DNA of 50,731 nt from a phage. The position numbers and the translations under genes are program-made. The stretch lies in the sequence record PZ445412.1; one strand, given 5' to 3'. The notes beneath the pieces are model-generated. The model did no database searches, had not been told where the DNA came from, and saw only the letters and a list, made by a program, of their open reading frames with translations. This document shows, in pieces, positions 1 through 50,731 of this stretch; position 1 is the stretch's first letter; every line of letters starts with the position of its first letter.

Positions 1-1572
1 ATGTTGATTTGGGAAGATTTAACAAAACTTGAAAAGCTGGCTATTAAGGAATTAAGCACACACGATTTTGATACTTTCGTTAAAATCTGGTTCCCGATCC
101 AGCAGGGCGAAAAATGGATTCCTAACTGGCATCACCTTTATATTGCAAGGGCAATTGATGAAATTATTGAAGGTGTGCGCAAAGATACCATTTTTAACGT
201 AACGCCAGGTTCAGGCAAAACCGAATTGCTTTCGATCCACTTTCCGCCTTATTCATATTTGAAATTGAACAAGGTGCGAAATCTTAATATTTCGTTTGCT
301 GATACGCTGGTTAAACGTAACAGCAAGCGTGTGCGCGATCTGGTTAACTCGCGAGAATGGCAAGAGCTTTACCCCGCAAAAACTGGTACAAGCAAGGATG
401 ATGAATTTCAGATCCTTAATGACGCTGGCAAAGTTCGCCTGGAAATGATTAGTAAATCAATGGGCGGTCAGATTACTGGTAGCCGTGGCGGTTACATCAC
501 GCCTGGCGTTTATTCCGGTTGCGTAACGCTTGACGATCCAGAAAAGCCAGATGATATGTTTTCGAAGGTGAAGCGTGAGCGCGGTCAAATGATCGCAAAG
601 AACACCATTCGATCGCGTCGCGCACATTCAGAAACGCCGATTATCGTTATTCAGCAGCGTCTACACGCGCAGGATATGACATGGTTTCTGATGAATGGCG
701 GAATGGGTATTGAATTTGATCAGATATCAATTCCGGCGATGGTTACAGAGGAATACGGGAAATCGCTTCCTGATTGGTTGCAACCGCACTTTGAAAAGGA
801 TGTGCTTTCGTCTGAATACATCGTTATTGACGGCGTGAAGTATTATTCTTTTTGGCCTAGCAAGGAAAGCATTCATGACCTGAAAGCGCTACGCGATGCT
901 GATTTGTACACGTTCCTTTCTCAGTATCAGCAAGAGCCAATTGCTCTTGGCGGTAACGCAATTAACGTTGGATGGTTCCAGTATTACGGAACTGGAGAAA
1001 AATCAACGATGCCAAAACCGGATCGCTTTGATTATACGTTTATTACAGCAGATACCGCTCAGAAAGAAGGTGAGCTAAACGACTACAGCGTTTTATGTTA
1101 TTGGGGCATGTTCAAAGGCCGTATATATTTTATTGACGGTGTGCGCGGAAAATGGGAAGCGCCAATGTTAGAAACGCAGTTTAAAGCGTTTGTTAAACAG
1201 TGCTGGAACCGTAACAAAGAATGCGGAAACTTGCGTAAAATTTACGTGGAAGATAAAGCGAGCGGTACAGGTTTGATCCAGAATTGCCGCAAAGCATTTC
1301 CGATAGAAATTACGCCAGTGCAACGCGATAAAGACAAAGTAACGCGCTGCATGGACGCACAGCCAGTGATCAAGAATGGTTATGTTGTATTGCCTGAATC
1401 GCATCACATGCTTGCTGAATTTCTGGCAGAGGCTGCGGCATTCACTTATGATGATAGCCATCCTCATGATGATATTATGGATAACCTTTTTGATGCTGTT
1501 AATATTGAGCTTAACCTTGCTGATAATGCGGTTGATAGAATGAAGCGTTTAGCTGGATTAGCGAAGCGTTAA
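1..1572 (+). CDS. terL: terminase large subunit
   Basis: 523-aa ORF starting at base 1, RBS AGGTGA at window end; Walker-A-like TPGSGKTE; followed by portal; directly downstream of terS across the window junction. Confidence 0.8.
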   Translation: MLIWEDLTKLEKLAIKELSTHDFDTFVKIWFPIQQGEKWIPNWHHLYIARAIDEIIEGVRKDTIFNVTPGSGKTELLSIHFPPYSYLKLNKVRNLNISFADTLVKRNSKRVRDLVNSREWQELYPAKTGTSKDDEFQILNDAGKVRLEMISKSMGGQITGSRGGYITPGVYSGCVTLDDPEKPDDMFSKVKRERGQMIAKNTIRSRRAHSETPIIVIQQRLHAQDMTWFLMNGGMGIEFDQISIPAMVTEEYGKSLPDWLQPHFEKDVLSSEYIVIDGVKYYSFWPSKESIHDLKALRDADLYTFLSQYQQEPIALGGNAINVGWFQYYGTGEKSTMPKPDRFDYTFITADTAQKEGELNDYSVLCYWGMFKGRIYFIDGVRGKWEAPMLETQFKAFVKQCWNRNKECGNLRKIYVEDKASGTGLIQNCRKAFPIEITPVQRDKDKVTRCMDAQPVIKNGYVVLPESHHMLAEFLAEAAAFTYDDSHPHDDIMDNLFDAVNIELNLADNAVDRMKRLAGLAKR

Positions 1573-1585
1573 TGTGTAAAATCAA

Positions 1586-1612
1586 AGGCTGGAATATTCC
1601 GGCCTTTTTTAT
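1586..1612 (+). terminator. hairpin plus T-tract between terL and portal (attenuator/terminator)
   Basis: GGCTGG-AATATT-CCGGCC stem followed by TTTTTTATT. Confidence 0.4.
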
Positions 1613-1625
1613 TATGGGGGTATTT

Positions 1626-2921
1626 ATGAGCGACAAGGTAAAGGCCATTACTAAAGAAGATGGTTACAACGAAATTTTCGGATCTAAAGATGGAACGTTT
1701 AGGCCAAATGCTTTTTACATGCAAAGTGCGGCATTTAAAACGTTATCGCAATTTTATGAAGAAGATGGAATGGCGCGGCGCATTGTCGATGTTATTCCCG
1801 AAGAAATGGTAACACCTGGTTTTAAAGTTGACGGCGTGAAAAATGAAAAGGCTTTTAAATCGCGTTGGGATGAATTGCGATTAAACGCTAAAATTATTGA
1901 TGCACTTTCATGGTCGCGGTTATTTGGCGGTTCTGCAATTCTTGCTGTTGTTGCTGATAACAGAATGCTGAAATCACCTGTAAAGCCTGGCGCACAACTT
2001 GAAGATATTCGCGTATATGATCGCTATCAGATCACCATTCAGGAGCGTGAAACTAATGCGCGGAGTGTTCGTTACGGTGAGCCAAAACTTTATAAGATCT
2101 CACCTGGCGGAGATATACCGGAATTCTTTGTTCATTACTCGCGTATTTGCATCATTGATGGTGAGCGCGTATCGAATGAAAAACGCCGTCAAAATGATGG
2201 TTGGGGCGCAAGCATTTTAAACAAGCGTTTGATTGAGGCGATTGTTGATTATAACTATTGCCAGGAATTAGCAACGCAATTGCTACGCCGAAAACAACAA
2301 GCAGTATGGAAAGCGCGTGATCTGGCTTTGATGTGCGACGATGAAGAAGGTCGCTATGCGGCGCGTTTGCGTTTGGCTCAGGTTGATGACGAAAGCGGAG
2401 TTGGTAAGGCAATTGGTATTGATGCCACAGATGAAGAATATGAGGTTCTCAATTCTGACGTTTCCGGCGTTCCAGAGTTCTTACAGGAAAAGATTGATCG
2501 AATTGTTGCCCTAACTGGCATTCATGAAATCATCCTCAAAAATAAGAACACTGGCGGCGTTTCAGCGAGTCAAAACACGGCGCTAGAGACTTTCTATAAG
2601 TTGATTGATCGCAAGCGCGGAGAGGATTACAAGCCGATTCTTGAATTCCTTTTGCCTTTCATGATCGCAGAAACGGAATGGTCTATTGAATTCGAACCGT
2701 TAAGCGTTCCGAGCGATAAGGACAAAGCTGAAATTATGGCTAAGAACGTTGAATCTGTTGTAAAATTGAAAGCTGAACAGGCGATTGATCTCAAAGAAAC
2801 AAGAGACACTTTGCGATCCATTTGTCCAGATCTTAAAATCAGTGACAATGACAACATTGAATTGCCAGAGCCGGAAGATTTAGATCCAGAGCCAGGGCAA
2901 GAGGGAGGATTGAATAAATGA
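1626..2921 (+). CDS. portal protein
   Basis: Large ORF immediately after terL; likely start MSDKVKAI at 1626 after GGGGG RBS (six-frame ORF starts 1572); acidic C-terminus; position typical of portal. Confidence 0.7.
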   Translation: MSDKVKAITKEDGYNEIFGSKDGTFRPNAFYMQSAAFKTLSQFYEEDGMARRIVDVIPEEMVTPGFKVDGVKNEKAFKSRWDELRLNAKIIDALSWSRLFGGSAILAVVADNRMLKSPVKPGAQLEDIRVYDRYQITIQERETNARSVRYGEPKLYKISPGGDIPEFFVHYSRICIIDGERVSNEKRRQNDGWGASILNKRLIEAIVDYNYCQELATQLLRRKQQAVWKARDLALMCDDEEGRYAARLRLAQVDDESGVGKAIGIDATDEEYEVLNSDVSGVPEFLQEKIDRIVALTGIHEIILKNKNTGGVSASQNTALETFYKLIDRKRGEDYKPILEFLLPFMIAETEWSIEFEPLSVPSDKDKAEIMAKNVESVVKLKAEQAIDLKETRDTLRSICPDLKISDNDNIELPEPEDLDPEPGQEGGLNK

Positions 2922-3589
2922 TGTTTCCCGATATGACAGAGAGCGACGTTGAAAAGGCGCTTAATGATCTTGCGGTTGATATCACTGAAAACAATGCTGA
3001 TGTAGAGGCGGCAATTGCCGCCTTTATGTTGCTGGTTTACGGGTTCGCCGTTAGTGCATACAAATACCACACTCGCCAATTTATCAGAATGGCAAAGCAA
3101 ACAGGAGGCGCAAATAATCGATCCGTTATCCTTCTGATTGGTGGCGTTTACGGAAATATGAATGAACGCTGGTTCAATTCAAAATACATAACCTGGCGAT
3201 CACTTATTGAGGCATCCGTAAGGAAATTTGCGTATAATGTGCTTGATGATTGGGAAGTACAACAGCGTTTAAATGAGTTACGCGAGCAAGCAGAAACAAG
3301 AGCACAGATCCGAAAGCGCCTAAGAAAATATAAGGCGTGGGCTAAAAATAGGGCGTCTGGTTTTGTTGGTTCATGGTATTCCGTGTTAATGTTTCAACGC
3401 GTAGTTGATGCCGGAGTTACCCATTATATTTGGCGCACTCAGGAAGATAACAGGGTTAGACCTGAACACGCGAAATTGGACATGAAGCGGATCTCATTAG
3501 CTATAAAGCACATATTCCCAGGGCAGGAATATAATTGTCGCTGTTGGGCGCAACCGGATTGGAAAACAGAGCAAGAGGTATATTTATGA
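2918..3589 (+). CDS. head morphogenesis / minor capsid protein (SPP1 gp7 / Mu F-like)
   Basis: 223-aa ORF overlapping portal stop (ATGA); position and size typical of F-like head morphogenesis protein. Confidence 0.5.
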   Translation: MMFPDMTESDVEKALNDLAVDITENNADVEAAIAAFMLLVYGFAVSAYKYHTRQFIRMAKQTGGANNRSVILLIGGVYGNMNERWFNSKYITWRSLIEASVRKFAYNVLDDWEVQQRLNELREQAETRAQIRKRLRKYKAWAKNRASGFVGSWYSVLMFQRVVDAGVTHYIWRTQEDNRVRPEHAKLDMKRISLAIKHIFPGQEYNCRCWAQPDWKTEQEVYL

Positions 3590-4695
3590 AGAAGGTGCAA
3601 CGTTTTGATAGTGTCAGAGTAAAGGCTCATTTTGATGAACATGGGTTCTTAGTGGATCGGCCTATTGTGGCGCGAATTGGTTTGCAGATTTATCAAACGC
3701 CATACGGCGAGCGCCGAGAATTCAGGCCAGCAAGTGAAGTATTTAAAGCTGATAGCCTGGCGACTTACGCAGGGAAACCAATCACAGTAGGTCACGTCAC
3801 TGTAACTCCTGAAAACGCCGAGAAGGTTGTTGTTGGATCGTGTTCCGGCGCTGGCATTCCAAATGGTGTGGGCGTTGAAGCGCCGTTAAACATTTACGCA
3901 AAACGAGCAATCGAAAGCGCAAAGAAAAAACAAACGGCTGAAATTAGCGTTGGTTATACGTCGATTGATATTGATAAGCCTGGTTATGGATCTAATGAAA
4001 CTGGTGAATACATCTTTGAAGAAGATCTAAAAGAAGATGAACAGCCACCGGAAGGATGGGTAAAATTTGATGCGCTGCAAACAAGCATTAGCGTTAACCA
4101 TATTGCGTTAGTGTTTAAGGGTCGCGCTGGCATTGCAAAATTGAATCTTGATAGCGAGCAAGAATTCCCGTATGATATCGACGTTAAATTAAATAAAGAG
4201 GACGAAGTTATGACCGTTAAAATTAAACTTGATGGTGCTGTTGAATTTGACGTACCAAAAGAAGTTGCTACTTTTATCGAAACCGTGAAAGCAGACGCTA
4301 CAGCGGCAAAAACTAAAGCCGATAGCCTGGAAGCAGAGCGCGATGCGCTACAGGCGAAAGTTGACGGCATTCCGGCGCAGATTGAAGAAGCCGTGAAAAA
4401 GGCAAAAGCTGACGCTGATGAACATGCTGCACTGGTCGCTACCGCTTCCGAAGTTGGCGTAAAATGCGACGGCTTAACAGCAAAAGAAATTAAAATCGCA
4501 TATGTGAAAGAGGTCATGGGTAATGACATTAGCGCAAAGGCTGATGCATATATTGATACCGCTTTTGATATCGCGAAAGAATCTGATAAAATGGCGGCTC
4601 AACGTATCGCATTAAAAGGCGATGCAGCAAAAAACAAACAGGATGCAGCGGAAACCGTTCTTGATCCTTCCGCGCGTCTGAATAAAGCTAAGTAA
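3586..4695 (+). CDS. prohead protease / scaffolding protein (fusion-like)
   Basis: Start MKKVQRF at 3586 overlapping upstream stop; Ala/Lys/Glu-rich coiled-coil C-terminal half typical of scaffold; lies between portal and capsid genes. Confidence 0.45.
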   Translation: MKKVQRFDSVRVKAHFDEHGFLVDRPIVARIGLQIYQTPYGERREFRPASEVFKADSLATYAGKPITVGHVTVTPENAEKVVVGSCSGAGIPNGVGVEAPLNIYAKRAIESAKKKQTAEISVGYTSIDIDKPGYGSNETGEYIFEEDLKEDEQPPEGWVKFDALQTSISVNHIALVFKGRAGIAKLNLDSEQEFPYDIDVKLNKEDEVMTVKIKLDGAVEFDVPKEVATFIETVKADATAAKTKADSLEAERDALQAKVDGIPAQIEEAVKKAKADADEHAALVATASEVGVKCDGLTAKEIKIAYVKEVMGNDISAKADAYIDTAFDIAKESDKMAAQRIALKGDAAKNKQDAAETVLDPSARLNKAK

Positions 4696-4707
4696 GGAGA
4701 AAATATT

Positions 4708-5187
4708 ATGGCTCAGATTTCAGCAAGTTATCATGTTGCAATGGCTCGTGCCTTGCCTGGTCAAGTTTCTGACACTTCCGCGTATAACATCGACGGCGCT
4801 TGTGTTCTTGATGGTGATACCGGAACAACAATTTATGTTGGCGTTGGTGTTCAACATGGCGGAATTAGCGCAAGCGGTGAGAAATTAATTAAGGCTATGG
4901 CGGCGTCTGGTAATGCTTATGGTGTTGCTATTCGATCCAACTTCCAGACCACATCTAAAGATGGTCGCATGGTTTATGAGGCTGGTAGCGGAATTAACGT
5001 AATGACTAAAGGGCGCGTTTGGATGCTATCTGTAGAATCAGAAGCGCCAGCATTCAAAACACCTATCAGACTTGACAATTCAGGACAGGTTGATTTAATG
5101 TCTGGATTAATTGAAACTACTTGGATCGCAACTGGAGACTTTACGGAATTCCAAGGTCTAAAACTCGTTGAGGTTCAACTGGTATAA
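4708..5187 (+). CDS. head-module protein, paralog 1 (possible decoration/structural protein)
   Basis: RBS AGGAGA; shares motifs YNIDG and G(R)xW(V/M) with the next ORF; followed by hairpin terminator. Confidence 0.4.
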   Translation: MAQISASYHVAMARALPGQVSDTSAYNIDGACVLDGDTGTTIYVGVGVQHGGISASGEKLIKAMAASGNAYGVAIRSNFQTTSKDGRMVYEAGSGINVMTKGRVWMLSVESEAPAFKTPIRLDNSGQVDLMSGLIETTWIATGDFTEFQGLKLVEVQLV

Positions 5188-5191
5188 TAAT

Positions 5192-5217
5192 AAGGCCGGA
5201 TTATTCCGGCCTTTTAT
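5192..5217 (+). terminator. rho-independent terminator-like hairpin
   Basis: GGCCGGA-ttatt-CCGGCC followed by TTTTAT; same stem family as 1586-1612. Confidence 0.5.
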
Positions 5218-5230
5218 ATATGGTGGTTTT

Positions 5231-5671
5231 ATGTCTGATTACGGTTCTATAATAGGTATAGTTGAAAATGGGTGCTTGGTAGATTCAAGCCTTTATAATA
5301 TAGATGGCTCGCCAGTTATGGATGTTTCAGCCGTGATAGGTAAGGCCGTATGTGTTGATCGCATATCTTGCGGTTACAAAATAATCAGCCACAATTTTAA
5401 TGAAAACTCAAAGCATTACGGAATCGTTACGCGTGATTATATGGATTTTTGCAAAGAATATTACGACGCCGGAGATCCGGTTAACGTAATAACTCATGGT
5501 CGAATTTGGGTAATCACTCAGGACGAACAGGATATTCCATCGTATAAAGATCCTGTTTTTGTTAAAGACAATGGCTCTATATCAACAAGTGGATTTCCTA
5601 CCAGTTGGTTTTTTACTGGCGAATACGTAAGATATTCACACGGATATATTTTACTATCAGTTCAGTTGTAG
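5231..5671 (+). CDS. head-module protein, paralog 2
   Basis: Start MSDYGS at 5231 after terminator hairpin; paralogous to 4708-5187 (LYNIDGSPV, HGRIWVITQ). Confidence 0.4.
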   Translation: MSDYGSIIGIVENGCLVDSSLYNIDGSPVMDVSAVIGKAVCVDRISCGYKIISHNFNENSKHYGIVTRDYMDFCKEYYDAGDPVNVITHGRIWVITQDEQDIPSYKDPVFVKDNGSISTSGFPTSWFFTGEYVRYSHGYILLSVQL

Positions 5672-5760
5672 CGTGCTAACACAAAAAACACTTGAACGTT
5701 TAACAAAAAATGCTATATTAAAGCCGTTATTATGACGGCTTTTCTATGAGGGAAAATATT

Positions 5761-6735
5761 ATGTCTAAAGAAATGAAATATGATGAATTTGAAGCAAACG
5801 TGATCGCCAACCACATGCAGTTACGCGGCGCTAAAAACGACGCATCTGATATGGGTATTTGGACGGCTCAAGAGCTTCATAAAATTAAGGCTCAAGCCTA
5901 TGAAAAAGAATATCCGGCAGGTTCCGCACTGCGTGTATTCCCTGTAACGTCCGAGCTTTCTGATACGGATAAAACCTTTGAATATCAGACTTTCGACAAA
6001 GTAGGACACGCAAAAATCATCGCTGATTACACTGATGATCTGCCAACTGTTGACGCGCTGATGACTTCTGAATTCGGTAAAGTGTTCCGCCTTGGTAATG
6101 CGTTCCTGATTTCCATTGACGAAATCAAAGCAGGTCAACGCACTGGCAAGAGCCTTTCCACTCGCAAGGCCAACGCAGCACAGAATGCGCATGATCAGCT
6201 TGTAAATCACCTGGTTTTCAAAGGTTCTAAACCGCATAAAATTATCAGCGTGTTTGATCATCCAAACCTGACAACTATCAACTCCGCAGGTTGGAACAAC
6301 GCCGCAGGTACTGGTAAAAAGCCGGAAACCGCACAGGATGAATTAGAGCAAGCGATTGAAAAAATCGAAACGCTGACAAACGGGCAGCACCGCGCTAATA
6401 TGATCCTGATTCCGCCGTCAATGCGTAAAGTTCTGATGGTTCGTATGCCGGAAACCACCATGAGCTATCTTGATTATTTCAAGCAGCAGAATGGCGGTAT
6501 CACTATTGAATCCATTTCCGAGCTTGAAGATATCGACGGCGCAGGGACTAAAGCGGCACTGGTTTACGAAAAAGATCCGATGAACATGAGCATTGAGATT
6601 CCAGAAGCGTTTAACATGCTGACCGCGCAACCTAAAGACCTGCATTTCAAAGTGCCTTGCACCTCTAAATGCACTGGTCTGACGATTTACCGTCCGTTGA
6701 CGCTTGTTCTGATTAAAGGTCTTGTAGTAGGCTGA
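5761..6735 (+). CDS. major capsid protein
   Basis: 325-aa ORF, RBS GAGGG 8 nt before ATG at 5761; strong terminator downstream; position after scaffold. Confidence 0.7.
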   Translation: MSKEMKYDEFEANVIANHMQLRGAKNDASDMGIWTAQELHKIKAQAYEKEYPAGSALRVFPVTSELSDTDKTFEYQTFDKVGHAKIIADYTDDLPTVDALMTSEFGKVFRLGNAFLISIDEIKAGQRTGKSLSTRKANAAQNAHDQLVNHLVFKGSKPHKIISVFDHPNLTTINSAGWNNAAGTGKKPETAQDELEQAIEKIETLTNGQHRANMILIPPSMRKVLMVRMPETTMSYLDYFKQQNGGITIESISELEDIDGAGTKAALVYEKDPMNMSIEIPEAFNMLTAQPKDLHFKVPCTSKCTGLTIYRPLTLVLIKGLVVG

Positions 6736-6751
6736 TAATTAAATTAATATA

Positions 6752-6780
6752 GGGAACCGTTAAAAGGTTCCCTTTTTTAT
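6752..6780 (+). terminator. rho-independent terminator after major capsid gene
   Basis: GGGAACC-gttaaaa-GGTTCCC followed by TTTTTTAT. Confidence 0.75.
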
Positions 6781-6796
6781 ATCTGGAGAAAAACAA

Positions 6797-7069
6797 ATGG
6801 CTAAAGAAAAAGAAGTTACACTGGTAAACACTGGCGTTGCACTGATTATTATTGATCGCGTTGACGTTATGCCAGGTAAAGAAATTACCGTTGCGGAAAG
6901 CGTGTTAGAGCGGCAGGGTACAAAATCACTGGTTGCACAAGGCAAGCTAACCGTAAAAGATAACAGCGAGCTAAACGATAAGATCATTGAAGCGTTCAAC
7001 GAAAAACGCAAGCCAAACCCAATCGAAGGCAAAAGCAAAGCACAGCTTGAGGAAGGCGGCGAGTATTAA
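6797..7069 (+). CDS. hypothetical head-associated protein
   Basis: 90-aa ORF with RBS GGAGAAA, flanked by terminators on both sides. Confidence 0.4.
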   Translation: MAKEKEVTLVNTGVALIIIDRVDVMPGKEITVAESVLERQGTKSLVAQGKLTVKDNSELNDKIIEAFNEKRKPNPIEGKSKAQLEEGGEY

Positions 7070-7075
7070 TTAGAA

Positions 7076-7103
7076 AGGGCGCTCATGTAGCGCCTTTTTT
7101 ATT
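7076..7103 (+). terminator. rho-independent terminator
   Basis: GGGCGCT-catgt-AGCGCC followed by TTTTTTATT. Confidence 0.7.
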
Positions 7104-7117
7104 ATGGAGAATACACC

Positions 7118-7522
7118 ATGAATGATATTGAGATCCTAGAGCAAATTTATAAAATCGCGCCAGCATTCAAGAAAGTTGATCCTGAATTGATTCAGGCATG
7201 GATTGAACTGGCTAAAGATTTCGTTTGCGAAAAGCATTTCAAAGACAAATATTTCCGCGCTGTTGCTCTTTACACTTTGCACCTAATGACTTTTGACGGA
7301 GCTATGAAACAGGAAAGTGAGAGCGTAGAAAGCTACTCTCATCGTATAGCGTCATTTTCCCTGACTGGTGAGTTTTCGCAAACGTTCAGCAAAGTTAGCG
7401 ACGACACAAGCGGTAACACGTTGCGCCAAACGCCGTGGGGTAAAATGTACGAAGTTCTCAACAAGAAAAAAGGCGGCGGATTTGGCCTTACAACTGCATT
7501 TCATCGGAGGTGCTCACGATGA
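7118..7522 (+). CDS. head-tail connector / head completion protein
   Basis: RBS GGAGAA; position between capsid and tail genes. Confidence 0.4.
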
Positions 7523-7890
7523 ATTATGAACAAATCAGATCTATGGCATCGGCTGGAATTAATTTTTTTAGCGATGGAACGGGTGAATTTGATTGCATTA
7601 CTCAACCTGGAAGCGTTGAAATTGTTGGCGGTATTGAGGTTGAAAAACCTGAAATAAAGGTGAAGATTAAAGGTCTTGTGAGAGCACCACGGACGCGAGA
7701 AGTTGACGGAGAGACAATTAGAGTTACCGACAAGTTAGGCGTTTTTAATGCTGATATAGAGCTTAAAAACGGATATCAGATTGATATCGACGGCGAGCGT
7801 TATGTTATGGTTGAAACAAGACCAATCAGACCAACTAGCATTACCGTTGCTTACCGTCCAATAATGCGGAGGGTTGCGGTTCATGGCTGA
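7519..7890 (+). CDS. head-tail adaptor protein
   Basis: Start MNYEQ at 7519 overlapping upstream stop; position. Confidence 0.35.
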
Positions 7891-8323
7891 TTATTCGATC
7901 CGAGAATTTCATGGCAATGTTGACAAATGGATCGAGCAAGTAGAAAGCGGATTGAATGACGTGATTCAGATTTTTGGTGAAAAGGTTCACGGCGCATTAG
8001 TTGATATTGCGCCAGTGTACACAGGACGATTCAAAGCCAATATGCAGATCACAGCAAACAAGCCGCCTCTTTACGCGCTCAATCAATATGATCCTGATGG
8101 TGAGAAAACAAAGGCGGAAGGTCGCAGGACGCTTTATGCTTTATTGCATGGCGGCGGTGCTATCAAATCAATATACTTTTCCAATATGCTGATTTACGCT
8201 AATGCTCTTGAATATGGTCATTCAAAGCAAGCGCCAGCGGGGGTATTTGGTATCGTTGCGATCCGGTTGCGCTCTTACATGGCGGAAGCGATAAGGGAGG
8301 CGAGAAAGAAAAATGCACTATGA
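7883..8323 (+). CDS. tail completion / neck protein
   Basis: Start MADYSIREF at 7883; overlapping, translationally coupled late genes. Confidence 0.35.
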   Translation: MADYSIREFHGNVDKWIEQVESGLNDVIQIFGEKVHGALVDIAPVYTGRFKANMQITANKPPLYALNQYDPDGEKTKAEGRRTLYALLHGGGAIKSIYFSNMLIYANALEYGHSKQAPAGVFGIVAIRLRSYMAEAIREARKKNAL

Positions 8324-8705
8324 ATTATCTGTTGCGGCAAGAATGGCGCTGGCTCAAGAATACGAAAGCGAATATATGATCGCTTATGAAAACGTTGAAT
8401 TTACGCCACCAAAAGGCGGCGGCATTTGGCTGAAATATGACTACAAAGAAGCAGATACAATAATTCATGATCTGAAAAGGAAATGCATTAGCTATATTGG
8501 AATGGTTCAGATCGGAATTGAATTCCCGCCAGGCTCAGGAATTGATAAGGCTCGCAAGCTGGCAAAAAATATTGCTGATTTCTTTGAAGATGGTAAAATG
8601 CTTTCGAATGGCTATATTTCAGAAGGTGCAAAAGTGCATCAAGTTCAGAAATCAGAATCAGGCTGGTTTTATCCAGTACGTTTTTATGTTCGTTATGATG
8701 GTTAA
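8313..8705 (+). CDS. tail terminator-like protein
   Basis: 130-aa ORF immediately upstream of major tail protein. Confidence 0.35.
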   Translation: MHYELSVAARMALAQEYESEYMIAYENVEFTPPKGGGIWLKYDYKEADTIIHDLKRKCISYIGMVQIGIEFPPGSGIDKARKLAKNIADFFEDGKMLSNGYISEGAKVHQVQKSESGWFYPVRFYVRYDG

Positions 8706-8719
8706 TAAAGGGGGCTATT

Positions 8720-9382
8720 ATGCACTTACCTAACGGAGCACAGATTTTTATTGAGAATACTCGCGCACAGGCAGTAAGCGCAACCAACGTTAGCAACGCT
8801 GAAAAACCGGAGTTCACTGTTGCAAGTGGCGGCACTGACTTTAAAAAGGGTGATTACATTATCGTTACCGCCTCAAGCTGGGGTAAATTGCTTGATCGCG
8901 TTCTGCGTGTGACGGCTGGAGAAGAAACAAAGGTTACTGTTGAAGGTATCGACACGACTGATGAAAACGTTTTTCCGTCTGGTAACGTTACCGCAAGTTT
9001 TGCCAAAATCAACGGATGGTCTGAAATTCCATGCGTACAGGATTTGGGTCAAGACGGCGGCGAGCAACAGTATTACAATTACCAGTGTTTGAGCGATGAC
9101 CAGGAGCAGCAGTTACCAACCTATAAAAGCGCGGTATCACTGACTTACACATTTGCGCATGAGTACGATAACCCTATTTATCCGCTCTTGCGTAAGGCTG
9201 ACGAATCCGGCGACGTTAAAGCATTGCGCATGTATGTACCAAAAGCGAAAGAAATGCGCCTTTGGGCTGGTGTGCTTTCTTTCAACGAGATCCCGCAAAC
9301 GGCGGTAAACGAAATGGAAACCGTTTCTTTGTCGGTATCCCTGAAAGGTCGCTTTACTTTCTTGCCGTCTACTCAGGCTTAA
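8720..9382 (+). CDS. major tail protein
   Basis: 220-aa ORF with RBS AAGGGGG; followed by terminator and then chaperone G/GT and tape measure (canonical siphovirus order). Confidence 0.6.
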   Translation: MHLPNGAQIFIENTRAQAVSATNVSNAEKPEFTVASGGTDFKKGDYIIVTASSWGKLLDRVLRVTAGEETKVTVEGIDTTDENVFPSGNVTASFAKINGWSEIPCVQDLGQDGGEQQYYNYQCLSDDQEQQLPTYKSAVSLTYTFAHEYDNPIYPLLRKADESGDVKALRMYVPKAKEMRLWAGVLSFNEIPQTAVNEMETVSLSVSLKGRFTFLPSTQA

Positions 9383-9387
9383 TTTAA

Positions 9388-9415
9388 AGGGGCGCATTGC
9401 GTCCCTTTTTTATTT
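9388..9415 (+). terminator. rho-independent terminator after major tail gene
   Basis: GGGGCGC-att-GCGTCCC followed by TTTTTTATTT. Confidence 0.6.
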
Positions 9416-9453
9416 GATGTAATATCACCTCAATATTTAACCACTCAGGAGAA

Positions 9454-9774
9454 ATGATAATGGCTAAAATGAAATTGACTCTTGCCCCGCTTCCAGATTT
9501 CAAACTTCCAGTTAAATTTGTATTGCCGGATGGTAACGAGCAGAAAATTGTGTTTACCGTTAAGCATAAAAAGGCCAGCGAGATTCAAGAGCTTTACCAG
9601 AAAGAAGGTATTAAAGATCCTGAATTCATCATGAATGTTGCCGTTGGTTGGGATCTGGAAGAAGAGTTCAACGAAGAAAACGCTCAACTGTTAGTTGATT
9701 ATTATCCTGGCGCGGCGCTGGCTCTTATGGGATCTTATTTAAGTGCGCTGGCAGGGCAACGCGTAAAAAACTAA
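9454..9774 (+). CDS. tail assembly chaperone (lambda G-like)
   Basis: 106-aa ORF before tape measure; ends with slippery A_AAA_AAC directly before stop. Confidence 0.6.
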   Translation: MIMAKMKLTLAPLPDFKLPVKFVLPDGNEQKIVFTVKHKKASEIQELYQKEGIKDPEFIMNVAVGWDLEEEFNEENAQLLVDYYPGAALALMGSYLSALAGQRVKN

Positions 9775-10091
9775 AACGGGCGGTTTATCTGTATTATCAG
9801 AAACCGCCGACAGATGCAGAATTGCAAGCCGTAGGATTAACACGCGCAGACTATGAAGGAGAAGATCCGCCAGAGGTCATATTTGATGAAAGTATGATGC
9901 AATCATGGGATATATTTTGCGCGATGGGCACACAGTGGCGTAGTGCTGGCGCTGGTGCTTACGGTTTTGATTATAATGTTTTGCCTATGTTATTCAGAAT
10001 CTATAAAATAGACGATGAAGAAATGGCCTTAAATGACTTGCGCATCATGGAACAAAAAGCACTGGAAATGATGCAAGCAAATAACAAATAA
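9454..10091 (+). CDS. tail assembly chaperone GT-like, predicted -1 frameshift product
   Basis: The -1 frame is open from 9699 to 10091; slippery heptamer AAAAAAC at 9765-9771; stem-loop GGCGGTTT...AAACCGCC 7 nt downstream. Confidence 0.5.
9765..9808 (+). promoter_or_regulatory. programmed -1 ribosomal frameshift site (slippery A_AAA_AAC plus stimulatory stem-loop)
   Basis: Heptamer at 9765-9771 in the G frame just before its stop; stem 9779-9786 / 9801-9808. Confidence 0.5.
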
Positions 10092-10115
10092 AGCGCCTAC
10101 GGGCGCTTTTTTTAT
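10091..10115 (+). terminator. rho-independent terminator-like hairpin before tape measure gene
   Basis: AGCGCC-tacg-GGCGCT followed by TTTTTTTAT. Confidence 0.55.
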
Positions 10116-10128
10116 GAGGGTAAAATAT

Positions 10129-13038
10129 ATGGCTGAACAATTTGCAGGTTTAACACTTGGCGTTAACGTCGAGCAGTTAAACAGGGCTGTAAAGTCATTG
10201 CAGGACTTTAAAAAAGCAAACGACGAAGCAAAGAAAGGCGTTGAGAGCTTTGTTAATGAGGAAGAAATTGCAAAGCAAAGAGCAAAGCAATTAGCTGATG
10301 AATTGGCGAAACAGAGCCGTGAATTTAAACGCATTCAGGACACTGTTGATCCGACAGCGGCGAAAATGCGCAAGCTATCTCAGGCCGCAAGTGATCTTGA
10401 TAAGCTATGGCAAAAGGGCATTGTTCCCGATGAAACGTTTTTCCAGTTGGGGAGTATGCTGGAAACTCAGATCAGTAAGCTGGAGCGTAATAAAAAGGCG
10501 TTAACGGAAGAAGGCCGCGCAGCACTTGAGGAATCAAAAGCCAAAGAGAAAGCAGCGTTAGCCGGAAAAACTTTCCTTGCGGATCTGGAATCGCAAGCCG
10601 CCGCTCTTGGCAAAACAAAAGCCGAATTGCTGGAAATGAAAGCGGCGCAACTTGGCGTAAGTGCTCAGGCAGCGCCATTTATCGCACAGCTTAAAGCGCA
10701 AGAAAAACAGATGAAGTTAACCGGAATTAGCGCTGGGCAATACAAGCAAGCTATGGCGCAACTTCCGGCTCAGATCACTGACGTTGTAACGTCGCTGGCT
10801 TCCGGTATGCCTGTTTGGTTGGTTGCAATCCAGCAGGGTGGACAGATTAAAGATTCTTTCGGCGGCGTTGGTAATACGTTTAAAGCGCTGTTGTCGTTTC
10901 TGAATCCGGTAAACGTTGGCCTTGCCGCATTAGCCGTTTCAATGGGTGCTCTTGTTAAGGCTGGTTATGATGCGTATAAATCGCAACGTGACTTGCAAGA
11001 GGCGTTGGTGCTGACTGGTGGATATGCTGGCACAAGCGGCGCACAGTTCGATAAGCTGGCGCAGGACATTAATAACAGCACTGATGCGACGATAGGAAAC
11101 ATCCGATCTATCGCAACAGAGCTTGCAAAATCCGGCAAGTTCACGATTGATCAGATTAAAGCAATCACGAAGACTACCGCTCAGTGGTCAACTGTAACGG
11201 GTGAATCAAGCGACAAGATAACCGATTACTTTAATAAGATTGCTGGCGATCCGGTTAAAGGTCTTGCAGAGCTAAACGAGCAATTCAACTTTTTAAGCGA
11301 AGGGCAGTTAACTTATATTGCAGACCTGGAGAAAACGAAAGGCAAAACGGAAGCAGTAACGGCGGCGACAAAGTTATTTGCTGATGTTATGGATCAGAGA
11401 TTAGCTAAACTGGCAGACTCCGCAACGCCATTAGAAAAGATGTGGACGAACATTAAAAAATGGGCGTCAGATGCATGGGGTTGGGTTGGGGATCATACGC
11501 TGGCGGCGCTTAACCTGATTATTGACGTTGTAGCCGGAACCGTTGAGCAGGTTCGTTACTTGCTTAATCAGGGTGATATTCTCATTGGTGAGTTTATCGT
11601 GTCTGCAACAAAGGCTATGCAAAAAATACCTGGTCTTGATGGAGTTGGTGATTCAGTAATTGCACAGCAGCAACAGATCATTAATAAATCAAAAGAGCAA
11701 AACAAAGAGCTATTAAAATCAATTGCCGAACGTAACGAGCGAGTCAAAAAAGGCGAGCAGGGTTACATTGACATGATGAAAAATCGTGCGGCGGTTGAAC
11801 AGCAATATGCTACTAAAACAAAGGAGAATATCAGGAAGGAAGCCGAGGAATTAGCCAAGCGCGATAAAAAACAAAAGGCTGAAAAAGTTAAAGTATCGGC
11901 TGGCGATAAGCTGGAAGAACAATATCAGCGTGATATCCTGGCTTTAGAAACTCAATTAAGAGTTTTGAAAGAGCATAAGACGATCACTGATACCATAAGC
12001 CAGCAACGTAAATCTTTATGGGCTGAACAGGCTAAAATTCAGATTCTGCAAGAAGCCTCAACAAAGCGGCAACTTACTGATGAAGAAAAAAGCATTTTAG
12101 CCAACAAAGATAAGATCCTGGCGATGGCTGAACAAAAAGCCATTTTAGGCGATCAGATTGTTGCACAAACGCGCCTTAATCAGTTGCAAGATAGCTCAAT
12201 CAAGTTTATCCAGCAGCAGAAAGCAGCAACAGAAGCACTAGCCAAAACCAGAGGGTTAAGCGAGCGTGAAGCAGCAAGAGCGGCGGAACGTGCAAAGGTT
12301 GAATCTGATTATCTTGCTAAGGGAGGACAGAAAGAAGATCCGCAACTTAAAGCCATGATGGATGCCTTAGACAACCGCTATAAAGAGGAAGATGCTAAAC
12401 GTGCTGATTGGTTGGCTGGAGCTAAAAATGCCTTTGCGGAGTACGGCGAGGAAGCAATGAACATGTATGATAATATCGGCAACATTGCGAGCCAGGCGCT
12501 AAACGGCCTATCGCAACAAATGGCTGATTTTTTGACTACTGGACAAGCCAACTTCAAAGACTTTGCAAAATCAATCATTAGCCTGATTGTTCAGATGATC
12601 ACAAAAATGGTTATCTTCAATAGCATTTCCGGCATGATGGGCGGCTCAACCTGGACGCTTGGAAGCCTTTTAAGCGGTGCTGGTTTTGCTGGCGGCGGTT
12701 ATACTGGCGACGGTGGCAAATATGATCCGGCTGGAGTTGTTCATAAAGGTGAGTTTGTTTTTACCAAAGAGGCAACGCAAAGGATCGGAGCCAAAAACCT
12801 ATATCGCATGATGCGAGGTTATGCAAACGGCGGTCAAGTAGGAAGCGTGACAACTGGCGGCGCTGGCATCAATCGCGGTGCATCGCAATTTGCGTTTGGT
12901 GATATCAACGTTAACATTGACAACGGTCAAGATCCAAAAGGGATGGAAACTGGTATCAAGATGATTTTCACTGAAATGATTCAACGGTCATGCTCGCAAG
13001 GTGGCGAGGTTTATAATTTTGTTCATGGGAGGGCTTAA
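10129..13038 (+). CDS. tail tape measure protein
   Basis: About 970 aa, long coiled-coil regions, Gly-rich C-terminus; start MAEQF at 10129. Confidence 0.85.
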   Translation: MAEQFAGLTLGVNVEQLNRAVKSLQDFKKANDEAKKGVESFVNEEEIAKQRAKQLADELAKQSREFKRIQDTVDPTAAKMRKLSQAASDLDKLWQKGIVPDETFFQLGSMLETQISKLERNKKALTEEGRAALEESKAKEKAALAGKTFLADLESQAAALGKTKAELLEMKAAQLGVSAQAAPFIAQLKAQEKQMKLTGISAGQYKQAMAQLPAQITDVVTSLASGMPVWLVAIQQGGQIKDSFGGVGNTFKALLSFLNPVNVGLAALAVSMGALVKAGYDAYKSQRDLQEALVLTGGYAGTSGAQFDKLAQDINNSTDATIGNIRSIATELAKSGKFTIDQIKAITKTTAQWSTVTGESSDKITDYFNKIAGDPVKGLAELNEQFNFLSEGQLTYIADLEKTKGKTEAVTAATKLFADVMDQRLAKLADSATPLEKMWTNIKKWASDAWGWVGDHTLAALNLIIDVVAGTVEQVRYLLNQGDILIGEFIVSATKAMQKIPGLDGVGDSVIAQQQQIINKSKEQNKELLKSIAERNERVKKGEQGYIDMMKNRAAVEQQYATKTKENIRKEAEELAKRDKKQKAEKVKVSAGDKLEEQYQRDILALETQLRVLKEHKTITDTISQQRKSLWAEQAKIQILQEASTKRQLTDEEKSILANKDKILAMAEQKAILGDQIVAQTRLNQLQDSSIKFIQQQKAATEALAKTRGLSEREAARAAERAKVESDYLAKGGQKEDPQLKAMMDALDNRYKEEDAKRADWLAGAKNAFAEYGEEAMNMYDNIGNIASQALNGLSQQMADFLTTGQANFKDFAKSIISLIVQMITKMVIFNSISGMMGGSTWTLGSLLSGAGFAGGGYTGDGGKYDPAGVVHKGEFVFTKEATQRIGAKNLYRMMRGYANGGQVGSVTTGGAGINRGASQFAFGDINVNIDNGQDPKGMETGIKMIFTEMIQRSCSQGGEVYNFVHGRA

Positions 13039-13385
13039 TGTTAGATGAATTTACCTGGTGTACGCAGATTCAGAGCGGCGGCGGTGTAATGACAACTATC
13101 AATAACGACAGGGAGGTTGTTTTTGGTAACGGTTATCGCCAAAAGGCATCTTCTGGATTTAACACGGAGCGGAGGGAGTTTTCTATTGTTTACGCTGGCA
13201 CTGATTATAAAAAAGTGAAAGCGTTCATGACGGATCACAGATTAAAGCCTTTCTTGTGGAGGATGCCGGATGGTGATTTAGGATTGTTCACGGTTAAAGC
13301 CGGAACGGTAGGACTAACGCCAATAAGCCCAACCGCTCAGGAAGTCAAAGCAACATTCACGGAAGAATTTACATCCATGCGATAA
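13038..13385 (+). CDS. minor tail protein (lambda M-like)
   Basis: 115-aa ORF overlapping tape-measure stop; position. Confidence 0.55.
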   Translation: MLDEFTWCTQIQSGGGVMTTINNDREVVFGNGYRQKASSGFNTERREFSIVYAGTDYKKVKAFMTDHRLKPFLWRMPDGDLGLFTVKAGTVGLTPISPTAQEVKATFTEEFTSMR

Positions 13386-13389
13386 ATCA

Positions 13390-13413
13390 AAGCCGCCATT
13401 GTGCGGCTTTTTT
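13390..13413 (+). terminator. rho-independent terminator
   Basis: GCCGC-cattgt-GCGGC followed by TTTTTTAT. Confidence 0.6.
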
Positions 13414-13457
13414 ATTGTGTCTATAATGGTGCTTTATTGTGTCTATAATGGTGCTTT
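13414..13457 (+). repeat. perfect 22-bp tandem duplication containing TATAAT (tandem promoter candidate)
   Basis: ATTGTGTCTATAATGGTGCTTT repeated twice, directly upstream of RBS GGAGGG of the L-like gene. Confidence 0.7.
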
Positions 13458-13474
13458 ATTGGAGGGCATAGAAT

Positions 13475-14233
13475 ATGGCTGAAAAACAGATCAAAAAGAC
13501 TTTTGAAAATTGTCTGCAATCGCTTTTCCCTGGTGAAATAATTACGCTTGTTGAGGTTGACGGCACAAAATTTGGTGCGCAGGTTTACCGCTTTCATGCT
13601 GAAAATATCGCGTACACTCCAGAGGAATTAATGCAAGCGCGTGAAACTGGAATATTGCCGCCGAAAGATATTAAATTTCGTGGCGAGGTTTACGGGGCGC
13701 GGCCTTTTGGGATTACTGGCATTGGCTTTACAAGTAACGGAAAGGCAGAGAAACCACAATTAGCGCTTTCAAATTTAGATAGCCGCGTATCTGCATTAAT
13801 CAGATCATATAATGGCATGATGCAAGCCAAAGTAACAATTTGGGTTACATCGGCTGATTTAATTGATGAAGAAGGAAACGTGGAGGATGGCGCATATAGA
13901 AAGTTGGTTTATTATATTGAGCGTCCGAATTTTGTTAATCAGACAGTTGCACGTTTTGAATTAACATCACCTTATGATATGGATGGAATTATGATCCCGC
14001 CACGACTCACGCAAAGCGTTTGTTATTGGGCGCAAAGGGGATGGTATAGAAGCGGGAAAGGTTGTGGATATAACGGATCGGCAATGTTCGATAAAGACAA
14101 TAATCCGGTAACAGATCCGAGCAAGGATTATTGCGCCGGAACAGTGACAGCCTGTAAATTGCGCTTTGGCGCTCAAAATGAATTAGATTTCGGCGGTTGC
14201 GCGGTTGCATCACTATTGAGGAAAAACCAATGA
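13475..14233 (+). CDS. minor tail protein (lambda L-like)
   Basis: 252-aa ORF; Cys cluster near C-terminus; position. Confidence 0.6.
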   Translation: MAEKQIKKTFENCLQSLFPGEIITLVEVDGTKFGAQVYRFHAENIAYTPEELMQARETGILPPKDIKFRGEVYGARPFGITGIGFTSNGKAEKPQLALSNLDSRVSALIRSYNGMMQAKVTIWVTSADLIDEEGNVEDGAYRKLVYYIERPNFVNQTVARFELTSPYDMDGIMIPPRLTQSVCYWAQRGWYRSGKGCGYNGSAMFDKDNNPVTDPSKDYCAGTVTACKLRFGAQNELDFGGCAVASLLRKNQ

Positions 14234-14952
14234 TTAACGCAAAAATTAAACTTGAAATTATGCGCCATGCCAATGACATTTATCCTAATGAATGTTGCGG
14301 CCTGGTAACTCAAAAATCACGCGTACAGAAATATCACCGGATCGACAACGTAAGCAAGGAGCCGGAAAAGCATTTTGAAATGGACGCTGAACAATATGCA
14401 GAAGTTGAGGACGGCGGCGCTGATATCATAGCGATAGTTCACAGCCACACAGGGGAAGGGGCAACCACAATCCCTAGCGCACACGATTTGTGCATGTGTG
14501 ATGAAACTGGTGTTTCTTGGGTTATCGTTTCGATACCAGAGGGAGACATGAGAATTATAGAACCGCAATCACGACCTTTGATTGGTCGCCCATGGTCGCT
14601 TGGCGCTTATGATTGTTGGGGGCTTATTATGGCCTGGCATAAAGAGCAAGGCGTGATACTGAATGATTTCCGCAAGCCGTATGAATGGTGGAAGCCGGAA
14701 TATGGTGAAAACCTTTATCAAGATAATTACTTGAAAGAAGGTTTTATAGAAACAGGCGAACCGCCAAAGCCAGGTGATATGATCATAATGCAGTTGCAAG
14801 CGCCAGTATGGAACCATGCCGGAATTTATTTAGGCAACAATCAACTATTGCATCATGCATTCGGCAAGTTGTCGCGAGTTGATTTATATTCTGGATGGTA
14901 TCATGAACACACAACAATGATTTGCAGACATAAGGATCTGAAAAATGAATAA
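14230..14952 (+). CDS. tail assembly protein (lambda K-like, MPN/JAB + NlpC/P60)
   Basis: HSHTGEG JAB-like motif and Cys/His NlpC/P60-like C-terminal half; start MINAKIK at 14230. Confidence 0.65.
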   Translation: MINAKIKLEIMRHANDIYPNECCGLVTQKSRVQKYHRIDNVSKEPEKHFEMDAEQYAEVEDGGADIIAIVHSHTGEGATTIPSAHDLCMCDETGVSWVIVSIPEGDMRIIEPQSRPLIGRPWSLGAYDCWGLIMAWHKEQGVILNDFRKPYEWWKPEYGENLYQDNYLKEGFIETGEPPKPGDMIIMQLQAPVWNHAGIYLGNNQLLHHAFGKLSRVDLYSGWYHEHTTMICRHKDLKNE

Positions 14953-15544
14953 GGTTATCAACGTAAAATTATCAGGCTCATTAGGTCGCCGCTTTGGTGT
15001 TTTCCATAAATATGCTGTTGATAGTTGGCCTGAATGCGTAAGGGCATTATCAAGCCAGGTTGAAGGATTCAAAGAATTTATGCAAAGTGAAATCGGATCA
15101 AAGATGAAATTTGCAATTTTCGTTGATGGTAAAAATGTTGGCCTGAATAATGATAGCGCATGGCGTTGCGCTCGCGAGGTTCGAATTGTTCCGGTTCCAA
15201 CAGGTTCAAAAAGCGGCGGTTTATTTCAGGTTGTTTTGGGTGCTGTTATTATGGTCGCTGCGTTTTTCACTGGTGGTGCATCGCTGGCGGCTATGGGTGC
15301 TTTTTCATCGGCTGCATTTATGATGGGTGGCGCAATGGCTCTTGGCGGAGTAATGCAGATGATTAGCCCACAACAAGGAGGAATGAGAATGGAGAGCCAA
15401 AGCGCAGCAAATAAACCATCATATGCGTTTGGTGGTGCTGTTAATACTACGGCGGCAGGTTATCCGGTATGTTTACCATATGGTTATAGAACGGTTGGCG
15501 GCGCTGTATTCAGTGCTGGCTCATACGCAGAAGATAAACTTTAA
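14945..15544 (+). CDS. tail assembly protein (lambda I-like)
   Basis: 199-aa ORF with Gly/Ala-rich hydrophobic C-terminal region; position before J. Confidence 0.6.
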   Translation: MNKVINVKLSGSLGRRFGVFHKYAVDSWPECVRALSSQVEGFKEFMQSEIGSKMKFAIFVDGKNVGLNNDSAWRCAREVRIVPVPTGSKSGGLFQVVLGAVIMVAAFFTGGASLAAMGAFSSAAFMMGGAMALGGVMQMISPQQGGMRMESQSAANKPSYAFGGAVNTTAAGYPVCLPYGYRTVGGAVFSAGSYAEDKL

Positions 15545-15550
15545 TTATAT

Positions 15551-15578
15551 AAACCCGCCGTTGCGCGGGTTTTTTGTT
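15551..15578 (+). terminator. rho-independent terminator
   Basis: CCCGCC-gttg-CGCGGG followed by TTTTTTGTT. Confidence 0.6.
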
Positions 15579-15601
15579 ACATGTACAATGGCAGCACGTT
15601 T

Positions 15602-15623
15602 AAATAGCACAAAAGGTTAAAAG
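15602..15623 (+). promoter_or_regulatory. box variant directly upstream of J start
   Basis: AAATAGCACAAAAGGTTAAAAG, 3 nt before ATG, no hairpin. Confidence 0.35.
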
Positions 15624-15625
15624 CT

Positions 15626-18600
15626 ATGATCAAAAATATGATAACTGGCAGTAAGGGCGGTTCTTCAAAGCCTCATACACCTGTTGAAATGGAAGATAAC
15701 CTAATTTCAATTAACAGGATCAGAATTCTTTTAGCTGTTTCTGATGGTGAAGTTGATCCAGACTTTTCATTGAAAGATTTATATTTTGATGACGTTCCGG
15801 TTATGAATCAGGATGGTTCGCTAAACTTTCAGAATGTTAAGGCGGAATTCAGACCAGGGACGCAAACGCAGGATTATATTCAGGGGTTTACTGATACAGC
15901 CAGCGAAATTACAGTTGCTCGCGATCTGACAGCCGCAACTCCTTATATTATTTCTGTTACCAATAAAAACCTTTCTGCGATCCGTATTAAAATTTTAATG
16001 CCTCGCGGGGTTACTCAGGAAGATAACGGAGATCTAACAGGTGTTCGCGTTGAATATGCTGTTGATATGGCTGTTGATGGCGCTGAATATAAAGAGGTTT
16101 TGCATGATGTAATTGAAGGTAAAACAATGAGCGGTTACGACAGAAGCCGCCGAATTGATTTACCTGCTTTCAATGAGCGTGTTTTATTGCGCGTCCGTCG
16201 CCTTACAGATAGCACGTCAGCAAGGGTAACGGATCTGATTAAAATGCAAAGCTATGCGGAAGTTGTAGACGCTAAATTTCGTTACCCACTGACTGGTTTA
16301 GTATATGTTGAGTTTGACAGCGAATTATTCCCTAATGCGTTGCCGAATATCAGCATTAAGAAAAAATGGAAAATCATTAATGTTCCGTCAAATTATGATC
16401 CTATTTCCCGCACTTACTCAGGGTCATGGGATGGAACCTGGAAAAAGGCATGGAGTAATAACCCTGCTTTTGTTCTTTATGATTTGATTACCAATCAGCG
16501 TTACGGACTCGATCAAAGAGAGTTAGGCATCGCGCTTGATAAATGGAGCATTTACGAATGTGCGCAGTATTGCGATCAGATGGTTCCAGACGGTAAAGGC
16601 GGAACAGAGCCGCGCTATCTTTGCGACGTTGTGATCCAGAGCCAGGTAGAGGCGTATCAGCTTGTGCGTGATATTTGTTCAATATTCCGTGGCATGAGCT
16701 TTTGGAATGGTGAAAGCCTTTCAATCGTGATCGATAAGCCTCGCGATGCGTCATACATCTTTACTAATGACAACGTGGTTAACGGTGAATTCACTTACAC
16801 GTTTGCCAGCGAAAAAAGCATGTACACGCAATGCAACGTGACTTTCGACGACGAACAAAACATGTATCAACAGGATGTTGAGGGAGTTTTCGAAACTGAG
16901 GCGGCGTTACGCTTTGGCTATAACAGCACGTCAATTACTGCGATTGGATGCACACGACGCAGCGAAGCCAACCGCCGTGGACGCTGGATTTTAAAAACCA
17001 ACGTCAAGAGCACAACGGTAAACTTTGCTACAGGTCTGGAAGGTATGATCCCAACAGTAGGCGATGTGATTGTTGTATCGGATAACTTCTGGTCAAGCGC
17101 TCTAACGCTGAATCTATCAGGTCGAGTGATGGAGGTTAGCGGGTTGCAGGTGTTCACGCCGTTTAAGGTAGACGCAAGAGCAGGTGATCGCATTCTGGTA
17201 AATAAGCCGGATGGTAAGCCAGTTGGTCGAACCATTGCGCGTGTGAGTGATGACGGTAAAACGCTAACGCTAAACACGACATTTGGTTTTGACGTTCAGC
17301 CGGATACCATTTTTGCAATTGAGCGAACCGATATTGCACAGCAACGATATGTTGTAACCGGAATCACTAAGGGTGACGGTGATGAAGAATTTACCTACAA
17401 CATAACGGCTGTTGAATACGATCCGAACAAATACGATGAAATTGATTATGGCGTAAACATTGATGACCGTCCGACTTCAATCGTGCAGCCTGACATTTTG
17501 CCAGCACCGCAAAACGTCAAGATCGAATCTTATTCGCGAGTTGTCCAGGGCGCGAGCGTGGAAACAATGCATGTTTCATGGGATAAGGTTGAATATGCAA
17601 GCCTTTATGAAATGCAGTGGAGAAAAGACAATGGCAACTGGAACAACACGCCGCGCACAGCCAACAAGGAAACGGAAGTTGAAGGAATTTATGAGGGTAA
17701 CTATCACGTAAGGGTTAGATCTGTTGCAGCGAATGGTTCAGCGTCTGGATGGTCAGCAATTGTAAGCGCCGGATTAACTGGCAAGGTTGGCGAACCGGAA
17801 AGGCCAATTAACCTTACTGCGTCTGACAATGAAGTTTTCGGAATTCGCGTAAAATGGGGTATGCCAGAAGGAAGCGGAGACACGGCATATATTGAGTTGC
17901 ATCAAGCGCCAAACGGTTCTGATGGTCATCCTATTGTTGATGAAGCAACGCTCTTAACGCTGATACCGTTCCCGCAATATGAGTATTGGCATTCAATACT
18001 GCCAGCGGGTCATGTTGTCTGGTACAAGGCAAGGGCAGTTGACAAAATCGGTAACGTTTCTGATTGGACTGATTTTGTGCGCGGCATGGCTTCCGACGAT
18101 ACGAGCATTATCACGGATCATATTAAGGTCGATATTGAAAATTCTGATGGCTATAAGTGGTTGCAGGAAAACGCAATAAAGGCCAATGATAAGATCCACA
18201 GCACAGCGGAATCAGTGATTGAAAACGCATTAGCGAATGATAAAGATGTTCGACGTATGCGAGTTGAAAACGGAAAGCGTAAAGCGGAGTTCTTGCAATC
18301 GCTGAAACTCATTGCAGACGAAACAGAAGCAAGGGTAACGCAGGTCACTCAAATGAGTGTGCAATTTGACGAGAAATTAACGGCTCAAAATAGCGAATTG
18401 AGAGAGGTTATTGCTAACAGCACTGAAACCATTAGCCAAAGGATTGATCAGCTTACAGCTACGTTTGAGAGCGAAATTGATGGTGTTAAGCAGGATATCA
18501 AAGCACAGATAACTGATGTTAACCAGGCAATCACCAATGAATCGGAAGCGCGAGCATCAGCGGATAGGGCGTTATCAACTCAAATTGGTGATACCCAATC

Positions 18601-19402
18601 AGCGGTTAACCAGAAACTTGATTCATGGGTTAACGGTACAAGCGTTGGTGCGATGTACGGAGTTAAGTTGGGGATCAGGTATAACGGGCAGGAATATAGC
18701 GCAGGTATGGCTCTTTCTCTTGTCGCTGATGGTGGCGGAGTTAAATCACAATTCCTGTTTGATGCCGGAAGATTTGCGATCATCAACAATGCTCAAAGCG
18801 GAGCCTTTACATTGCCGTTTGTAGTTGAGAATAACCAGGTGTTTATCAATAGCTTGCTTGTGAAAAACGGCTCTATTGGTAACGCTCAGATAGCTAACTT
18901 CATTAACTCTAACAACTGGCAAAGCGGTGTTGCAGGTTGGGCGATTAACAAGGATGGTTATGCCGAATTCAACCAAGTAACTGTAAGGGGTGGCGTTTAT
19001 GCTTCATACGGATCATTCACTGGCAGCGTTTACGCGCAAGACGGATGGTTTAGGGGTACTGTTTACGCTGAAAAAATTGAGGGTGACGTTGCAAAGGCTG
19101 TTGTTCTTCCGTTTAACGGATCGGTTCACATTCCGGCGGTTAACTATAACAGACACCTTGTGATCCCTTATGTTGGTATTCACGGGTACACATATTCAGG
19201 TGGTACATGGGGCGGCGGTACTGTTTGGGTTGATTCAACATATGGTGGTCGCCTTGCTAACGTTCGGGCAACTGCAATGCATGGCGGATCAAGTGGTTAT
19301 GTTCTGTTGCCAGCAGGTAACGCAACCACGCTTTCATATGGTGGAGATCTAAACCACGCAAACGCAGTACCGATCTTAACAGTTCTGTTATTCAAAGCAT
19401 AA
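15626..19402 (+). CDS. central tail fibre / host specificity protein (lambda J-like)
   Basis: 1258-aa ORF, largest gene, downstream of K/I-like genes; strong terminator downstream. Confidence 0.85.
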   Translation: MIKNMITGSKGGSSKPHTPVEMEDNLISINRIRILLAVSDGEVDPDFSLKDLYFDDVPVMNQDGSLNFQNVKAEFRPGTQTQDYIQGFTDTASEITVARDLTAATPYIISVTNKNLSAIRIKILMPRGVTQEDNGDLTGVRVEYAVDMAVDGAEYKEVLHDVIEGKTMSGYDRSRRIDLPAFNERVLLRVRRLTDSTSARVTDLIKMQSYAEVVDAKFRYPLTGLVYVEFDSELFPNALPNISIKKKWKIINVPSNYDPISRTYSGSWDGTWKKAWSNNPAFVLYDLITNQRYGLDQRELGIALDKWSIYECAQYCDQMVPDGKGGTEPRYLCDVVIQSQVEAYQLVRDICSIFRGMSFWNGESLSIVIDKPRDASYIFTNDNVVNGEFTYTFASEKSMYTQCNVTFDDEQNMYQQDVEGVFETEAALRFGYNSTSITAIGCTRRSEANRRGRWILKTNVKSTTVNFATGLEGMIPTVGDVIVVSDNFWSSALTLNLSGRVMEVSGLQVFTPFKVDARAGDRILVNKPDGKPVGRTIARVSDDGKTLTLNTTFGFDVQPDTIFAIERTDIAQQRYVVTGITKGDGDEEFTYNITAVEYDPNKYDEIDYGVNIDDRPTSIVQPDILPAPQNVKIESYSRVVQGASVETMHVSWDKVEYASLYEMQWRKDNGNWNNTPRTANKETEVEGIYEGNYHVRVRSVAANGSASGWSAIVSAGLTGKVGEPERPINLTASDNEVFGIRVKWGMPEGSGDTAYIELHQAPNGSDGHPIVDEATLLTLIPFPQYEYWHSILPAGHVVWYKARAVDKIGNVSDWTDFVRGMASDDTSIITDHIKVDIENSDGYKWLQENAIKANDKIHSTAESVIENALANDKDVRRMRVENGKRKAEFLQSLKLIADETEARVTQVTQMSVQFDEKLTAQNSELREVIANSTETISQRIDQLTATFESEIDGVKQDIKAQITDVNQAITNESEARASADRALSTQIGDTQSAVNQKLDSWVNGTSVGAMYGVKLGIRYNGQEYSAGMALSLVADGGGVKSQFLFDAGRFAIINNAQSGAFTLPFVVENNQVFINSLLVKNGSIGNAQIANFINSNNWQSGVAGWAINKDGYAEFNQVTVRGGVYASYGSFTGSVYAQDGWFRGTVYAEKIEGDVAKAVVLPFNGSVHIPAVNYNRHLVIPYVGIHGYTYSGGTWGGGTVWVDSTYGGRLANVRATAMHGGSSGYVLLPAGNATTLSYGGDLNHANAVPILTVLLFKA

Positions 19403-19415
19403 AAGGAGTTAAATC

Positions 19416-19450
19416 AATGCCCTGGCTTAACGGTCGGGGCATTTTGTTTT
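19416..19450 (+). terminator. rho-independent terminator after J
   Basis: ATGCCC...GGGGCAT followed by TTTTGTTTTC. Confidence 0.6.
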
Positions 19451-19862
19451 CTTTTGTTCCACGATGTTCACAACCGAATCCGGCGTAAAATTGAAAACGT
19501 CTTGATAACAAAAAGAACAAATTAAATATCTATATAATACATACACTTAGAGTTTAATTATTATTATATATATCTATTTGTATTCTTCTTGTTTCCATTG
19601 TTCTCTATGGTTTGTGGTGGTTGTGTGTTTTGTATTGGTTGATGGTTATATATCACATGGTATGTATTTATATATGGTATGCGGCGTAAATGCGTAAACA
19701 ATGGAACGCAAAAACAACAATTAGTAAAATCATAAACTTACGATGTGATTTTGTTGTCAATGCTAGTTGTAAACGTATGCAAAACAAAAAGAACACTTAA
19801 AGGGTATTGACTACATGCAACAAAGACATATAATGCAGACATACCAACGAGAGGATGACCAA

Positions 19863-20918
19863 ATGAGCGATTTTAAAGTTTACACCTTTGACCAGTTAAC
19901 CAATGATGAATATCACGATCCTAAAGGTTGGGCGGCTGAATACGTTAGCGGTTCAAGCCTGGCAGAAATCTTTGCAACTTGTCCGGCAGCATGGAAATAC
20001 AGACCACGCGAAGAAAGCAAAGCTCTTGTTTTCGGTACGCAGTCACATACCAACTTTCAAAGCAGTGAGTTGTTCGCAAAAGAGTACCGCCGAGCGCCAG
20101 CGCCGGAAGATTACGAAAACTTAATCACAAGCCAAACGGCATTAGCAAGCAAGTTAAAATCTTTTGGCCTGACTGGTACATCTGGGAAAACCTATCCAGA
20201 TCTGATTAAGATGATTGTTGATTGCGGTGAGGATCTTAATGTTCAGTGGCTGATTGAAATGATCGCAGAGAGCCAGGCGCGAGCGGATAAAGTTGAATTG
20301 GTTCCGGCTAAAGATTACGACGCTTGCGTTACCATGCGCCGCGTACTGGAAAGCATACCGGAACACAACGCTTGCATGAATAGCCCAACAGCACAACGCG
20401 AGCTATCAATTTTCGGCACTATCAAAGGCGTGAAAGTCAAAGTAAGGCTTGACCATGTTGATATTTGCAAGGATGTGCTTGCAACAGTGATTTCCGGCTA
20501 TGGTGGTGATGGTAATCCGGTATATGAAACAACGCGATTTGATGAAGCGATTGTGATCACGGATTATAAAACAACGTCAAGCGCTAACCCGTCAGAGTTT
20601 GCAAGGCTGGCATTCGATCATGGCTACTACTTGAAAATGGCATTGCAGCATGACCTATTCAAGAAAGCGTATCCAGAAGAAACGCGCCCCGTAGTAGTCA
20701 GATTGCTGGCGCAGGAAAAGAAAGAGCCTTATTTACCGATCGCATACCGCATGACGGATGAACAATTGAAGATCGGACGGCTTCAATACATGAGTGTGAT
20801 AAACCAGTTTGCAGAATGCCAGGTAAATGACGTTTGGCCTTCATACGCAAACGGAGAGCCGGAAATTGATCTTCAAACACCTGATTGGGTTCGTCGTCAA
20901 TACAAAGGTTTTTTATAA
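19863..20918 (+). CDS. PD-(D/E)XK-family exonuclease (RecE-like recombination nuclease)
   Basis: Motifs RLDHVD and ITDYKTT (D...D/E-x-K); precedes Erf-like and SSB genes; start MSDFKVY at 19863. Confidence 0.5.
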   Translation: MSDFKVYTFDQLTNDEYHDPKGWAAEYVSGSSLAEIFATCPAAWKYRPREESKALVFGTQSHTNFQSSELFAKEYRRAPAPEDYENLITSQTALASKLKSFGLTGTSGKTYPDLIKMIVDCGEDLNVQWLIEMIAESQARADKVELVPAKDYDACVTMRRVLESIPEHNACMNSPTAQRELSIFGTIKGVKVKVRLDHVDICKDVLATVISGYGGDGNPVYETTRFDEAIVITDYKTTSSANPSEFARLAFDHGYYLKMALQHDLFKKAYPEETRPVVVRLLAQEKKEPYLPIAYRMTDEQLKIGRLQYMSVINQFAECQVNDVWPSYANGEPEIDLQTPDWVRRQYKGFL

Positions 20919-20938
20919 ATAGCACTTTTTGCTAAAAC
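20917..20938 (+). promoter_or_regulatory. conserved 22-bp box plus hairpin element
   Basis: AAATAGCACTTTTTGCTAAAAC; hairpin GATGCGTG-gtatacta-CACGCATC at 20949-20972. Confidence 0.6.
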
Positions 20939-20995
20939 TGCCATTCGATGCGTGGTATACTACACGCATCAACCAACGAGAGAGAGGAAATAAAA

Positions 20996-21286
20996 ATGGA
21001 ACAGCAATTCAATGAACAAGACATTCAAGATGTGCGCGATCACGTAGGCGGATTTGTAAACGCATTAGGAATTATGCAACGCCAGTTCTTGCGCGTAATT
21101 GATCCAAGCGAATCACCGGAAACTCTTGAATATGTTCGCAAGGTTGCATATTCGATTGATAACGTTGTGTTAACGGTTCTTCAAATGGAAAATAACGAAG
21201 AGCATCGCAAGATGATTAATCAGGCAAGTGAAATCATGATCCAGAATTTGATTGATTATCACAACGAGAACGAAGAAAAGCATTAA
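20996..21286 (+). CDS. hypothetical acidic protein
   Basis: Start MEQQF at 20996 after box/hairpin element; RBS GAGAGAGG. Confidence 0.4.
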   Translation: MEQQFNEQDIQDVRDHVGGFVNALGIMQRQFLRVIDPSESPETLEYVRKVAYSIDNVVLTVLQMENNEEHRKMINQASEIMIQNLIDYHNENEEKH

Positions 21287-21332
21287 TTAACACGGCGGCG
21301 CAAGCCGCCATTATTAAACCGGAGTCAATGAA

Positions 21333-21995
21333 ATGAAATTTTCCGAACAAAACGCAAACGTAATTAAGGCATTGTTTGAGGCGCGTCAATTATTCACCAA
21401 AGTAAAAAAGGATAAGCAAAACACGCACCTGAAAAATAAATATGCAACTCTTGACAGCGTTCTTGATGCTATTATGCCTGGCCTTACTGATAAGGGTTTA
21501 TTCCTTACTCAAGATCAGAAAGTTGGCGAAGATTTGAAATCAATGACGGTTTTAACTCGCTTCATTCACGTTGAATCAAATGAATGGGTTGAATATAGTT
21601 TCACGTTGCCAATGCAGAAATTAGATCCACAAGGCGGCGGCTCAACAAACAGCTATGCGCGACGTTATGCGCTTTGCACAGCTCTTGGCCTGGCAACGGC
21701 TGACGATGACGCAAATCTTGCCACAAAAAACGCGCAGGATTGGAAAAAAGATCTTGATGCTTGCGATAACCTTACAGACTTGCAAGAAACGTTTAAAACG
21801 GCTTACAAGCAATCTGATGCGGCTAACCGGAGAATCATTAAAGAGCATTACGACAAGCTGAAAGCGAAAATGGAGATCGGAAAGGCTCGCGGTTTTAATC
21901 CGGCTGAACCAGCGGCAAATGTTGCGAAGAATGAAAAAGTTGAAAACCAACCGCAACAGGAAGTAAAATCACATTCTATCACTGACTTTGAATAA
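21333..21995 (+). CDS. single-strand annealing protein (Erf-like)
   Basis: Motifs KNKYATLDSVLDAI and SYARRYAL, recalled as Erf-family signatures; sits between nuclease and SSB. Confidence 0.5.
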   Translation: MKFSEQNANVIKALFEARQLFTKVKKDKQNTHLKNKYATLDSVLDAIMPGLTDKGLFLTQDQKVGEDLKSMTVLTRFIHVESNEWVEYSFTLPMQKLDPQGGGSTNSYARRYALCTALGLATADDDANLATKNAQDWKKDLDACDNLTDLQETFKTAYKQSDAANRRIIKEHYDKLKAKMEIGKARGFNPAEPAANVAKNEKVENQPQQEVKSHSITDFE

Positions 21996-22033
21996 TTTAT
22001 CGCGGGGCGATAACGCCCCGATAAGGAAATAAA

Positions 22034-22462
22034 ATGCACGTTATCACCGGAGAAATTCGCAAAGAGCCTTTTGTTAAGCAAGGGCAAAACGGCACACTTT
22101 ATATTGTTGAGCTTTCAGAATCATATAAAGATCGAGAAGGTAACAGACAATACACCAATTACAAATTCTTCTTTAATGCAAAAAGCGAGGGAATGAATAA
22201 TTGGTATCGTGAGGCATTCCAGCAGGGTAAAATTATTTCTGTATCTTGCGACCAGTTGCGCATTGATAGCAGCGAATATAACGGGCAGATTTATAACACT
22301 CTAACAAGTGCCGGATTTGCTAACCTGCAATTTAGCCAGCGCGGAGGGCAGCAACAAGCGCCACAGCAGCAAAGCCAGCCACGCCAACAGCAGCAGCCAC
22401 GACAGCAAGCGCCTCAAAATAACGAGCCGCCTATGGATTTTGACGACGATATTCCATTCTAA
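22034..22462 (+). CDS. ssb: single-stranded DNA-binding protein
   Basis: Gln/Pro-rich linker and C-terminal acidic tail MDFDDDIPF, the canonical SSB C-terminus. Confidence 0.85.
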   Translation: MHVITGEIRKEPFVKQGQNGTLYIVELSESYKDREGNRQYTNYKFFFNAKSEGMNNWYREAFQQGKIISVSCDQLRIDSSEYNGQIYNTLTSAGFANLQFSQRGGQQQAPQQQSQPRQQQQPRQQAPQNNEPPMDFDDDIPF

Positions 22463-22467
22463 AAATA

Positions 22468-22490
22468 AAGGGGCTTACGCCCCTTTTTCA
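22468..22490. terminator. bidirectional terminator between convergent ssb and minus-strand block
   Basis: AAA-GGGGC-ttac-GCCCC-TTTTT. Confidence 0.6.
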
Positions 22491-22732
22491 CTTTCTTTGA
22501 TACCCAAAACAGCAATTACCTTAACTGCGATCCGGCTTGCAAGTTCAAGCTGTTGTGCGTTAAGCGTTCCTGTATTCATGATAGACAACAGTCCAGACAT
22601 AGAGCCAAGAGCTTTAAAATCAGTAAAGGCTGATTTCATAATATCCATTTGTTGATGACCACCATTCACAATCGCTTGTGCGCGTTCTGATAGGTCTGCA
22701 ACTACCTTTTCAACACCATCACTTTTCGTCAT
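22475..22732 (-). CDS. hypothetical protein
   Basis: 85-aa ORF, last gene of the minus-strand block; convergent with ssb. Confidence 0.35.
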   Translation of the reverse strand: MTKSDGVEKVVADLSERAQAIVNGGHQQMDIMKSAFTDFKALGSMSGLLSIMNTGTLNAQQLELASRIAVKVIAVLGIKESEKGA

Positions 22733-23216
22733 TTTCTGCTACCTTTTCCGCCTGAGTTGCTTGTTGTGGCATGTTAGGCCACGGGCTAATCGCTTCACGT
22801 TCTGCAACAGGCTTTTCCGGTTCAATCCCTAAAAACTTGCCAACAAACTCACCAACGAAATTAGAGCTATCACTTATATAAACGTGCATCCGATCCAGAT
22901 CTGAGGACGTTACACTATTTGGCGCAATCATGATGCGCTGTTGATGAAAGCCGATATACATCACATTAACAGGGCGCTCAAGTGCCCCAGGGTTTGGGGC
23001 AATAACTCCCATGATCCAACAATAATGGATTTGACCATCGCCTAAAGGCTCACATCCAGCATTTAGCCAGTTCACTTTCTGATGTGGGAACATCATAGAC
23101 GAATCTGTTGCGTCACGCCGTAGCGACCAATTAACGCCACCAATTTCAATATTTGGACGTGGGCGCATACCGTTAAACTGAGTCACACCAGCACCATTCT
23201 GATTCATGTTTTGCAT
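22719..23216 (-). CDS. hypothetical protein
   Basis: 165-aa ORF, co-oriented, overlapping the downstream ORF. Confidence 0.4.
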   Translation of the reverse strand: MQNMNQNGAGVTQFNGMRPRPNIEIGGVNWSLRRDATDSSMMFPHQKVNWLNAGCEPLGDGQIHYCWIMGVIAPNPGALERPVNVMYIGFHQQRIMIAPNSVTSSDLDRMHVYISDSSNFVGEFVGKFLGIEPEKPVAEREAISPWPNMPQQATQAEKVAENDEK

Positions 23217-23230
23217 ATCGGCTTACCTTC

Positions 23231-23578
23231 TTACATTGATTTCATTTTACGCAGAGCGCAAATACACGCGGCGGCAAGATCTGTTAATTCTTTCTCAATG
23301 CCGTGATGCGAGCCATCTGATTTTTCAGTCATTAACTCTTTGTATTCCATTTCAACAATTGACATCATGCCGCCTGGCTTGTCGTGGTACGCTTCCCAAG
23401 TATGCGGAGGGTTTGAAATGCGTTCATGAACATCTGCCATAGCTGAACCATGTTCATGAGTTCGATAATGATAACCATCATGATCTTTTTCCTCATGCGA
23501 GCCAATAACAATGCGCGGTAAATGAATGCGTGGCATTCGATAGCCAGCGATCTTAATATGTGACATAAAAGCCTCCAT
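23231..23578 (-). CDS. hypothetical His-rich protein
   Basis: 115-aa ORF with many His residues (HEEKDHDGYHYRTHEHG...). Confidence 0.4.
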   Translation of the reverse strand: MEAFMSHIKIAGYRMPRIHLPRIVIGSHEEKDHDGYHYRTHEHGSAMADVHERISNPPHTWEAYHDKPGGMMSIVEMEYKELMTEKSDGSHHGIEKELTDLAAACICALRKMKSM

Positions 23579-23609
23579 AGAGAAAAGCGCCCCGAAAGGC
23601 GCTTATTTA

Positions 23610-24320
23610 TTAGCAGCCACAGCAGCCAGTAGGCGGCGTTGGCGGGGTAGGCAGTTTGAAGTTAACCAACTGCTCAACCTGGTTAATTTTGCAATTCAGC
23701 GCGGCGGTTTGATTCGCCTGAGACAGTGCAAAACGAGCCTCTTGCAGTTGCGATTTCATATCGCAAATGAGAACAGCCTGAGAATCAGCGAACTGTTGAC
23801 GCATCAGATCACGCGTTGCGTTGCCCTGGCGTTCAATATTCAGGTTTGTCTCGCAGCAACATCTTTCGGCGGCAAGTTGCGCCTCAAAACTAGCTCGCTG
23901 TTGCTCAAACGACTGAGCACAAATAGCACCAGTAATTGTGTTAGTGCTTTGAGTGATCGCAGTGTTAAGACCTGCAAAGCCCTGGACGGATGCCAAAAGG
24001 TTCTGCGTGTTCTGATTGGTAATGCCGTTAAAAGTTGAAGCGGCGGAGCGTTCAACAGTTAAGTTTGTCGCGTTCTGTCCTTGCAGGGTTTGCAGTCCCA
24101 AGTTGTTGACACCAGTCTGAATGTTATTGATACCATCAAGAACGGCGTTTGCACCAACAGCAACAGCAGCACCATCGCCACCACCATTAAAGCCACGACC
24201 ACCAAAGCCATTGCCGAACCATGAACCAATCAGGCCGCCGACAGCGCCGCCAAGACCAGCCGCACCAGCTTCACCGCCACCAAAACCGCCACCCGTAGGT
24301 AATAGAGTCATATCTGACAT
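23610..24320 (-). CDS. Gly-rich protein with Cys-rich C-terminus (possible fibre-associated protein)
   Basis: N-terminal Gly-rich low complexity, central Gln/Asn-rich region, CCCE motif and C-terminal PTPPTPPTGCCGC; directly downstream of tail fibre gene. Confidence 0.45.
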   Translation of the reverse strand: MSDMTLLPTGGGFGGGEAGAAGLGGAVGGLIGSWFGNGFGGRGFNGGGDGAAVAVGANAVLDGINNIQTGVNNLGLQTLQGQNATNLTVERSAASTFNGITNQNTQNLLASVQGFAGLNTAITQSTNTITGAICAQSFEQQRASFEAQLAAERCCCETNLNIERQGNATRDLMRQQFADSQAVLICDMKSQLQEARFALSQANQTAALNCKINQVEQLVNFKLPTPPTPPTGCCGC

Positions 24321-24439
24321 AATGAATTCCTCTTTGACATTAAAAAATTAAAAATTTAAGTAACATTTTCGTTACGCGGTGGAGTATGCGCCTTATTGGA
24401 TGGAATAGATATGGAAGGATTGTAAAGAATTGGTAAATA

Positions 24440-24464
24440 AAAAAGGGAGGCGTTGCGCCTCCCG
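24440..24464 (-). terminator. rho-independent terminator after tail fibre gene (minus strand)
   Basis: GGGAGGCG-ttg-CGCCTCCC with a T-run on the minus strand. Confidence 0.65.
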
Positions 24465-24469
24465 TTGTA

Positions 24470-26389
24470 TTATGGTAGTTCTGGAATTGTTGTGGCATTA
24501 CCTCCAGCCAATCCAGCAATCATTTCCTTCAATTGTTCAATATCAGCTTTTAAACTTGAAACTTCACTTTCTAACGCTTCATTTTTACCCTGCAACTCTT
24601 GAACAACAACAATAAGATCAGAAATAACGGCGCGATCATTAACGTTCATGATTTCGAATTCATCACCGTTTTCATCTGTTGCAGTTCCGCCAAAGAAAAC
24701 GTAAGTGTCGTCTATTTCAGCCATTTGTTGCGCAAGGTATCCACGCTGCAAAACATGGTTTCCCTTATAATAAAACTCCATAACACCAATCTGTTTAACG
24801 CGATCCCATGCGCCAGGCTTAGGAGGTTCAAATCTATCCTTAATACGAACATCAGATCCCTGAATAGCGCAGCGCCCCTCAGGTGTATAGAATCCATTAT
24901 CGTTTCGCATCGAGTACCATACGACACTACCGCCAAATGTGTTAAAAGACCAAACATATTGATACTGTTGCCCAGGGACACCTGCAACATAGTTTTGAAC
25001 ACCAAACCACGAGTTTTCAACATATGTAAGAAGGTTTGCGCCATCGCTTGATTGTTGAGATTTTTCTTTAATCAAAGCAGCAGTCCACGGGCCTCCCTGA
25101 CCATAATAAGCCTTAGCCCACACCGCATTAAATGTAACATCCTGATCAATTCCAACCCCTAAATTTCGTCTTGCTTGAGCTACATTATCAGCACCAGTAC
25201 CACCTTGCGCAATACCTAGAGCCGACCAACCTTTTAGATAGCGATTGAACATACCCCATGTTCCATCATTCCTTACAGATATCTCTTTTAAACCATCTGG
25301 AGAAAGCATTGACGTGAAAACAGAATCCTGAATTATTCTATCAACTTGCAAATTTATTTTTGCTTGCGTAACGTTTTCAGCACCAGTGCCGCCAGCGCCA
25401 ATAGAAAGTGCCGATGTGCTGTTGTTGTCATTACGTGCAACTCGCCATTCTCCATTGTTAGCGATCCGCAATTCATAAGTCCATGCAGGATTTCTGAAAG
25501 AGTTGTAAGCGCCAGTATCTTGATCTTTTACAGAATTAACCGCCTCAACTTTCAAAGCTTCCCTTGCAAGGTCTTTGTTTGCAAGATCATTAAGGTTTTG
25601 ATCCTTATGCAGCAGATTTTCAGGTTGCACCTGTTGCGCCCATTGGCGAGCTTCATCACGCGCAGTCTCAGCGCCAGCCTTTGCATTATCAGCACCAACC
25701 TTTGATTGCTCTGCGGCGAATTGTGCGTTTTCCGCTTCATCACGCGCGTCTAACGCTTCATTTTTAATTCCGGTTATCTCAGTAACGGCAGAATCTTTAA
25801 TCTGTTGCGTTTGGTTTTTTATTGCGTCCGTGTCTGCCTTAATCTGATTGGTTTCGGCAACAGCGGCATTCTTAATCTGTTGAGTTTCAGAAACAGCGGT
25901 ATCCTTAATCTGTTGCGTTTCAGTAACAGCAGCATCCTTTATTGTTTGCGTGTAGTTTTTTAATTGTTCCGTCGCGGCTCGGTCTGCATCAGTTTTTTGC
26001 GCGGAAGCCTCAGCGCGAGCAACAAGATCCTGTATTGTTTTTAAATCAAAGTTTTTGAAAAATTCAATCGCTTCCTCAATAACAGTTTCTTTACTTTGGT
26101 AATAGCGCAGCGTTTCCGCAACATCTTGCGCCATTCCATCTACCGTTAAAGAGTCATTCAACAGGATCACATAATTTCCGTTTTCTACTGGCTCGCCGTC
26201 AGTCTGGATCGCTTTCATTTCCGTGTCACTTACAATATCGCTAATCACAGCCAATTTAAGAGGCGATGTGAGAAATACGATTGTTGCGCCAGCGCGGATA
26301 AGAGAAAGAGGCTCACGCCATTTTGTGCCAGTACCAGTAATAACGCCTTGCGCGTCCATTGCAGCCGTACCAGTGCGATATAAAGCCAT
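24470..26389 (-). CDS. side tail fibre with C-terminal chaperone-like domain
   Basis: 639 aa; about 11-aa tandem repeats (TQQIKDTAVSE-like); C-terminal coiled-coil tail; own sigma70-like promoter and terminator. Confidence 0.7.
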   Translation of the reverse strand: MALYRTGTAAMDAQGVITGTGTKWREPLSLIRAGATIVFLTSPLKLAVISDIVSDTEMKAIQTDGEPVENGNYVILLNDSLTVDGMAQDVAETLRYYQSKETVIEEAIEFFKNFDLKTIQDLVARAEASAQKTDADRAATEQLKNYTQTIKDAAVTETQQIKDTAVSETQQIKNAAVAETNQIKADTDAIKNQTQQIKDSAVTEITGIKNEALDARDEAENAQFAAEQSKVGADNAKAGAETARDEARQWAQQVQPENLLHKDQNLNDLANKDLAREALKVEAVNSVKDQDTGAYNSFRNPAWTYELRIANNGEWRVARNDNNSTSALSIGAGGTGAENVTQAKINLQVDRIIQDSVFTSMLSPDGLKEISVRNDGTWGMFNRYLKGWSALGIAQGGTGADNVAQARRNLGVGIDQDVTFNAVWAKAYYGQGGPWTAALIKEKSQQSSDGANLLTYVENSWFGVQNYVAGVPGQQYQYVWSFNTFGGSVVWYSMRNDNGFYTPEGRCAIQGSDVRIKDRFEPPKPGAWDRVKQIGVMEFYYKGNHVLQRGYLAQQMAEIDDTYVFFGGTATDENGDEFEIMNVNDRAVISDLIVVVQELQGKNEALESEVSSLKADIEQLKEMIAGLAGGNATTIPELP

Positions 26390-26419
26390 AATTACACCTC
26401 ATTTTATTCATTGAAACAG

Positions 26420-26455
26420 TGTAGTGATTATGCGATATTGCTATGTTACATGCAA
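26420..26455 (-). promoter_or_regulatory. sigma70-like promoter for tail fibre gene
   Basis: On minus strand TTGCAT, 17-nt spacer, CATAAT; about 30 nt upstream of fibre ATG. Confidence 0.5.
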
Positions 26456-26480
26456 TAAAAAACCCCGCCTTAGCGGGGTT
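26455..26480 (-). terminator. rho-independent terminator after primase gene (minus strand)
   Basis: CCCCGC-taag-GCGGGG followed by TTTTTT on minus strand. Confidence 0.65.
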
Positions 26481-26544
26481 CGTCAACGACAACGAGAAGT
26501 CAATGAAACAGATTCATCGAAAAGTGTTAGTAGCATGATTAATA

Positions 26545-27471
26545 TTATAATAAGTCACTTGCCTTGTAAAGCCTCCGCTCTATTCCATTTTTGAATTTAC
26601 CGTTAACTGGTAACATTACGTCTAATTCGCGATCATCAGCAGCAATCAAAGTATCGCGATCATTAGCATGGCACACAACGCGCATTTTACGATCTCCTTT
26701 GTATCTGTATGCAACAATTTCAAGATTTGAAGGTGAGAAACACGCCCATACTTCTTGCCCCGTCGCCAGGTGTATATGTTGCGCATCAATCCAATCAACG
26801 CAAAGGTAAATTGTTTTGTCAGTCTTGCCAGTTACCGCAACGCTTCCGCGCGTGTAATCTTTCGCGTAAAAACTGCTTTTCCCTTCCTCATTGACGAAAA
26901 GAATATTGCACATATCATCATCCAATTCATCACTATGCACCAGGTGGCAAGGAATAGCGTGTATATGTTCGTCATATCCACCAGGATTGATTTTTACGCC
27001 TACTTGATACGATTCACCGTCTAACGGATAAAACGCCTCAAAAATGCTTAGGTGCGTTGCTGTCATGGTTTCTGTTTTACTCATTACCTCAGCGCATTTT
27101 TCGTGTGGTGATTGCGATCCGAAATTATAACCGGAGTCACGTTTTGCCGCTTTGTTCGCCTTGTTGACAACCTCAACCGGAACCAGGTTTAACCATTCGC
27201 CTAGAGTGTCGATTGCTTCACTGTAATTTTCACCACGTATGCGCATGAATAATCCGATCCCTGAATCATTCCCGCATTGGTTGCAAATGTTGCCGCCGTC
27301 GCCTTTCTCGTTGATTTTGTCAGTCCAACGAAAGCGATCTTTACCGCCGCAATAAGGGCAAGGCTGATGCTTTCCGTTAAAGGTTAATTGAGGAATATCG
27401 CAAAGTTTCATTAATGCCGCTTGCCACATGCCGCGCATCTTTGGGATCACTTCTTCTTTTTGATAATGCAT
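26545..27471 (-). CDS. DNA primase (zinc-binding, P4-alpha-like N-terminal type)
   Basis: CPYCGGKDRFRW...CNQC zinc-finger motif near N-terminus. Confidence 0.55.
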   Translation of the reverse strand: MHYQKEEVIPKMRGMWQAALMKLCDIPQLTFNGKHQPCPYCGGKDRFRWTDKINEKGDGGNICNQCGNDSGIGLFMRIRGENYSEAIDTLGEWLNLVPVEVVNKANKAAKRDSGYNFGSQSPHEKCAEVMSKTETMTATHLSIFEAFYPLDGESYQVGVKINPGGYDEHIHAIPCHLVHSDELDDDMCNILFVNEEGKSSFYAKDYTRGSVAVTGKTDKTIYLCVDWIDAQHIHLATGQEVWACFSPSNLEIVAYRYKGDRKMRVVCHANDRDTLIAADDRELDVMLPVNGKFKNGIERRLYKASDLL

Positions 27472-27484
27472 TTCTCAACCTCCA

Positions 27485-27521
27485 AATAAAAAACCTGGCA
27501 CGATGATAAACCATGCCAGGC
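27485..27521 (-). terminator. hairpin plus T-tract between HTH gene and primase (minus strand)
   Basis: CCTGGCATGG...CGTGCCAGG followed by TTTTTTATTT on minus strand. Confidence 0.5.
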
Positions 27522-27529
27522 CGGAATTT

Positions 27530-28138
27530 TTAGCAATCAGTGCTATCGACGGAAATCACAACGCGTTTCTTCTGATTGGCTTCCTTTGCTTTGCGCCGTT
27601 CTTCTTTCGCCTTTTCGCGTTCAGCTTTGCGCCGCGCTTTCTCCTTCTCGCGTTCTTCTGGACTCATAGACCGCAACGGATCGTAAGGCCGCACAAATCC
27701 TCTTGCTTCCGCTTCCTCTTTGGTTACAAATCGCATCAGCTTTCTGTTGCTGCAACGATTCTCTAATGGCTTGCCGTTATTATCAAATTTGATATCTGGA
27801 CGGCAATATGAAGCGCGGAAGCCGTTAAAACCTTTGCGTCGGTAATCTTTCTGGATCAGTTCAGCGCCTTTAGTTGAAATCATGCCGCGCTCTTTCCATC
27901 CCCATACTGTTTTAAGGTTAACGCCAATTTCACGCGCCAGGGCAGCGCAACCGCCGTAAGCGTTGACAACTTCATCAAGCCGCGCTTTTAATCCGGCTCT
28001 TACTTCTTCCTTTAATACAAGATAACCGCTAACAGGTGCGCGACGTTTACGATCTTTACCACGTCTTACGCCGTTGTTACCATTGATTGTTCGTTTGTCG
28101 ATTTCGCCAGTTGAGGCAGCAATTTTGATTTCGCTCAT
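27530..28138 (-). CDS. HTH DNA-binding protein with basic C-terminal tail
   Basis: HTH-like segment CAALAREIGVNLKTVWGWKERG; Lys/Arg/Glu-rich C-terminus; first gene of leftward unit upstream of primase. Confidence 0.4.
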   Translation of the reverse strand: MSEIKIAASTGEIDKRTINGNNGVRRGKDRKRRAPVSGYLVLKEEVRAGLKARLDEVVNAYGGCAALAREIGVNLKTVWGWKERGMISTKGAELIQKDYRRKGFNGFRASYCRPDIKFDNNGKPLENRCSNRKLMRFVTKEEAEARGFVRPYDPLRSMSPEEREKEKARRKAEREKAKEERRKAKEANQKKRVVISVDSTDC

Positions 28139-28148
28139 ATTTTCACCT

Positions 28149-28170
28149 GTAGCACTTTTTGCTAAAAAAC
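28149..28170 (+). promoter_or_regulatory. conserved 22-bp box upstream of helicase
   Basis: GTAGCACTTTTTGCTAAAAAAC followed by TATGATAT and a small hairpin. Confidence 0.5.
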
Positions 28171-28226
28171 TTGATTAAGTTTGTGTATGATATGCCTCAA
28201 ATGGCATTTAGTCAAAAGGATAAAAA

Positions 28227-30200
28227 ATGATTCCTAACATTGAAAAGCAGATTGCAGATCTTGGAGAGGAAAGAATTAAGGCAATCCAGAAGCGTTTCAC
28301 GGTTGGTGAGATTGTCCCGTATGAATACCAATGCGTTGCTTACGCTGAAATTGCAAAGCGCTTGAGCAAGTATGTCGATCCGTTTTTCGTTAAAGCGGCG
28401 GTATCGGCAGGTAAAACAATAATCTTTGCTATGGTTGCGGCTCAGTGTCGGAAAATGGGATTGAAAGCGTTATTTCTGGCGCGTCAATCTGAAATCGTGG
28501 ATCAGGATTCAAAAGAGATTAGCGCCTTTGGTGTTCCGAATTCCGTTTATTGCGCTGGCCTGAATACCAAAAGCGCTTATTTCCCGATTGTTGTCGGATC
28601 GGAAGGTACTGTAATTGGTGGATTGAATAAAGCGTTAGGTGATTACGTCCCACAGGTTTTAGGTATAGATGAATGTCATCAAGTCAACTGGAATGATATT
28701 GTTGAAGCCGAGGAAAACGGCGAAAGCATAGAGCAAATGATGACGCCGAAAGGTGAACCAGTTGAAGGGCATCCATTGCTGATTGGTTCAGGACGCGCAC
28801 AATACACCATTATCATTGCAGAAATGCGCCGCCGTTGTCTTGAGACTTACGGTCATCAGTTGCGCATATTTGGAATGACCGGATCGGAATATCGCGGAAT
28901 TGAGCCGATACTTGTCGAAGATAAAAGAATTCCTGGGTTTTGGCGTGAGCAGATCACAAACATTGATACTGATTACCTGGTAAAATTTGGTTCAGTTGTT
29001 CCCACATATTTTGGCAATGTTGGTGATTTGGGTTACGACTTATCAGAATTTACGCCAGTGCATGAATTTGGCGTTGCTGATTATGACCAGAAGCAATTAA
29101 AGGCCATGAGTGACAAGATTCACCAATCAGTAACCATGACGCAGAAAATAATGCAGATGGTTCATGAGGTAATGAAAAACCGCTTATGTGCTCTTGTTAC
29201 TTGCGCTGACGAAAGGCACTGCAAAGAGGCGGCGGCGGCGCTTCCGTCTGGCACGAAATATCACATTATTACCGGAAAAACTGGAGAGAAACAGCGGCGC
29301 TTATGGCTTGAGGATGCCTATGAAGGGCGCGTGAAATACATCTTCCAGGTTCAGGCGCTAACAACTGGCGTTAACGTTCCGCCGTGGGATACTTCTGTGA
29401 TTTTGCGTAAGATCGGAAGCCTGACGCTATTAACTCAGCTTTTGGGGCGTGGTATGCGTCAATTAAAAACTTACCATAAAGAAGTATTGGGAATGCACAA
29501 AACGGATCACCTTGTTTTGGATTTTTCCGGCACGATGTTTGAAATGGGTAATTTGTATTTCGATCCTATGTTAGAGCAAGCGCAATTCCAGTTGCGTAAA
29601 TCACAGGATAAAGATCCGAAATATTGCCCGATTTGCGGCACAGAAAATTCATTCTATGCTCGCCGTTGCATTAATGAGGATGAAAACGGAAATCGTTGTG
29701 AACATTTCTGGACGTTCCAGGAGTGTGAGGATCAGATTGATGACCGCACAAAGAAAGTTATTGTAAAAGGTTGCGGCGCAAAAAATGACGTTGCTGCGCG
29801 TGTATGCCGTTGCTGTAATGTTCAGTTACGCGATCCAAATGATAACTTGTCCGGCAAGATGTACCGTAAAAACGATTGGTGCGACGTGTTAGATTTTAAT
29901 GTGACGCTGACAAAAAACCAGGCTGGCGTAATATTCTGCTACACGTTGCGTGATAGTGGCGGCGTAGAATTCAGGGCATACGAAAAATATTTCCCTGAAT
30001 CAGAACACAAGATATGCAAAACGCTTTGGACAAAGGCGGTTAGAACTCACGTTATAGATCGCCAGGCCGCAAACTTTATGATCACTTGCCGCAATGCAAT
30101 TAAGATCATGAGTTATGCGGGGCAAATATTGCCGCCAAAACGTGTTACCCATCGCAAGAACACAAAGAAAGAAGATTTGATCGCACAGAAGGAGTTTTAA
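28227..30200 (+). CDS. superfamily-2 ATP-dependent helicase with C-terminal zinc ribbons
   Basis: Walker A AVSAGKT, DExH box GIDECHQ, C-terminal CPICG...C..C and CG...CRCC pairs. Confidence 0.7.
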   Translation: MIPNIEKQIADLGEERIKAIQKRFTVGEIVPYEYQCVAYAEIAKRLSKYVDPFFVKAAVSAGKTIIFAMVAAQCRKMGLKALFLARQSEIVDQDSKEISAFGVPNSVYCAGLNTKSAYFPIVVGSEGTVIGGLNKALGDYVPQVLGIDECHQVNWNDIVEAEENGESIEQMMTPKGEPVEGHPLLIGSGRAQYTIIIAEMRRRCLETYGHQLRIFGMTGSEYRGIEPILVEDKRIPGFWREQITNIDTDYLVKFGSVVPTYFGNVGDLGYDLSEFTPVHEFGVADYDQKQLKAMSDKIHQSVTMTQKIMQMVHEVMKNRLCALVTCADERHCKEAAAALPSGTKYHIITGKTGEKQRRLWLEDAYEGRVKYIFQVQALTTGVNVPPWDTSVILRKIGSLTLLTQLLGRGMRQLKTYHKEVLGMHKTDHLVLDFSGTMFEMGNLYFDPMLEQAQFQLRKSQDKDPKYCPICGTENSFYARRCINEDENGNRCEHFWTFQECEDQIDDRTKKVIVKGCGAKNDVAARVCRCCNVQLRDPNDNLSGKMYRKNDWCDVLDFNVTLTKNQAGVIFCYTLRDSGGVEFRAYEKYFPESEHKICKTLWTKAVRTHVIDRQAANFMITCRNAIKIMSYAGQILPPKRVTHRKNTKKEDLIAQKEF

Positions 30201-30202
30201 AG

Positions 30203-30610
30203 ATGGTTAATGATAAAGGAGATTATCTGGAGTATTACGACAAATCAGATCCAGATACAAGAAAAGAAGAATCTCACCAGGTTGATTCTTACTCATGGCT
30301 TATATACGAATTCCCCATGTGGCTTGTTTGGCACACTAAAAACGAAGGGAAGAAAACCATTGGCACAGCAGTAAAAGATCAGCAAGCAGGTGTGAAAAAG
30401 GGAGTAAGCGACATTCTAATCCTGACTGGTTTTATTGGCTGCAAATATTCATTCATTGCCATTGAGCTTAAAAAAGCCAACAAGAAAGGCACAAAAGTAA
30501 GCAAGGAACAAAAGGAATTCTTACGTCGCGTTAGGGAATGCGGAGGATTTGCCGCCGTATGCTATGGTGTAGAGCAAGTAAAATTGGCTATCGCAGACGC
30601 TACAAAATAG
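30203..30610 (+). CDS. VRR-NUC domain nuclease
   Basis: GVSDILIL...IAIELKK pattern consistent with the VRR-NUC D...E.K core; follows helicase. Confidence 0.5.
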   Translation: MVNDKGDYLEYYDKSDPDTRKEESHQVDSYSWLIYEFPMWLVWHTKNEGKKTIGTAVKDQQAGVKKGVSDILILTGFIGCKYSFIAIELKKANKKGTKVSKEQKEFLRRVRECGGFAAVCYGVEQVKLAIADATK

Positions 30611-30626
30611 CACTTTTTGTTAAAAC
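30605..30626 (+). promoter_or_regulatory. conserved 22-bp box plus hairpin element
   Basis: AAATAGCACTTTTTGTTAAAAC; hairpin GGCGCA-acggaa-TGCGCC; CATAATGCAC; AGAACGAAACGGAG. Confidence 0.6.
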
Positions 30627-30681
30627 AGGCGCAACGGAATGCGCCATAATGCACCCATCAGAACGAAACGGAGAATTAACC

Positions 30682-30960
30682 ATGAAAAAGATGTTATCAG
30701 TAGTTGCTTTATCACTTGCCCTTGTCGGTTGCATGGATAAACCCAAAACATATATTTGCGGAAATGAAGCGTTTGAGGTTACAAGCGACTATATGAAAGT
30801 TGTGCAAGGCAAAAGCACAGGCGTTGTAATGGATAATATCAGCAAAAATCAATATAAGTTGTTTACGCCAATTGGAACGGCTTATTACACTGTTAACGAT
30901 AGCACCATTGATATTAAAGTTGGCGTTTATCAGCACACTCTAACTTGCGAGGTAAAATAA
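30682..30960 (+). CDS. lipoprotein (candidate Cor-like superinfection exclusion protein)
   Basis: Signal peptide with lipobox LALVGC; start MKKML at 30682 after box/hairpin element. Confidence 0.55.
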   Translation: MKKMLSVVALSLALVGCMDKPKTYICGNEAFEVTSDYMKVVQGKSTGVVMDNISKNQYKLFTPIGTAYYTVNDSTIDIKVGVYQHTLTCEVK

Positions 30961-30961
30961 A

Positions 30962-31699
30962 ATGGCTAAGGATTTTCAGGACAAAGCAACCATTGATACT
31001 TTTGAGCCGGAAATGGATTTTCATGAATTGCAACACGGCAGATATTCAGATATTGCGTTGCGTTCAGGTGGTCATTATCAGCCAGTTAGAGAAAACCCAA
31101 TGTTCAAGGTTAGCGGCAACCGTTACGCCGGAAGTAAGACACCTGATGTTGTGCGTGATTTGTGGGAAACGCCAGATGAAATTGTAGAATATTTGGCTGA
31201 ACGTTACGGCAAATACGATCTTGATGCAGCCGCAAGCGAAAACAACAAGAAATGCGATAAGTTTTACAGCAAGGAAACAAACTGCTTAAAACGTTGGTGG
31301 GGTAGCAATAAGCATGTTTGGCTCAATCCACCATACAGCAATCCAGATCCGTTTGTGTTAAAAGCAATTGAGCAGATGGAACACGGAAACCAGATTGATA
31401 TTTTACTTCCGGCTGACAACTCAACAGCATGGTTTAGCGATGCACAAAAACACGCGGCTGAAATTATCTGGATCACTGGCGAAACATGGGAAGAAGAAGG
31501 AAAACAATATTCCCGCACTGGTCGAGTATCGTTTATTTCTGGAATGACAGGTGAACCAGTTAGCGGAAACAATAAAGGAAGCGTGATTTTTATCATGCGA
31601 CAACTGAAAGAAGGTGAGCAACAACAAACTCATTATGTGCCAATTAGTGAAATTTGCCCTTCTGTTGAGAACAAACGCACAAAAGCGCGGAGTATTTAA
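30962..31699 (+). CDS. dam: DNA N6-adenine methyltransferase (phage Dam type)
   Basis: Catalytic NPPY motif (WLNPPYSNPDP) and upstream DLDAAAS motif. Confidence 0.75.
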   Translation: MAKDFQDKATIDTFEPEMDFHELQHGRYSDIALRSGGHYQPVRENPMFKVSGNRYAGSKTPDVVRDLWETPDEIVEYLAERYGKYDLDAAASENNKKCDKFYSKETNCLKRWWGSNKHVWLNPPYSNPDPFVLKAIEQMEHGNQIDILLPADNSTAWFSDAQKHAAEIIWITGETWEEEGKQYSRTGRVSFISGMTGEPVSGNNKGSVIFIMRQLKEGEQQQTHYVPISEICPSVENKRTKARSI

Positions 31700-31701
31700 A
31701 G

Positions 31702-31968
31702 ATGGAAAAGATTGAAACTATTGTTGAAAATGGCGTTGAATATCGACGCGTTGAATTAACTGAACGTGGTTTATGGTTGCTTTATCGCGCTATGGTTTGC
31801 GAAGCTATAGAGAAAGCGAAAGAAACTGAAACAGTAGGATCTGATTTGTGGATGTTCACAGGTGCGCTTGATATGAGCTTTGATGAAACAAAAGAGCTTG
31901 TATTGAGCAAGTGGGAAGAAAAGATAAATCAAGATCTCAAAGAATTTTTAGCAGATCCGAATAAATAG
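31702..31968 (+). CDS. hypothetical acidic protein
   Basis: 88 aa, Glu/Asp-rich; stop codon embedded in box element. Confidence 0.4.
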   Translation: MEKIETIVENGVEYRRVELTERGLWLLYRAMVCEAIEKAKETETVGSDLWMFTGALDMSFDETKELVLSKWEEKINQDLKEFLADPNK

Positions 31969-31985
31969 CACTTTTTGTTAAAAAT
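31963..31985 (+). promoter_or_regulatory. conserved 22-bp box plus hairpin element
   Basis: Box then hairpin TGCCCC-gcgaaagt-GGGGCA, ATAATCA, TCAACGAAAC. Confidence 0.6.
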
Positions 31986-32038
31986 GCCCCGCGAAAGTGG
32001 GGCATAATCATTTCAACGAAACACGATAGGGCTTTAAG

Positions 32039-32203
32039 ATGGAAATCAAAAACATTGAATACTTCAAAGATGCGCAATGGCTGGCAAGAGAGGCAATTTT
32101 CTTGCGTGATCGAAAAAATCCTATTGTTGTGTCACAGATACTTTGGAATGACGCTATGAAACTTCTTAAAAAGGCTTACGGTCATGAAAATAATGAGGGG
32201 TAA
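32039..32203 (+). CDS. hypothetical small protein
   Basis: 54-aa ORF after box/hairpin/TCAACGAAAC leader; not in the 60-aa ORF track. Confidence 0.35.
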   Translation: MEIKNIEYFKDAQWLAREAIFLRDRKNPIVVSQILWNDAMKLLKKAYGHENNEG

Positions 32204-32426
32204 AAAAGAAACATGGGATTTAGCTAAAAAAGGCGGTCTTGATGAAGGGATCGCAAAAATAGCGCAATATTTCGATATTAAAGACGTGTGCGTTATTGTC
32301 GGTGATGAAATGGCATATGTGGATGAAAAGCCGCGCAAGGTTCATCGCGTTCCGGCAATTCCGACAACAATTGACTATAAAGAAGTGATCAACAAAACCA
32401 AAGAGCAAAGGAAATATTACAAGTGA
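32184..32426 (+). CDS. hypothetical protein
   Basis: 80-aa ORF overlapping upstream gene end. Confidence 0.35.
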   Translation: MKIMRGKKETWDLAKKGGLDEGIAKIAQYFDIKDVCVIVGDEMAYVDEKPRKVHRVPAIPTTIDYKEVINKTKEQRKYYK

Positions 32427-32519
32427 AAACAATTAAATTCATGTTTGCTGTTGCCTTGCCGCCAATGCTGGCATGGTTTATGATGTATGCCGTTGTTATG
32501 AAATAAGAGGATTTGTGAA

Positions 32520-33635
32520 ATGAGTGCGGCAAAAATTACGGACGAACAACTTATTGCAGAAAGGGCGGCAGGTTTAAAACTGCGTGAGATTGCGGAAAAA
32601 TACGGAATGAGCTTGCGCCAGGTTGAGCACCGACACAGCAAATTGGCTAAACGTGGGGAAATATCAACAATCGGATCGCCTGGCTTTGCTGTAATTGGTG
32701 AATCACAGCTTAAACGTGCAAATGGTGAGGTTGTAATGACCTGGACTAAAACGCACAAAGACAAAGCACAATTAGAGGCAATCATGCAAGCGGCTATGGC
32801 TGCATTTTCGGAAGAAGTGCCGCGCGTCGAACCGCAACCGGAAAAGATTGTTGACTACTCGCAAACGCTGGCGTTATATCCGATCTTTGATATCCATATT
32901 GGCGCAATGGCTCATAAGCATGAAAGCGGTGAGAATTACGACACGGCAACGGCGGAAAACGTCATGAATGAGTTTTTCGATTATGCAGTTGATAAAGCGC
33001 CGAATAGCGAAAAGGCTGTATTGCTGATTGGTGGTGATATGATTCACAGTGACGGTCTGGAGGCTGTAACACCTGCAAGCGGTCACGTTTTGGATCAAGA
33101 TAGCCGTTACGCAAAACTTGTTTATGTTGCTATCCGCGCCACGCGTCGAGCAGTAAGCAGAATGCTGGAAAAACATAAAGAGGTTGAATTGCAGATCATT
33201 GAAGGTAATCACGACCAATCAGGAATGATCTGGCTACGTGCTGCAATGGCGGCGGCGTATGAGAATGAGCCACGCGTAAAGGTTGATGTTTCTCCGCGTG
33301 TCGTGCATCACACTCAATATGGTAAAACATTCCTGGCTTATCATCATGGTCACACTGTACGCAAACCAGAAACGCTTTTAATGATGTGTGCAGCGGATTG
33401 GCGGGAAGATTTCGGAAACTCCAATTCAATGTATGCTCATGTAGGGCATTGGCATCATCAGACCGTCACAGAAACTAGCCTGGGCATTGTTGAGGTTCAT
33501 AGCACTATGGCGGCTAAAGATGCTTATGCGGCGCGTGGAGGTTGGCGTTCACGCCGTCGAGCGGCGGTAATTATCTATGATAAGGAATATGGCGAGATAG
33601 GGCGCTTCATGTTCTACCCTGAAATGATTGCATAA
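32520..33635 (+). CDS. metallophosphoesterase with N-terminal HTH-like domain
   Basis: Calcineurin-like motifs GDMIHSD, EGNHDQ, HHGH, GHWHH; N-terminal LKLREIAEKYGMSLRQV HTH-like. Confidence 0.55.
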   Translation: MSAAKITDEQLIAERAAGLKLREIAEKYGMSLRQVEHRHSKLAKRGEISTIGSPGFAVIGESQLKRANGEVVMTWTKTHKDKAQLEAIMQAAMAAFSEEVPRVEPQPEKIVDYSQTLALYPIFDIHIGAMAHKHESGENYDTATAENVMNEFFDYAVDKAPNSEKAVLLIGGDMIHSDGLEAVTPASGHVLDQDSRYAKLVYVAIRATRRAVSRMLEKHKEVELQIIEGNHDQSGMIWLRAAMAAAYENEPRVKVDVSPRVVHHTQYGKTFLAYHHGHTVRKPETLLMMCAADWREDFGNSNSMYAHVGHWHHQTVTETSLGIVEVHSTMAAKDAYAARGGWRSRRRAAVIIYDKEYGEIGRFMFYPEMIA

Positions 33636-33746
33636 TTAAATTATCACCTAAAAAGGCTGGCTAAATGCTGGCCTTTTTTTGTTTTTGTCGTTAACATAAT
33701 CAGACTATTTTTGATATTGACTTTTTAATTTTTAAAGGATCTGGTT

Positions 33747-33962
33747 ATGCGTGAATTTATTAACTTTGCAACTTATTCAAGCGGTGGCGCTACCTTCTCA
33801 GGCGCTGCAAGTGGTCAATTACTGTTGGCGGCTCTAACATTCATATTCTTTGTTATTTTCGGCGCTATTGGCTTGTGGTTAAGGTGGCGTGACAGCAAGG
33901 CGATCCGAGAAGCGTTAGAGTGTGGAGATCTTAAAACCGCTCTTAAAATTAACCAAAAATAG
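33747..33962 (+). CDS. holin (possible pinholin)
   Basis: 71 aa, hydrophobic TM segment LLLAALTFIFFVIFGAIGLWL, charged C-terminus; directly upstream of endolysin. Confidence 0.55.
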   Translation: MREFINFATYSSGGATFSGAASGQLLLAALTFIFFVIFGAIGLWLRWRDSKAIREALECGDLKTALKINQK

Positions 33963-33974
33963 GGAGTGAATTTA

Positions 33975-34469
33975 ATGGCTATTAAAAAGACAATAGCCGC
34001 TACCATAACGGGCGCGGCTCTAATGATGGCATCGCCCTTGATTGAAGAAATTGAGGGCGTGAGGTATAAGCCTTACAAGGATATTGCAGGAATCTGGACT
34101 GTATGCCACGGCATCACCGGAAAGGATGTGATATTAGGAAAGGAATATACCAGGCGAGAATGTGACGCGCTACTTGCAAAGCATATGAAAGTTGCGGCTG
34201 ACGCTGTTGATAAAGCGGTTAAGGTTGATATTCCTATTTCTATGCGAGCGGCCTTGTACTCATTCACATTCAACGCCGGAACGGGGGCATTCAGGAAATC
34301 AACCATGTTGAAGAAGATCAACAATGGTGATCTGTATGGTGGTTGTGGCGAGCTTTGGAACTGGACATATTACCGGAACCCGAAAACGGGCAAAAAGGAA
34401 AAATCAAAGGGATTGAAGAATCGCCGCGCTGTTGAATATAAATATTGTGTAATGGATCTGAATAAATGA
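33975..34469 (+). CDS. endolysin, lysozyme type with putative SAR N-terminus
   Basis: [23 protein letters not shown] closely matches the catalytic region of P21-type SAR lysozymes; Gly/Ala-rich weak TM at N-terminus. Confidence 0.75.
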
Positions 34470-34855
34470 AAAGAAAATTACTGGCTATTATGATGTGCAT
34501 TGCTCTTTCTGGTTGTTCAGCTTCAAGCGTGTTACCTGGTCTGATTGGTAGCAAGCCTGATATAACGGCACAGGCTGGAGCGGAGAATGTGAAACAGACT
34601 GTTGGTGTAACCGCAAAGCAGGATACATCAAGCAAGCAGAAAACCACATTCAAAGAATCGGCAGTTGGCGAGGTTGACACGTCTAATAAAAAGCAGGTGA
34701 GCACTTCAAGCATTAAGGCAGAAAACATCACAGCGGAAAGAATAGAGATCCGCAATAATGATGGTCTTAATGTTCCGGCAATCGCAATGGGTATATTGAT
34801 GTTTATTGCGGGTATGTTGGCGGGTTGGTCACTGAAACGAAATAAGGCGGCATAA
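34466..34855 (+). CDS. unimolecular spanin (u-spanin)
   Basis: Lipobox LSGC at N-terminus plus C-terminal TM helix; last gene of lysis cassette. Confidence 0.65.
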
Positions 34856-34871
34856 GCCGCCTTTATTATTA
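34841..34871. terminator. bidirectional terminator between lysis cassette and leftward operon
   Basis: GGCGGC-ataa-GCCGCC flanked by A-run and T-run. Confidence 0.6.
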
Positions 34872-35093
34872 AAAAATGTTGTTCATTAAGTCTTGGAAAG
34901 TATTTTCGCTATAATCCCTTTCCTCAATAATGTGAGCACCTTTCTTTTTTATGTTCCACAACATTTCTTCATATTCACTTCTGTTGATCCCAAAAGTTCT
35001 ACCATCATCAACAAAAGCAGTACCTTTATCGTTGAATGTATCAAATGTGACGTTAACAACGCGAGTGGTTTTGATAGTATATTTCAGAGTCAT
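34869..35093 (-). CDS. hypothetical protein
   Basis: 74 aa; preceded by box, hairpin and TCGAAACGAAAC leader; last gene of leftward operon. Confidence 0.45.
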   Translation of the reverse strand: MTLKYTIKTTRVVNVTFDTFNDKGTAFVDDGRTFGINRSEYEEMLWNIKKKGAHIIEERDYSENTFQDLMNNIF

Positions 35094-35152
35094 GGTTATT
35101 CCCCTTTGTTCGTTTCGTTTCGATGAAACAAATATACCCGATGCGAGATCGG

Positions 35153-35176
35153 GTTTTTTGACAAAAAGTGCTATTC
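35153..35176 (-). promoter_or_regulatory. conserved box plus hairpin element (minus orientation)
   Basis: Reverse complement GAATAGCACTTTTTGTCAAAAAAC; hairpin CCCGAT-ctcgc-ATCGGG; TATATT; TCGAAACGAAACGAAC. Confidence 0.6.
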
Positions 35177-35368
35177 AAAGCGTCTGACGTGAATCAGCAA
35201 TTCACCATCATTGTTTGTCAGTTGGTGCTCTTGATCCTCAAACGCTCGCATATCTGAATACAGGAGAAGCATTAAGGCATAAACAAAATCATCATGCGGA
35301 ATTTGCATTGCTGAACTTTCTTTCAAAATAAGATCTATCAAATGTTGGCTTGCTGAATAATTCTTCAT
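35171..35368 (-). CDS. hypothetical small protein (start uncertain; may begin at 35308)
   Basis: Stop codon TAG is embedded in box 35153-35176 as for other real genes; overlaps 35292-35684 in another frame. Confidence 0.3.
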   Translation of the reverse strand: MKNYSASQHLIDLILKESSAMQIPHDDFVYALMLLLYSDMRAFEDQEHQLTNNDGELLIHVRRFE

Positions 35369-35684
35369 CGCTCATTTTCTCAATGTTCATCATCTCCCAC
35401 ACATAACGATTGGAATCACCTTCCAGGCTATGCAACTCAAAATTAAACGGCCTTTTCATCTTGTTTTTGCACCAGTACACGCAATGAACGCCGTCAAGAT
35501 ATCCATAACCCATCATTCGCGCTATAAACTCTTTGCTTGAGCTTGATGCGAAATAGCGGGGCGTTACCCCCGCATTTTTGGCGAGCCTTTCACATTCACG
35601 GTGTCGGAATATAAATCTTGCTAACTCTTGGCGGTTGAATTTCTCGCGAGACTCGCAAAAGCGATACAGATCTAATAAGAACAT
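35292..35684 (-). CDS. hypothetical protein
   Basis: 130-aa ORF immediately downstream of the 526-aa gene. Confidence 0.45.
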   Translation of the reverse strand: MFLLDLYRFCESREKFNRQELARFIFRHRECERLAKNAGVTPRYFASSSSKEFIARMMGYGYLDGVHCVYWCKNKMKRPFNFELHSLEGDSNRYVWEMMNIEKMSDEELFSKPTFDRSYFERKFSNANSA

Positions 35685-35686
35685 GA

Positions 35687-37267
35687 TTACCCCATTAACG
35701 CCGGATTGACATAAACAAATTTACCCACGCTGCAAACATAATTCTTTTCTTCAAGCATTGGCAATAATTGTTCCTCAATTCGTTTCATCACGCCTGATTG
35801 ACCTGTAAACGGCTTAACCTTACGAGCACTTTCATAGATCGCTCTTGCATTGGTAACGCCTTTATTTTGACGTGAGATCTTAATGATGATTTCAATTAAC
35901 TTGCTCATTTCGGCATCATCGCCAGCGTGACCGGAAGCATTCGCGGCGTTGATATATGTTTTGCTTAATTCGCTGAACATCACCAAAGCCTCTTGCATTG
36001 TCTCAACTTCAATTTCTCGCGACTTTTGCGGCGTACCGTTTGGATTAAACCAATTGCGGATCGTGTGCAATACTGACGCAATGCGGATCACTTGCTTATC
36101 CATTTTACCCAAAGCACCACGCAACATTGTATGTGAATATTTCCCGCCGTCTGCTAAATCTGGCTCTAATTGCTGTCGAGCAATATTAAGAACACGCATT
36201 GCAGAACGTGACGGCTTCAATACAACATTTTGTTCAGTCATGATGTTATGAATCAACTGAAAATATTGCGCCTTTAATTCTTTATCAACTGGCGTGTAAT
36301 CAAGATCACCATTTTCATCAATAAATACACGCTCGCCTAACATTGTTTTTTCACGTACAAGCAAGAAACGTTCACTAACACCGATACCCCGCGCCCCTGC
36401 ATCCATGATCCCTTTTATCGTTTCATCCTGGGCAATTACGCTCATGCAGCCCAACGCAACAAAACTCATATTGTTTTCAGAGTTTGCGCGAGCTATTGAA
36501 ACGTGTCCGGCGTCCCATGCTTTTAGAACCAATTCGCTGTTAGTCTTGCGATCACTATTAGCGTAAGTCAATCCGAGTAAGCTGTTGATGCTTGTTGCTT
36601 CATCGGAAATGACAGCAAAGTTACCCTGGCGATTGTTGATCTTTGCTAACCCTTCCGGCGTGGTGTCTGATACCGGAAAAACGATATCGCACATTTTTTC
36701 TAACTTTTCCTCTAATTCCTCCTTTTCCTCAAACAACGCCGCTAACTCAGTGCCGGAACGTTCAGCTTTCAATTCCTTTTCAACGCCTTTTAATTTAGCT
36801 GCGATCTTCTTTCGCTCTTTCTTGCGTTGTTCGTTTATTCGCTCAACTTCACAGACCATTGGCGCAATAGCCAGGCTGTTGATTGCTGACTTACCAGTTG
36901 ACGGCGGCTGACTGGTTACAACATAAAGCGCCGTTGGTTGTTCAGTGCCGTGGTACTCAACCTGGAAACGTCCAACCATAGCGGCGGAAACGCAACCAAT
37001 GAAATGCATATAGGCTGATGATTCAGGAAATTGAACAGATTGCGCAATGCTACGTGACAGTTTACCCACAACATCAACATCATTACCCAAAGAGATCACA
37101 GGATAGCGGTCATTAGCGCCGTTGATATCCTTTACAGGTTCCCAAAAGCTGGACGATTGGCGGTAGCCGTTCGACTGAATAGCAACGCGAAGCGGCGATG
37201 TTCCCTGCGATTCTGCAATGGCTATAACTTGTTGAGGTGTCAATTTGTTGGTGTCAAAGTCAAACAT
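35687..37267 (-). CDS. DUF3987-like P-loop protein (primase-associated helicase-like)
   Basis: 526 aa, Walker-A-like TSQPPSTGKSA; family assignment from memory of P4-alpha C-terminal-like proteins. Confidence 0.4.
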   Translation of the reverse strand: MFDFDTNKLTPQQVIAIAESQGTSPLRVAIQSNGYRQSSSFWEPVKDINGANDRYPVISLGNDVDVVGKLSRSIAQSVQFPESSAYMHFIGCVSAAMVGRFQVEYHGTEQPTALYVVTSQPPSTGKSAINSLAIAPMVCEVERINEQRKKERKKIAAKLKGVEKELKAERSGTELAALFEEKEELEEKLEKMCDIVFPVSDTTPEGLAKINNRQGNFAVISDEATSINSLLGLTYANSDRKTNSELVLKAWDAGHVSIARANSENNMSFVALGCMSVIAQDETIKGIMDAGARGIGVSERFLLVREKTMLGERVFIDENGDLDYTPVDKELKAQYFQLIHNIMTEQNVVLKPSRSAMRVLNIARQQLEPDLADGGKYSHTMLRGALGKMDKQVIRIASVLHTIRNWFNPNGTPQKSREIEVETMQEALVMFSELSKTYINAANASGHAGDDAEMSKLIEIIIKISRQNKGVTNARAIYESARKVKPFTGQSGVMKRIEEQLLPMLEEKNYVCSVGKFVYVNPALMG

Positions 37268-37318
37268 CTAAAAATCTCCTTCTTGTTGCCGCTAATTATA
37301 ACGGCAACATTCTACAGC

Positions 37319-37340
37319 CTTTTAGCAATTCGTGCTATTT
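37319..37340 (-). promoter_or_regulatory. conserved box (GAATTG type) plus hairpin element
   Basis: Reverse complement AAATAGCACGAATTGCTAAAAG; hairpin TGTTGCCG-ttataatta-CGGCAACA with TATAAT in the loop. Confidence 0.6.
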
Positions 37341-37583
37341 GATCGGCTCAACCCTGGCTAATAACTTTCCATCTATAATGCTATGACATTCAAGAGTTTT
37401 AGGATCGAATGCAAGCGAACGATGGAACGTATGACCAATCAGAAAATATGAATGCTTATCCCTGATGCGATAGACCGTTTCACCTTCCTTTAATGAAGAT
37501 ATCTCACTGAAAACAACCTTGTAACGGTATTTTTGCATGGCCTCAGAACGGTGAGGAATGTAATCTTTTTCCGGTAAACTCAT
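37335..37583 (-). CDS. hypothetical protein
   Basis: 82-aa ORF, start overlapping upstream gene stop. Confidence 0.4.
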   Translation of the reverse strand: MSLPEKDYIPHRSEAMQKYRYKVVFSEISSLKEGETVYRIRDKHSYFLIGHTFHRSLAFDPKTLECHSIIDGKLLARVEPIK

Positions 37584-37942
37584 GAGTATTTGGCCTCAAA
37601 CAGATAAGCACCGCCAGCGGCTGAAAATCCAACTTCTTCCCGATACAGCGTGAAACGATCGCCGTTTTCGTCGAACACGTATCCAGCAACAGCACCTAAC
37701 ACGCGCCCTTGTTCGATCTGATAACGCTTATCGGCCTTGAAAGTTTTCTTGATCTGCATGGAGTGATTTACCCATTTGCAAAGGATTGTTTTTGTCTTGA
37801 CTTGACGGAAAGTCATTCCGGTTAAATTGGCGTGAATCCATTTCCCATCTAACTTAACGAAAGTATCATCATTTTCATCAACGCGTGCCTTGTATAGACG
37901 GTTATCAGATCCGATAAGTTTAATTGATTTGAATTTAGCCAT
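37580..37942 (-). CDS. hypothetical protein
   Basis: Start MAKFKSIK at 37942 with RBS AGGAGA; six-frame ORF extension (to 38035) runs through the box. Confidence 0.45.
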   Translation of the reverse strand: MAKFKSIKLIGSDNRLYKARVDENDDTFVKLDGKWIHANLTGMTFRQVKTKTILCKWVNHSMQIKKTFKADKRYQIEQGRVLGAVAGYVFDENGDRFTLYREEVGFSAAGGAYLFEAKYS

Positions 37943-37997
37943 TTGATTTATCTCCTTTTGTTTCGACGAGTGCATTATGCCGGATTCTAGATCCGGC

Positions 37998-38019
37998 GTT
38001 TTAACAAAAAGTGCTATTT
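37998..38019 (-). promoter_or_regulatory. conserved 22-bp box plus hairpin element
   Basis: Reverse complement AAATAGCACTTTTTGTTAAAAC; hairpin GCCGGAT-ctaga-ATCCGGC; CATAATGCAC; TCGAAAC. Confidence 0.6.
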
Positions 38020-38709
38020 CTGATTTGCCAGGCATACAGCAAGCGCAAAGCCGCGCGGAGTGAGTGAGCGGATCAGCTTTGTGCGCTTAGACTTGCCGCC
38101 GAGCTTTTGCCAGCCTGGATTGTTGTTCCCTGTTGGCAATACTGCGTTTGTATCCGGCATCACAAAGCCGTTACCCGTCCAAAGACAAGTTTTTTTGGTG
38201 TACGCATCGCGAGCGGGAATGATTTCAGGAAAGTGAGGATGTTTATCATCTTCCGGCAATAGACCGCCAAACGCGCAAGGATGAAATATAAAATCAGGTT
38301 GCCGCCACATCGACGACAGGACGCTAACAGGATTCTCGATCATGTATGGCACATTGAACCAATCCGCAATTTCAGCCGCAATCTTGCATGTTGAAACGGC
38401 CTTATCCTGGAATAGCGGATCACGTTCACGCTTTGCGGCAAAGTGACGCGAACCGCTAACAGCTAAATCAGTGCATGGAGGAAATGCAATCACAAAATCA
38501 GGCTTTCCGTAAACCTCATTGCGAGCCTTAAAGCTGAAATCTGAATCAATCCAAACGTTTACATACTCAATGTTGGGATGACTTACGCGCACTGAATGGT
38601 AATCACCATGATCGGCATCATCATAATTGAAACAGATTACTTTGTGACCACGTTCAGCCCACGGCAACGCATCATAACCGGAACCGCTAAAAAGAGAAAA
38701 AACTAACAT
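38014..38709 (-). CDS. putative C5-cytosine DNA methyltransferase-like protein (short)
   Basis: LFSGSG (motif I-like), FPPC with catalytic-type Cys, IENP (ENV-like); start MLVFSLF at 38709 with RBS AAGGAT; only about 231 aa. Confidence 0.35.
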   Translation of the reverse strand: MLVFSLFSGSGYDALPWAERGHKVICFNYDDADHGDYHSVRVSHPNIEYVNVWIDSDFSFKARNEVYGKPDFVIAFPPCTDLAVSGSRHFAAKRERDPLFQDKAVSTCKIAAEIADWFNVPYMIENPVSVLSSMWRQPDFIFHPCAFGGLLPEDDKHPHFPEIIPARDAYTKKTCLWTGNGFVMPDTNAVLPTGNNNPGWQKLGGKSKRTKLIRSLTPRGFALAVCLANQK

Positions 38710-38816
38710 ACTTAAATCCTTTGTGTATGGCCTTGTAAGGCGTTTTGTTTGGTGGTGTCGCAACTGTATTGGTTGCGACCTGAAATCGCGACACGATGCG
38801 AAACAGGCCGCTAATT

Positions 38817-39053
38817 TTAGAATGGGAAACAGCGCTTGCAAGATGGATCGAAGTTACAACCGCAATCATTGATTATTGCATTAGGATCAGCAAGCATCAC
38901 GCTACTTTCTTGATCCATATCCATAGCGCCTAATGCGTCATCAAGCGTTATTTCAAGATAGGCAACTTTGAGCGCCCACTCTTTGTTAAGTCCAGCCGCC
39001 TCCGCTTCATGTAGGCGAGCAAAGAAAGCATCTTGAACCATGATTAACTCCAT
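38817..39053 (-). CDS. hypothetical protein
   Basis: 78-aa ORF in leftward operon. Confidence 0.4.
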   Translation of the reverse strand: MELIMVQDAFFARLHEAEAAGLNKEWALKVAYLEITLDDALGAMDMDQESSVMLADPNAIINDCGCNFDPSCKRCFPF

Positions 39054-39265
39054 TTCTCGATCAGGAAAGAAAGATCATCAACAAGCGCGTAAGCATCGCT
39101 TTCAGTCATGCGTCGGATTTTGCCTCCTGGATGTTCGCCCACAGCGTAACCAGTTTTTACGCGGGTAATCGTTAACTGATGGAATCCAGAAGCGCGATCC
39201 ATTTTCAAAACTACTTTCCCGTGAGCTTTGACAATGTTCATGATGGATTCAGTTTTCAGTTTCAT
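39044..39265 (-). CDS. hypothetical protein
   Basis: 73 aa; preceded by GAATTG-type box 39320-39343. Confidence 0.45.
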   Translation of the reverse strand: MKLKTESIMNIVKAHGKVVLKMDRASGFHQLTITRVKTGYAVGEHPGGKIRRMTESDAYALVDDLSFLIEKWS

Positions 39266-39319
39266 TTTTGATTCTCCATTTTGTTTGTGTGAAAGTATGA
39301 TACCAATCAGAGCGATATC

Positions 39320-39343
39320 GTTTTTAGCAATTCGTGCTATTTA
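39320..39343 (-). promoter_or_regulatory. conserved box (GAATTG type)
   Basis: Reverse complement AAATAGCACGAATTGCTAAAAAC; followed by TGGTATCATACT. Confidence 0.5.
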
Positions 39344-39487
39344 CGGCGATAAACGGATATCCTGTTAAATCTGCGGGTCTGTATTTCTTGTGCGGCCTCC
39401 ACCAATTAACATCTTTTGACAGCATGAAAACCTTGTTGCCGACAATTTGATAAAAGCAACCATTTTCCACATTCTTAAACAGATTTT

Positions 39488-39721
39488 TCACAACCTAACC
39501 TCATGATATTCGATGAATTCTTGCACATATGAGCATTCTCGCGGCGACTCCTGGCCTTTTAGAACTTCACAACCACCATTGAACAGATAGCAGTGCTGGC
39601 AAAGGTTGCCGCCCACGTTTTCCTCAGCGATCTGAATTCCGGTACACAAACCGCCACCAAACCTATGAGGAAAATCGTAAGCCTGGCAGCGGCACGTTGC
39701 TTGATGCCGCTTACGTTTCAT
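39488..39721 (-). CDS. hypothetical Cys-rich (zinc-binding-like) protein
   Basis: 77 aa with about 9 Cys (CRC...C...CxxC...C...C). Confidence 0.4.
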   Translation of the reverse strand: MKRKRHQATCRCQAYDFPHRFGGGLCTGIQIAEENVGGNLCQHCYLFNGGCEVLKGQESPRECSYVQEFIEYHEVRL

Positions 39722-39990
39722 TAGATGTTCTCGCTAATAAACTGGATAACCTGGCGAAGATGTTTTTCATCCTTAATTGTCGCTGGTAATTCTTCCTTAA
39801 CTTCTTGGCTTAGATAGATATTACCTTTCCATGTAAAACTACCATCATCATTAATGTAATAAGAGCAAAGCCATTCGCAATCATTATCAGCCTCCCAAAT
39901 GCACAATACATCCATATCATTAAATTGCTCAACGCTTAACTCAATGCCACGTTTGCCAGCGAAGTTAGTAGTTGTTTTTGATACCATCAT
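39721..39990 (-). CDS. hypothetical protein
   Basis: 89 aa; preceded by box 40045-40067 and TCGAAACGAACCGGAG leader. Confidence 0.45.
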   Translation of the reverse strand: MMVSKTTTNFAGKRGIELSVEQFNDMDVLCIWEADNDCEWLCSYYINDDGSFTWKGNIYLSQEVKEELPATIKDEKHLRQVIQFISENI

Positions 39991-40044
39991 TTTTAGATTC
40001 TCCGGTTCGTTTCGATGAATGTATTATGCCAAAACAAACCGGAT

Positions 40045-40067
40045 CGCTTTTAACAAAAAGTGCTATT
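40045..40067 (-). promoter_or_regulatory. conserved 22-bp box element
   Basis: Box then GGCATAATACA and TCATCGAAACGAACCGGAG leader. Confidence 0.55.
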
Positions 40068-40261
40068 TAGTCAGATTCCATTACGATGACCGGATCAAGA
40101 CGTTCAAGCACGACTTTGAAATCTGCGTAAAAAGTCGGGCGGCGTTTTGTCAATTCCTCATAGGTATCAGTTGCCAGGCAAGCGTGATCACCTTCATAGC
40201 ACACAACGCGTTTACCGTTGGCGCGGCTGATTGCAACCACGCGGTAAGTGTTCTTGCTCAT
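40067..40261 (-). CDS. hypothetical protein
   Basis: 64-aa ORF, coupled to neighbours. Confidence 0.4.
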   Translation of the reverse strand: MSKNTYRVVAISRANGKRVVCYEGDHACLATDTYEELTKRRPTFYADFKVVLERLDPVIVMESD

Positions 40262-40491
40262 GAAATCACCTCAATTTCGCAAAGATGATCGACGCCAGGC
40301 GCATAAACCCCGCTTTTATCATTAGTGACGCAGAGGCAAAGAGACAATCCGCGATTATCAACGATGTGCAGCCAATCCATGCGGGTATAAAGAATTTCGT
40401 ATTCGCGCTCACTGTCAAAAGTCCAAACGCCAATGAATTCACCAAGCGCCTTAACTCTTACCTTCTTGCCTACAAATTTTTGATCGTTCAT
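40258..40491 (-). CDS. hypothetical protein
   Basis: 77-aa ORF, ATGA overlap with upstream gene. Confidence 0.4.
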   Translation of the reverse strand: MNDQKFVGKKVRVKALGEFIGVWTFDSEREYEILYTRMDWLHIVDNRGLSLCLCVTNDKSGVYAPGVDHLCEIEVIS

Positions 40492-40713
40492 TTATTCATC
40501 CTCAACAGTTTCAAACACGGTATTAAATGCCAGAAGTTTAAATTTCTTGCCAGGCTCAACAACCTGAATATTCCAGGTAATTCCGCCGTGATATGCGACC
40601 ATATCATCAATATCGACGGTGATTTGTGCGCCCTTCTTGAATAAACCTTTCTCATGAGTAGCGTCACGTTCAGTAACTACAGTTTCGAATTGCGTTTGTT
40701 GTTCAAAGTTCAT
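40492..40713 (-). CDS. hypothetical protein
   Basis: 73 aa; preceded by box 40769-40790, hairpin and CAACCAATCAGGAG leader. Confidence 0.45.
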   Translation of the reverse strand: MNFEQQTQFETVVTERDATHEKGLFKKGAQITVDIDDMVAYHGGITWNIQVVEPGKKFKLLAFNTVFETVEDE

Positions 40714-40768
40714 CGTTGATTCTCCTGATTGGTTGATGCGTGTATTATGCCGGAATTAGATCCGGCAC

Positions 40769-40790
40769 GTTTAACAAAAAGTGCTATTTC
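40769..40790 (-). promoter_or_regulatory. conserved 22-bp box plus hairpin element
   Basis: Box; hairpin GTGCCGGA-tctaat-TCCGGCAC; ATAATACACGCATCAACCAATCAGGAG. Confidence 0.6.
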
Positions 40791-40933
40791 AAAACACAAA
40801 ATGCCCTGGCGCTAAAAGTATTATCTTTGACTATTTGCCGCGCCTCCAGGCAACGAGCTTTGCTGTGAAATTCTTGCGTTGTTACCGCCTCACCTTGCAT
40901 TGTTTGAAGCGCAATAATTAGCACGTAAATCAT
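40784..40933 (-). CDS. hypothetical small protein (49 aa)
   Basis: ATG overlaps stop of upstream gene (ATGA); its TAG stop is embedded in box 40769-40790; below the 60-aa track cutoff. Confidence 0.35.
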   Translation of the reverse strand: MIYVLIIALQTMQGEAVTTQEFHSKARCLEARQIVKDNTFSARAFCVLK

Positions 40934-41169
40934 TTTTCCTTTCCTTCATTGTATGTAAGGTTAATGTGAATTGATGCACTTCCGACAATTTCAGCGGTTC
41001 CAATCTCAACCATGTATATCAATTCATGGCGGCTAAATGATGTGTACGCAGGGAAGCCGTCAACAATGCGCATAACCGGAAGTTCACTGTATTTTGTGTT
41101 AGGCACTGCATATTCATTGCCAGTGCTCTTAATGCGTATAAGAATCATTTTATTCTCCCACGATCCCAA
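40930..41169 (-). CDS. hypothetical protein
   Basis: 79-aa ORF. Confidence 0.4.
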   Translation of the reverse strand: MGSWENKMILIRIKSTGNEYAVPNTKYSELPVMRIVDGFPAYTSFSRHELIYMVEIGTAEIVGSASIHINLTYNEGKEK

Positions 41170-41434
41170 AGATAGAAATTATTGAGTTTGTACGACTCCG
41201 GCGATACTTGCGCATAACAAACGTTAAGTTTTCGCCTTGCTGATGACCTAGCGTGATCGGCATTTCAGAACCATCACCGAATTCATCACCAATCTTTTTT
41301 GGCTTTTCTCGCCACGCGCAAATAAAACCAAATTTATCACGCGTGATATAGCGGTATATGTTAGGAAGGGGCAATTTCAACCCCTCGAAATCAACCTGTT
41401 GCGTGTAACTGCGAAAATTAAGCGTGGAATTCAT
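41150..41434 (-). CDS. hypothetical protein
   Basis: 94-aa ORF. Confidence 0.4.
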   Translation of the reverse strand: MNSTLNFRSYTQQVDFEGLKLPLPNIYRYITRDKFGFICAWREKPKKIGDEFGDGSEMPITLGHQQGENLTFVMRKYRRSRTNSIISIFGIVGE

Positions 41435-41573
41435 ACATCACCTCACCAAATTCACCAACGATTTGAGCCTTATAAAAACCGCCTTTACTTGCAATGTTAT
41501 ATGCTGCGTGCATTGGCATTTCGAATTGTTCAGCTTTGCTGTTTTCGTGCTCCCAGGTAATCAGTACGACCAT
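41418..41573 (-). CDS. hypothetical small protein, first gene of leftward operon
   Basis: Start MVVLITWEHE at 41573 with RBS GAGGAT after box 41629-41650. Confidence 0.4.
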   Translation of the reverse strand: MVVLITWEHENSKAEQFEMPMHAAYNIASKGGFYKAQIVGEFGEVMYEFHA

Positions 41574-41628
41574 TTTGTAATCCTCAATTCGTTTCGATGA
41601 AGTAATCATAGCAATTCGTGACTGATTG

Positions 41629-41650
41629 GTTTTAACAAAAAGTGCTATTC
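41629..41650 (-). promoter_or_regulatory. conserved 22-bp box, first element of leftward operon
   Basis: Box followed by CCAATCAG, CACGAATTGCTA and TCATCGAAACGAATTGAGG. Confidence 0.55.
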
Positions 41651-41656
41651 ATGCGA

Positions 41657-41684
41657 TAGACCGATTGGTCTAGACCGTTTGGTC
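41657..41684. promoter_or_regulatory. two abutting 14-bp palindromes (operator-like)
   Basis: AGACCGATTGGTCT and AGACCGTTTGGTCT just upstream of the first leftward box. Confidence 0.55.
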
Positions 41685-41721
41685 TAATGAACACATCGTT
41701 TTCTGTATCGAACGGATTCAC

Positions 41722-41815
41722 GATCACGTTATGCGATCACAATATGATCATGTTGATGATTGATGTGTGAGTTGATTTGATTTTATTTGATGGGATTTGA
41801 TTAGATTTGAGTAGC
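41722..41815. repeat. GATC cluster plus 10-bp-phased ATTTGA iterons (candidate origin or protein-binding array)
   Basis: Three GATC within 30 bp; ATTTGA at 41775, 41785, 41795, 41805 with exact 10-bp spacing. Confidence 0.6.
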
Positions 41816-42248
41816 TAGTGAGCAGAAATAATCACACCTTGCCGATCAGAGAAAACTTTTCCCGCAAAACATCACTCCAGGCTAGCTCTTGTCTCAATCT
41901 GTTTTCTGCTGTCTCAATTCGCACATTCCGCAAAAAAGCGAAACGGTTCACAAACAGAAAGAACAAATAAATCACCTATATAATAATAATAAAATCAACT
42001 AGTTAGTTATATATATCTATTTATGGTTATATATCTGTCTTAGTTGTTCTGTCTATATAGGCATACCCTGGTATATTTCAATTTATATATTGATATTGGT
42101 ATCTATGGGTATATATATCTATATATGCTCGATTTCCGGCGCAAACTGGTGAACAGGCGAAAAAGACAAGCGTTTTCATTGCTTTGCGTTGAAATTTGTC
42201 TCAAATCGCATATTGAAATGTATTAAGAACCAAAAGAACTTGACACGT

Positions 42249-42275
42249 TATAGAACAAGTTATAACATTCACGGC
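42249..42275 (+). promoter_or_regulatory. sigma70-like promoter candidate for rightward early genes
   Basis: TTGACA, 15-nt spacer, TATAAC; followed by ACCAATCAGGAGG leader. Confidence 0.35.
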
Positions 42276-42304
42276 GTACCAAAAACCAATCAGGAGGAAA
42301 AACA

Positions 42305-42760
42305 ATGGAAGAATTCGACTACATCCCAATGAAAGATTTCTGCAACGGCCTACGCGAAAAGGCAAAGAGCATTGCAGAAGGTGAACCACTAGTGATCCCG
42401 TTGGCTATGCTGGTTCAAAAACTGCATCCAGAAGATGCGAGAAAGGTTACAGCCAGCTACATAAGAACCATCCTTGTGCGCACACCTGAAATCAAAGAGA
42501 AAGGAAGCGTGAGCATCAAGAAGTGCAATTGCCCGGATCGCGGTGAATACCTTGAAGTGACGCTCAACGAAAACAAAAAGCGTCGAGTGATCACAAGTGA
42601 CGACCTTCCAGCAATCAAGGAGGCGGCTGTAAGTAGCGCTTTCGAGAAGTTTATGCACATTCAGCCTGACGTTACAGATCTTGAAGGTGATCAGTTAGTT
42701 GGTGCTACTGTAGCGTTGCGCCGCATGAAAAATCTGATTAAGTCAATGATTAAGGGGTGA
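42305..42760 (+). CDS. hypothetical protein, first gene of rightward early block
   Basis: 151 aa; RBS CAGGAGGA; TTGACA promoter-like hexamer upstream at 42249. Confidence 0.5.
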   Translation: MEEFDYIPMKDFCNGLREKAKSIAEGEPLVIPLAMLVQKLHPEDARKVTASYIRTILVRTPEIKEKGSVSIKKCNCPDRGEYLEVTLNENKKRRVITSDDLPAIKEAAVSSAFEKFMHIQPDVTDLEGDQLVGATVALRRMKNLIKSMIKG

Positions 42761-43047
42761 TGAAAATGAAAATGTCTAAAATAGACTCACTAGCAAAGGT
42801 GATTGCCGAGGAATTGCGAGATCAGAGCGTTAGTGATTCAGATTGGAATATCCTAAAAGAAAACGTTATGCGCCTGTTAGGTAATCGTGTGAGAGTTGTT
42901 TCTGACTACATTGACACGAAAGGCCGAGAATGCACTATGGATGTTGTTTATGTTGCCGGATCGCCAGCGTACCTAACAGCAACAAAAGCTCTCATTGAAA
43001 GCGGAGCTAAATTTACAGTTATTCCGTTGACAGTGACAAAGGGGTGA
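42757..43047 (+). CDS. hypothetical protein
   Basis: 96-aa ORF overlapping upstream stop. Confidence 0.4.
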   Translation: MMKMKMSKIDSLAKVIAEELRDQSVSDSDWNILKENVMRLLGNRVRVVSDYIDTKGRECTMDVVYVAGSPAYLTATKALIESGAKFTVIPLTVTKG

Positions 43048-43051
43048 TGTG

Positions 43052-43153
43052 ATGAATACAAAATACATTGAATTGTGTCTATGCTTGCTTATCCTGGCTT
43101 ATCCTGGCGATTGCGGCAACTTTCGGATCGATGGCTGTTATGATTTTTGTTGA
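43052..43153 (+). CDS. tiny Cys-rich peptide (33 aa); an alternative overlapping TM peptide in another frame ends at 43175
   Basis: ATG 7 nt after RBS-like AAAGGGGTG; alternative frame gives a hydrophobic peptide whose stop overlaps the next ATG. Confidence 0.25.
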   Translation: MNTKYIELCLCLLILAYPGDCGNFRIDGCYDFC

Positions 43154-43171
43154 CGCTATGGACGGCCTAAA

Positions 43172-43279
43172 ATGAAAGCATTCGCCTTTGTCGCTGCAAT
43201 GTGGTGTGTTGTTATTGATAGTCCTGGCGTGGCGCTAGTTGTGTTGGGTCTGATTTTGTTGGGGGTGTTTGATGAATAA
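43172..43279 (+). CDS. tiny single-TM peptide (35 aa)
   Basis: MKAFAFVAAMWCVVIDSPGVALVVLGLILLGVFDE; coupled to neighbours. Confidence 0.35.
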   Translation: MKAFAFVAAMWCVVIDSPGVALVVLGLILLGVFDE

Positions 43280-43385
43280 GAAACTTTTAGATCATGCCGT
43301 GGTGTTCTTTATCGCTGCTGCTGGATTTTCGCTGTTGTCAATTGCTTTTTCAATCCTTGCTTTTGCCGTGTCAATGCTGAAATGA
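43272..43385 (+). CDS. tiny single-TM peptide (37 aa)
   Basis: MNKKLLDHAVVFFIAAAGFSLLSIAFSILAFAVSMLK; ATG overlaps upstream stop. Confidence 0.35.
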   Translation: MNKKLLDHAVVFFIAAAGFSLLSIAFSILAFAVSMLK

Positions 43386-43405
43386 CGGATTACATCCTGA
43401 TTGGT

Positions 43406-43427
43406 AAATAGCACTTTTTGTTAAAAC
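43406..43427 (+). promoter_or_regulatory. conserved 22-bp box plus hairpin element
   Basis: Box; hairpin GGGGT...ACCCC enclosing TTGACATAATT; TCGAAACGAAACGAGG. Confidence 0.6.
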
Positions 43428-43482
43428 TCAATTGGGGTGGTTTGACATAATTACCCCATCGAAACGAAACGAGGAAAATAAA

Positions 43483-43740
43483 ATGTTTGAACTGAAACGC
43501 GTAACTGTTGAGATCCTGAATGATGGCTCTTACGATGGAATGAAACACTTAACCTTCCCGATCCGCATTGAGAATTGCATTGATTATGGTATTGAAGTTG
43601 GAATGGTTGACGTTCCGCTTGATGCACTTATCGCGGCTGGCTATGACAAAGAGAAAGGCCAATGTGCTGATATACCGGATAGCTATGAAAGCGACACGCA
43701 TTTCCCGTTCACATATGGCGAATGCCGGATTGTTGATTGA
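43483..43740 (+). CDS. hypothetical acidic protein
   Basis: Start MFELKRV at 43483 after box, hairpin and TCGAAACGAAACGAGG leader. Confidence 0.45.
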   Translation: MFELKRVTVEILNDGSYDGMKHLTFPIRIENCIDYGIEVGMVDVPLDALIAAGYDKEKGQCADIPDSYESDTHFPFTYGECRIVD

Positions 43741-43812
43741 GGTTATAAAATGAGCAGTTAGCACAATGAGCACGTAATGCAATTCTACCGCCATAGAATA
43801 AAGAAAATTCTC

Positions 43813-43833
43813 AATAGCACGAATTGCTAAAAC
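43813..43833 (+). promoter_or_regulatory. conserved box (GAATTG type)
   Basis: AATAGCACGAATTGCTAAAAC; hairpin GGTAT-agtaatccc-ATACC with TATAGT. Confidence 0.55.
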
Positions 43834-43889
43834 AGAATCTTGGGCTTGCGGTATAGTAATCCCATACCAAACAAATAGAGGATCACAAA

Positions 43890-44204
43890 ATGGAATTAGC
43901 ACGTAACGCGATTTATGGTTTACACCTCAAAGGCGGCAAAGGTTCAACTTATGCGCACCTGTTTCATGTTAACGATCGCGGCCAGGTTGATATTGCAATG
44001 TATGTTGACCAACTGGTTAAAGGTTGTGAGTCCGACAAGTTCAGACCGGACCTGATTGAATACGATCACACATACAGTCATGACCACTGGTTAGATGGTT
44101 ATAAGTTTACAATGCTGGATACCCATGTTATTGACACAGGCAAGTTAACTAATCGAGACTATAAGCGCATGGCTCGAAAGGTAGTTAAACTTAAAGCGCA
44201 ATAG
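43890..44204 (+). CDS. hypothetical protein
   Basis: 104 aa; preceded by GAATTG-type box 43813-43833. Confidence 0.45.
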   Translation: MELARNAIYGLHLKGGKGSTYAHLFHVNDRGQVDIAMYVDQLVKGCESDKFRPDLIEYDHTYSHDHWLDGYKFTMLDTHVIDTGKLTNRDYKRMARKVVKLKAQ

Positions 44205-44219
44205 CACAAAATGTTAAGC
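44200..44219 (+). promoter_or_regulatory. box variant plus hairpin with extended -10
   Basis: AATAGCACAAAATGTTAAGC; hairpin GGTCAT...ATGACC enclosing TGGTATAAT; GCATCAACCAACCAAAGGAG. Confidence 0.55.
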
Positions 44220-44276
44220 GGTCATGTGTCCTGATTGGTATAATGACCGCATCAACCAACCAAAGGAGAAGTAAAA

Positions 44277-44384
44277 ATGTCTAAAGAGTCTATCAAGCAA
44301 TTTCTGAAATACGGTTCTATGATTGTGCTCGCTACCGTTGTGCTGGCTGGCATCGCATATAGCATTATTGAGTTTGCGGGGTAA
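44277..44384 (+). CDS. tiny single-TM peptide (35 aa)
   Basis: MSKESIKQFLKYGSMIVLATVVLAGIAYSIIEFAG; preceded by box variant, hairpin with TGGTATAAT, RBS AAGGAG. Confidence 0.4.
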   Translation: MSKESIKQFLKYGSMIVLATVVLAGIAYSIIEFAG

Positions 44385-44387
44385 TTG

Positions 44388-44930
44388 ATGTTTACGATCA
44401 ACTTATGGGGAAGGGATTATGTTAATCCCTATGTTGTGACAAAACAGCGTTTCGTTATTTTCGACCTGGACGGCACATTGTCAAATGGTGAGCACCGCTT
44501 GCACCTGTTGCCAACGGTTGATTTGCACCTTACTGAAAGCTGGAGTGAGTTTAATCGCGCCGCAAAGGATGATTCACCATTCAGCAATAACATTGCCGTG
44601 TGCAATGCCATGTTTGATGCCGGATACCTGGTTATCATCCTAACAGGTCGAAGTGATGAAGTTGAATCGGAAACACGAGCATGGTTGGCTGAAAACGGCG
44701 TTTCTTTCGATTGGCTGATTATGCGCCGCGCCAGCGATAACCGGAAAGATACCGTAATCAAAGAGGAAGTTTTACGTACTATCGGACTTGATCGCATTGT
44801 CGCATGTTGGGATGACTCACCAAACGTTATTGCACACCTGCGCGGCCTGGGCTTGACGGTTTACCAGGTCATTGACTACGGAGAGCAGTTGCACGATCAC
44901 TTAAAGTCTCACGGAGTGGAGAAGTTATGA
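44388..44930 (+). CDS. HAD-superfamily phosphatase (polynucleotide 3'-phosphatase-like)
   Basis: HAD motif I FDLDGTLS near N-terminus. Confidence 0.5.
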   Translation: MFTINLWGRDYVNPYVVTKQRFVIFDLDGTLSNGEHRLHLLPTVDLHLTESWSEFNRAAKDDSPFSNNIAVCNAMFDAGYLVIILTGRSDEVESETRAWLAENGVSFDWLIMRRASDNRKDTVIKEEVLRTIGLDRIVACWDDSPNVIAHLRGLGLTVYQVIDYGEQLHDHLKSHGVEKL

Positions 44931-45103
44931 AACTAAAATGCATCGGTGAATATCCAGGTTTTACGGTTGGCAACATGTACAATGCAACAATCGGAATGGA
45001 TCACACATTTGGTTATGAATGCTATGTTGTCATTGATGATGATGGTGATTCACGTAGCATTGATTTCGAAACAGAGGATTTTATAGAGGATCGCTATCTG
45101 TGA
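44927..45103 (+). CDS. hypothetical small acidic protein (58 aa)
   Basis: ATG overlaps upstream stop (ATGA); acidic C-terminus. Confidence 0.35.
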   Translation: MKLKCIGEYPGFTVGNMYNATIGMDHTFGYECYVVIDDDGDSRSIDFETEDFIEDRYL

Positions 45104-45200
45104 TTGAAAACTATGATCCAATGGCGCTTGCTTGGGGGATTGGTGCTTTTATCGTGGCGGTTGTGATTTTCTTATGGGATATCAACAGGAGAGACAAATA

Positions 45201-45380
45201 ATGTATACATACGTTTTACTGATGGTTGTCATGGGCTATCAATCAGGCGGCGCTTTGAGTCATGAGTTTACCGGAATTGAAGCGTGTGAGAATGCAGCAC
45301 AGCAGATGAAAGAGAAGTTGGGGCGCAATCGTGATGTTGTTTATTCATGCGTACCGAAAAACTCAAGTCTCGTTAAATAG
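45201..45380 (+). CDS. hypothetical small protein
   Basis: Start MYTYVLL at 45201 with RBS GGAGAGA; stop embedded in box 45375-45396; a 26-aa hydrophobic peptide ORF (45121-45201) precedes it. Confidence 0.4.
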   Translation: MYTYVLLMVVMGYQSGGALSHEFTGIEACENAAQQMKEKLGRNRDVVYSCVPKNSSLVK

Positions 45381-45427
45381 CACTTTTTGCTAAAACTTGC
45401 TAAGGCACATTTGATAAAGTGTGCCTT
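45375..45427 (+). promoter_or_regulatory. conserved box plus class-B hairpin
   Basis: Box; hairpin AAGGCACA-tttgataaag-TGTGCCTT. Confidence 0.6.
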
Positions 45428-45453
45428 GTCGAGACAAGCAAGGAGAATGACGA

Positions 45454-45708
45454 ATGAAATATTACAGGTGCGGCAGTCTTATTTATCGTGACGATGGGGT
45501 TAATATTTTTGTTGCCTATTATGACAAGATGGAATTTTTTGAATCCATTTACACAAGGCGCGTTTTTAATTCAATGGTTGATGCCGGATTTATGAAAGAG
45601 TGCGAGCCACCAAAAGCGAAGCCGTTTTATAAAAATGTTGATTTCTGGCATAACGCCGTATTGATCACAATTCTGTTAATTCTTTCCGTGGGGTTTATTT
45701 TCTTATGA
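45454..45708 (+). CDS. hypothetical membrane protein (C-terminal TM anchor)
   Basis: RBS AAGGAGAA; C-terminal hydrophobic segment AVLITILLILSVGFIFL. Confidence 0.45.
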   Translation: MKYYRCGSLIYRDDGVNIFVAYYDKMEFFESIYTRRVFNSMVDAGFMKECEPPKAKPFYKNVDFWHNAVLITILLILSVGFIFL

Positions 45709-45887
45709 TGCTTGATAACCGTAAAGAGACTGAAAAAACGATCAGCTATCTGCGTGAGCTTGCCGATAGACTGGAAAACGGCGAAGTGGGATTAAATGAT
45801 ATTACGATTGAAGCGCGTAATATTTGTTGGAACGTTGAAGAAGAAACATTAACACTACAAACTGTTAAGGCGGTAAACAATGGCTAA
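45705..45887 (+). CDS. hypothetical protein
   Basis: 60-aa ORF coupled between membrane protein and kinase. Confidence 0.4.
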   Translation: MMLDNRKETEKTISYLRELADRLENGEVGLNDITIEARNICWNVEEETLTLQTVKAVNNG

Positions 45888-46455
45888 AATTATCATCCTA
45901 AATGCGCCTCCTGGTGCTGGTAAAGATACGATCGGCAAGATGATTTCAGTTTTCGCAGACGGTAAGCAATGCCGCATCATTAGCTTTAAAGAGCCAATGT
46001 TTGACATAGCGTTAGCTATCCTGGGTAAAGAGAACTATCAGCGCTTCATGTTGGCTTATGATGACAGAGAGCAGAAAGAAAGACCGCAAACATTCCTGAT
46101 GGGTATGTCGCCGCGAGAGTTCATGATCTGGATTAGTGAGGATGTGATCAAGCCTAAATTCGGAAGGGATTATTTCGGCGTAAGGTTTAACCAAAAGGTA
46201 AAAGAGTGCGATGCTCCTGTTGTTTGCACTGACGGCGGTTTTCCAGATGAAATTATCGCGCTAATCAATGCTGGTAATGAGGTGAAGTTATGCCGATTGC
46301 ATAGGGACGGATTCACGTTTGCAGGTGATAGCCGCAACTACATTCGAATCAATCCATACTACCAGAAAAACGGATATAGTGAGCACGATTACTTATTAAC
46401 CAATGAAAAGCCGATGATTACAGTTAGCGAAATCATTCGCGATCACCTTAAATAG
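45880..46455 (+). CDS. P-loop nucleotide kinase (dNMP kinase-like)
   Basis: N-terminal P-loop NAPPGAGKDT; stop embedded in box 46450-46471. Confidence 0.55.
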   Translation: MAKIIILNAPPGAGKDTIGKMISVFADGKQCRIISFKEPMFDIALAILGKENYQRFMLAYDDREQKERPQTFLMGMSPREFMIWISEDVIKPKFGRDYFGVRFNQKVKECDAPVVCTDGGFPDEIIALINAGNEVKLCRLHRDGFTFAGDSRNYIRINPYYQKNGYSEHDYLLTNEKPMITVSEIIRDHLK

Positions 46456-46501
46456 CACGAATTGCTAAAACTTGCGCAAGGCCATTTGATATAGTGGCCT
46501 T
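46450..46501 (+). promoter_or_regulatory. conserved box (GAATTG type) plus class-B hairpin
   Basis: Box; hairpin AAGGCCA-tttgatatag-TGGCCTT. Confidence 0.6.
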
Positions 46502-46535
46502 ATTCAAGAGAAGCAACCAATCAGAGGAATAACCG

Positions 46536-46733
46536 ATGAAAATTAAATGCACCAAATCAAACACCATGAATCTGACAGTTGGCGCGATTTACCATATGGA
46601 AGAAGGTGTAAACGGATTTAGCCCAACTGTTACGCATGAATACGGCGGTCACTTCTTCTTAAACGGTAAAGACGGATTATCTGTAAATGTTGGCTCTTTC
46701 GTTCTGGCAGAATTTGAGGTCGTGGAGGAATAA
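46536..46733 (+). CDS. hypothetical protein
   Basis: 65 aa; after box, hairpin and CAACCAATCAGAGG leader. Confidence 0.45.
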   Translation: MKIKCTKSNTMNLTVGAIYHMEEGVNGFSPTVTHEYGGHFFLNGKDGLSVNVGSFVLAEFEVVEE

Positions 46734-46735
46734 AA

Positions 46736-46900
46736 ATGTTTTGGATTCATTCGCCGCAAGGATTGCTTTATGTGCCTGGCGTTGAGTTAGAAGAGCGGCG
46801 CGACGGCGACACGGTGAACATCATAACGAAGGATTCAAAAGGCCATACACTAAAAACGTATGTTTTTAACACTCCGGTTAAGGTTGAAAAAGATGATTAA
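46736..46900 (+). CDS. hypothetical small protein (54 aa)
   Basis: ATG 3 nt after upstream stop; not in the 60-aa track. Confidence 0.35.
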   Translation: MFWIHSPQGLLYVPGVELEERRDGDTVNIITKDSKGHTLKTYVFNTPVKVEKDD

Positions 46901-47036
46901 GATGTGGTTAATATTTATCCTGCTTGTCATAATTGGCAATATTTTGATTGTCGCTAATTGTGTTCCTTTTGGTGGCGCTGTTTTGGGTATGGCTGGTTAT
47001 TACGTTGGGTATAAAGGGAATAAATTAGATGAATAG
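46893..47036 (+). CDS. tiny membrane peptide (47 aa)
   Basis: MIKMWLIFILLVIIGNILIVANCVPFGGAVLGMAGYYVGYKGNKLDE; overlaps neighbours. Confidence 0.35.
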   Translation: MIKMWLIFILLVIIGNILIVANCVPFGGAVLGMAGYYVGYKGNKLDE

Positions 47037-47274
47037 AAAAATGCTGGTACGCGCATTCGCAAAGATTGCTAAAAGATGGGGTGATTCAGCTAAAACACCT
47101 TACACGTTTGGCATGTACGGTTACAAGAATGCTCGCGCATGGGGTCGCATCATTACAGATAACTATGAATCCGAAATGCTGGAGGCTTACGCAAGCTGGA
47201 TTGATACACCGCTAAATGAATGGGGCCAGGCTGAATATGATTGTTTTGCTGATGAAGAAATTTCTTGCTGGTAA
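47029..47274 (+). CDS. hypothetical protein
   Basis: 81-aa ORF. Confidence 0.4.
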   Translation: MNRKMLVRAFAKIAKRWGDSAKTPYTFGMYGYKNARAWGRIITDNYESEMLEAYASWIDTPLNEWGQAEYDCFADEEISCW

Positions 47275-47286
47275 GGAGACTAAACG

Positions 47287-47799
47287 ATGAAAGCTAAAAA
47301 TGATTTTTATAACTACCTGACGAAAGGTCGTGACTATACCGTTTTGAATAGCATTGATACTCTTTACCTGGTTGTTGCTGATAATGGCGTTAGAGTTTGG
47401 CTTGATAAAACGCTTTTCGAAAGCGAGCACCTAAGCAATGCAAAGCGAATAGCAGATGAAGCAAGCGCATTAGCAGAGCGTGAACGAATTCGCGATATAG
47501 TAGCGGAGCAGGTTAGAAATTCTTGTTTGCCTGGTGGCGATATCTTCAAATCAATGCGCGGTGAAATGACGGTTGGAATTAAAGATCGCGTAATTGCAAA
47601 ATCAGTTGATTCTGTAATTGAGAATGCGAAATTCAATGCAATGATTGAATCGGAGCCTAATGAATACATCAAAGTGCTGGAACAATTGCGCGAAGTATTG
47701 CGAGTGCCGGATGGTGAAAACATTGTGACTCATGCAAAGGTTGTAAGAACGTTGGCTGATGCTTTGCTTGACGTTTATCCAGGAATGAAGCGCAAATAG
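47287..47799 (+). CDS. hypothetical protein
   Basis: 170 aa, RBS AAGGAGA; stop embedded in box 47794-47815. Confidence 0.45.
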   Translation: MKAKNDFYNYLTKGRDYTVLNSIDTLYLVVADNGVRVWLDKTLFESEHLSNAKRIADEASALAERERIRDIVAEQVRNSCLPGGDIFKSMRGEMTVGIKDRVIAKSVDSVIENAKFNAMIESEPNEYIKVLEQLREVLRVPDGENIVTHAKVVRTLADALLDVYPGMKRK

Positions 47800-47845
47800 C
47801 ACTTTTTGTTAAAACTTCCGCGAGGACATTTGTTAAAGTGTCCTC
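47794..47845 (+). promoter_or_regulatory. conserved box plus class-B hairpin
   Basis: Box; hairpin GAGGACA-tttgttaaag-TGTCCTC. Confidence 0.6.
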
Positions 47846-47871
47846 ATTGAAGCGAAACAGAGGAAAACGCA

Positions 47872-48084
47872 ATGAAAATCAAAATCACCAAAATCGACAC
47901 TATCAACGGCGACGGCTCAATCACTCTTGAGCAATGCGGGTTGGTTATCGGGGATGTTCTGGAGGTTGACGGGCATTTCAGCGACGGATCTTATTGTGTG
48001 ATTGCGCCGCGTAACAGCGAGTTTATCAAAGCTGGCGACAATATCAGTGTTAACCATGATGAATGCGAGGTTGTAGAAAAATGA
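47872..48084 (+). CDS. hypothetical protein
   Basis: 70 aa; after box, hairpin and GAAGCGAAACAGAGGAAA leader. Confidence 0.45.
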   Translation: MKIKITKIDTINGDGSITLEQCGLVIGDVLEVDGHFSDGSYCVIAPRNSEFIKAGDNISVNHDECEVVEK

Positions 48085-48413
48085 TTCAGATTAACCTATC
48101 AGAAGAACAAGCGAAATCATTGTTGCGCGGCCTGGGCTGGCGAATGGGTAGCGGTAGCGAGGCGGTTGTAAACATCAAAGAGGAAGTAGCAAAAGAGCTT
48201 TTTGCACAGCTTGAGCATAAACTGATGCCAACCTCAACAAGCGCGGCGGAGTTGGCAGTGTGGCGGCATGAAAACGGCCTTAATGAAATGGATGTTGAGA
48301 AGTGGAAGCGTAAAAACTGTAAAGAGGTTGTAAGCGTTCCAATGGATGTTGTTAGAAAAAACCAACTTCCTTACTATCCGGCTTTTGAAGTTATCATGAA
48401 TATAGGTGGTTAA
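48081..48413 (+). CDS. hypothetical protein
   Basis: Start MIQINLSEEQ at 48081 overlapping upstream stop. Confidence 0.4.
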   Translation: MIQINLSEEQAKSLLRGLGWRMGSGSEAVVNIKEEVAKELFAQLEHKLMPTSTSAAELAVWRHENGLNEMDVEKWKRKNCKEVVSVPMDVVRKNQLPYYPAFEVIMNIGG

Positions 48414-48414
48414 A

Positions 48415-48756
48415 ATGATTTACGTTCACACTTACGGGATCGGGAAGTTTGCCAGCAAGCAGATCCGAAACATTCACGACACGCATGATGAAGCGGAAGC
48501 GCAACGGCGCGTTTTGGGTGGAGTGGTTCAGGCGTTTGAATCAGTGGAAAACTTAGAAAGCGAATGGATGGAGCGCGAGAACATAAAGGATCTGATTGTT
48601 GATGAGGTGTCATGCTTGATTGATGATCTCACAACTGATGCGCCAGGGTCGCCGAGAAACTATGAGCCAGGCTCAACGCAATGGGATTGTTGGAAGGTCA
48701 AAACGCTAAGCAACATCCGTGATATTCTGGACGGAAAATTTAACGAAATTGAATAG
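48415..48756 (+). CDS. hypothetical protein
   Basis: Start MIYVHTY 2 nt after upstream stop. Confidence 0.4.
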   Translation: MIYVHTYGIGKFASKQIRNIHDTHDEAEAQRRVLGGVVQAFESVENLESEWMERENIKDLIVDEVSCLIDDLTTDAPGSPRNYEPGSTQWDCWKVKTLSNIRDILDGKFNEIE

Positions 48757-48941
48757 TGTTTAAAGCGCCTCAATAGCATTCTAATAGGTGCTAATTTTGG
48801 AAAGGTGATTGTATGCCTAATTACATAAACCTTCTCAGTGGTGCGCACAGAAGCAAGAGGAAGCACTAGAGCGCGGCGACACTGACACAGCATTACATTA
48901 CTTTGAAATGTACCAACTTTGGAAATCAAGAGGACTGTAAA

Positions 48942-49169
48942 ATGTTTGGATTATGCGAAGCACAATTTAACATCGTTAAACGCGCTGCAAAGGCTTGTGC
49001 TGATGATGTGAGAAAAGAAATCAAGAGAGGCAGCAAATACGATCAGATAGCATCAGGCATCATAACCAAACATCACGCACAGGTTTCGGTGTTGATTACA
49101 AGGTTGCGCTTCATCTGGCTTGTTGGTTATCTCGAGGGTCGTTATGGTCAATCTGGCGAGTACGAATAA
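48942..49169 (+). CDS. hypothetical protein
   Basis: Start MFGLCEAQ at 48942 with RBS AAGAGGA. Confidence 0.4.
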   Translation: MFGLCEAQFNIVKRAAKACADDVRKEIKRGSKYDQIASGIITKHHAQVSVLITRLRFIWLVGYLEGRYGQSGEYE

Positions 49170-49351
49170 TAGCCAGTTGGTTCAAGTAAGGTTGACGGCG
49201 TGTTGTCTGATTGGTAGATTAAACGCCGTGAACATAAGATGTGTTTACACACAACGCGCGGCGCGATAGCCGTAAAGCCAAATCGGATGGGATTGCATTG
49301 CAAATGACCGTCGCGGGAGCCGTAACCCGCAACCACTCAGGAGATTAATTT

Positions 49352-49561
49352 ATGAAATACACTTTGCTTTTCAAAGAAAGAGTTTTGCATCCTGGTAGCG
49401 ATCTTCTTGTTAATCGCGTAATTGTTTCAGAAAAAGATTTCGATATTGATGTTCAAAGGGATGGTGTCATAATCTCAAACAAAGAAGATACAAAAGCGTT
49501 TTCATTCCCCAAACACAACATCATTCAGCTTATCGCAGAGGAAGAAAATAATGCAGAATAA
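49352..49561 (+). CDS. hypothetical protein
   Basis: 69 aa, RBS CAGGAGA. Confidence 0.4.
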   Translation: MKYTLLFKERVLHPGSDLLVNRVIVSEKDFDIDVQRDGVIISNKEDTKAFSFPKHNIIQLIAEEENNAE

Positions 49562-49712
49562 AGAGATTGCAAAGGTAACTATCATCGTTGAGCGTGACGG
49601 CAAGAAAACGCGATATAAAAAGAGATTTAAACAAGGTGAGGCGATGTTAGGCCGCGTTGGTGATTTCATGGTGAAGTTGCAAGAGGATAAACCGGATGAA
49701 ATTCAAGGTTAA
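49551..49712 (+). CDS. hypothetical small basic protein (53 aa)
   Basis: ATG overlapping upstream gene end; Lys/Arg-rich. Confidence 0.3.
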   Translation: MQNKEIAKVTIIVERDGKKTRYKKRFKQGEAMLGRVGDFMVKLQEDKPDEIQG

Positions 49713-49878
49713 ATTAACTATCCGGCGCATGGGTCGCAATTGCGGAACATGTAAGCAAGATTTCGAATGCGAGGTTGATGCTTTAGGATCACTTGAGGCA
49801 GCAGCCAAAGCCAAAGAACTTTCAGGCGCTAACCCTGAAACGCACCAATTTTCAATCAATTATGTGAGGGCTATATAA
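49696..49878 (+). CDS. hypothetical protein
   Basis: 60 aa with CxxC (CGTCKQDFEC). Confidence 0.35.
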   Translation: MKFKVKLTIRRMGRNCGTCKQDFECEVDALGSLEAAAKAKELSGANPETHQFSINYVRAI

Positions 49879-50108
49879 TGCTGATGTTTATTGCTGGATT
49901 CGGTTTTTGTGCGCTGATTTGCTTTTTTGTTTATCTTTGCGTTTCCTGGGGTGTTCGTGCTTGCGTAAGAGATAACGAACTGGTTATTGCCGTATACAAA
50001 AACAAAAGCGATGTTTGGGAAATTACACGAAATTACGAAAAGATTGCTGATGAAATTGCGTTTCGTCGCAAGTTTGGCAAGCCTGGAAGCATTAAGTACA
50101 TCGACTGA
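49878..50108 (+). CDS. hypothetical membrane protein
   Basis: N-terminal TM segment MLMFIAGFGFCALICFFVYLCV. Confidence 0.4.
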   Translation: MLMFIAGFGFCALICFFVYLCVSWGVRACVRDNELVIAVYKNKSDVWEITRNYEKIADEIAFRRKFGKPGSIKYID

Positions 50109-50124
50109 TGCAACGCCAAAAGAT

Positions 50125-50150
50125 AACCCGCCTTGTGCGGGTTTTTTTGT
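50125..50150 (+). terminator. rho-independent terminator upstream of terS
   Basis: CCCGCC-ttgt-GCGGG followed by TTTTTTTGT. Confidence 0.6.
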
Positions 50151-50195
50151 GCCTACAATTTAGCTATAATCACGCCTCAACAGGAGGATTTTATT

Positions 50196-50720
50196 ATGGC
50201 TAAAAAAACAGAAGCGCCAGCGGCGGAAAGTCTAAACTTTAAAAAGTTATGGAATAAGCGATATTCCGATCTGGTAGGTAGTGAGATTGATAAACGCGCA
50301 ACGCTAACGCCGGAACAAGTCATGAACCTGATTGTTCAGTATTTTGAGTGGGCGGAGTTAACCGCCATTAAAGCAGGTGAAACGGCATCCTTTCAGGGTC
50401 GAGTGTATCAGGATACGATTCACAAGCCGCGTATTTTTACATGGGAAGGGTTAAAGCTGTTTTGCGGTTTTTCCGGCACAGCACTAGCAAAGTGGAAACT
50501 TAAACCAGGCTATGATGTTGTGATCGAATTTGCTGAGTCTGTAATAAAAGAGCAGAAATACCAGTTAGCCGCAAACGGAATGATTAACAGCACCATGATC
50601 GCAAAAGAGCTTGGCATTGATAAAGGCGACACGTTCAATATTAGCGCCAACGCAAAAGAGCAAGACAATACAGAAGAAGCGATGAAAAACGCAGTCGCAA
50701 GCGTCCTAAGCAAGATTTAA
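50196..50720 (+). CDS. terS: terminase small subunit
   Basis: Start MAKKTEAP at 50196 with RBS CAGGAGGA; immediately upstream of terL across the window junction; terminator and promoter-like element upstream. Confidence 0.6.
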   Translation: MAKKTEAPAAESLNFKKLWNKRYSDLVGSEIDKRATLTPEQVMNLIVQYFEWAELTAIKAGETASFQGRVYQDTIHKPRIFTWEGLKLFCGFSGTALAKWKLKPGYDVVIEFAESVIKEQKYQLAANGMINSTMIAKELGIDKGDTFNISANAKEQDNTEEAMKNAVASVLSKI

Positions 50721-50731
50721 AGGTGAATGCT

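Follow-up and report, generated by a model that had tools for sequence, protein, structure and literature searches.

Escherichia phage DanielBernoulli, a T1-like coliphage of the genus Tlsvirus in the family Drexlerviridae, encodes a protein in which a small helix-turn-helix (HTH) module, likely to bind DNA, is fused to a metal-dependent phosphoesterase. The gene is a complete open reading frame of 371 amino acids that starts with ATG and occupies exactly positions 32520..33635 on the plus strand of the window, that is, of the whole stretch of 50,731 nucleotides that was analysed; a Shine-Dalgarno sequence, AAGAGGA (32505..32511, +), can be read 8 nt ahead of the ATG. The fusion of an HTH-like N-terminus to a calcineurin-type metallophosphoesterase (MPE), proposed earlier in a sequence-only reading of this DNA, is borne out by an AlphaFold2 model and by five MPE motifs, with sub-threshold HTH matches besides. 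Fold, motif II and weak profile matches together make a DNA-directed nuclease the best-supported reading of its activity. The HTH-MPE protein is not new, being an ordinary member of the already catalogued family PHROG 704 (phrog_704 'DNA repair exonuclease', E 1.3e-149, residues 4-370 against positions 2-389 of a profile of 390).

Domain architecture and active site

The N-terminal module comprises residues 8-45 (32541..32654, +) and is tri-helical. AlphaFold2 places helices at residues 8-16, 21-27 and 32-44 with pLDDT values of 85-88, both in the full-length and in the domain-only model, and since this is a confidently structured three-helix bundle an unstructured linker is ruled out. In close relatives the putative recognition helix (residues 32-44) carries an invariant R33, and its R38 and K44 are conserved to at least 90%. 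Several HTH profiles match the region: Pfam HTH_23 aligns to residues 11-39 with an E-value of 2.4e-3, under its gathering score, HTH_24 is likewise sub-threshold, the winged HTH of IscR aligns to residues 14-74 (E 2.6e-3) and GerE/LuxR-type profiles match weakly (E about 0.2). When the HTH-only model is compared with the PDB using Foldseek, the top matches are all HTH or winged-HTH regulators, the best at an E-value of 0.07 and none significant. A resemblance to terminase small subunits, also suggested from the sequence alone, did not hold up: the fold matches are transcription-factor HTHs, no match to TerS was found in Pfam, in PHROGs or in the PDB fold search, and this type of phage has a separate TerS, encoded in a TerS-TerL pair elsewhere in the genome of a relative with 95% identity across the 2.5 kb queried.

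Pfam HTH matches to the N-termini of 122 diverse relatives are spread over more than 15 families, among them HTH_1 (23 relatives), HTH_8 (16), HTH_23 (12) and Sigma70_r4_2 (11), and reach E-values as low as 1.5e-9. Judged by these profile matches, an HTH is present family-wide and its Pfam type differs between lineages. In contrast to the HTH, the segment that follows it is conserved throughout the family. This segment, identified by conservation and the AlphaFold2 model, is a family-specific beta-hairpin (strands 58-65 and 71-78) with a subsequent helix (82-97; together 32691..32810, +), in which W75 is invariant and K77 at least 90% conserved. Alignments to representatives mostly start at query residue 50-70, and a match to phrog_284 spans residues 64-358.

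The catalytic core comprises residues 114-365 (32859..33614, +), which form the MPE sandwich in the full-length AlphaFold2 model (pLDDT 81.7, pTM 0.71, core mostly above 88). A Foldseek search against the PDB yielded 114 matches at E<=1e-3, and the best 50 of the 114 are all MPEs; the matches include Mre11, LpxH, Vps29, GpdQ, Rv0805 and the PolD subunit DP1. The four MPE motifs named in the sequence-only reading are clearly present; the count, though, is five, and a family-specific motif comes in addition. Motif I is D124-I-H126 (DxH; 32889..32897, +), motif II is G172-D173-M-I-H176 in the Mre11-like form GDxxH (33033..33047, +), aligned to GDLLHS of TmMre11, motif III is G229-N230-H231-D232 (33204..33215, +), the motif IV region is H275-H276-G277-H278 (33342..33353, +) and motif V is G309-H310-W-H312 (33444..33455, +). 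In an alignment of 50 sequences of 28-98% identity the columns D124/H126, G172-D173/H176, G229-N230-H231, H276 and G309-H310/H312 do not vary. Most motif columns are still invariant among 122 to 140 representatives (50% identity), including those of motifs I and III, H276 and H312. As the metal-ligand motifs remain invariant while the family diverges below 30% identity, the active site is under selection. The family-specific motif, S187-G188-H189-V-L191-D192 (33078..33095, +), sits between motifs II and III in a loop modelled with lower confidence; H189 and D192 are invariant in the 50-sequence alignment, and L191 and D192 are at least 90% conserved in both representative alignments. Six basic residues (R196, K199, R206, R252, R343 and R362) are invariant or nearly so in the 50-sequence alignment.

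The Pfam models Metallophos (PF00149) and Metallophos_2 (PF12850) do not match the DanielBernoulli protein, and at E<0.01 they match 27 and 19 of the 122 relatives, respectively. By this measure the family has diverged too far for the Pfam MPE models to recognise it, and the MPE assignment is therefore based on motifs and fold. No subfamily could be assigned above threshold from profile searches of PDB, NCBIfam and PADLOC.

Family distribution and genomic setting

Relatives of the HTH-MPE protein occur in more than 2000 phage records and fall into about 4600 clusters at 50% identity. A first IMG/VR scan recovered close relatives only and was repeated with a divergent marine subgroup as query. 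The gene is found in 508 of 522 Drexlerviridae, where it counts as a persistent gene (PMC13164509), and the family extends to temperate phages and prophages. Members of PHROG 704 include gp66 of Escherichia phage Tls, the proteins of T1 and KanT1 named 'DNA repair exonuclease', and a Jersey-like 'wHTH domain-containing protein / metallophosphoesterase'. The DanielBernoulli protein is 89-98% identical to the members from Tlsvirus, shares with the family the architecture of HTH, hairpin and MPE, and its gene takes the same slot ahead of holin, endolysin and spanin (see also PMC13164509), so that there is no substantive difference between them. Existing database labels are DNA repair exonuclease, phosphoesterase and wHTH protein; some relatives are labelled Rrf2-family regulator or, by automatic annotation, 'DNA polymerase II small subunit'. 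The family name 'DNA repair exonuclease' is a prediction only: literature searches found no biochemical or genetic work on any PHROG 704 member, and searches for escape mutants or for mapping of T1 gene 2.5 gave nothing usable.

In DanielBernoulli the gene is the last of a transcription unit that encodes a helicase, a VRR-NUC-like endonuclease and a Dam methylase. The unit is closed by an intrinsic terminator with a 12-bp stem and a following T-run (33650..33678, +), which has a folding energy of -17.2 kcal/mol (z -3.1) and whose stability is equalled by none of 200 shuffles; relatives keep its position, and Tls shows a compensatory change. Further downstream follow a candidate sigma-70-like promoter, TTAACA-16-GATATT (33691..33718, +), proposed from a consensus match only and of a kind not enriched over shuffles, and the holin gene at 33747. 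A functional link to the neighbouring lysis genes is not supported by this arrangement. Because a conserved terminator separates the two, the adjacency is that of an operon boundary, and we reject a coupling of the HTH-MPE gene to the lysis cassette in DanielBernoulli. The terminator between the gene and the late genes is silent on regulation in trans. A 9-mer, AATGCTGGC, is common to the hairpins flanking the gene and was considered as an operator; it occurs four times where 0.9 occurrences are expected, a number reached in 2 of 100 shuffles, and was rejected as not significant.

How constant is this setting across the family? A census of 43 dereplicated lineages (three neighbours on either side; per-family counts only, from a crude ORF caller that takes the longest ORF with greedy selection) revealed no constant partner gene. 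Lysis genes, HNH endonucleases and integrases, all markers of module boundaries, are encountered most often beside the gene, and the recurrence of lysis genes on either side of the gene in other lineages fits such a boundary position. Genes of nucleotide metabolism also recur, namely dCMP deaminase together with thymidylate synthase, ThyX and a MazG-like protein, as does endonuclease VII, and a HAD_PNKP phosphatase with a dNMP kinase is found repeatedly beside the gene (also PMC13164509). In lambdoid prophages of E. coli the gene lies between replisome organizer/Ant genes and DnaB, directly upstream of the latter, and in Jersey-like phages it forms with Ant an island within the tail genes.

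Relation to known metallophosphoesterases and possible activities

The best fold matches in the PDB are structures of Mre11 (4tug, a DNA complex, E 4e-8; 4o43; 5dny; 3av0). Like Mre11/SbcD of M. jannaschii, T. maritima, P. furiosus and E. coli, the HTH-MPE protein has the binuclear MPE fold with all five motifs, and its motif II, GDMIH, has the GDxxH form of Mre11, where there is also a weak profile match. The fold matches to Mre11 reach E-values of 4e-8 to 1e-6 but TM-scores of about 0.4-0.47 and identities of 9-13%, and the likeness, as judged from the model, is one at the superfamily level only. Profiles of the Mre11/SbcD families remain sub-threshold (SbcD_rel_arch, archaeal SbcD-related, E 0.12; TmMre11, E 0.16). 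The C-terminal capping/DNA-binding domain of Mre11 is lacking because the protein stops at residue 371, about 59 residues past motif V, a stretch that in the model holds nothing beyond the last core strands. Conversely, the N-terminal HTH and hairpin are found in the HTH-MPE protein and not in Mre11. A Rad50/SbcC partner is absent from the genome annotation of the relative that shares 95% identity over 2.5 kb and from the immediate neighbourhood in the 43 lineages. Small MPE nucleases that act on DNA are also represented by PdeM, the ligase-associated DNA damage response endonuclease, and by DP1, the MPE exonuclease subunit of archaeal PolD. PdeM is the best NCBIfam match, with an E-value of 9e-4 at motif III but 18.7 bits against a cut-off of 150, and DP1 is among the fold matches; no ligase, Lhr helicase or PolD large subunit is found near the HTH-MPE gene in the annotated relative or in the 43 lineages.

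The HTH-MPE protein could quite possibly be a Mn/Mg nuclease that is tethered to DNA, independent of Rad50 and active in phage DNA metabolism, and perhaps the host-DNA degrader of T1 and TLS, which we propose tentatively. The N-terminal HTH would most likely tether the protein to DNA, and behind hairpin and helix would sit a binuclear Mn2+/Mg2+-type MPE of a nuclease-like, Mre11/SbcD/PdeM-like branch that would need neither a Rad50/SbcC ATPase nor a capping domain. The most likely activity would be cleavage of DNA phosphodiesters as exonuclease, endonuclease or both. The invariant ligands, the Mre11 fold matches, the conserved arginines and lysines, the family-wide HTH, the DNA-metabolism operon and the nucleotide genes in the neighbourhood count for a nuclease. 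It counts against a nuclease that the non-nuclease MPEs LpxH, Vps29, GpdQ and Rv0805 score nearly as high in the Foldseek search, that no constant functional partner appears in the 43 lineages and that the retron Eco2 is ineffective against Drexlerviridae (PMC12916289).

The close second place of GpdQ, Rv0805 and LpxH in the fold search would also suit a phosphatase or phosphodiesterase whose substrates are small nucleotides or the ends of nucleic acids. Examples would be a nucleotide pyrophosphatase or an enzyme that heals 2',3'-cyclic or 3'-phosphate ends. Such an enzyme would help to remodel the nucleotide pool or repair ends and would not cut DNA chains. The recurring HAD_PNKP phosphatase, dNMP kinase, MazG-like, ThyA/ThyX and dCMP deaminase neighbours point in the same direction, and the MPE domain of Clostridium thermocellum Pnkp sets a precedent for end-healing by an MPE. 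This explanation nevertheless seems unlikely to us, as the gene is accompanied by no ligase (annotated relative; 43 lineages) and the family-wide HTH is hard to explain for a small-molecule enzyme. The related idea that the MPE stands in for a 3'-phosphatase which a kinase-only PNK lacks was rejected, the neighbouring 'PNK' being a HAD_PNKP phosphatase without kinase.

Alternatively, the protein might primarily be a regulator of transcription or replication, whose HTH would bind specific phage sites (late genes, origin) and whose MPE domain would have a regulatory, sensing or accessory role, like the inactive MPE B-subunits of DNA polymerases. Many lineages place the gene at the early/nin end before lysis, terminase or structural genes, the slot of NinI/Q in lambda, the copies in E. 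coli prophages lie directly upstream of DnaB, the HTH type is swapped between lineages as expected of phage-specific site recognition, and some sources call members Rrf2-family regulator or wHTH protein. The catalytic metal ligands, however, are all invariant, unlike those of degenerate MPE B-subunits, from which we conclude that catalysis is selected for, and the surroundings of the gene yielded no repeated motif that resembles an operator. A primarily regulatory function has little probability.

An enzyme directed against host defence, hydrolysing immune signals (cyclic oligonucleotides, cADPR-type molecules, Np4N) or other defence-related phosphoesters, is less probable still. MPEs do include cyclic-nucleotide phosphodiesterases (Rv0805 among the fold matches), and the gene is widespread, mobile and located at module boundaries, including the Jersey-like island with Ant. 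To our knowledge, however, the known anti-CBASS and anti-Pycsar nucleases have other folds, the protein shows no similarity to any PADLOC model, and a literature search for a link between HTH-MPE phage proteins and anti-defence found nothing. An anti-defence function would also leave the HTH unexplained, and persistence in nearly all Drexlerviridae (PMC13164509) is unlike that of typical accessory anti-defence genes.

Lambda, too, has an MPE, NinI, whose gene closes the nin/early region ahead of the late genes, but NinI lacks an HTH, has motif II in the form GDxVDRG and is neither a sequence match nor a top-ranking fold match. A Ser/Thr/Tyr protein phosphatase like NinI is very improbable despite the shared superfamily and a similarly placed copy in a Microbulbifer prophage, after NinG and before late genes, given a motif II of GDMIHSD in place of the PPP-type GDxVDRG, no PPP match in Pfam, NCBIfam or PDB sequence searches and the absence of PPP enzymes from the best 50 of the 114 fold matches.

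Host DNA breakdown and the meaning of the family

If the HTH-MPE protein is a DNA-directed nuclease, its most likely role would be breakdown of the host chromosome, trimming of DNA ends or both. T1 and TLS degrade host DNA and recycle the nucleotides, a phenotype described in 1981 and to date unassigned to a gene (PMC11447400), and the HTH-MPE gene is a reasonable candidate for encoding the host-DNA-degrading enzyme of T1-type phages. The nucleotides released could feed salvage alongside the phage HAD phosphatase and dNMP kinase. Classical T1 mutants affected in host degradation have a raised transduction frequency. In T5, degradation of the host chromosome requires the predicted MPE A1, which also suffices for it (bioRxiv 10.64898/2026.04.02.716235), and A1 is reported to combine DNA binding in its N-terminal region with a nuclease domain at the C-terminus (PMC12916289). 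Both T5 and the T1-like phages carry a dNMP kinase alongside a HAD dNMP phosphatase, and weak similarity links the so-called 'PNK' of T1-like phages, itself a HAD phosphatase, to Dmp of T5. Homology between the two MPEs was rejected (hhalign probability 0.4%; BLASTP E 0.32, in the motif III stretch only), and A1 matches only phrog_1745, whereas the HTH-MPE protein belongs to phrog_704. A1 has 556 amino acids and is pre-early and essential, and toxicity and loss of the nucleoid are seen with it; the HTH-MPE gene closes an early/middle operon. What is left is an analogy, and the HTH-MPE protein would act as a functional analogue of A1.

The host-DNA-degrading nucleases A1 and DenB trigger the retron Eco2, and this retron gives no defence against Drexlerviridae (PMC12916289). 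Moreover, the occurrence of the family in temperate phages and prophages and in the Jersey-like tail-gene island does not suggest a dedicated destroyer of host genomes. It is doubtful that the family as such represents the T1/TLS host-chromosome nuclease, a minimal Rad50-independent Mre11-like DNase with an exchangeable HTH that evolved independently of A1.

As it stands, the HTH-MPE protein is a routine member of a catalogued family and adds little; its value is that of a pointer to a very large family, persistent in Drexlerviridae, with a fully conserved active site and the predicted name 'DNA repair exonuclease'. Should it prove to be the host-DNA degrader of T1-like phages, an old question about T1 would be settled, and the link of host-DNA breakdown to the frequency of generalized transduction in T1 would be explained. 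It would then be a second, independently evolved DNA-tethered MPE for host takeover beside A1 of T5 and would set the minimal form of an Mre11-like nuclease able to act without Rad50. The family, which comprises about 4600 clusters at 50% identity, would be among the most widespread host-takeover nucleases of siphoviruses.

Metallophosphoesterase core and family

Apart from a shifted start point (window position 32000 is position 32536 of MZ501059.1), the 50,731-bp window is the complete genome of Escherichia phage DanielBernoulli (MZ501059.1), a Tls-like siphovirus of the Drexlerviridae when the taxonomy of its relatives is considered. The ORF at 32520..33635 (+), called HTH-MPE for its N-terminal helix-turn-helix and metallophosphoesterase (MPE) core, encodes 371 residues from an ATG start codon with AAGAGGA 8 nt 5' of it, and is entered in GenBank as a hypothetical protein. 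Three homology searches supplied an alignment of 50 sequences (28%-98% identity to the query protein), in which the metal-binding motifs form invariant columns: D124 and H126 (motif I), G172-D173 and H176 (motif II, GDxxH), G229-N230-H231 (motif III), H276 (motif IV) and G309-H310-x-H312 (motif V). Also invariant but family-specific are W75, E135, H189, D192, R252, E325 and D334. Moreover, the metal ligands are fully or nearly invariant among 122 to 140 representatives sampled at 50% identity. The AlphaFold2 model built from the 50-sequence alignment (pLDDT 81.7, pTM 0.71) places a beta-sandwich core at residues 114-365 behind a beta-hairpin (58-78) and a helix (82-97), and its Foldseek comparison with the PDB yielded 114 matches at E<=1e-3, MPEs making up all of the best 50 listed. 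Since the Pfam Metallophos model does not match the HTH-MPE protein, the MPE assignment is drawn from the motifs, the fold and the relatives, 27 of 122 of which match PF00149 at E<0.01; on this point the sequence-only reading was borne out.

By homology nothing sets the protein apart from its family, which is known, very large and functionally annotated by prediction only. The full-length protein matches PHROG 704 ('DNA repair exonuclease') at E 1.3e-149, and residues 64-358 match PHROG 284 ('exonuclease'). An exhaustive search of 1.84 billion representatives gave 4576 matching 50%-identity clusters at E<=1e-3, of which 993 also reach E<=1e-30; tblastn found relatives in 2036 phage records, including T1-like phages, Klebsiella weberviruses, Jersey-like Salmonella phages, dhillonviruses, N4-like roseophages and phages of Vibrio, Campylobacter, Flavobacterium and Rhodobacter. 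When one genome was scanned for each bacterial species, with exact patterns that limited the search, only 22 loci came up, all but two in Proteobacteria. The names of relatives conflict, ranging from DNA repair exonuclease, putative phosphoesterase, proof-reading exonuclease and wHTH protein to DNA polymerase II small subunit, oxidoreductase and structural protein, and a literature search found no paper testing activity or phenotype of any member.

Some records deserve separate mention. The homologue of Salmonella phage 36 (NC_029071.1) is seemingly split into two 'DNA repair exonuclease' CDSs and that of phage phiJLA23 (NC_047740.1) seemingly cut down, residues 1-90 alone being matched; these could be sequencing errors or natural losses and bear on the dispensability of the gene. 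'Streptococcus phage MBBL140' (OR786094.1) has 87.5% DNA identity over window 32051-34472, and its protein shares 98% identity with the query. Its appearance is that of a T1/Tls-like coliphage entered with a Gram-positive host, so that it is probably a contaminant or mislabelled record. Similar mislabelling is suspected for a 41-kb contig labelled Acinetobacter baumannii, with a protein 98% identical to a Jersey-like Salmonella phage homologue.

The exchangeable N-terminal module

What precedes the core? Three helices (8-16, 21-27 and 32-44) are modelled at pLDDT 85-88, indicating a folded module, not a linker, and a separate model of residues 1-112 recovered all three (pLDDT 71.8). The query itself gives a sub-gathering Pfam match to HTH_23 (E 2.4e-3) and a weak one to the IscR winged HTH (E 2.6e-3), and the family profile matches GerE/LuxR/FixJ-type chains at E about 0.2. 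Among the N-termini of 122 diverse representatives HTH_1 was found in 23, HTH_8/Fis in 16, HTH_23 and HTH_50 in 12 each and Sigma70_r4_2 in 11 (best E 1.5e-9), besides HTH_28, HTH_30, GerE and about ten more HTH families; many members are named 'winged helix-turn-helix domain-containing protein' at NCBI. A small HTH, as proposed from sequence, is thus well supported. Most matches of the exhaustive search start at query residue 50-70, yet 60-100 residues precede that start, suggesting that the HTH is constant in presence and variable or exchangeable in type. Judged from these alignments, the conserved unit of the family is hairpin, helix and MPE core, the HTH being the exchangeable part.

The proposed likeness to a small terminase subunit found no support. 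The top PDB fold matches of the 1-112 model are HTH or winged-HTH regulators (Lrp/AsnC, MarR, GntR and the LuxR-type DosR, LiaR, RcsB and RhlR; best E 0.07, none significant), no small terminase subunit appears among them, and in a relative sharing 95% identity across the queried 2.5 kb, TerS and TerL form a pair of their own at another place in the genome.

Genomic position

HTH-MPE is the final gene of a co-oriented set comprising a DNA helicase (28227-30200), a VRR-NUC-like endonuclease (30203-30610), a Dam-type methyltransferase (30962-31699) and three small ORFs of unknown function. Between endonuclease and methyltransferase, within this DNA-metabolism operon, lies a small lipoprotein gene (30538-30960, +) overlapping the former. 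As listed it encodes 140 residues; translation probably begins at residue 49, giving the lipoprotein-like signal MKKMLSVVALSLALVGC, and the product has a match to phrog_7420 and a faint one to a Cor-like superinfection-exclusion protein (E 9e-4). Directly 3' of the HTH-MPE stop follow a hairpin with a 12-bp GC-rich stem and a T-run (33650-33678; dG -17.2 kcal/mol, z -3.1, 0/200 shuffles equally stable) and a promoter-like site ahead of the holin gene. Tlsvirus relatives keep the hairpin, with a compensatory double substitution in the Tls stem, and at the same spot two genera further removed carry GC-rich stems of unrelated sequence with T-runs; at three other loci a further ORF directly trails the gene. 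Because the conserved hairpin and promoter-like site intervene, adjacency to the lysis cassette marks an operon boundary in DanielBernoulli and loses its value as a functional clue. The 9-mer AATGCTGGC occurs at 32464-32472 and 33664-33672 within hairpins flanking the gene; with four genome occurrences against 0.9 expected, a count reached in 2/100 shuffles, the sharing is probably due to chance. In phage Tls the HNH homing endonuclease gene endY (8270-8941 of its locus) is inserted immediately upstream of HTH-MPE; it is absent from DanielBernoulli (compared at window about 32426-32520).

Gene location differs among lineages. Within the replication module of E. coli lambdoid prophages (8001-9119 of three contigs) the genes run replisome organizer, Ant, HTH-MPE, DnaB, NinB; this copy has 66% identity to the query and shows that the gene has been exchanged between T1-like phages, which are virulent, and temperate lambdoid ones. 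The gene follows NinG and precedes a MazG-like gene, holin and terminase in a Microbulbifer prophage, stands behind the lysis genes and directly ahead of TerS-TerL in JL1, precedes a HAD phosphatase and dNMP kinase in Yersinia phage vB_YenM_22, follows dCMP deaminase and thymidylate synthase in an N4-like roseophage, and forms with Ant an opposite-strand island amid tail genes in Jersey-like phages. A census of 43 dereplicated lineages (160 IMG/VR loci and annotated phages; three ORFs per side compared with PHROGs) revealed no constant partner and no Rad50/SbcC-type ATPase or ligase. Endolysins, spanins, holins, HNH homing endonucleases, integrases, MazG-like pyrophosphohydrolases, endonuclease VII and 'polynucleotide kinase' ('PNK') recur; HNH genes do so in unrelated lineages. 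The 'PNK' of T1-like phages, which in other Drexlerviridae often follows HTH-MPE directly, lies at 44388-44927 (+) in the window and is a stand-alone HAD_PNKP phosphatase domain (PF25109 at E 4e-19, DxDGT motif, no P-loop kinase), so its name is misleading.

Candidate activities and a possible role in host-DNA degradation

Invariance of the active site over a very old family indicates that catalysis is under selection. The top Foldseek matches are Mre11 nucleases (4tug at E 4e-8, 4o43, 5dny, 3av0; TM 0.40-0.47), a profile search aligned GDxxH with GDLLHS of TmMre11, and sub-threshold matches comprise PdeM (E 9e-4) and an archaeal SbcD-related family (E 0.12). These sub-threshold subfamily signals from sequence and model all point to the nuclease branch of the superfamily, and the predicted family-wide DNA-binding module favours a DNA substrate. 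Accordingly our leading candidate, with a chance somewhat short of even, is an MPE nuclease tethered to DNA and serving phage DNA metabolism. Identity with Mre11 or SbcD was rejected, since the protein lacks their capping domain and Rad50/SbcC partner, carries an additional HTH and hairpin and falls under every family threshold. The DNA-targeted phosphoesterase or nuclease proposed from sequence stands as reasonable, though not as new, as databases carry it as predicted annotation; its terminase-like and lysis-proximity parts found no support.

LpxH, Vps29, GpdQ, Rv0805, acid sphingomyelinase and PolD DP1 follow Mre11 in the ranking, and a phosphoesterase acting on small molecules or in end healing is an unlikely competitor; one specific form of the end-healing idea, in which the MPE would make up for a phosphatase missing from a kinase-only 'PNK' neighbour, fails because 'PNK' is a phosphatase, not a kinase. 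A regulator whose HTH binds specific sites is rather improbable, an anti-defence hydrolase of signals still more so, and a protein phosphatase is the least likely.

Could the putative DNA-tethered nuclease degrade the host chromosome? T1 and TLS break down the host chromosome and recycle the nucleotides; those who re-annotated TLS state that they could not trace this activity to a gene (PMC11447400). In T5, degradation of host DNA requires the predicted metallophosphatase A1, which also suffices for it (bioRxiv 10.64898/2026.04.02.716235), and the escaper mutations of A1 fall in an N-terminal DNA-binding and a C-terminal nuclease domain (PMC12916289). HTH-MPE shares this two-part plan; as sequence comparison finds no homology to A1, the relation is one of analogy. 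The 'PNK' product is weakly similar to T5 Dmp, a dNMP phosphatase (pairwise E 8e-5), and is accompanied by a dNMP kinase, so that T1-like phages parallel T5 in nuclease candidate, phosphatase and dNMP kinase. Against such a role speak the presence of the family in temperate phages, the near equality of non-nuclease MPEs with Mre11 in the fold search, and Retron Eco2, which senses A1 and DenB and gives no defence against Drexlerviridae (PMC12916289). That HTH-MPE is the host-chromosome-degrading enzyme of T1-type phages is therefore doubtful, at roughly one chance in five. The main remaining value of the finding is this testable link to T1-type host-DNA degradation, a function without an assigned gene.

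Follow-up and report, generated by a model that had tools for sequence, protein, structure and literature searches.

We found that the leftward gene block at positions 34869-41573 of this phage DNA (record PZ445412.1; the whole 50,731-nt stretch is called the window below) is best explained as the presumptive early arm of Escherichia phage DanielBernoulli (Bas08; Drexlerviridae, Tlsvirus), organised as seven head-to-tail promoter/stem-loop cassettes that each serve one to four genes, a reading to which we assign a probability of roughly 0.7. The window shows 100% identity to the Bas08 record MZ501059.1 (record position minus 536 gives window position), and the block is spanned exactly by 20 minus-strand CDS, bas08_0045 to bas08_0064 (g45 to g64 below). 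Because these are already annotated non-structural genes, the block is largely ordinary. A preliminary description had seen here a leftward run of about 20 small, packed genes with seven box elements, and so it is: 16 of the 20 CDS encode fewer than 100 aa, adjoining CDS often overlap by 1–17 nt (ATGA-type; the g46/g47 overlap reaches 77 nt), and exactly seven boxes lie in the block, all on the minus strand. Its single operon did not survive, since each box has a -10 element at a fixed distance, which implies seven transcription units. A bidirectional hairpin resembling an intrinsic terminator (34844-34863, both strands) would end the block and closes the rightward lysis genes as well; terminators are annotated at the equivalent site in the Stevie record.

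Architecture of the promoter cassettes

The 20-nt box pattern has 21 matches genome-wide, against 1.27 expected by chance, and a scan of the genome placed the boxes exclusively in non-structural genes, with none in the structural module. The cassette order is AATAGCAC-nnn-TTGyTAAAA, a 19-nt spacer (range 18–20), G-14, TAnnnT, a CA start, leader, RBS and ATG, the conserved leader being CATCGAAACGAAAC, followed by GGAG and ATG. The box spans -51 to -32; within it are the dyad TAGCA-N5-TGyTA and the hexamer yTAAAA, which weakly resembles a -35 element. Against a background of 0.035 per position, yAnnnT follows at 19 nt in 15/19 boxes of this window (at 18 nt in two more) and in 16/21 boxes of T1. 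A weight matrix from 50 promoters has G-14 in 44, C-1 in 37 and A+1 in 42, whereas a canonical sigma-70 promoter scan within the block found 12, below the 19.2 expected by chance. A GC hairpin is usual, either within the spacer or with the -10 element in its loop; compared with dinucleotide shuffles the mean z was -3.16, with z < -1.5 in 38/43 promoters, and the hairpin is retained with different stem sequences in orthologous cassettes.

All seven cassettes are on the minus strand, and each is named with the genes it would drive. Cassette 1 (41574-41654; box 41630-41649, 19-nt spacer, TATGAT, leader and RBS; g64-g61) occurs twice in Brooksby, 011D2, UTK0007 and Henu4_2, the two copies flanking an additional 441-nt gene insertion. 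Cassette 2 (40714-40793; box 40769-40788, CATAAT; g60-g58) has the spacer hairpin GCCGGA/TCCGGC (z = -4.4) and is where Stevie, Henu4_2 and CF1 have breakpoints, at 40788/40789 and 40734. At cassette 3 (39991-40072; box 40048-40067, extended -10 TGGCATAAT; g57-g55), small genes are inserted at 40067-40077 in Brooksby, Stevie, 011D2 and Henu4_2, and TLS has an HNH endonuclease in place of g57, beginning exactly at 39991. The box of cassette 4 (39266-39346; box 39322-39341, TATCAT; g54, g53 and dcm, which is g51) is of the GAA type, with the perfect dyad TAGCA-N5-TGCTA, while that of cassette 5 (37943-38023; box 37999-38018, CATAAT; g50-g49; spacer hairpin GCCGGAT/ATCCGGC, z = -2.8) supplies the dcm stop codon with its TAG. 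In cassette 6 (37268-37344; box 37320-37339; g48-g46) the TATAAT lies in the loop of the hairpin GTTGCCG/CGGCAAC (z = -4.3), which the Bas11 and T1 orthologues keep with differing stem sequences. Cassette 7 (35094-35180; box 35156-35175, TATATT; g45) has a terminator-like hairpin at 35136-35154, and the g45 cassette (34865-35171) is wholly absent from TLS, 011D2, UTK0007 and Henu4_2, with the breakpoint within the box.

Promoter function and gene shuffling

Host sigma-70 RNA polymerase would read these promoters unaided by the phage, as shown for the orthologous box cassette that precedes gene 54 of Bas11: a cloned fragment beginning at the box TAGCAC (primer TZ-58) gave Gp54-FLAG in uninfected MG1655, and escape mutations just 5' of gene 54 cut its expression (Zhang 2024, PMC11578894). 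Read-through from the pBR322 vector is a possible contributor in that construct. Host-type promoters that need no phage factor, taken with boxes found only in non-structural genes, make an early class plausible; because the searchable literature holds no transcript mapping or timing for T1-like phages, we infer the early class, the start sites and attenuation by the hairpins.

The Bas08 cassettes match the promoter-early stem-loop (PeSL) cassettes of RB49/phi1/JSE-type T4-like phages (Arbiol 2010, PMC2839356; Comeau 2014, PMC4122927). Both are repeated and intergenic and stand ahead of small ORFans, with a motif that contains the stop codon of the preceding gene, a stem-loop that either lies between -35 and -10 or covers the -10, and after it an SD and the start codon. 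When JSE PeSLs and Bas08 cassettes are aligned, their -10, leader and RBS prove nearly identical, and three block genes (g45, g51 and g57) have JSE homologues. They differ in that T1-like cassettes have a GC-containing dyad box where PeSLs have an AT-rich UP region and TTGACA, a spacer of 19 rather than 17 nt, and a conserved G-14; promoter and terminator activity and minicircle formation have been assayed in PeSLs. Neither PeSL paper mentions T1-like phages. From the tested phi1/RB49 PeSLs and the terminator annotation of T1, the hairpins probably attenuate read-through from units upstream. The box cassettes were also compared with the 21-nt intergenic repeat of TLS, T1, Rtp and Rogue1, for which a stoperator, enhancer or UP element role was suggested (German et al. 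2024, PMC11447400); the fixed -10, G-14, hairpins and PeSL link are not described there.

In PeSL and T1-like phages alike, cassettes are sites of indel and replacement breakpoints. The conserved cassettes probably also serve as recombination linkers, through which T1-like phages exchange small genes with one another and with RB49-like myoviruses. Among Tlsvirus genomes 7/16 distinct indel breakpoints lie in the 9.4% of the sequence occupied by cassettes (P = 3.5e-4), an enrichment that is inflated because alignment ends tend toward the edges of conserved islands. Several breakpoints lie outside cassettes, at plain gene junctions, and pS differs from cassette to cassette.

Given a poor -35-like hexamer, spaced 19 nt from the -10, these promoters may owe their strength to a dyad-bound factor. 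One could envision the box as chiefly an operator, its 15-bp dyad near -42 bound by a putative dimeric regulator that controls about 20 promoters in concert. This could be the phage's own Cro/YdaS-like HTH protein (27530-28138), which would turn early genes off, or a host protein such as Lrp, which would turn them on; we regard this operator reading as a tentative possibility. The symmetry of the dyad and positions that hardly vary (up to 2 bits each) are consistent with it, as are the overlap of the right half-site with the -35-like hexamer, the boxes on either side of the HTH gene, the homologous 'transcriptional regulator' that T1 annotates beside boxes, and the stoperator and enhancer roles proposed by the TLS authors. 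The box agrees with the E. coli Lrp consensus yAGhAwATTwTdCTr (PMC5554404) at 13/15 positions in the T type and 11/15 in the GAA type, although this is a consensus count only. However, half of the boxes have the imperfect right half TGTTA, and activity of the cassette in uninfected cells indicates that a phage activator is not required. An operator would in any case be compatible with promoter and recombination-linker roles.

Variable promoter-proximal genes

In the preferred cassette reading, the promoter-proximal half of the block would consist of variable, dispensable accessory genes for tiny soluble proteins. All are on the minus strand. The first, g64 (41418-41573; 51 aa), is a DUF7170 protein (Pfam PF23776, E = 1.5e-20) with pN/pS of about 0.3–0.4. 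Six others have no assigned function: g63 (41150-41434; 94 aa; PHROG 1972); g62 (40930-41148; 72 aa; without a PHROG match), which is precisely missing from Brooksby, 011D2 and UTK0007; g61 (40784-40933; 49 aa), whose stop codon is the TAG of the cassette 2 box; the fast-diverging g59 (40258-40491; 77 aa); g58 (40067-40261; 64 aa), conserved in T1 (54%); and the acidic g57 (39721-39990; 89 aa), which has a 68.5% identical counterpart in the T4-type phage JSE. The same is true of g55 (39324-39491; 55 aa, GTG start), which runs into the cassette 4 box and ends at the TAA of cTAAaa, and, at the far end of the block, of the accessory g45 (34869-35093; 74 aa; 45% identity to a JSE protein). The Cys-rich ORF g56 (39488-39721; 77 aa), described earlier as zinc-binding-like, belongs to T1-like phages only, and its seven Cys and one His are invariant across the 8 known clusters (C10, C12, C26, C41, C44, C51, C63 and H19); judged from this pattern, it probably binds zinc.

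Also in this half is g60 (40492-40713; 73 aa), a small beta-barrel protein that shares with Bas11 Gp54 the Pfam family 'phage antiviral trigger protein Gp54' (PF25180, E = 1.4e-32; against PDB 9AXB, E = 1.8e-9); in both phages the gene comes first after a box cassette of the leftward block. Bas11 Gp54 is an alternative trigger of the CapRelSJ46 toxin-antitoxin defence (Zhang 2024, PMC11578894; PDB 9AXB). In contrast, g60, called Gp60 of Bas8 in that study, did not activate CapRelSJ46 when assayed (Zhang 2024, PMC11578894); its identity to Gp54 is 42% across 45 aa, and it carries Ala in place of the critical I25.

Whether all of this amounts to one early operon whose small proteins mainly block host defences (RM, CRISPR, Abi) or host macromolecular synthesis, close to what had been proposed at first, is a different matter, and we consider it rather unlikely. 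Such an operon would fit with host-type, factor-independent promoters, with sixteen tiny soluble ORFs under purifying selection that lack known domains, with a promoter-proximal half that differs among close relatives, and with a predicted C5-methyltransferase in the block; T1 and TLS, moreover, degrade host DNA through early products. The g60 family is sensed by a defence, the Gp54 authors speculate that Gp54 perhaps inhibits another one, and Bas11 is viable with gene 54 and its neighbours deleted (Zhang 2024, PMC11578894). Yet seven promoters do not make one operon, and g60 is inert towards CapRel. The earlier remark that most of the small ORFs are without recognisable domains was borne out with Pfam, PHROGs, NCBIfam and PADLOC, but the same resources gave no match to described anti-defence families. 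Seven block genes can be followed as far as T1, a depth of conservation not usual in arms-race genes, and one core gene, g48, is of helicase type. Finally, the BASEL paper found most Drexlerviridae very sensitive to RM, and methyltransferases show no link. An anti-defence or takeover role limited to the variable promoter-proximal half is plausible, and action of these small proteins in host/defence interplay is our leading guess.

Conserved promoter-distal genes

The promoter-distal half would be a conserved DNA-metabolism core comprising the g48 helicase with two small partners, g51, g50, g53 and g54, again all on the minus strand. The largest and most conserved gene of the block, core down to T1, is g48 (35687-37267; 526 aa), whose DUF3987 assignment held (Pfam E = 5.9e-43) and which, by its fold, is an MCM-like AAA+ ATPase or helicase carrying a winged helix at its C-terminus; comparable enzymes are the MCM-type helicases of mobile elements (SCCmec Cch, the SaPI5 primase-helicase) and the MCM proteins of archaea and eukaryotes. 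Its N-terminal region is helical where MCM has an OB-fold domain, and at the sequence level it matched no PDB chain. Its partners are the core gene g47 (35292-35684; 130 aa), translationally coupled to g48 and labelled 'YdbL' or 'HTH domain-containing protein' in other records, and the acidic g46 (35171-35368; 65 aa), conserved as far as T1 (39%). The C5-methyltransferase-like protein recognised earlier, g51 (38014-38709; 231 aa), indeed has the fold and motifs I (FxGxG), IV (PC) and VI (ENP/V) of C5-cytosine enzymes such as M.HhaI, M.HaeIII and DNMT3, but it is compact, with a very small target-recognition region, and scores below the Pfam PF00145 threshold. The other core genes are the basic g54 (39044-39265; 73 aa; no assigned function; in T1), the very acidic g53 (38817-39053; 78 aa; net -9; C-terminal CxC...CxxC) and the basic g50 (37580-37942; 120 aa; no assigned function); at its junction with g49 (37335-37583; 82 aa; no assigned function), CF1 has an inserted 487-nt gene.

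These genes could suggest that the block is essentially a DNA replication/modification module, its small ORFs being accessory replication or recombination factors not directed at the host. The tight coupling of g48 to g47 and g46 and the predicted methyltransferase point that way, as do the adjoining 650 bp, which are rich in repeats and in AT, hold no gene and may contain an origin, and the dependence of T1-like phages, which are without a DNA polymerase, on the host replisome. We nevertheless find it improbable: ten or eleven small genes vary among near-identical phages, some are common to T4-type phages with a wholly different replisome, and gene 54 and its neighbours can be deleted. A routine replication assignment, which the preliminary description had set against its host-directed reading, was obtained for g48 only, and even there an MCM-like fold is no proof of a replicative role because the clade also includes BrxL and ComM.

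A reading in which many small ORFs were wrongly annotated in non-coding spacer DNA is very improbable: only g52 (38687-38794, minus strand), a 35-aa ORF with a GTG start, no family match in PHROGs and pN/pS of about 0.5–0.7, adjoining a 90-nt indel, looks probably spurious from its sequence features, whereas in comparisons with orthologues from several relatives the remaining 19 show pN far below pS, together with PHROG families, RBS-like sequences and conserved synteny.

Results

Megablast matched the window at full length and 100% identity to Escherichia phage DanielBernoulli (Bas08; MZ501059.1, coordinate shift 536 nt), a BASEL collection phage classified in Drexlerviridae, Tempevirinae, Tlsvirus. 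Positions 34869-41573 correspond to exactly 20 deposited minus-strand CDS, bas08_0045 to bas08_0064 (g45 to g64 here), of which 16 are shorter than 100 aa and the majority overlap or abut their neighbours. GC skew goes negative along the block, as leftward genes should make it; a divergent, gene-free region of 650 bp lies upstream, and the downstream end is a bidirectional terminator-like hairpin (34844-34863) common to the convergent lysis cassette. The preliminary description of small, tightly packed genes punctuated by seven boxes was accurate apart from the term "operon", which is the wrong word because each box forms the upstream part of a promoter cassette of its own. Against orthologues in TLS, Brooksby, Stevie, Bas11, and herni, pN lay far below pS in 19 of the 20 ORFs, and these 19 are therefore real genes; at the extreme, the DUF3987 gene g48 (35687-37267) showed no nonsynonymous and 17-23 synonymous differences. 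The remaining one, the annotated 35-aa ORF g52 (bas08_0052, 38687-38794), matches no family, its pN/pS is 0.5-0.7, and it is probably spurious. In the surrounding stretch (38687-38841), relatives have 90 nt inserted at 38817/38818, and Dcm is given a greater length in some records (259 aa in TLS); because most of the 5352 homologues of the Bas08 'dcm' gene, g51 (38014-38709), are 225-235 aa long, its 231-aa start is supported. The block thus consists of annotated phage genes and an already described repeat, and as it had been deposited and annotated before, and the corresponding T1 and TLS genes had been reported as small genes without known function, it is ordinary as a discovery. New here are the way the repeat is built as a promoter, its relationship to a known class of phage element, shuffling at the level of cassettes, and fold assignments.

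The box pattern AATAGCACnnnTTGnTAAAA occurs 21 times genome-wide against 1.27 expected, with exactly seven minus-strand copies inside the block or at its edge and none in the structural module. Two degenerate box-like matches in that module, at 5698-5717 (-) and 15603-15622 (+), lack a -10 element at the fixed distance and are probably relics or chance matches. When the sequence downstream of each box was extracted and compared, a yAnnnT hexamer was found after 19 nt in 15 of 19 boxes of the window and after 18 nt in two more; in T1 it stood at 19 nt in 16/21, against a background of 0.035 per position. The hexamer is followed by a conserved leader (CATCGAAACGAAAC), a GGAG-type ribosome binding site, and a start codon, GGAG and ATG lying about 30 nt past the start site. 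In a position matrix built from 50 elements of Bas08, T1, Bas11, and herni, with the hexamer numbered -12 to -7, G-14, the key base of an extended -10, was present in 44 promoters, and a CA start was marked by C-1 in 37 and A+1 in 42. Many positions of the box, which spans -51 to -32, reach 2 bits, and the core of the box is the dyad TAGCA-N5-TG(C/T)TA.

A sigma-54 (-24/-12) promoter, TGGCAC-N5-TTGC with GG and GC 12 nt apart, was rejected: the box reads TAGCAC-N3-TTGC, with AG for GG and a spacing 2 nt short, and a -10 and CA start are conserved downstream. TTGyTA was rejected as a canonical -35 because it is 22 nt away from the -10; the canonical -35 window contains AAAACn. A scan for canonical sigma-70 promoters found 12 in the block, fewer than the 19.2 expected by chance. 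Rfam and tRNA scans returned nothing except a single sub-threshold snoRNA match (E = 0.095). The box also supplies the stop codon of the upstream gene, as TAG in aATAGcac for g46, g49, g51, and g61, and as TAA in cTAAaa for g55. A 2024 re-annotation of TLS described aaATAGCACnnnTTGnTAAAA, a repeat of 21 nt located some 76 nt before start codons, and placed its function among the open questions (PMC11447400).

For 43 promoters, the 45-nt segment that begins where the box ends and reaches about +8 was folded, and its energy was compared with those of dinucleotide shuffles; mean z was -3.16, and z was below -1.5 in 38/43. Class A consists of GC hairpins, often closed by a GNRA loop, that lie within the spacer and end at the -10, with the T-rich -10 and discriminator coming next; several of these are annotated as rho-independent terminators in the T1 and Stevie records. 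In class B, the hairpin loop holds the -10, and the class B hairpin of the cassette before the DUF3987 gene is kept in Bas08, Bas11, and T1 with differing stem sequences. The rightward small-gene array at 43407-47858 (+) has the same box cassettes, mostly of class B; at 45376, 46451, and 47795 the -10 is in the loop of a long hairpin (z = -3.9 to -6.2).

Evidence on activity comes from Bas11, whose Gp54 gene sits in the equivalent leftward block right behind a cassette of the same layout (box, 19 nt, TATCAT). Zhang et al. (2024, Nature) cloned gp54 "with its native promoter" (PMC11578894), and the phage part of their cloning primer begins at TAGCACTTTTTGTTAAAACC, inside the box. Gp54-FLAG was seen in uninfected MG1655, and Bas11 escape mutations just upstream of gp54 reduced its expression (PMC11578894). 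From these results, the orthologous Bas11 cassette behaves as a promoter for host RNA polymerase without a phage factor. A factor-free promoter, together with the lack of boxes in the structural module, makes it plausible that the block genes belong to the early class; the literature searched for T1-like transcriptomics contained no transcript timing for any T1-like phage.

Distant blastn matches led to the RB49-like T4-type phages. A region of JSE (NC_012740.1 119109-124141) encodes homologues of g45 (45%), g51 (58%), and g57 (68.5%), each preceded by a motif consisting of an AT-rich stretch, TTGACA, a 17-nt spacer with a GC hairpin, TATAAT, ACACnCAT(AC)CGAAACGA..., GGAGAATCAAA, and ATG. A MAFFT alignment of the seven Bas08 cassettes with six from JSE matched -10, leader, and ribosome binding site nearly base for base; the box TTGTTAAAA aligned with JSE TTGTTGACA, placing a non-canonical yTAAAA at the -35 position with a 19-nt spacer, 2 nt longer than in JSE. 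The JSE motifs are the promoter-early stem-loops (PeSLs) described for phi1 and RB49. Such homologues behind nearly matching cassettes imply exchange of gene cassettes between phage families. The annotators of Stevie had earlier marked two of its genes "Phi1 like".

Comparison of the block with seven Tlsvirus genomes gave 16 distinct structural breakpoints, 7 of which fell within the seven cassettes, or 9.4% of the sequence (binomial P = 3.5e-4), a test in which alignment ends favour the edges of conserved islands; the remaining breakpoints include plain gene junctions. The g45 cassette is lost whole, with a breakpoint within the box; g57 is replaced by an HNH endonuclease beginning exactly at a cassette edge; the box at 40048-40067 is a site of small-gene insertions; g61-g64 are replaced between two cassettes; and an extra gene is flanked by duplicate copies of cassette 1 (41574-41654). 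Synonymous divergence from TLS steps by cassette (g48, 0.05; g49-g50, 0.45; g51, 0.09), and the cassettes themselves are islands of 95-100% identity beside genes that are 50-70% identical.

Seven genes (g46, g47, g48, g50, g53, g54, and g58) are conserved down to T1; g47 has been named "HTH domain-containing" or "YdbL" by other annotators. The DUF3987 assignment proposed earlier for g48 was borne out by Pfam (E = 5.9e-43). Single-sequence and profile searches with g48 found no match in the PDB; its AlphaFold model (pLDDT 89) has the AAA+ core fold of the MCM clade with an invariant Walker A P-loop, and fold alignments cover only about 230-265 core residues. Because residues 1-100 are helical in the model, where a true MCM has an N-terminal OB-fold/zinc domain, the protein is MCM-like rather than an MCM, and g48 is a predicted MCM-like AAA+ helicase. 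DUF3987 thereby gains a fold-level assignment in phages that use the polymerase of their host. In TLS, Brooksby, and Stevie the amino acid sequence of the DUF3987 protein is 100% identical despite the synonymous differences, an unusually strong constraint, and the small genes flanking it differ by 5-50%.

The C5-methyltransferase-like assignment of g51 also held, on fold and motifs. The predicted fold is that of a C5-methyltransferase catalytic domain, and the expected motifs I (FxGxG), IV (PC), and VI (ENV) are represented by G9-S10-G11, P78-C79, and E125-N126-P127-V128, invariant in 29 homologues, motifs I and IV aligning to M.HaeIII; the Pfam PF00145 score (15.2 bits) was under the cut-off of 22, and profile searches against the PDB gave E ~0.3. 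A Dam-type N6-adenine methyltransferase is encoded at 30962-31699 (Pfam PF05869, E = 1.1e-62), so Bas08 carries two DNA methyltransferases.

The variable genes are g45, g49, g55-g57, and g59-g64. The Cys-rich g56 (39488-39721) falls in just eight clusters among 5.8 billion proteins, all from phage-sized contigs, with seven Cys and His19 all invariant. The product of g60 (40492-40713) belongs to the Gp54 family (PF25180; E = 1.4e-32, 111.7 bits against a cut-off of 27) and matches PDB 9AXB (E = 1.8e-9). The Bas11 protein, a six-stranded beta-barrel, is non-essential and switches on the CapRelSJ46 toxin-antitoxin defence, and the Bas8 homologue was tested and did not activate it (PMC11578894); this inertness fits the Ala that g60 has at the critical I25 position. 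DUF7170 accounts for g64, and the remaining ORFs match PHROGs of unknown function (one has no match) and gave no significant NCBIfam or PADLOC matches. The database names of ten small proteins were all "hypothetical"; the labels "polyribonucleotide nucleotidyltransferase" and "NADPH-flavin oxidoreductase" on small proteins are obviously spurious. No transmembrane segments or membrane proteins were predicted among the block ORFs, and none matched a known anti-defence inhibitor family in Pfam, PHROGs, NCBIfam, or PADLOC.

Discussion

The best-supported reading of the block is a PeSL-type chain of early cassettes in which one half (g46-g54) is conserved and serves DNA metabolism and the other (g55-g64 and g45) is variable and accessory. 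PeSLs contain the upstream gene's stop codon, and their stem-loop mostly occupies the interval from -35 to -10 or overlaps the -10, with a Shine-Dalgarno sequence and start codon coming next (PMC2839356, PMC4122927). The Bas08 cassettes likewise are repeated intergenic sigma-70-like promoters before small ORFs, although their -35 is non-canonical; stem-loops occur in both positional classes, the upstream stop codon lies in the motif, and a Shine-Dalgarno sequence and start codon stand at its 3' end. PeSLs have been shown to have promoter and terminator activities and to mediate modular shuffling (PMC2839356, PMC4122927). In the block, breakpoints of insertion, deletion, and replacement likewise fall at the motifs, in a test biased by alignment edges; as to promoter and terminator activity and minicircle formation, the evidence on the T1-like side is indirect and consists of Gp54-FLAG expression from the orthologous Bas11 cassette in uninfected cells. 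T1-like phages are absent from both PeSL papers, as are PeSLs and hairpins from the TLS paper.

We would tentatively go further and read the T1-like box as the upstream half of a PeSL-type promoter/terminator cassette homologous to that of RB49-like T4-type myoviruses, with a dyad operator standing in for the -35/UP region in the T1-like lineage; such an operator would let one dimeric regulator, either a phage Cro-like HTH protein or host Lrp, control about 20 promoters, and we put the probability of this reading at roughly one in three. If it is true, two unrelated virulent coliphage families share one pool of mobile early-gene cassettes, through which small accessory genes, the CapRel trigger Gp54 among them, are spread. 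The PeSL link would explain how tiny accessory genes, defence triggers included, move between phage families, and it gives a concrete, testable answer to the published question on the role of the T1-like 21-nt repeat.

The dyad itself suggests a shared regulator, for which a phage Cro/YdaS-like HTH protein and host Lrp would be the candidates. The Lrp consensus yAGhAwATTwTdCTr (quoted in PMC5554404) is matched by the box at 13/15 positions in the T type and 11/15 in the GAA type, by hand count only. A 202-aa protein with a YdaS/Cro-like HTH (Pfam PF15943, E = 2.2e-5) is encoded at 27530-28138 (-), between the primase and helicase genes, with boxes at 27528 (-) and 28148 (+); on its sequence it is a candidate binder of the dyad.

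The preliminary description took the small genes as candidates for host takeover or anti-defence. This is reasonable for the accessory half, whose small soluble genes are under purifying selection, exchange rapidly, are deletable in Bas11, and include one defence-sensed family; for the core half, the helicase argues against it. Also against it are the lack of any known-inhibitor match and the report in the BASEL paper that most Drexlerviridae are highly sensitive to restriction-modification, irrespective of their methyltransferases; a literature search for anti-defence genes of Drexlerviridae returned nothing relevant. Assignment to routine replication, named earlier as a point against the idea, applies to the helicase-type g48. 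For experiments on Bas08, a BASEL model phage in wide use, the split narrows the realistic candidates for anti-defence or takeover to about ten ORFs (g55-g64 and g45).

Two further regions deserve mention. The gene-free divergent region between the leftward and rightward small-gene arrays (41650-42304) contains tandem palindromic 14-mers, TAGACCG(A/T)TTGGTC (41657-41684), tandem CGATCACnnTATG (41721-41746), GATTTGA repeats (41774-41810), an AT-rich TATATATCTAT cluster (42004-42127), and a good canonical promoter, TTGACA-17-TAACAT (42240-42268), and its make-up suggests an origin or a master control region. Within a large minus-strand gene of 639 aa, imperfect repeats (CTTAATCTGTTG..CAGCGG) recur with a period of 33 nt at 25762-25951; the gene probably encodes a lateral tail fibre in which one segment is repetitive and either coiled or beta-helical.

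Follow-up and report, generated by a model that had tools for sequence, protein, structure and literature searches.

A probable packaging-initiation and divergent early-control region in the T1-like phage DanielBernoulli

We suggest that the longest gap between genes in the genome of Escherichia phage DanielBernoulli (Bas08; Tlsvirus, Drexlerviridae) is probably the packaging-initiation (pac) site of this T1-like phage combined with the divergent control region of its early genes. Packaging was one of the readings raised in the initial annotation of this DNA, and it is supported by the homology of the region with the mapped pac region of phage TLS and by the genome termini of relatives, which fall in the same zone. 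As the corresponding site has already been mapped in close relatives, the element is largely of a known kind, to which some new anatomical detail is added here. The window analysed (the whole stretch of 50,731 nucleotides) is the whole genome of the phage, record MZ501059.1; window positions equal coordinates of that record minus 536, and gene limits follow its GenBank annotation.

A two-module region between divergent genes

41574-42304, no strand: divergent intergenic region, 731 bp, non-coding, between bas08_0064 and bas08_0065 (MZ501059.1 annotation)

The region had first been described as a non-coding stretch of about 700 bp and the longest of the genome, which agrees with the 731 bp found; the second-longest intergenic gap measures 460 bp (19403-19862). 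Its non-coding nature stands, but its left edge had to be moved, as the first leftward gene, bas08_0064 (41418-41573), starts at 41573 in the GenBank annotation and not at 41609. The first rightward gene, bas08_0065, occupies 42305-42760, and the flanking gene products are assigned to DUF7170 and DUF7174. All sequence features listed at the outset are present in the DNA, with two small coordinate slips (palindromes and TTGACA hexamer, both discussed below).

The region is organised as two modules: A (~41600-41880), which is single-copy, and B (~41930-42270), which is a duplicated cassette. The palindromes and the ATTTGA array of module A are unique in the genome, and when the intergenic regions of phages Punny and CF1 were compared with their own genomes by blastn, the repeats were confined to the box and the TA-rich core. 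The left 280 bp of the region are conserved across Tlsvirus more strongly than the flanking genes, and in many relatives the megablast match is confined to 41570-41884, with the flanking genes unmatched. An Rfam scan of 41000-43000 returned no known RNA element, the match to an S15 leader lying inside a gene and being at chance level (E = 0.83).

Packaging probably starts in module A

41755-41860, + strand: inferred first-cut zone, from termini projected from relatives; rightward packaging from here
50196-50720, + strand: small terminase subunit, PF16677 (P22 gp3 family, E = 3e-10), phrog_606; presumed pac reader

Module A shares 87-91% identity with the junction of the TLS record, which is the mapped pac intergenic region of that phage. 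The TLS site was located by a submolar pac-HindIII fragment, approximately 5,882 bp from a HindIII site, giving TLS position 1; the mapping has the resolution of a gel, and the final base was picked by the resemblance of the six bases AGATTT to the P22 pac site (PMC11447400). TLS position 1 projects to window 41769|41770, where Bas08 reads AGTTGA: the hexamer AGATTT, present in 40 copies in the genome, is not conserved at the homologous position. Neither this hexamer of the TLS paper nor the ATATA repeats, a proposal credited to Wietzorrek et al. 2006 in PMC8421802, is likely to be the pac determinant.

Termini of other relatives project to the same zone: T1 at ~41755 (a weak alignment), GS71 and GS156 at 41827|41828, and YSP2 at 41859|41860. 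The T1 record (NC_005833) itself starts in the homologous intergenic region and carries a terminal repeat annotated as 1..2800. Read-based ends exist for GS71, GS156 and the Rtp-like phages MSK and SU57: PhageTerm was used to check the record ends of the first two (PMC12896672) and placed the forward terminus of MSK at 36,862 (PMC8421802), and the SU57 start was set from PhageTerm together with a coverage step (PMC7718038). The MSK terminus lies ~150 bp right of the MSK leftward box, the SU57 start is 20 bp from the MSK position, and both are found just right of the homologous GTGAGTGA motif. These termini are not all independent, because several GenBank starts copy the TLS or T1 convention. 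The LL5 record was simply reopened to match TLS/T1, and a search of the YSP2, LL5 and Sazh genome announcements found no experimental end data; for two other T1-like phages PhageTerm found no ends.

A large terminase is annotated beside the small subunit, so that a pac-type (non-cos) pair is present, and small terminases of the P22 gp3 family are used by pac-type headful phages. Some 8.4 kb separate the proposed pac site from the small terminase gene downstream, in contrast to P22, SPP1 and P1, where the site is within or beside that gene; because T1 and TLS share this arrangement, we regard it as a trait of the family rather than as a disqualifier. In the mechanism that we propose, the P22-gp3-type small terminase would assemble on the invariant blocks and the array described below, the contacted bases being predicted; the large terminase would then make a first, imprecise cut within ~41755-41860, from which headful packaging would proceed into the DNA on the right.

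T1 is able to start packaging between genes P and Q of phage lambda. Comparison of module A of T1 and of Bas08 with lambda gave only matches of 10-16 bp, with E values of at least 0.1 for T1. The best match, 16 bp between Bas08 and lambda cI (E = 0.002), lies outside the P-Q interval and was rejected.

Invariant blocks beside the proposed cut zone

41754-41771, no strand: 18-mer TGATGATTGATGTGTGAG, invariant; may form the core of the sequence recognised by the small terminase
41772-41814, no strand: pentamer array of the TTTGA/TGATT type, including ATTTGA four times and the invariant runs GATTTGATTA and ATTTGAGTAG
41890-41917, + strand: two copies of TGTCTCAA, at 41890 and 41910; a third at 42197

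The 18-mer is the longest invariant run among 15 distinct Tlsvirus sequences, and T1 has the similar TGATGAGATGTGATTG beside its record start. The right part of the array (41794-41814), which holds the two invariant runs, is a 21-mer with one variable base among the same 15 sequences. ATTTGA recurs at 41775, 41785, 41795 and 41805, in exact 10-bp steps; three or more copies so closely spaced occur nowhere else in the genome, and none of 200 Markov simulations gave three at 10-bp spacing. The array had first been taken for phased iterons, of which the four copies at 10-bp spacing hold, but not units of 17-22 bp as in iterons: Tandem Repeats Finder reads it as a 5-bp unit, TGATT x 8.6. In genome-wide windows scored for 10-bp phasing of TT/AA, the array was not among the top ones. 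We make no claim of DNA curvature, because the array is also 5-bp periodic and its TT phasing is not among the strongest of the genome. A scan of IMG/VR with the invariant 16-mer gave matches mostly due to chance and added a few Tlsvirus sequences. Further right, the region holds three of the four genomic copies of TGTCTCAA, which is shared with GJL01/PHB07 only.

T1-like phages are common contaminants of laboratories and fermenters, generalized transducers and candidates for phage therapy. Their pac site has hitherto been placed at the resolution of a restriction map, and its recognition sequence is now likely narrowed to ~60 bp of invariant, single-copy DNA; a defined pac fragment could be used in transducing plasmids or packaging-defective phages.

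Predicted divergent promoters

41631-41648, - strand: box TTTAACAAAAAGTGCTAT / ATAGCACTTTTTGTTAAA, at ~-50 to -33 of the inferred leftward start
41605-41610, - strand: TATGAT, predicted -10-like hexamer for leftward transcription, placed 22 bp downstream of the box (measured from its TTGTTA end)
41588-41599, - strand: leader motif CATCGAAACGAA, conserved, from the alignment of 14 box units
42240-42268, + strand: predicted rightward sigma-70 promoter TTGACA-17-TAACAT, 10/12 match to the consensus; early small-gene block

The proposal that this is a divergent control region holds: a box promoter pointing leftward and a sigma-70 promoter pointing rightward are both predicted from sequence. The leftward box, initially given as 41629-41650, was recovered at 41631-41648; the genome holds 14 copies against 0.18 expected, all of them oriented along transcription, and its counterpart in TLS is a 21-nt direct repeat, aaATAGCACnnnTTGnTAAAA (PMC11447400). 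A -10-like element stands at a fixed distance from the box in 14 out of 14 units, and also in relatives, while the leader motif is found upstream of the ribosome-binding site in the box-driven transcription units. Box and -10-like hexamer together would make up a phage-specific leftward promoter, its activity being predicted.

On the other side, the TTGACA hexamer noticed earlier is present, but at 42240-42245 and not at 42249. The promoter to which it belongs is the homologue of TLS P01, which is among only three sigma-70 promoters listed for TLS, and it is conserved in TLS, T1 and Rtp-like phages. ACTTGAC is conserved in the Tlsvirus sequences covering the position, and a -35 of the TTGAC type can be read by eye in T1 and SU57.

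A duplicated TA-rich cassette

41956-42125, no strand: TA-rich block, core of the duplicated cassette, as seen from stability, TA steps and paralogy
41958-42239, + strand: AAAGAAC pair (41958 and 42233; spacing 275 bp), of which the right member adjoins the -35 hexamer
19490-19850, + strand: paralogous TA-rich cassette with sigma-70 promoter, preceding the exonuclease/recombinase/SSB operon; detected by blastn of the genome against itself (E = 8e-7)

The AT-rich block, first delimited as 42000-42130, is confirmed and proves wider than that. No other 150 bp of the genome are as unstable as 41976-42125 (nearest-neighbour dG -1.04 vs a mean of -1.35, sd 0.056), which contain 37 TA steps, compared with a mean of 8.5, and nine of the 20 TATATA found genome-wide. 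The block includes a perfect IHF core, AATCAACTAGTTA, at 41993-42005, one of six in the genome. The two cassettes hold four of the six forward genomic copies of AAAGAAC, at spacings of 275 and 276 bp. The duplication is also present in Punny, CF1, SU57 and T1 (E 2e-8 to 2e-13), and all four genera examined have it. Cassette copies within one genome are 0.59-0.69 alike, compared with 0.41-0.56 for orthologous copies across genera. T1-, TLS- and Rtp-type phages have kept both cassettes, which evolve in concert within each genome.

Because the genome carries two copies of the cassette, the TA-rich block is neither pac-specific nor the determinant of pac specificity. Module B consists of an easily melted, flexible, very TA-rich block set between AAAGAAC-containing repeats and followed by the near-consensus sigma-70 promoter, which would drive the rightward early genes. 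The block itself could be an upstream element of the early promoter or a DNA-unwinding element, which makes the duplicated cassette a concrete candidate for either an origin or an early-promoter function.

One tentative reading, possible but on the unlikely side, is that the cassette is a transcriptional element, an upstream activating region or a nucleoid-protein-binding region of the IHF/Fis/H-NS type that would boost or time two out of the three early promoters recognised by the host, playing no part in replication or packaging. The promoter of the 19490-19850 cassette is the homologue of TLS P51, so that a cassette precedes both P01 and P51, out of the three promoters of the sigma-70 type given for TLS; in both copies the right AAAGAAC abuts the -35 hexamer, which is the position of an UP element, and the IHF core lies inside the block. 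The TA-rich core, however, is located 130-280 bp upstream of the -35 hexamer, beyond the range of an UP element, and the third sigma-70 promoter has no TA-rich block. Weak evidence in the same direction comes from a Keio-screen paper on the Tlsvirus phage LL5, which does not mention ihf, fis or dam, so that these are not reported as required.

The initial annotation had also offered a replication origin, a reading that the sequence does not support directly: repeats are of 5-10 bp and not of 17-22 bp, there are no DnaA boxes and no adjacent initiator gene, and the GATC density is ordinary. We consider it doubtful that the region is or contains an origin. In such a scenario the TA-rich block would act as the DNA-unwinding element, opened with the aid of a phage protein on the short flanking repeats and of negative supercoils between the divergent promoters, and the other cassette, at 19490-19850, would serve as another origin or as a partner acting in cis; this would be compatible with pac in module A. 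The stability minimum lies >5 sd from the genomic mean, in line with an AT-rich unwinding element, and the block does sit between divergent promoters. The two cassettes are more alike within a genome than across genera and share words that are rare elsewhere, namely AAAGAAC in Bas08, GTGTAACA in T1 (all four genomic copies) and GATATACA in SU57 (5/6). Further to that, the phage has its own primase and helicases, though no polymerase, and no site has yet been assigned as the replication origin of T1-like phages.

Against this, a search for DnaA boxes (TTWTNCACA, at most one mismatch) returned none in the region, and the only tandem units are the 5/10-bp ones at 41768-41810, a 13-bp unit x2 and a 14-bp unit x2. 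The Cro-like regulator (27530-28138), the primase and the helicase are encoded 12-14 kb away; a PDB search with the Cro-like regulator for the origin-binding domain of P4 alpha returned only a weak Cro-type HTH (E ~0.2). GC skew tracks gene orientation only, the unwinding element would be 165 bp from the pentamer array, and each cassette terminates in a sigma-70 promoter directed away from the block, an arrangement that a promoter-upstream role fits equally.

Origins of the iteron type (lambda ori, P4 ori plus crr) resemble the region in having short repeats near an AT-rich block and, for P4, two distant related cis elements. They differ in their units (17-22 bp vs 5-10 bp in Bas08), in an initiator gene overlapping the repeats and in DnaA boxes, both missing in Bas08. 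A P4-like feature of Bas08 is a primase with a zinc-ribbon domain of the primase-helicase type (PF08273); the primase in the T1 record is described as similar to alpha-type replication proteins and to the phi-R73 primase. That the paired cassettes (41930-42270 and 19490-19850) might serve as the origin or origins of the T1 family, bipartite like P4 ori/crr or unwound by transcription, with one of them beside a pac site whose cutting may be Dam-gated, seems to us unlikely.

GATC sites and methylation

41722-41749, no strand: three Dam sites, GATC at 41722, 41735 and 41746
41844-41847, no strand: fourth GATC, on the right side of the inferred cut zone; in 11/15 relatives
30962-31699, + strand: phage Dam methyltransferase by annotation, predicted to methylate the GATC sites

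The phage was said from the start to encode its own Dam, and the gene is indeed present by annotation. Homologues occur in Punny and CF1 but not in SU57, and TLS DNA is GATC-methylated (PMC11447400). As for the GATC cluster that had been singled out, its three sites exist but their density is statistically ordinary: only one place in the genome has a triple within 32 bp, yet random placement of the 290 genomic GATC sites produces such a triple in 94% of trials. A triple being expected by chance at this frequency, only its conservation is informative. Two haplotypes that otherwise diverge retain the GATC positions, with one variable column in 12 compared with 12 in 28 among neighbouring columns (Fisher p = 0.033; p = 0.11 in a wider window).

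By analogy with P1, full methylation of the flanking GATC sites, three to the left and one to the right, might be required before the terminase cuts. We hold such gating to be rather improbable. P1 pac carries seven TGATCA/G hexamers around its cut site, together with an IHF site (PMC10028697), and in Bas08 there is the preservation of the sites across haplotypes, with the fourth GATC at 41844 across the cut zone. T1 has two GATC at the equivalent place, and the phages that bear the cluster encode Dam, while Dam-less SU57 has no GATC in its pac module. This last absence is uninformative, because SU57 avoids GATC genome-wide (observed/expected 0.29). The ordinary GATC density and the loss of significance in the wider window, which makes the conservation test weak, both speak against gating, as do phSE-2, which has lost one of the three sites, and four relatives that miss the fourth.

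Twin palindromes

41658-41685, no strand: twin palindromes AGACC-N4-GGTCT x2, proposed accessory operator for a dimeric protein

The two abutting 14-bp palindromes reported earlier are present, each one base to the right of the coordinates given then: AGACCGATTGGTCT at 41658-41671 and AGACCGTTTGGTCT at 41672-41685, the sole two such sites in the genome. Each consists of 5-bp arms around a 4-bp spacer without symmetry, and the spacers vary freely among relatives (GATT, GTTT, GCTT). The palindromes are kept in 14 of 15 Tlsvirus sequences and replaced in CF1, and in LL5 a symmetric double change (ATACC..GGTAT) maintains the dyad symmetry. Hairpins predicted from them are weak (-6.8 kcal/mol).

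The initial annotation proposed them as an operator of the leftward promoter. Upkeep of symmetry in LL5 agrees with this, but there is no overlap with the promoter core, the palindrome centres lying at ~-66 and ~-80 from the inferred start, and CF1, which lacks the palindromes, indicates that they are dispensable. Such a placement would fit the position of an upstream activator and not occlusion of the core, and an accessory operator of the leftward promoter is a plausible candidate role. The only gene present in Bas08 and Punny but absent from the palindrome-less CF1, where it is replaced, is bas08_0057 (39724-39990), which encodes an acidic protein of 89 aa; the comparison of CF1 with Punny and Bas08 is one isolated, anecdotal case.

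That the palindromes are the recognition site of the small terminase is very improbable: they are unique in the genome and part of a conserved module, and T1 and Rtp-like phages have palindrome arrays of their own (TTGC-N-GCAA) in the same relative place, but CF1 has lost both while retaining the GATC sites, the 18-mer, the array and a small terminase that matches the one of Bas08 at 99.4% identity. We regard them as an accessory operator and not as a terminase site because CF1 without them has a near-identical small terminase.

Comparison with known packaging sites

First cuts at P22 pac are spread over roughly 100 bp. Bas08 resembles P22 in the family of its small terminase (PF16677), and headful packaging with imprecise first cuts is to be expected of it; the P22 site, however, is a 22-bp asymmetric sequence inside the small terminase gene, whereas that of Bas08 would be intergenic, with only a hexamer in common. 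SPP1 pac has the layout pacL-pacC-pacR and overlaps the promoter region of the terminase gene. Its bipartite arrangement, with phased short repeats on the non-packaged side of the cut and more sequence on the packaged side, would have a parallel in Bas08; the small terminase of SPP1 belongs to another family. P1 pac (PacA/PacB) shares with Bas08 the GATC hexamers beside the cut zone, a nearby IHF consensus and a phage Dam, but Bas08 has 3+1 sites compared with 4+3 in P1, the terminases are unrelated and the IHF core of Bas08 is 150 bp away.

The closest counterpart is the TLS pac region, with a homologous module A, a divergent intergenic position, a gp3-type small terminase, the 21-nt box repeat and P01; it differs in that pac was assigned to AGATTT at position 1 (PMC11447400). 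The palindromes, the GATC triple, the pentamer array and the duplicated cassette are not described in the TLS paper, where the genome is said to be free of iteron-like repeats (PMC11447400). T1 (NC_005833) agrees with Bas08 in the genome position of the region, in the order of its elements (box, then palindromes, GATC and a TGAT-rich motif, then record start, TA-rich block and sigma-70 promoter) and in a second cassette copy upstream of the exonuclease gene. It differs in its palindromes (GTTGCA-N5-TGCAAC), in having two GATC rather than three, and in a small terminase that is 50% identical.

Genomic setting and overall reading

The segment 41400–42500 matches Escherichia phage DanielBernoulli (Bas08, MZ501059.1; 50,731 bp; Drexlerviridae, Tempevirinae, Tlsvirus) at 100% by megablast; the window is that entire genome, rotated by 536 bp, the window coordinate being the record coordinate minus 536. 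The non-coding region separates a leftward block of small genes ending at 41573 from a rightward block starting at 42305, which extends 8.4 kb downstream to reach the terminase genes (small terminase, 50196–50720; large terminase, starting at window position 1). Every feature described in the initial annotation was found in the sequence. The region is indeed the longest non-coding stretch of the genome, with 19403–19862 as runner-up, but it spans 731 bp from 41574 rather than starting at 41610.

Features of the region and of related loci (window coordinates)
41574–42304, non-coding region
41605–41610, leftward, -10-like hexamer TATGAT
41631–41648, leftward, box (18-bp phage-specific promoter repeat)
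41658–41685, twin palindromes, AGACC-N4-GGTCT twice
41722, 41735 and 41746, GATC sites; 41844, fourth GATC
41754–41771, longest invariant run 1, TGATGATTGATGTGTGAG
41775, 41785, 41795 and 41805, ATTTGA copies
41794–41814, longest invariant runs 2 and 3, GATTTGATTA and ATTTGAGTAG
41976–42125, TA-rich block
42240, rightward, start of promoter TTGACA-17-TAACAT
28139–28226, intergenic region between the regulator gene (27530–28138, minus strand) and the helicase gene (from 28227, plus strand)

The arrangement is probably best explained as a single-copy packaging (pac) module next to a box promoter, with a duplicated TA-rich cassette carrying an early promoter after it. The region belongs to a known kind, since the pac sites of T1 and TLS have already been placed there. 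What is new is a tighter candidate for the recognition sequence, evidence against three pac candidates that were put forward earlier or come readily to mind (AGATTT, ATATA repeats and palindromes), the family-wide occurrence of the cassette duplication, and a candidate link between pac and Dam.

Predicted divergent promoters

The proposed divergent control region was borne out as a leftward box promoter and a rightward sigma-70 promoter, a homologue of TLS P01; the TLS list has just three promoters of sigma-70 type, P01 included. The TTGACA hexamer of the rightward promoter is present as claimed, although not at 42249. The box is one of 14 genomic copies (0.18 expected), all oriented with local transcription. 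All 14 units have a -10-like hexamer 22 bp beyond the TTGTTA end of the box; next come the leader CATCGAAACGAA, conserved among the units, and a ribosome-binding site. The box covers approximately -50 to -33, and none of the 14 units has a -35 hexamer at normal spacing. Such a build suggests a class of promoters that need an activator, perhaps the Cro-like regulator encoded at 27530–28138; in the TLS paper the repeat is described but given no function (PMC11447400).

Further box copies include 30607–30624, 38000–38017, 40049–40066 and 43408–43425. In most units the spacer is filled by a GC-rich inverted repeat whose sequence differs by unit (e.g. GCCGGATCTAGAATCCGGC), and four box copies are themselves near-palindromic (TAGCA-N5-TGCTA). 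Between the regulator and helicase genes, the helicase's rightward box promoter overlaps, face to face, the leftward sigma-70 promoter of the regulator/primase operon, a homologue of TLS P57 (ttgactaaatgccatttg.ggcatatcat), which suggests autoregulation there.

Probable packaging start

The pac of TLS, type phage of Tlsvirus, was located by restriction analysis in a 2024 re-description: a submolar 6-kb pac-HindIII fragment put the first cut ~5,882 bp from a HindIII site, the cut was set as record position 1, and the exact base was picked by the likeness of AGATTT to P22 pac (PMC11447400). The TLS record junction, between ...gatgattgatgtgtg and agattttgtgattg..., aligns with the left edge of the ATTTGA array, between window positions 41769 and 41770. 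The T1 record, in which 1..2800 is annotated as terminal repeat, starts in the homologous intergenic region and aligns near 41755, where the T1 alignment is weak. Among Rtp-like phages, the forward terminus of MSK (36,862 by PhageTerm; PMC8421802) lies ~150 bp right of the MSK leftward box, directly past a GAGTGAGTGAATG motif, and the start of SU57, set by PhageTerm and a sudden step in coverage (PMC7718038), falls 20 bp to the right of the MSK terminus. The Tlsvirus records GS71 and GS156, whose ends were validated with PhageTerm (PMC12896672), begin at the base homologous to 41828, and the YSP2 record end, as deposited, corresponds to 41859. Some further T1-like records simply copy the TLS/T1 start convention and are not separate end determinations; a PhageTerm end search in two other T1-like phages failed to give a result. 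Five independent determinations across three subfamilies still point to one zone of ~100 bp. The small terminase of DanielBernoulli belongs to the P22 gp3 family (PF16677), and a ~100-bp spread of first cuts is expected from a P22-type terminase.

AGATTT itself is unlikely to be the pac determinant: its homologue in DanielBernoulli is AGTTGA (41770–41775) and the genome holds 40 AGATTT on both strands, which leaves the AGATTT-based assignment in TLS without sequence support.

In many Tlsvirus genomes the megablast-level match is limited to 41570–41884, with the flanking genes unmatched. The ATTTGA array within it (TGATT x 8.6 by Tandem Repeats Finder) is unique, since at least three copies so close together occur nowhere else in the genome, and such spacing arose in 0 of 200 Markov simulations. 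The exact 10-bp spacing emphasized initially is, however, peculiar to this phage. When 15 distinct Tlsvirus sequences are aligned, the variable stretch between the longest invariant runs retains an xTTGA pentamer rhythm; what is conserved is a ~40-bp pentamer array between invariant blocks, not the exact ATTTGA spacing. T1 carries a related TGATGAGATGTGATTG beside its start.

GATC sites and Dam

The three GATC sites first noted as a cluster are present, but with 290 sites in the genome and a triple within 32 bp expected in 94% of random placements, their density is unremarkable. The segment occurs as two haplotypes, CACGATCACGTTATGCGATCACAATATGATCA and CATGATCCTGTTACGTGATCGTTATATGATCA, with 1 of 12 columns variable within GATC vs 12 of 28 in neighbouring positions (p = 0.033; p = 0.11 over a wider window). 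The fourth GATC lies across the inferred cut zone from the triple in 11 of the 15 Tlsvirus sequences. Tlsvirus phages encode Dam and are not depleted of GATC (observed/expected 1.1; ~280–290 sites in Bas08, Punny and CF1); SU57, without a Dam homologue, has 61 sites genome-wide (observed/expected 0.29) and none in its pac module. T1 encodes Dam and has 235 GATC vs 300 expected. In P1, pac comprises seven TGATCA/G hexamers around the cut and an IHF site, and methylation controls cutting (PMC10028697). The GATC arrangement in DanielBernoulli recalls that of P1, but the evidence for P1-like Dam control of packaging is only suggestive.

Twin palindromes

The twin palindromes have no other copies in the genome and occur in 14 of 15 Tlsvirus sequences, with a freely variable 4-bp spacer. 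A symmetric double change in LL5 (ATACC....GGTAT) argues for selection on the symmetry itself. In CF1, ~35 bp of unrelated sequence replaces them, the remainder of the module is intact, and the small terminase is 99.4% identical to that of DanielBernoulli; the palindromes are therefore dispensable and very unlikely to be the small-terminase determinant. Their predicted hairpins are weak (5-bp, -6.8 kcal/mol). The suggested dimeric-regulator operator is plausible. Relative to the inferred leftward start, the palindromes have their centres at ~-66 and ~-80, the geometry of an upstream activator site rather than of one over the promoter core. We read them as a putative accessory operator for a dimeric protein. 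In the corresponding position, T1 and Rtp-like phages have other palindromes (TTGC-N-GCAA, three or four of them). The acidic 89-aa bas08_0057 (39724–39990, minus strand) is kept in Punny and other palindrome-bearing relatives and swapped for an unrelated gene of similar size in CF1, the sole palindrome-less phage.

TA-rich duplicated cassette

The AT-rich block noted earlier has the lowest duplex stability of any 150-bp stretch in the genome (dG -1.04 vs -1.35 ± 0.056), with 37 TA steps vs a mean of 8.5. A paralogue of this cassette lies in 19403–19862, upstream of the exonuclease/recombinase/SSB operon (blastn E = 8e-7), with aligned blocks AACAAAAAGAACAAAT.AA..CTATATAATA, TTATATATATCTATT, GCGGCG.AAA, and AAAAGAAC followed by TTGAC; its promoter is TLS P51. 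The same duplication is found within the genomes of Punny (3e-14), CF1 (9e-9), SU57 (2e-13) and T1 (2e-8). Likeness is greater within a genome (0.59–0.69) than between orthologues across genera (0.41–0.56). Forward AAAGAAC has 4 of its 6 genomic copies in the two cassettes, as pairs 275 and 276 bp apart whose right copy abuts the -35 hexamer; cassette-restricted words of relatives are GTGTAACA in T1 (4/4 copies) and GATATACA in SU57 (5/6 copies). The ATATA repeats were earlier linked to T1 pac, according to a later paper (PMC8421802). The block occurs twice and packaging starts at one site, so we reject it as pac specificity element. As a conserved cis element it accompanies two of the three early promoters of host type, and may act as an upstream transcriptional element or in unwinding DNA for replication.

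Of the functions initially proposed, packaging is supported by the TLS pac region and the relatives' termini. Replication initiation, with the TA-rich block as unwinding element, is compatible with pac in the neighbouring module. Several features fit an origin: DNA that melts extremely easily and lies between divergent promoters, flanking words specific to each lineage, two cassettes that evolve in concert, and a phage gene set that has a primase and helicases but lacks a polymerase. Lacking DnaA boxes, long iterons and an adjacent initiator gene, and with skew uninformative, the region is nonetheless rather unlikely to be one; two papers that searched T1-like phages for an origin, PMC11447400 among them, found none. 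The preferred reading remains pac module plus early-promoter cassette.

Among the replication genes, the leftward-operon 'putative helicase' (35687–37267, minus strand) belongs to DUF3987 (E = 6e-43), the 'DNA helicase' of 657 aa to the ResIII/Helicase_C proteins of SF2, and the primase has a zinc-ribbon signature only. A 29-nt direct repeat, 83% identical (19491–19519 and 19767–19795), brackets the AT-rich core of the second cassette. In T1 (1–538 and 29851–30377), one GTGTAACA copy overlaps the -10 of the rightward promoter, and the intergenic region on the pac side contains 5 of the 6 GATTAACA copies of the genome. Elsewhere in DanielBernoulli, a 33-bp tandem repeat (25837–25951; 3.5 copies, 83% matches) lies within the lateral tail fibre gene, and a perfect 22-bp tandem repeat (13411–13461; 2.3 copies) between two minor tail protein genes.

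Follow-up and report, generated by a model that had tools for sequence, protein, structure and literature searches.

A conserved tandem pair of NemR-type operator sequences in the control region of virulent Tlsvirus phages

Introduction

Why should a strictly virulent phage carry, in the largest non-coding region of its genome, two abutting dyad-symmetric sequences with the layout of a tandem operator, and which protein would bind them? The question is raised by the complete genome of Escherichia phage DanielBernoulli (Bas08, MZ501059.1; Drexlerviridae, Tempevirinae, Tlsvirus), which was analysed here as one rotated stretch of 50,731 nt (the window), a window coordinate being the coordinate in the MZ501059.1 record minus 536. 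Regulation in T1-like phages is little known, and no transcriptome or start-site data for the Drexlerviridae were found in the literature. The dyads go unmentioned in the 2024 re-annotation of phage TLS (PMC11447400), and a literature search turned up no phage for which NemR or RutR boxes had been described. An original prediction had taken the dyads for tandem operators of a dimeric helix-turn-helix regulator, well placed to govern the early-to-late switch of the phage. The analysis reported below points to a repressor of the host, and to a phage that probably wires part of its main control region to that host regulator.

Results

Two abutting dyads in the divergent control region

Both sequences named in the original prediction are present, although its coordinates were one base low: the 14-mers AGACCGATTGGTCT and AGACCGTTTGGTCT occupy positions 41658-41671 and 41672-41685, respectively. 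Together with the flanking T and A they form two 16-mer units of the form TAGACC-GWTT-GGTCTA, which overlap by the dinucleotide TA (Table 1), the local sequence reading ...CATGCGA TAGACCGATTGGTCTAGACCGTTTGGTCTA ATGAAC.... The units had also been called perfect palindromes, a description that is true of their arms only, each unit consisting of perfect arms of 5-6 bp around a non-palindromic 4-bp centre (GATT in unit 1, GTTT in unit 2). Single dyads of 5+4+5 geometry are commonplace in this genome (59 observed against some 50 expected). Tandem dyads with identical arms occur once, were seen in none of 301 first-order Markov simulations and are expected 4.7e-5 times per genome. Scanning the 50.7-kb window with AGACCNNNNGGTCT at no more than one mismatch returned two matches, both of which were the dyads themselves.

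Table 1. Features at and around the dyad pair, in window coordinates
Feature	Position	Strand	Remarks
Dyad 1, TAGACCGATTGGTCTA	41657..41672	none	NemR-box-type TetR-family operator, by sequence match
Dyad 2, TAGACCGTTTGGTCTA	41671..41686	none	TA common to both dyads; centre-to-centre offset 14 bp
bas08_0064, DUF7170	41418..41573	-	First gene of the leftward operon; annotation and Pfam
First leftward 21-nt box, aATAGCACTTTTTGTTAAAAC	41629..41650	-	Marbox-like; part of the predicted leftward promoter PL1
Predicted extended -10, TGcTATGAT	41605..41613	-	Exactly 18 bp downstream of the first leftward box
GATC cluster, CGATCACGTTATGCGATCACAATATGATCATG	41721..41750	none	35 bp right of the dyads, within the stretch mapped for T1-like pac

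The pair lies inside a non-coding region of 730 bp, the largest of the genome, between the divergent genes bas08_0064 (leftward, minus strand, ATG at 41573) and bas08_0065 (rightward, ATG at 42305), the products of which are DUF7170 and DUF7174 proteins and, according to Pfam, neither of them a helix-turn-helix protein. Its placement next to the first leftward box was correctly recognised at the outset, the gap between this box and unit 1 being 7 to 9 bp, depending on which edge of the box is chosen, and constant in 17 sequences. Transcription from PL1 is predicted to start near 41598, and relative to this predicted start the dyad centres fall at about -66.5 and -80.5. Neither a promoter check nor inspection by eye revealed a sigma-70-type promoter overlapping the dyads on either strand, and the sole consensus-like promoter in the region is rightward and located at 42240-42268, ~560 bp from the dyads. 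For T1-like phages, pac has been assigned to this same untranslated region, both in the re-annotation of TLS (PMC11447400) and for phage SU57 (PMC7718038). Mapping of pac in TLS and T1 was coarse, by restriction, and no sequence-level definition of pac for T1-like phages was found in the literature.

The dyads match the nemR operator of the host

In E. coli K-12, the sequence TAGACCGACTGGTCTA is located 14 bp upstream of the nemR start codon, where it fills the spacer between the -35 and -10 elements of the nemR promoter. Outside the central dinucleotide, the phage units (TAGACCG-AT/TT-TGGTCTA) are identical to this host site (TAGACCG-AC-TGGTCTA) at 14/14 positions, including the asymmetric G7 and T10. 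Dyad 1 is moreover identical, at 16/16 positions, to the site upstream of the nemR orthologues of Providencia and Winslowiella, and the same site is found inverted in Kluyvera. Both phage units conform to the Enterobacterales form TAGACCGnnTGGTCTA of TAGACC-N4-GGTCTA at 14/14 specified positions, and the centre positions that vary among phages are positions that also vary among host operators.

Scanning one genome per species for TAGACCGNNTGGTCTA yielded at least 120 loci, the majority of which are expected to be chance matches, and a NemR-like gene starts at most 150 bp downstream in 24 of the loci listed. A promoter of the form TTGCA(C/T)-box-(N)TAC, followed by the ATG after 14-16 bp, was encountered in Escherichia, Citrobacter, Kluyvera, Providencia, Winslowiella, an Enterobacterales MAG and Crenobacter. 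The boxes in these host promoters have AC or AT as their centre, AT being the centre of phage unit 1. The association between box and gene extends to distant TetR genes in Verrucomicrobiota, Acetobacter, Rhodobacterales and Actinomycetota.

The nemR product has a TetR_N domain (Pfam) and a solved structure (4yze). NemR represses nemRA-gloA, and the operon is derepressed when a point mutation alters the NemR-binding site; the protein leaves DNA upon exposure to glyoxals and quinones and senses reactive chlorine species (PMC5297802). Genomic SELEX revealed a single NemR target in E. coli (PMC5934670), and nemR is a core gene in Escherichia and Salmonella (PMC6790063). The presence of both the operator and a nemR orthologue was confirmed in Escherichia and Citrobacter, which are host genera of pair-bearing phages. 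The assignment of the sequence to NemR draws on comparative genomics and on the RutR study discussed below; reportedly, NemR was also footprinted by Umezawa et al. in 2008 on a 'NemR box' TAGACCnnnnGGTCTA.

A tblastn search with NemR found no homologue in the window, and Pfam revealed no TetR_N domain among the candidate phage proteins tested. As the phage thus has no TetR repressor of its own, the binder is most likely the NemR of the host. A phage-encoded regulator is left unsupported by this lack of a phage TetR homologue and by the exact copy of a host nemR operator.

At the host locus, a single box occupies the space between -35 and -10 in the promoter of the regulator gene itself, and the ATG follows 14-16 bp further on, whereas the phage has two abutting boxes, a promoter of another type and no adjacent regulator gene. 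The phage operator therefore does not lie within a regulated core promoter, and with no cognate TetR gene in cis the regulator would have to act in trans from the host chromosome. Since the operator-inside-core-promoter layout of the host is absent from the phage, simple occlusion of RNA polymerase is unlikely, and centres near -66/-80, off any promoter, are a poor position for simple repression, which we counted against the NemR reading. Use of the same half-site by other TetR-family proteins was likewise counted against an assignment to NemR. Support is also lacking for the proposed early-to-late switch, as the dyads overlap no promoter and are confined to one locus in a phage with ~20 box promoters. 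Two related non-enterobacterial viral contigs (L024 and L046) each have two such dyads over a sigma-70 promoter that adjoins an XRE-type gene, with no TetR gene seen there.

The tandem layout recurs at bacterial promoters

Pairs of dyads that share the TA and have the same 14-bp offset were also found in bacteria. In Christensenella (L123), such a pair directly follows the promoter TTGACA-17-TAAGAT and precedes a TetR_N gene; in [Clostridium] ultunense (L151), it follows TTGACA-17-TATAAT and precedes the gene for an ABC-transporter ATPase; and a third locus (L143) has a TA-sharing pair with this offset too. At many further bacterial loci, two dyads lie 26 bp apart. The recurrence of the 14-bp offset at bacterial promoters near TetR-family genes bears out the earlier view that the geometry is that of tandem operators for a dimeric helix-turn-helix protein.

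Within the phage pair, this offset leaves 5 bp between the inner half-sites GGTCT and AGACC, which is about half a helical turn, so that two dimers could occupy different faces of the helix. The abutting pair should accordingly accommodate two dimers, one roughly opposite the other on the helix. Dimer-of-dimers complexes are established among TetR-family structures, with QacR on IR1 as the textbook two-dimer operator of the family. The phage pair has the TAGACC/GGTCTA arms, the 14-bp offset and the shared TA in common with the bacterial pairs (L123, L151 and L143), but these lie at or just after a sigma-70 promoter and in cis to a TetR or efflux gene, neither of which holds for the phage.

Sequence and spacing are conserved throughout Tlsvirus

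BLAST recovered the tandem 30-mer from 45 phage records, all of the Tlsvirus type and infecting Salmonella, Escherichia or Citrobacter, with the 30-mer being identical in 36 of the 45. In the first eight Tlsvirus relatives, the pair was unchanged in every case (8/8), with flanks that are only 80-91% identical and first leftward genes that differ. A flank-anchored pattern search of the phage collection, IMG/VR and metagenomes, in which the dyads were left unspecified, returned the same 33-nt interval in every Tlsvirus-like sequence. Among 17 distinct relatives, variable columns amounted to 4/30 in the dyad pair, 2/21 in the adjacent box and 34/56 in the 5′ UTR, the dyad pair and the adjacent box being the best-conserved elements of the region in this alignment. 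Relatives came from the phage collection and from DNA-pattern matches; querying IMG/VR with the products of the two flanking genes, bas08_0064 and bas08_0065, gave none.

Variation within the phage units affects only the second base of the centre, which is A or T in all combinations, with phage LL5 (L032) as the single exception. The second unit of LL5 reads TATACCGTTTGGTATA and carries two symmetric changes (G>T and C>A) that keep the dyad; these changes were counted against a reading in terms of host NemR.

Beyond Tlsvirus, one exact TAGACCGATTGGTCTA was found in each of three Vilniusvirus genomes (HazelMika, NBD2 and KLB19), about 200 bp deeper in the same non-coding region. The occurrence of an isolated exact unit at another position suggests that the 16-mer behaves as a portable functional unit. 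In T1, a Webervirus and LF82-19, the dyad site is absent from the entire genome, indicating that it is not essential to the life cycle of the family, and this too counts against the NemR reading. These three phages carry arrays of TTATTCCA/TGGAATA repeats beside their first leftward box, and Vilniusvirus has such an array in addition to its single dyad elsewhere in the region.

The adjacent box resembles a marbox

The box next to the dyads is one of about 20 copies, in the window, of the TLS-type 21-nt repeat, the consensus of which is given in the TLS paper (PMC11447400). Well-formed copies share a common layout, in which the 20-nt box is followed after exactly 18 bp by a -10-like hexamer (CATAAT, TATAAT, TATAGT and others) and then by a leader with a ribosome-binding site. 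As an observation in its own right, the box ATAGCACTTTTTG(C/T)TAAAAC fits the MarA/SoxS/Rob (soxbox) consensus AYNGCACNNWNNRYYAAAYN (PMC2064960; also PMC3709825) at all specified positions except the last, and 16/20 of its positions are identical to the marbox ATGCCACGTTTTGCTAAATC of E. coli marO (L197, 323-342, reverse strand). Judged by sequence, the 21-nt repeats of the family look like MarA/SoxS/Rob-type promoters. A fixed distance of 18 bp to the -10 element and a forward orientation are said to define the class II marbox promoters of Martin et al. (1999). If this likeness is functional, it would answer the question that the TLS authors asked about the repeats, and the NemR boxes would then stand immediately before a promoter of the Rob/MarA/SoxS type.

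Discussion

Candidate binders and roles

On the grounds of sequence match, we consider it probable, if not secure, that the dyads are NemR-type operators, with the pre-existing NemR of the host as the most likely binder and RutR as a possible second. The probabilities of the alternatives overlap, and the sites could serve several purposes. Binding by host RutR rather than NemR, which would link the locus to the pyrimidine pool during host-DNA degradation, appears unlikely; uracil and thymine release RutR from DNA. This TetR-family pyrimidine sensor is a paralogue of NemR with the consensus TTGACCAnnTGGTCAA, in which positions 4 and 13 are key, and its ChIP-chip targets include TAGACCGACTGGTCTA at ydhM (= nemR), with high-affinity gel shifts for 16 of 20 targets (PMC2475637). 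The phage units have the geometry of the RutR box and match its consensus at 11/14 positions, A4 and T13 among them, which equals the score of the host ydhM site. A near-consensus site (13/14) is moreover present at 44005-44020, inside bas08_0070, and the homologous position of a related contig scores 14/14. The dyads themselves, however, match the NemR-type operator at 14/14 positions and the RutR consensus at only 11/14, with positions 2, 7 and 15 differing in both units and the better match lying in bas08_0070. Had RutR been the selecting protein, the sequence should have drifted towards TTGACCA..TGGTCAA, in the manner of the intragenic bas08_0070 site. Binding of RutR at the host nemR promoter is reported to be without regulatory effect (PMC5297802), and a large number of RutR sites are remote from promoters and show no evident influence on transcription (PMC2475637).

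Dyad geometry would equally suit a dimeric helix-turn-helix regulator of the phage that controls the divergent early operons, for which bas08_0033 (annotated as 'transcriptional regulator', with a Cro/YdaS-type helix-turn-helix below the Pfam cut-off) and about 50 small proteins without known function are candidates. We nevertheless regard such a regulator as decidedly unlikely, since it leaves the exact identity with a host operator unexplained. The bas08_0033 protein has orthologues (47-58% identity) in T1, Webervirus, LF82-19 and Vilniusvirus, and the dyad is missing in three of these four. The dyads are also far from the bas08_0033 promoter and occur at one locus only. Comparing the 91 DanielBernoulli proteins with those of HazelMika, which has the dyad, and of T1, Webervirus and LF82-19, which do not, yielded no protein common to DanielBernoulli and the dyad-bearing genus Vilniusvirus alone, a phyletic profile that neither identifies nor excludes a phage binder. 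Three specific candidates were rejected: an XRE-type binder, as found in L024 and L046, has no homologue in the window; a MetJ met-box array (AGACGTCT) has 8-bp units, whereas the period here is 14 bp and the best units in an 8-bp frame reach only 5/8 (by eye); and a HutC/GntR-type operator (GTnTAnAC core) would have to lie on the junction of the two units, which reads GGTCTAGACC, but the isolated unit of Vilniusvirus has no junction, and LL5 breaks the junction and keeps the symmetry of unit 2.

The dyads might instead belong to pac, as recognition repeats for the small terminase subunit. Besides the restriction maps of TLS and T1, which point to this untranslated region, the last base of the TLS record corresponds to window position 41769, about 85 bp right of the dyads; the exact T1-like pac sequence has never been defined, and it is at the same position by the first leftward box that other genera carry their TTATTCCA/TGGAATA arrays. 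Such a role is very improbable all the same, as it would make the identity with a host operator pure coincidence; moreover, the terminase subunit TerS is of the P22-gp3 type and retains 46-50% identity between genera, whether or not they have the dyads, and in Vilniusvirus the TATTCC array coexists with a single dyad at another place. A nucleic-acid structure, with two small hairpins or a cruciform acting, for example, as a terminator, a single-strand initiation signal or a processing site, is in our estimate extremely improbable. The changes in unit 2 of LL5 do preserve pairing, and folding of the dyad DNA deviates from that of shuffled sequences (z = -2.9). However, the two hairpins together amount to only -6.8 kcal/mol and are followed by no T-run, no promoter is placed to transcribe them, and symmetric changes can also come from template switching within a dyad. 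Moreover, G7 and T9-T10, which would be 'loop' bases, do not vary, a constraint set by the operator consensus but not by a hairpin.

A possible role for host NemR

Returning to NemR as the binder, we would expect, with some reserve, that a host NemR-type TetR protein binds the dyad pair. From the features of the locus we infer that it does so in the infected cell, with an effect on transcription or packaging, and a local role at PL1 or in the nearby pac region is possible. On the incoming genome, NemR would occupy the pair immediately upstream of PL1, with its marbox-type box, 18-bp distance and -10 element. Bound NemR could then damp PL1 by hindering proteins that bind the box or the upstream DNA, or could restrict access to the pac/GATC region; that it actually gates PL1 is a tentative proposal. 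DNA binding by NemR requires unmodified cysteines, and N-ethylmaleimide, methylglyoxal, quinones and hypochlorite release the protein; the block could be lifted by electrophile or hypochlorite/chlorine stress on the host. Alternatively, replication itself might lift the block once phage copies exceed a small pool of NemR. The most far-reaching form of this model, in which a virulent Tlsvirus reads the chemical stress of its host through a NemR pair gating PL1 or packaging and the ~20 box promoters of T1-like phages are class II promoters of MarA/SoxS/Rob, is doubtful as a whole. A decoy function, in which the dyads titrate NemR and thereby derepress host nemRA-gloA, is less likely, since phages of the T1 type, going by the reference list of PMC11447400, break down the chromosome of their host.

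Comparison with known systems

In sequence, the phage site is that of the E. coli nemRA-gloA operator of NemR (YdhM), a 16-bp dyad TAGACCG-nn-TGGTCTA with a free central dinucleotide, and this element is conserved in the host genera of the phages. What the phage presents appears to be a new variant of it: a host operator that would act in trans, is duplicated, and lies upstream of a different kind of promoter in a virulent phage. Phages are known to borrow the sites of host factors, as with LexA boxes in temperate phages and the IHF and DnaA sites of lambda. Like these, the Tlsvirus pair would allow a phage control region to read the state of the host by carrying the site of a host regulator, but here the phage is strictly virulent and the regulator a TetR repressor that senses electrophiles and bleach. 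Lambdoid OR/OL with CI/Cro likewise form groups of neighbouring dyad operators within a divergent control region; in contrast to these, the dyads of DanielBernoulli have no adjacent repressor gene, do not overlap the divergent promoters and have the sequence of a host TetR operator.

Implications

The exact sequence of a host-repressor operator, present as a pair in 45 genomes of a virulent phage genus, supplies a specific and cheaply testable hypothesis. It is relevant to research that uses the BASEL collection, to the definition of the neighbouring pac region and to phage therapy where tissue is inflamed or the surroundings are chlorinated, as NemR is inactivated by hypochlorite. Even if NemR did not bind, a strongly conserved and unexplained dyad pair would still stand at the control hub of the family. 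If NemR binding holds true, a lytic phage would be exploiting a redox and electrophile sensor of its host; if the box promoters also prove to be of the MarA/SoxS/Rob class, the early programme of a 'simple' lytic family would be plugged into the Mar/Sox/Rob and NemR stress circuitry.

Putative box promoters

The 21-nt repeat ATAGCACnnnTTGnTAAAA of the T1-like phages (referred to as the box) occurs at 22 sites across the window, and sequence comparison revealed that it fits the MarA/SoxS/Rob marbox/soxbox consensus AYNGCACNNWNNRYYAAAYN, with 16 of 20 positions identical to the marO marbox of E. coli. All well-formed copies have a –10-like hexamer exactly 18 bp past the box, followed by a leader and a ribosome-binding site. 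This arrangement suggests that the box copies constitute class II promoters of the Mar/Sox/Rob type. A GC-rich hairpin (e.g. gccggatctagaatccggc) occupies the 18-bp spacer between box and –10 hexamer in many of them, and the 'terminators' annotated directly 5′ of genes in T1 may in fact be embedded in box promoters.

Examples of box copies and hairpin-bearing spacers in the window, and repeat arrays in comparison sequences (L-numbers)
Feature	Position	Strand	Basis	Phage or genus
21-nt box	41629-41648	-	repeat match	
21-nt box	20919-20938	+	repeat match	
21-nt box	43408-43427	+	repeat match	
21-nt box	47796-47815	+	repeat match	
Box with hairpin spacer	38017	-	sequence	
Box with hairpin spacer	31965	+	sequence	
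Box with hairpin spacer	30607	+	sequence	
TTATTCCA/TGGAATA array	L012/L011 junction			T1
TTATTCCA/TGGAATA array	L013 1575-1615			Webervirus
TTATTCCA/TGGAATA array	L017 1580-1645			LF82-19
TTATTCCA/TGGAATA array	L018 1575-1640			Vilniusvirus

Elements of the non-coding region

The NemR-type dyads that adjoin the first leftward box in Tlsvirus are absent from that position in other genera of the Drexlerviridae, where TTATTCCA/TGGAATA repeats, 3-8 per array and in both direct and inverted orientation, take their place. Candidate binders of these arrays are the small terminase subunit TerS, the regulator that is conserved among these phages, or some other host factor.

The entire non-coding region between the two divergent first genes is flanked by a perfect 12-nt inverted repeat (CTGATTGGTTTT at window 41622-41633 and AAAACCAATCAG at 42282-42293), one arm of which lies in each of the two 5′ leaders, and further box promoters also have ACCAATCAGGAG in their leaders. 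Between the arms, TATATATCTA motifs recur in an AT-rich segment (window 41975-42130) that also holds long, imperfect inverted repeats and is a candidate origin of replication or site of bending. T1, LF82-19 and Webervirus each have a block resembling it.

Three GATC sites fall within 30 bp at window 41721-41750, where a 13-bp unit is repeated in tandem (CGATCACGTTATG / CGATCACAATATG / ATCATG). T1, LF82-19 and Vilniusvirus have kept a cluster like it, adjoining the mapped pac region. The arrangement brings to mind the pac site of phage P1, in which TGATCA hexamers are Dam-regulated; DanielBernoulli carries its own Dam methylase gene.

An intragenic near-consensus RutR site

Within bas08_0070, TTGACCAACTGGTTAA (window 44005-44020) matches the consensus of the host pyrimidine regulator RutR at 13 of 14 positions, and the homologous position of a related metagenome contig (L069, 4132-4147) holds the perfect consensus TTGACCAGATGGTCAA. 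Allowing at most 3 mismatches, the window contains 9 RutR-consensus matches versus 2.6 expected. Because the site at 44005-44020 lies within coding sequence, coding constraint could alternatively have caused this match.

NemR-type dyads in other records

The Tlsvirus tandem dyad was also found, at 100% identity, in OR786094.1 (H121; 49,190 bp). This record is titled 'Streptococcus phage MBBL140' and is probably a T1-like coliphage, mislabelled or a contaminant.

Two IMG/VR contigs that are not T1-like (L024, 2595-2660, and L046, 4590-4640) carry two TAGACCGnnTGGTCTA dyads 26 bp apart. These dyads overlap a consensus TTGACA/TATAAT promoter and are divergent from an XRE-type helix-turn-helix gene (76-79 aa), which sits on a small element with a replication-initiator gene. 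From their sequence, these contigs may represent another mobile element using the NemR-type operator class.
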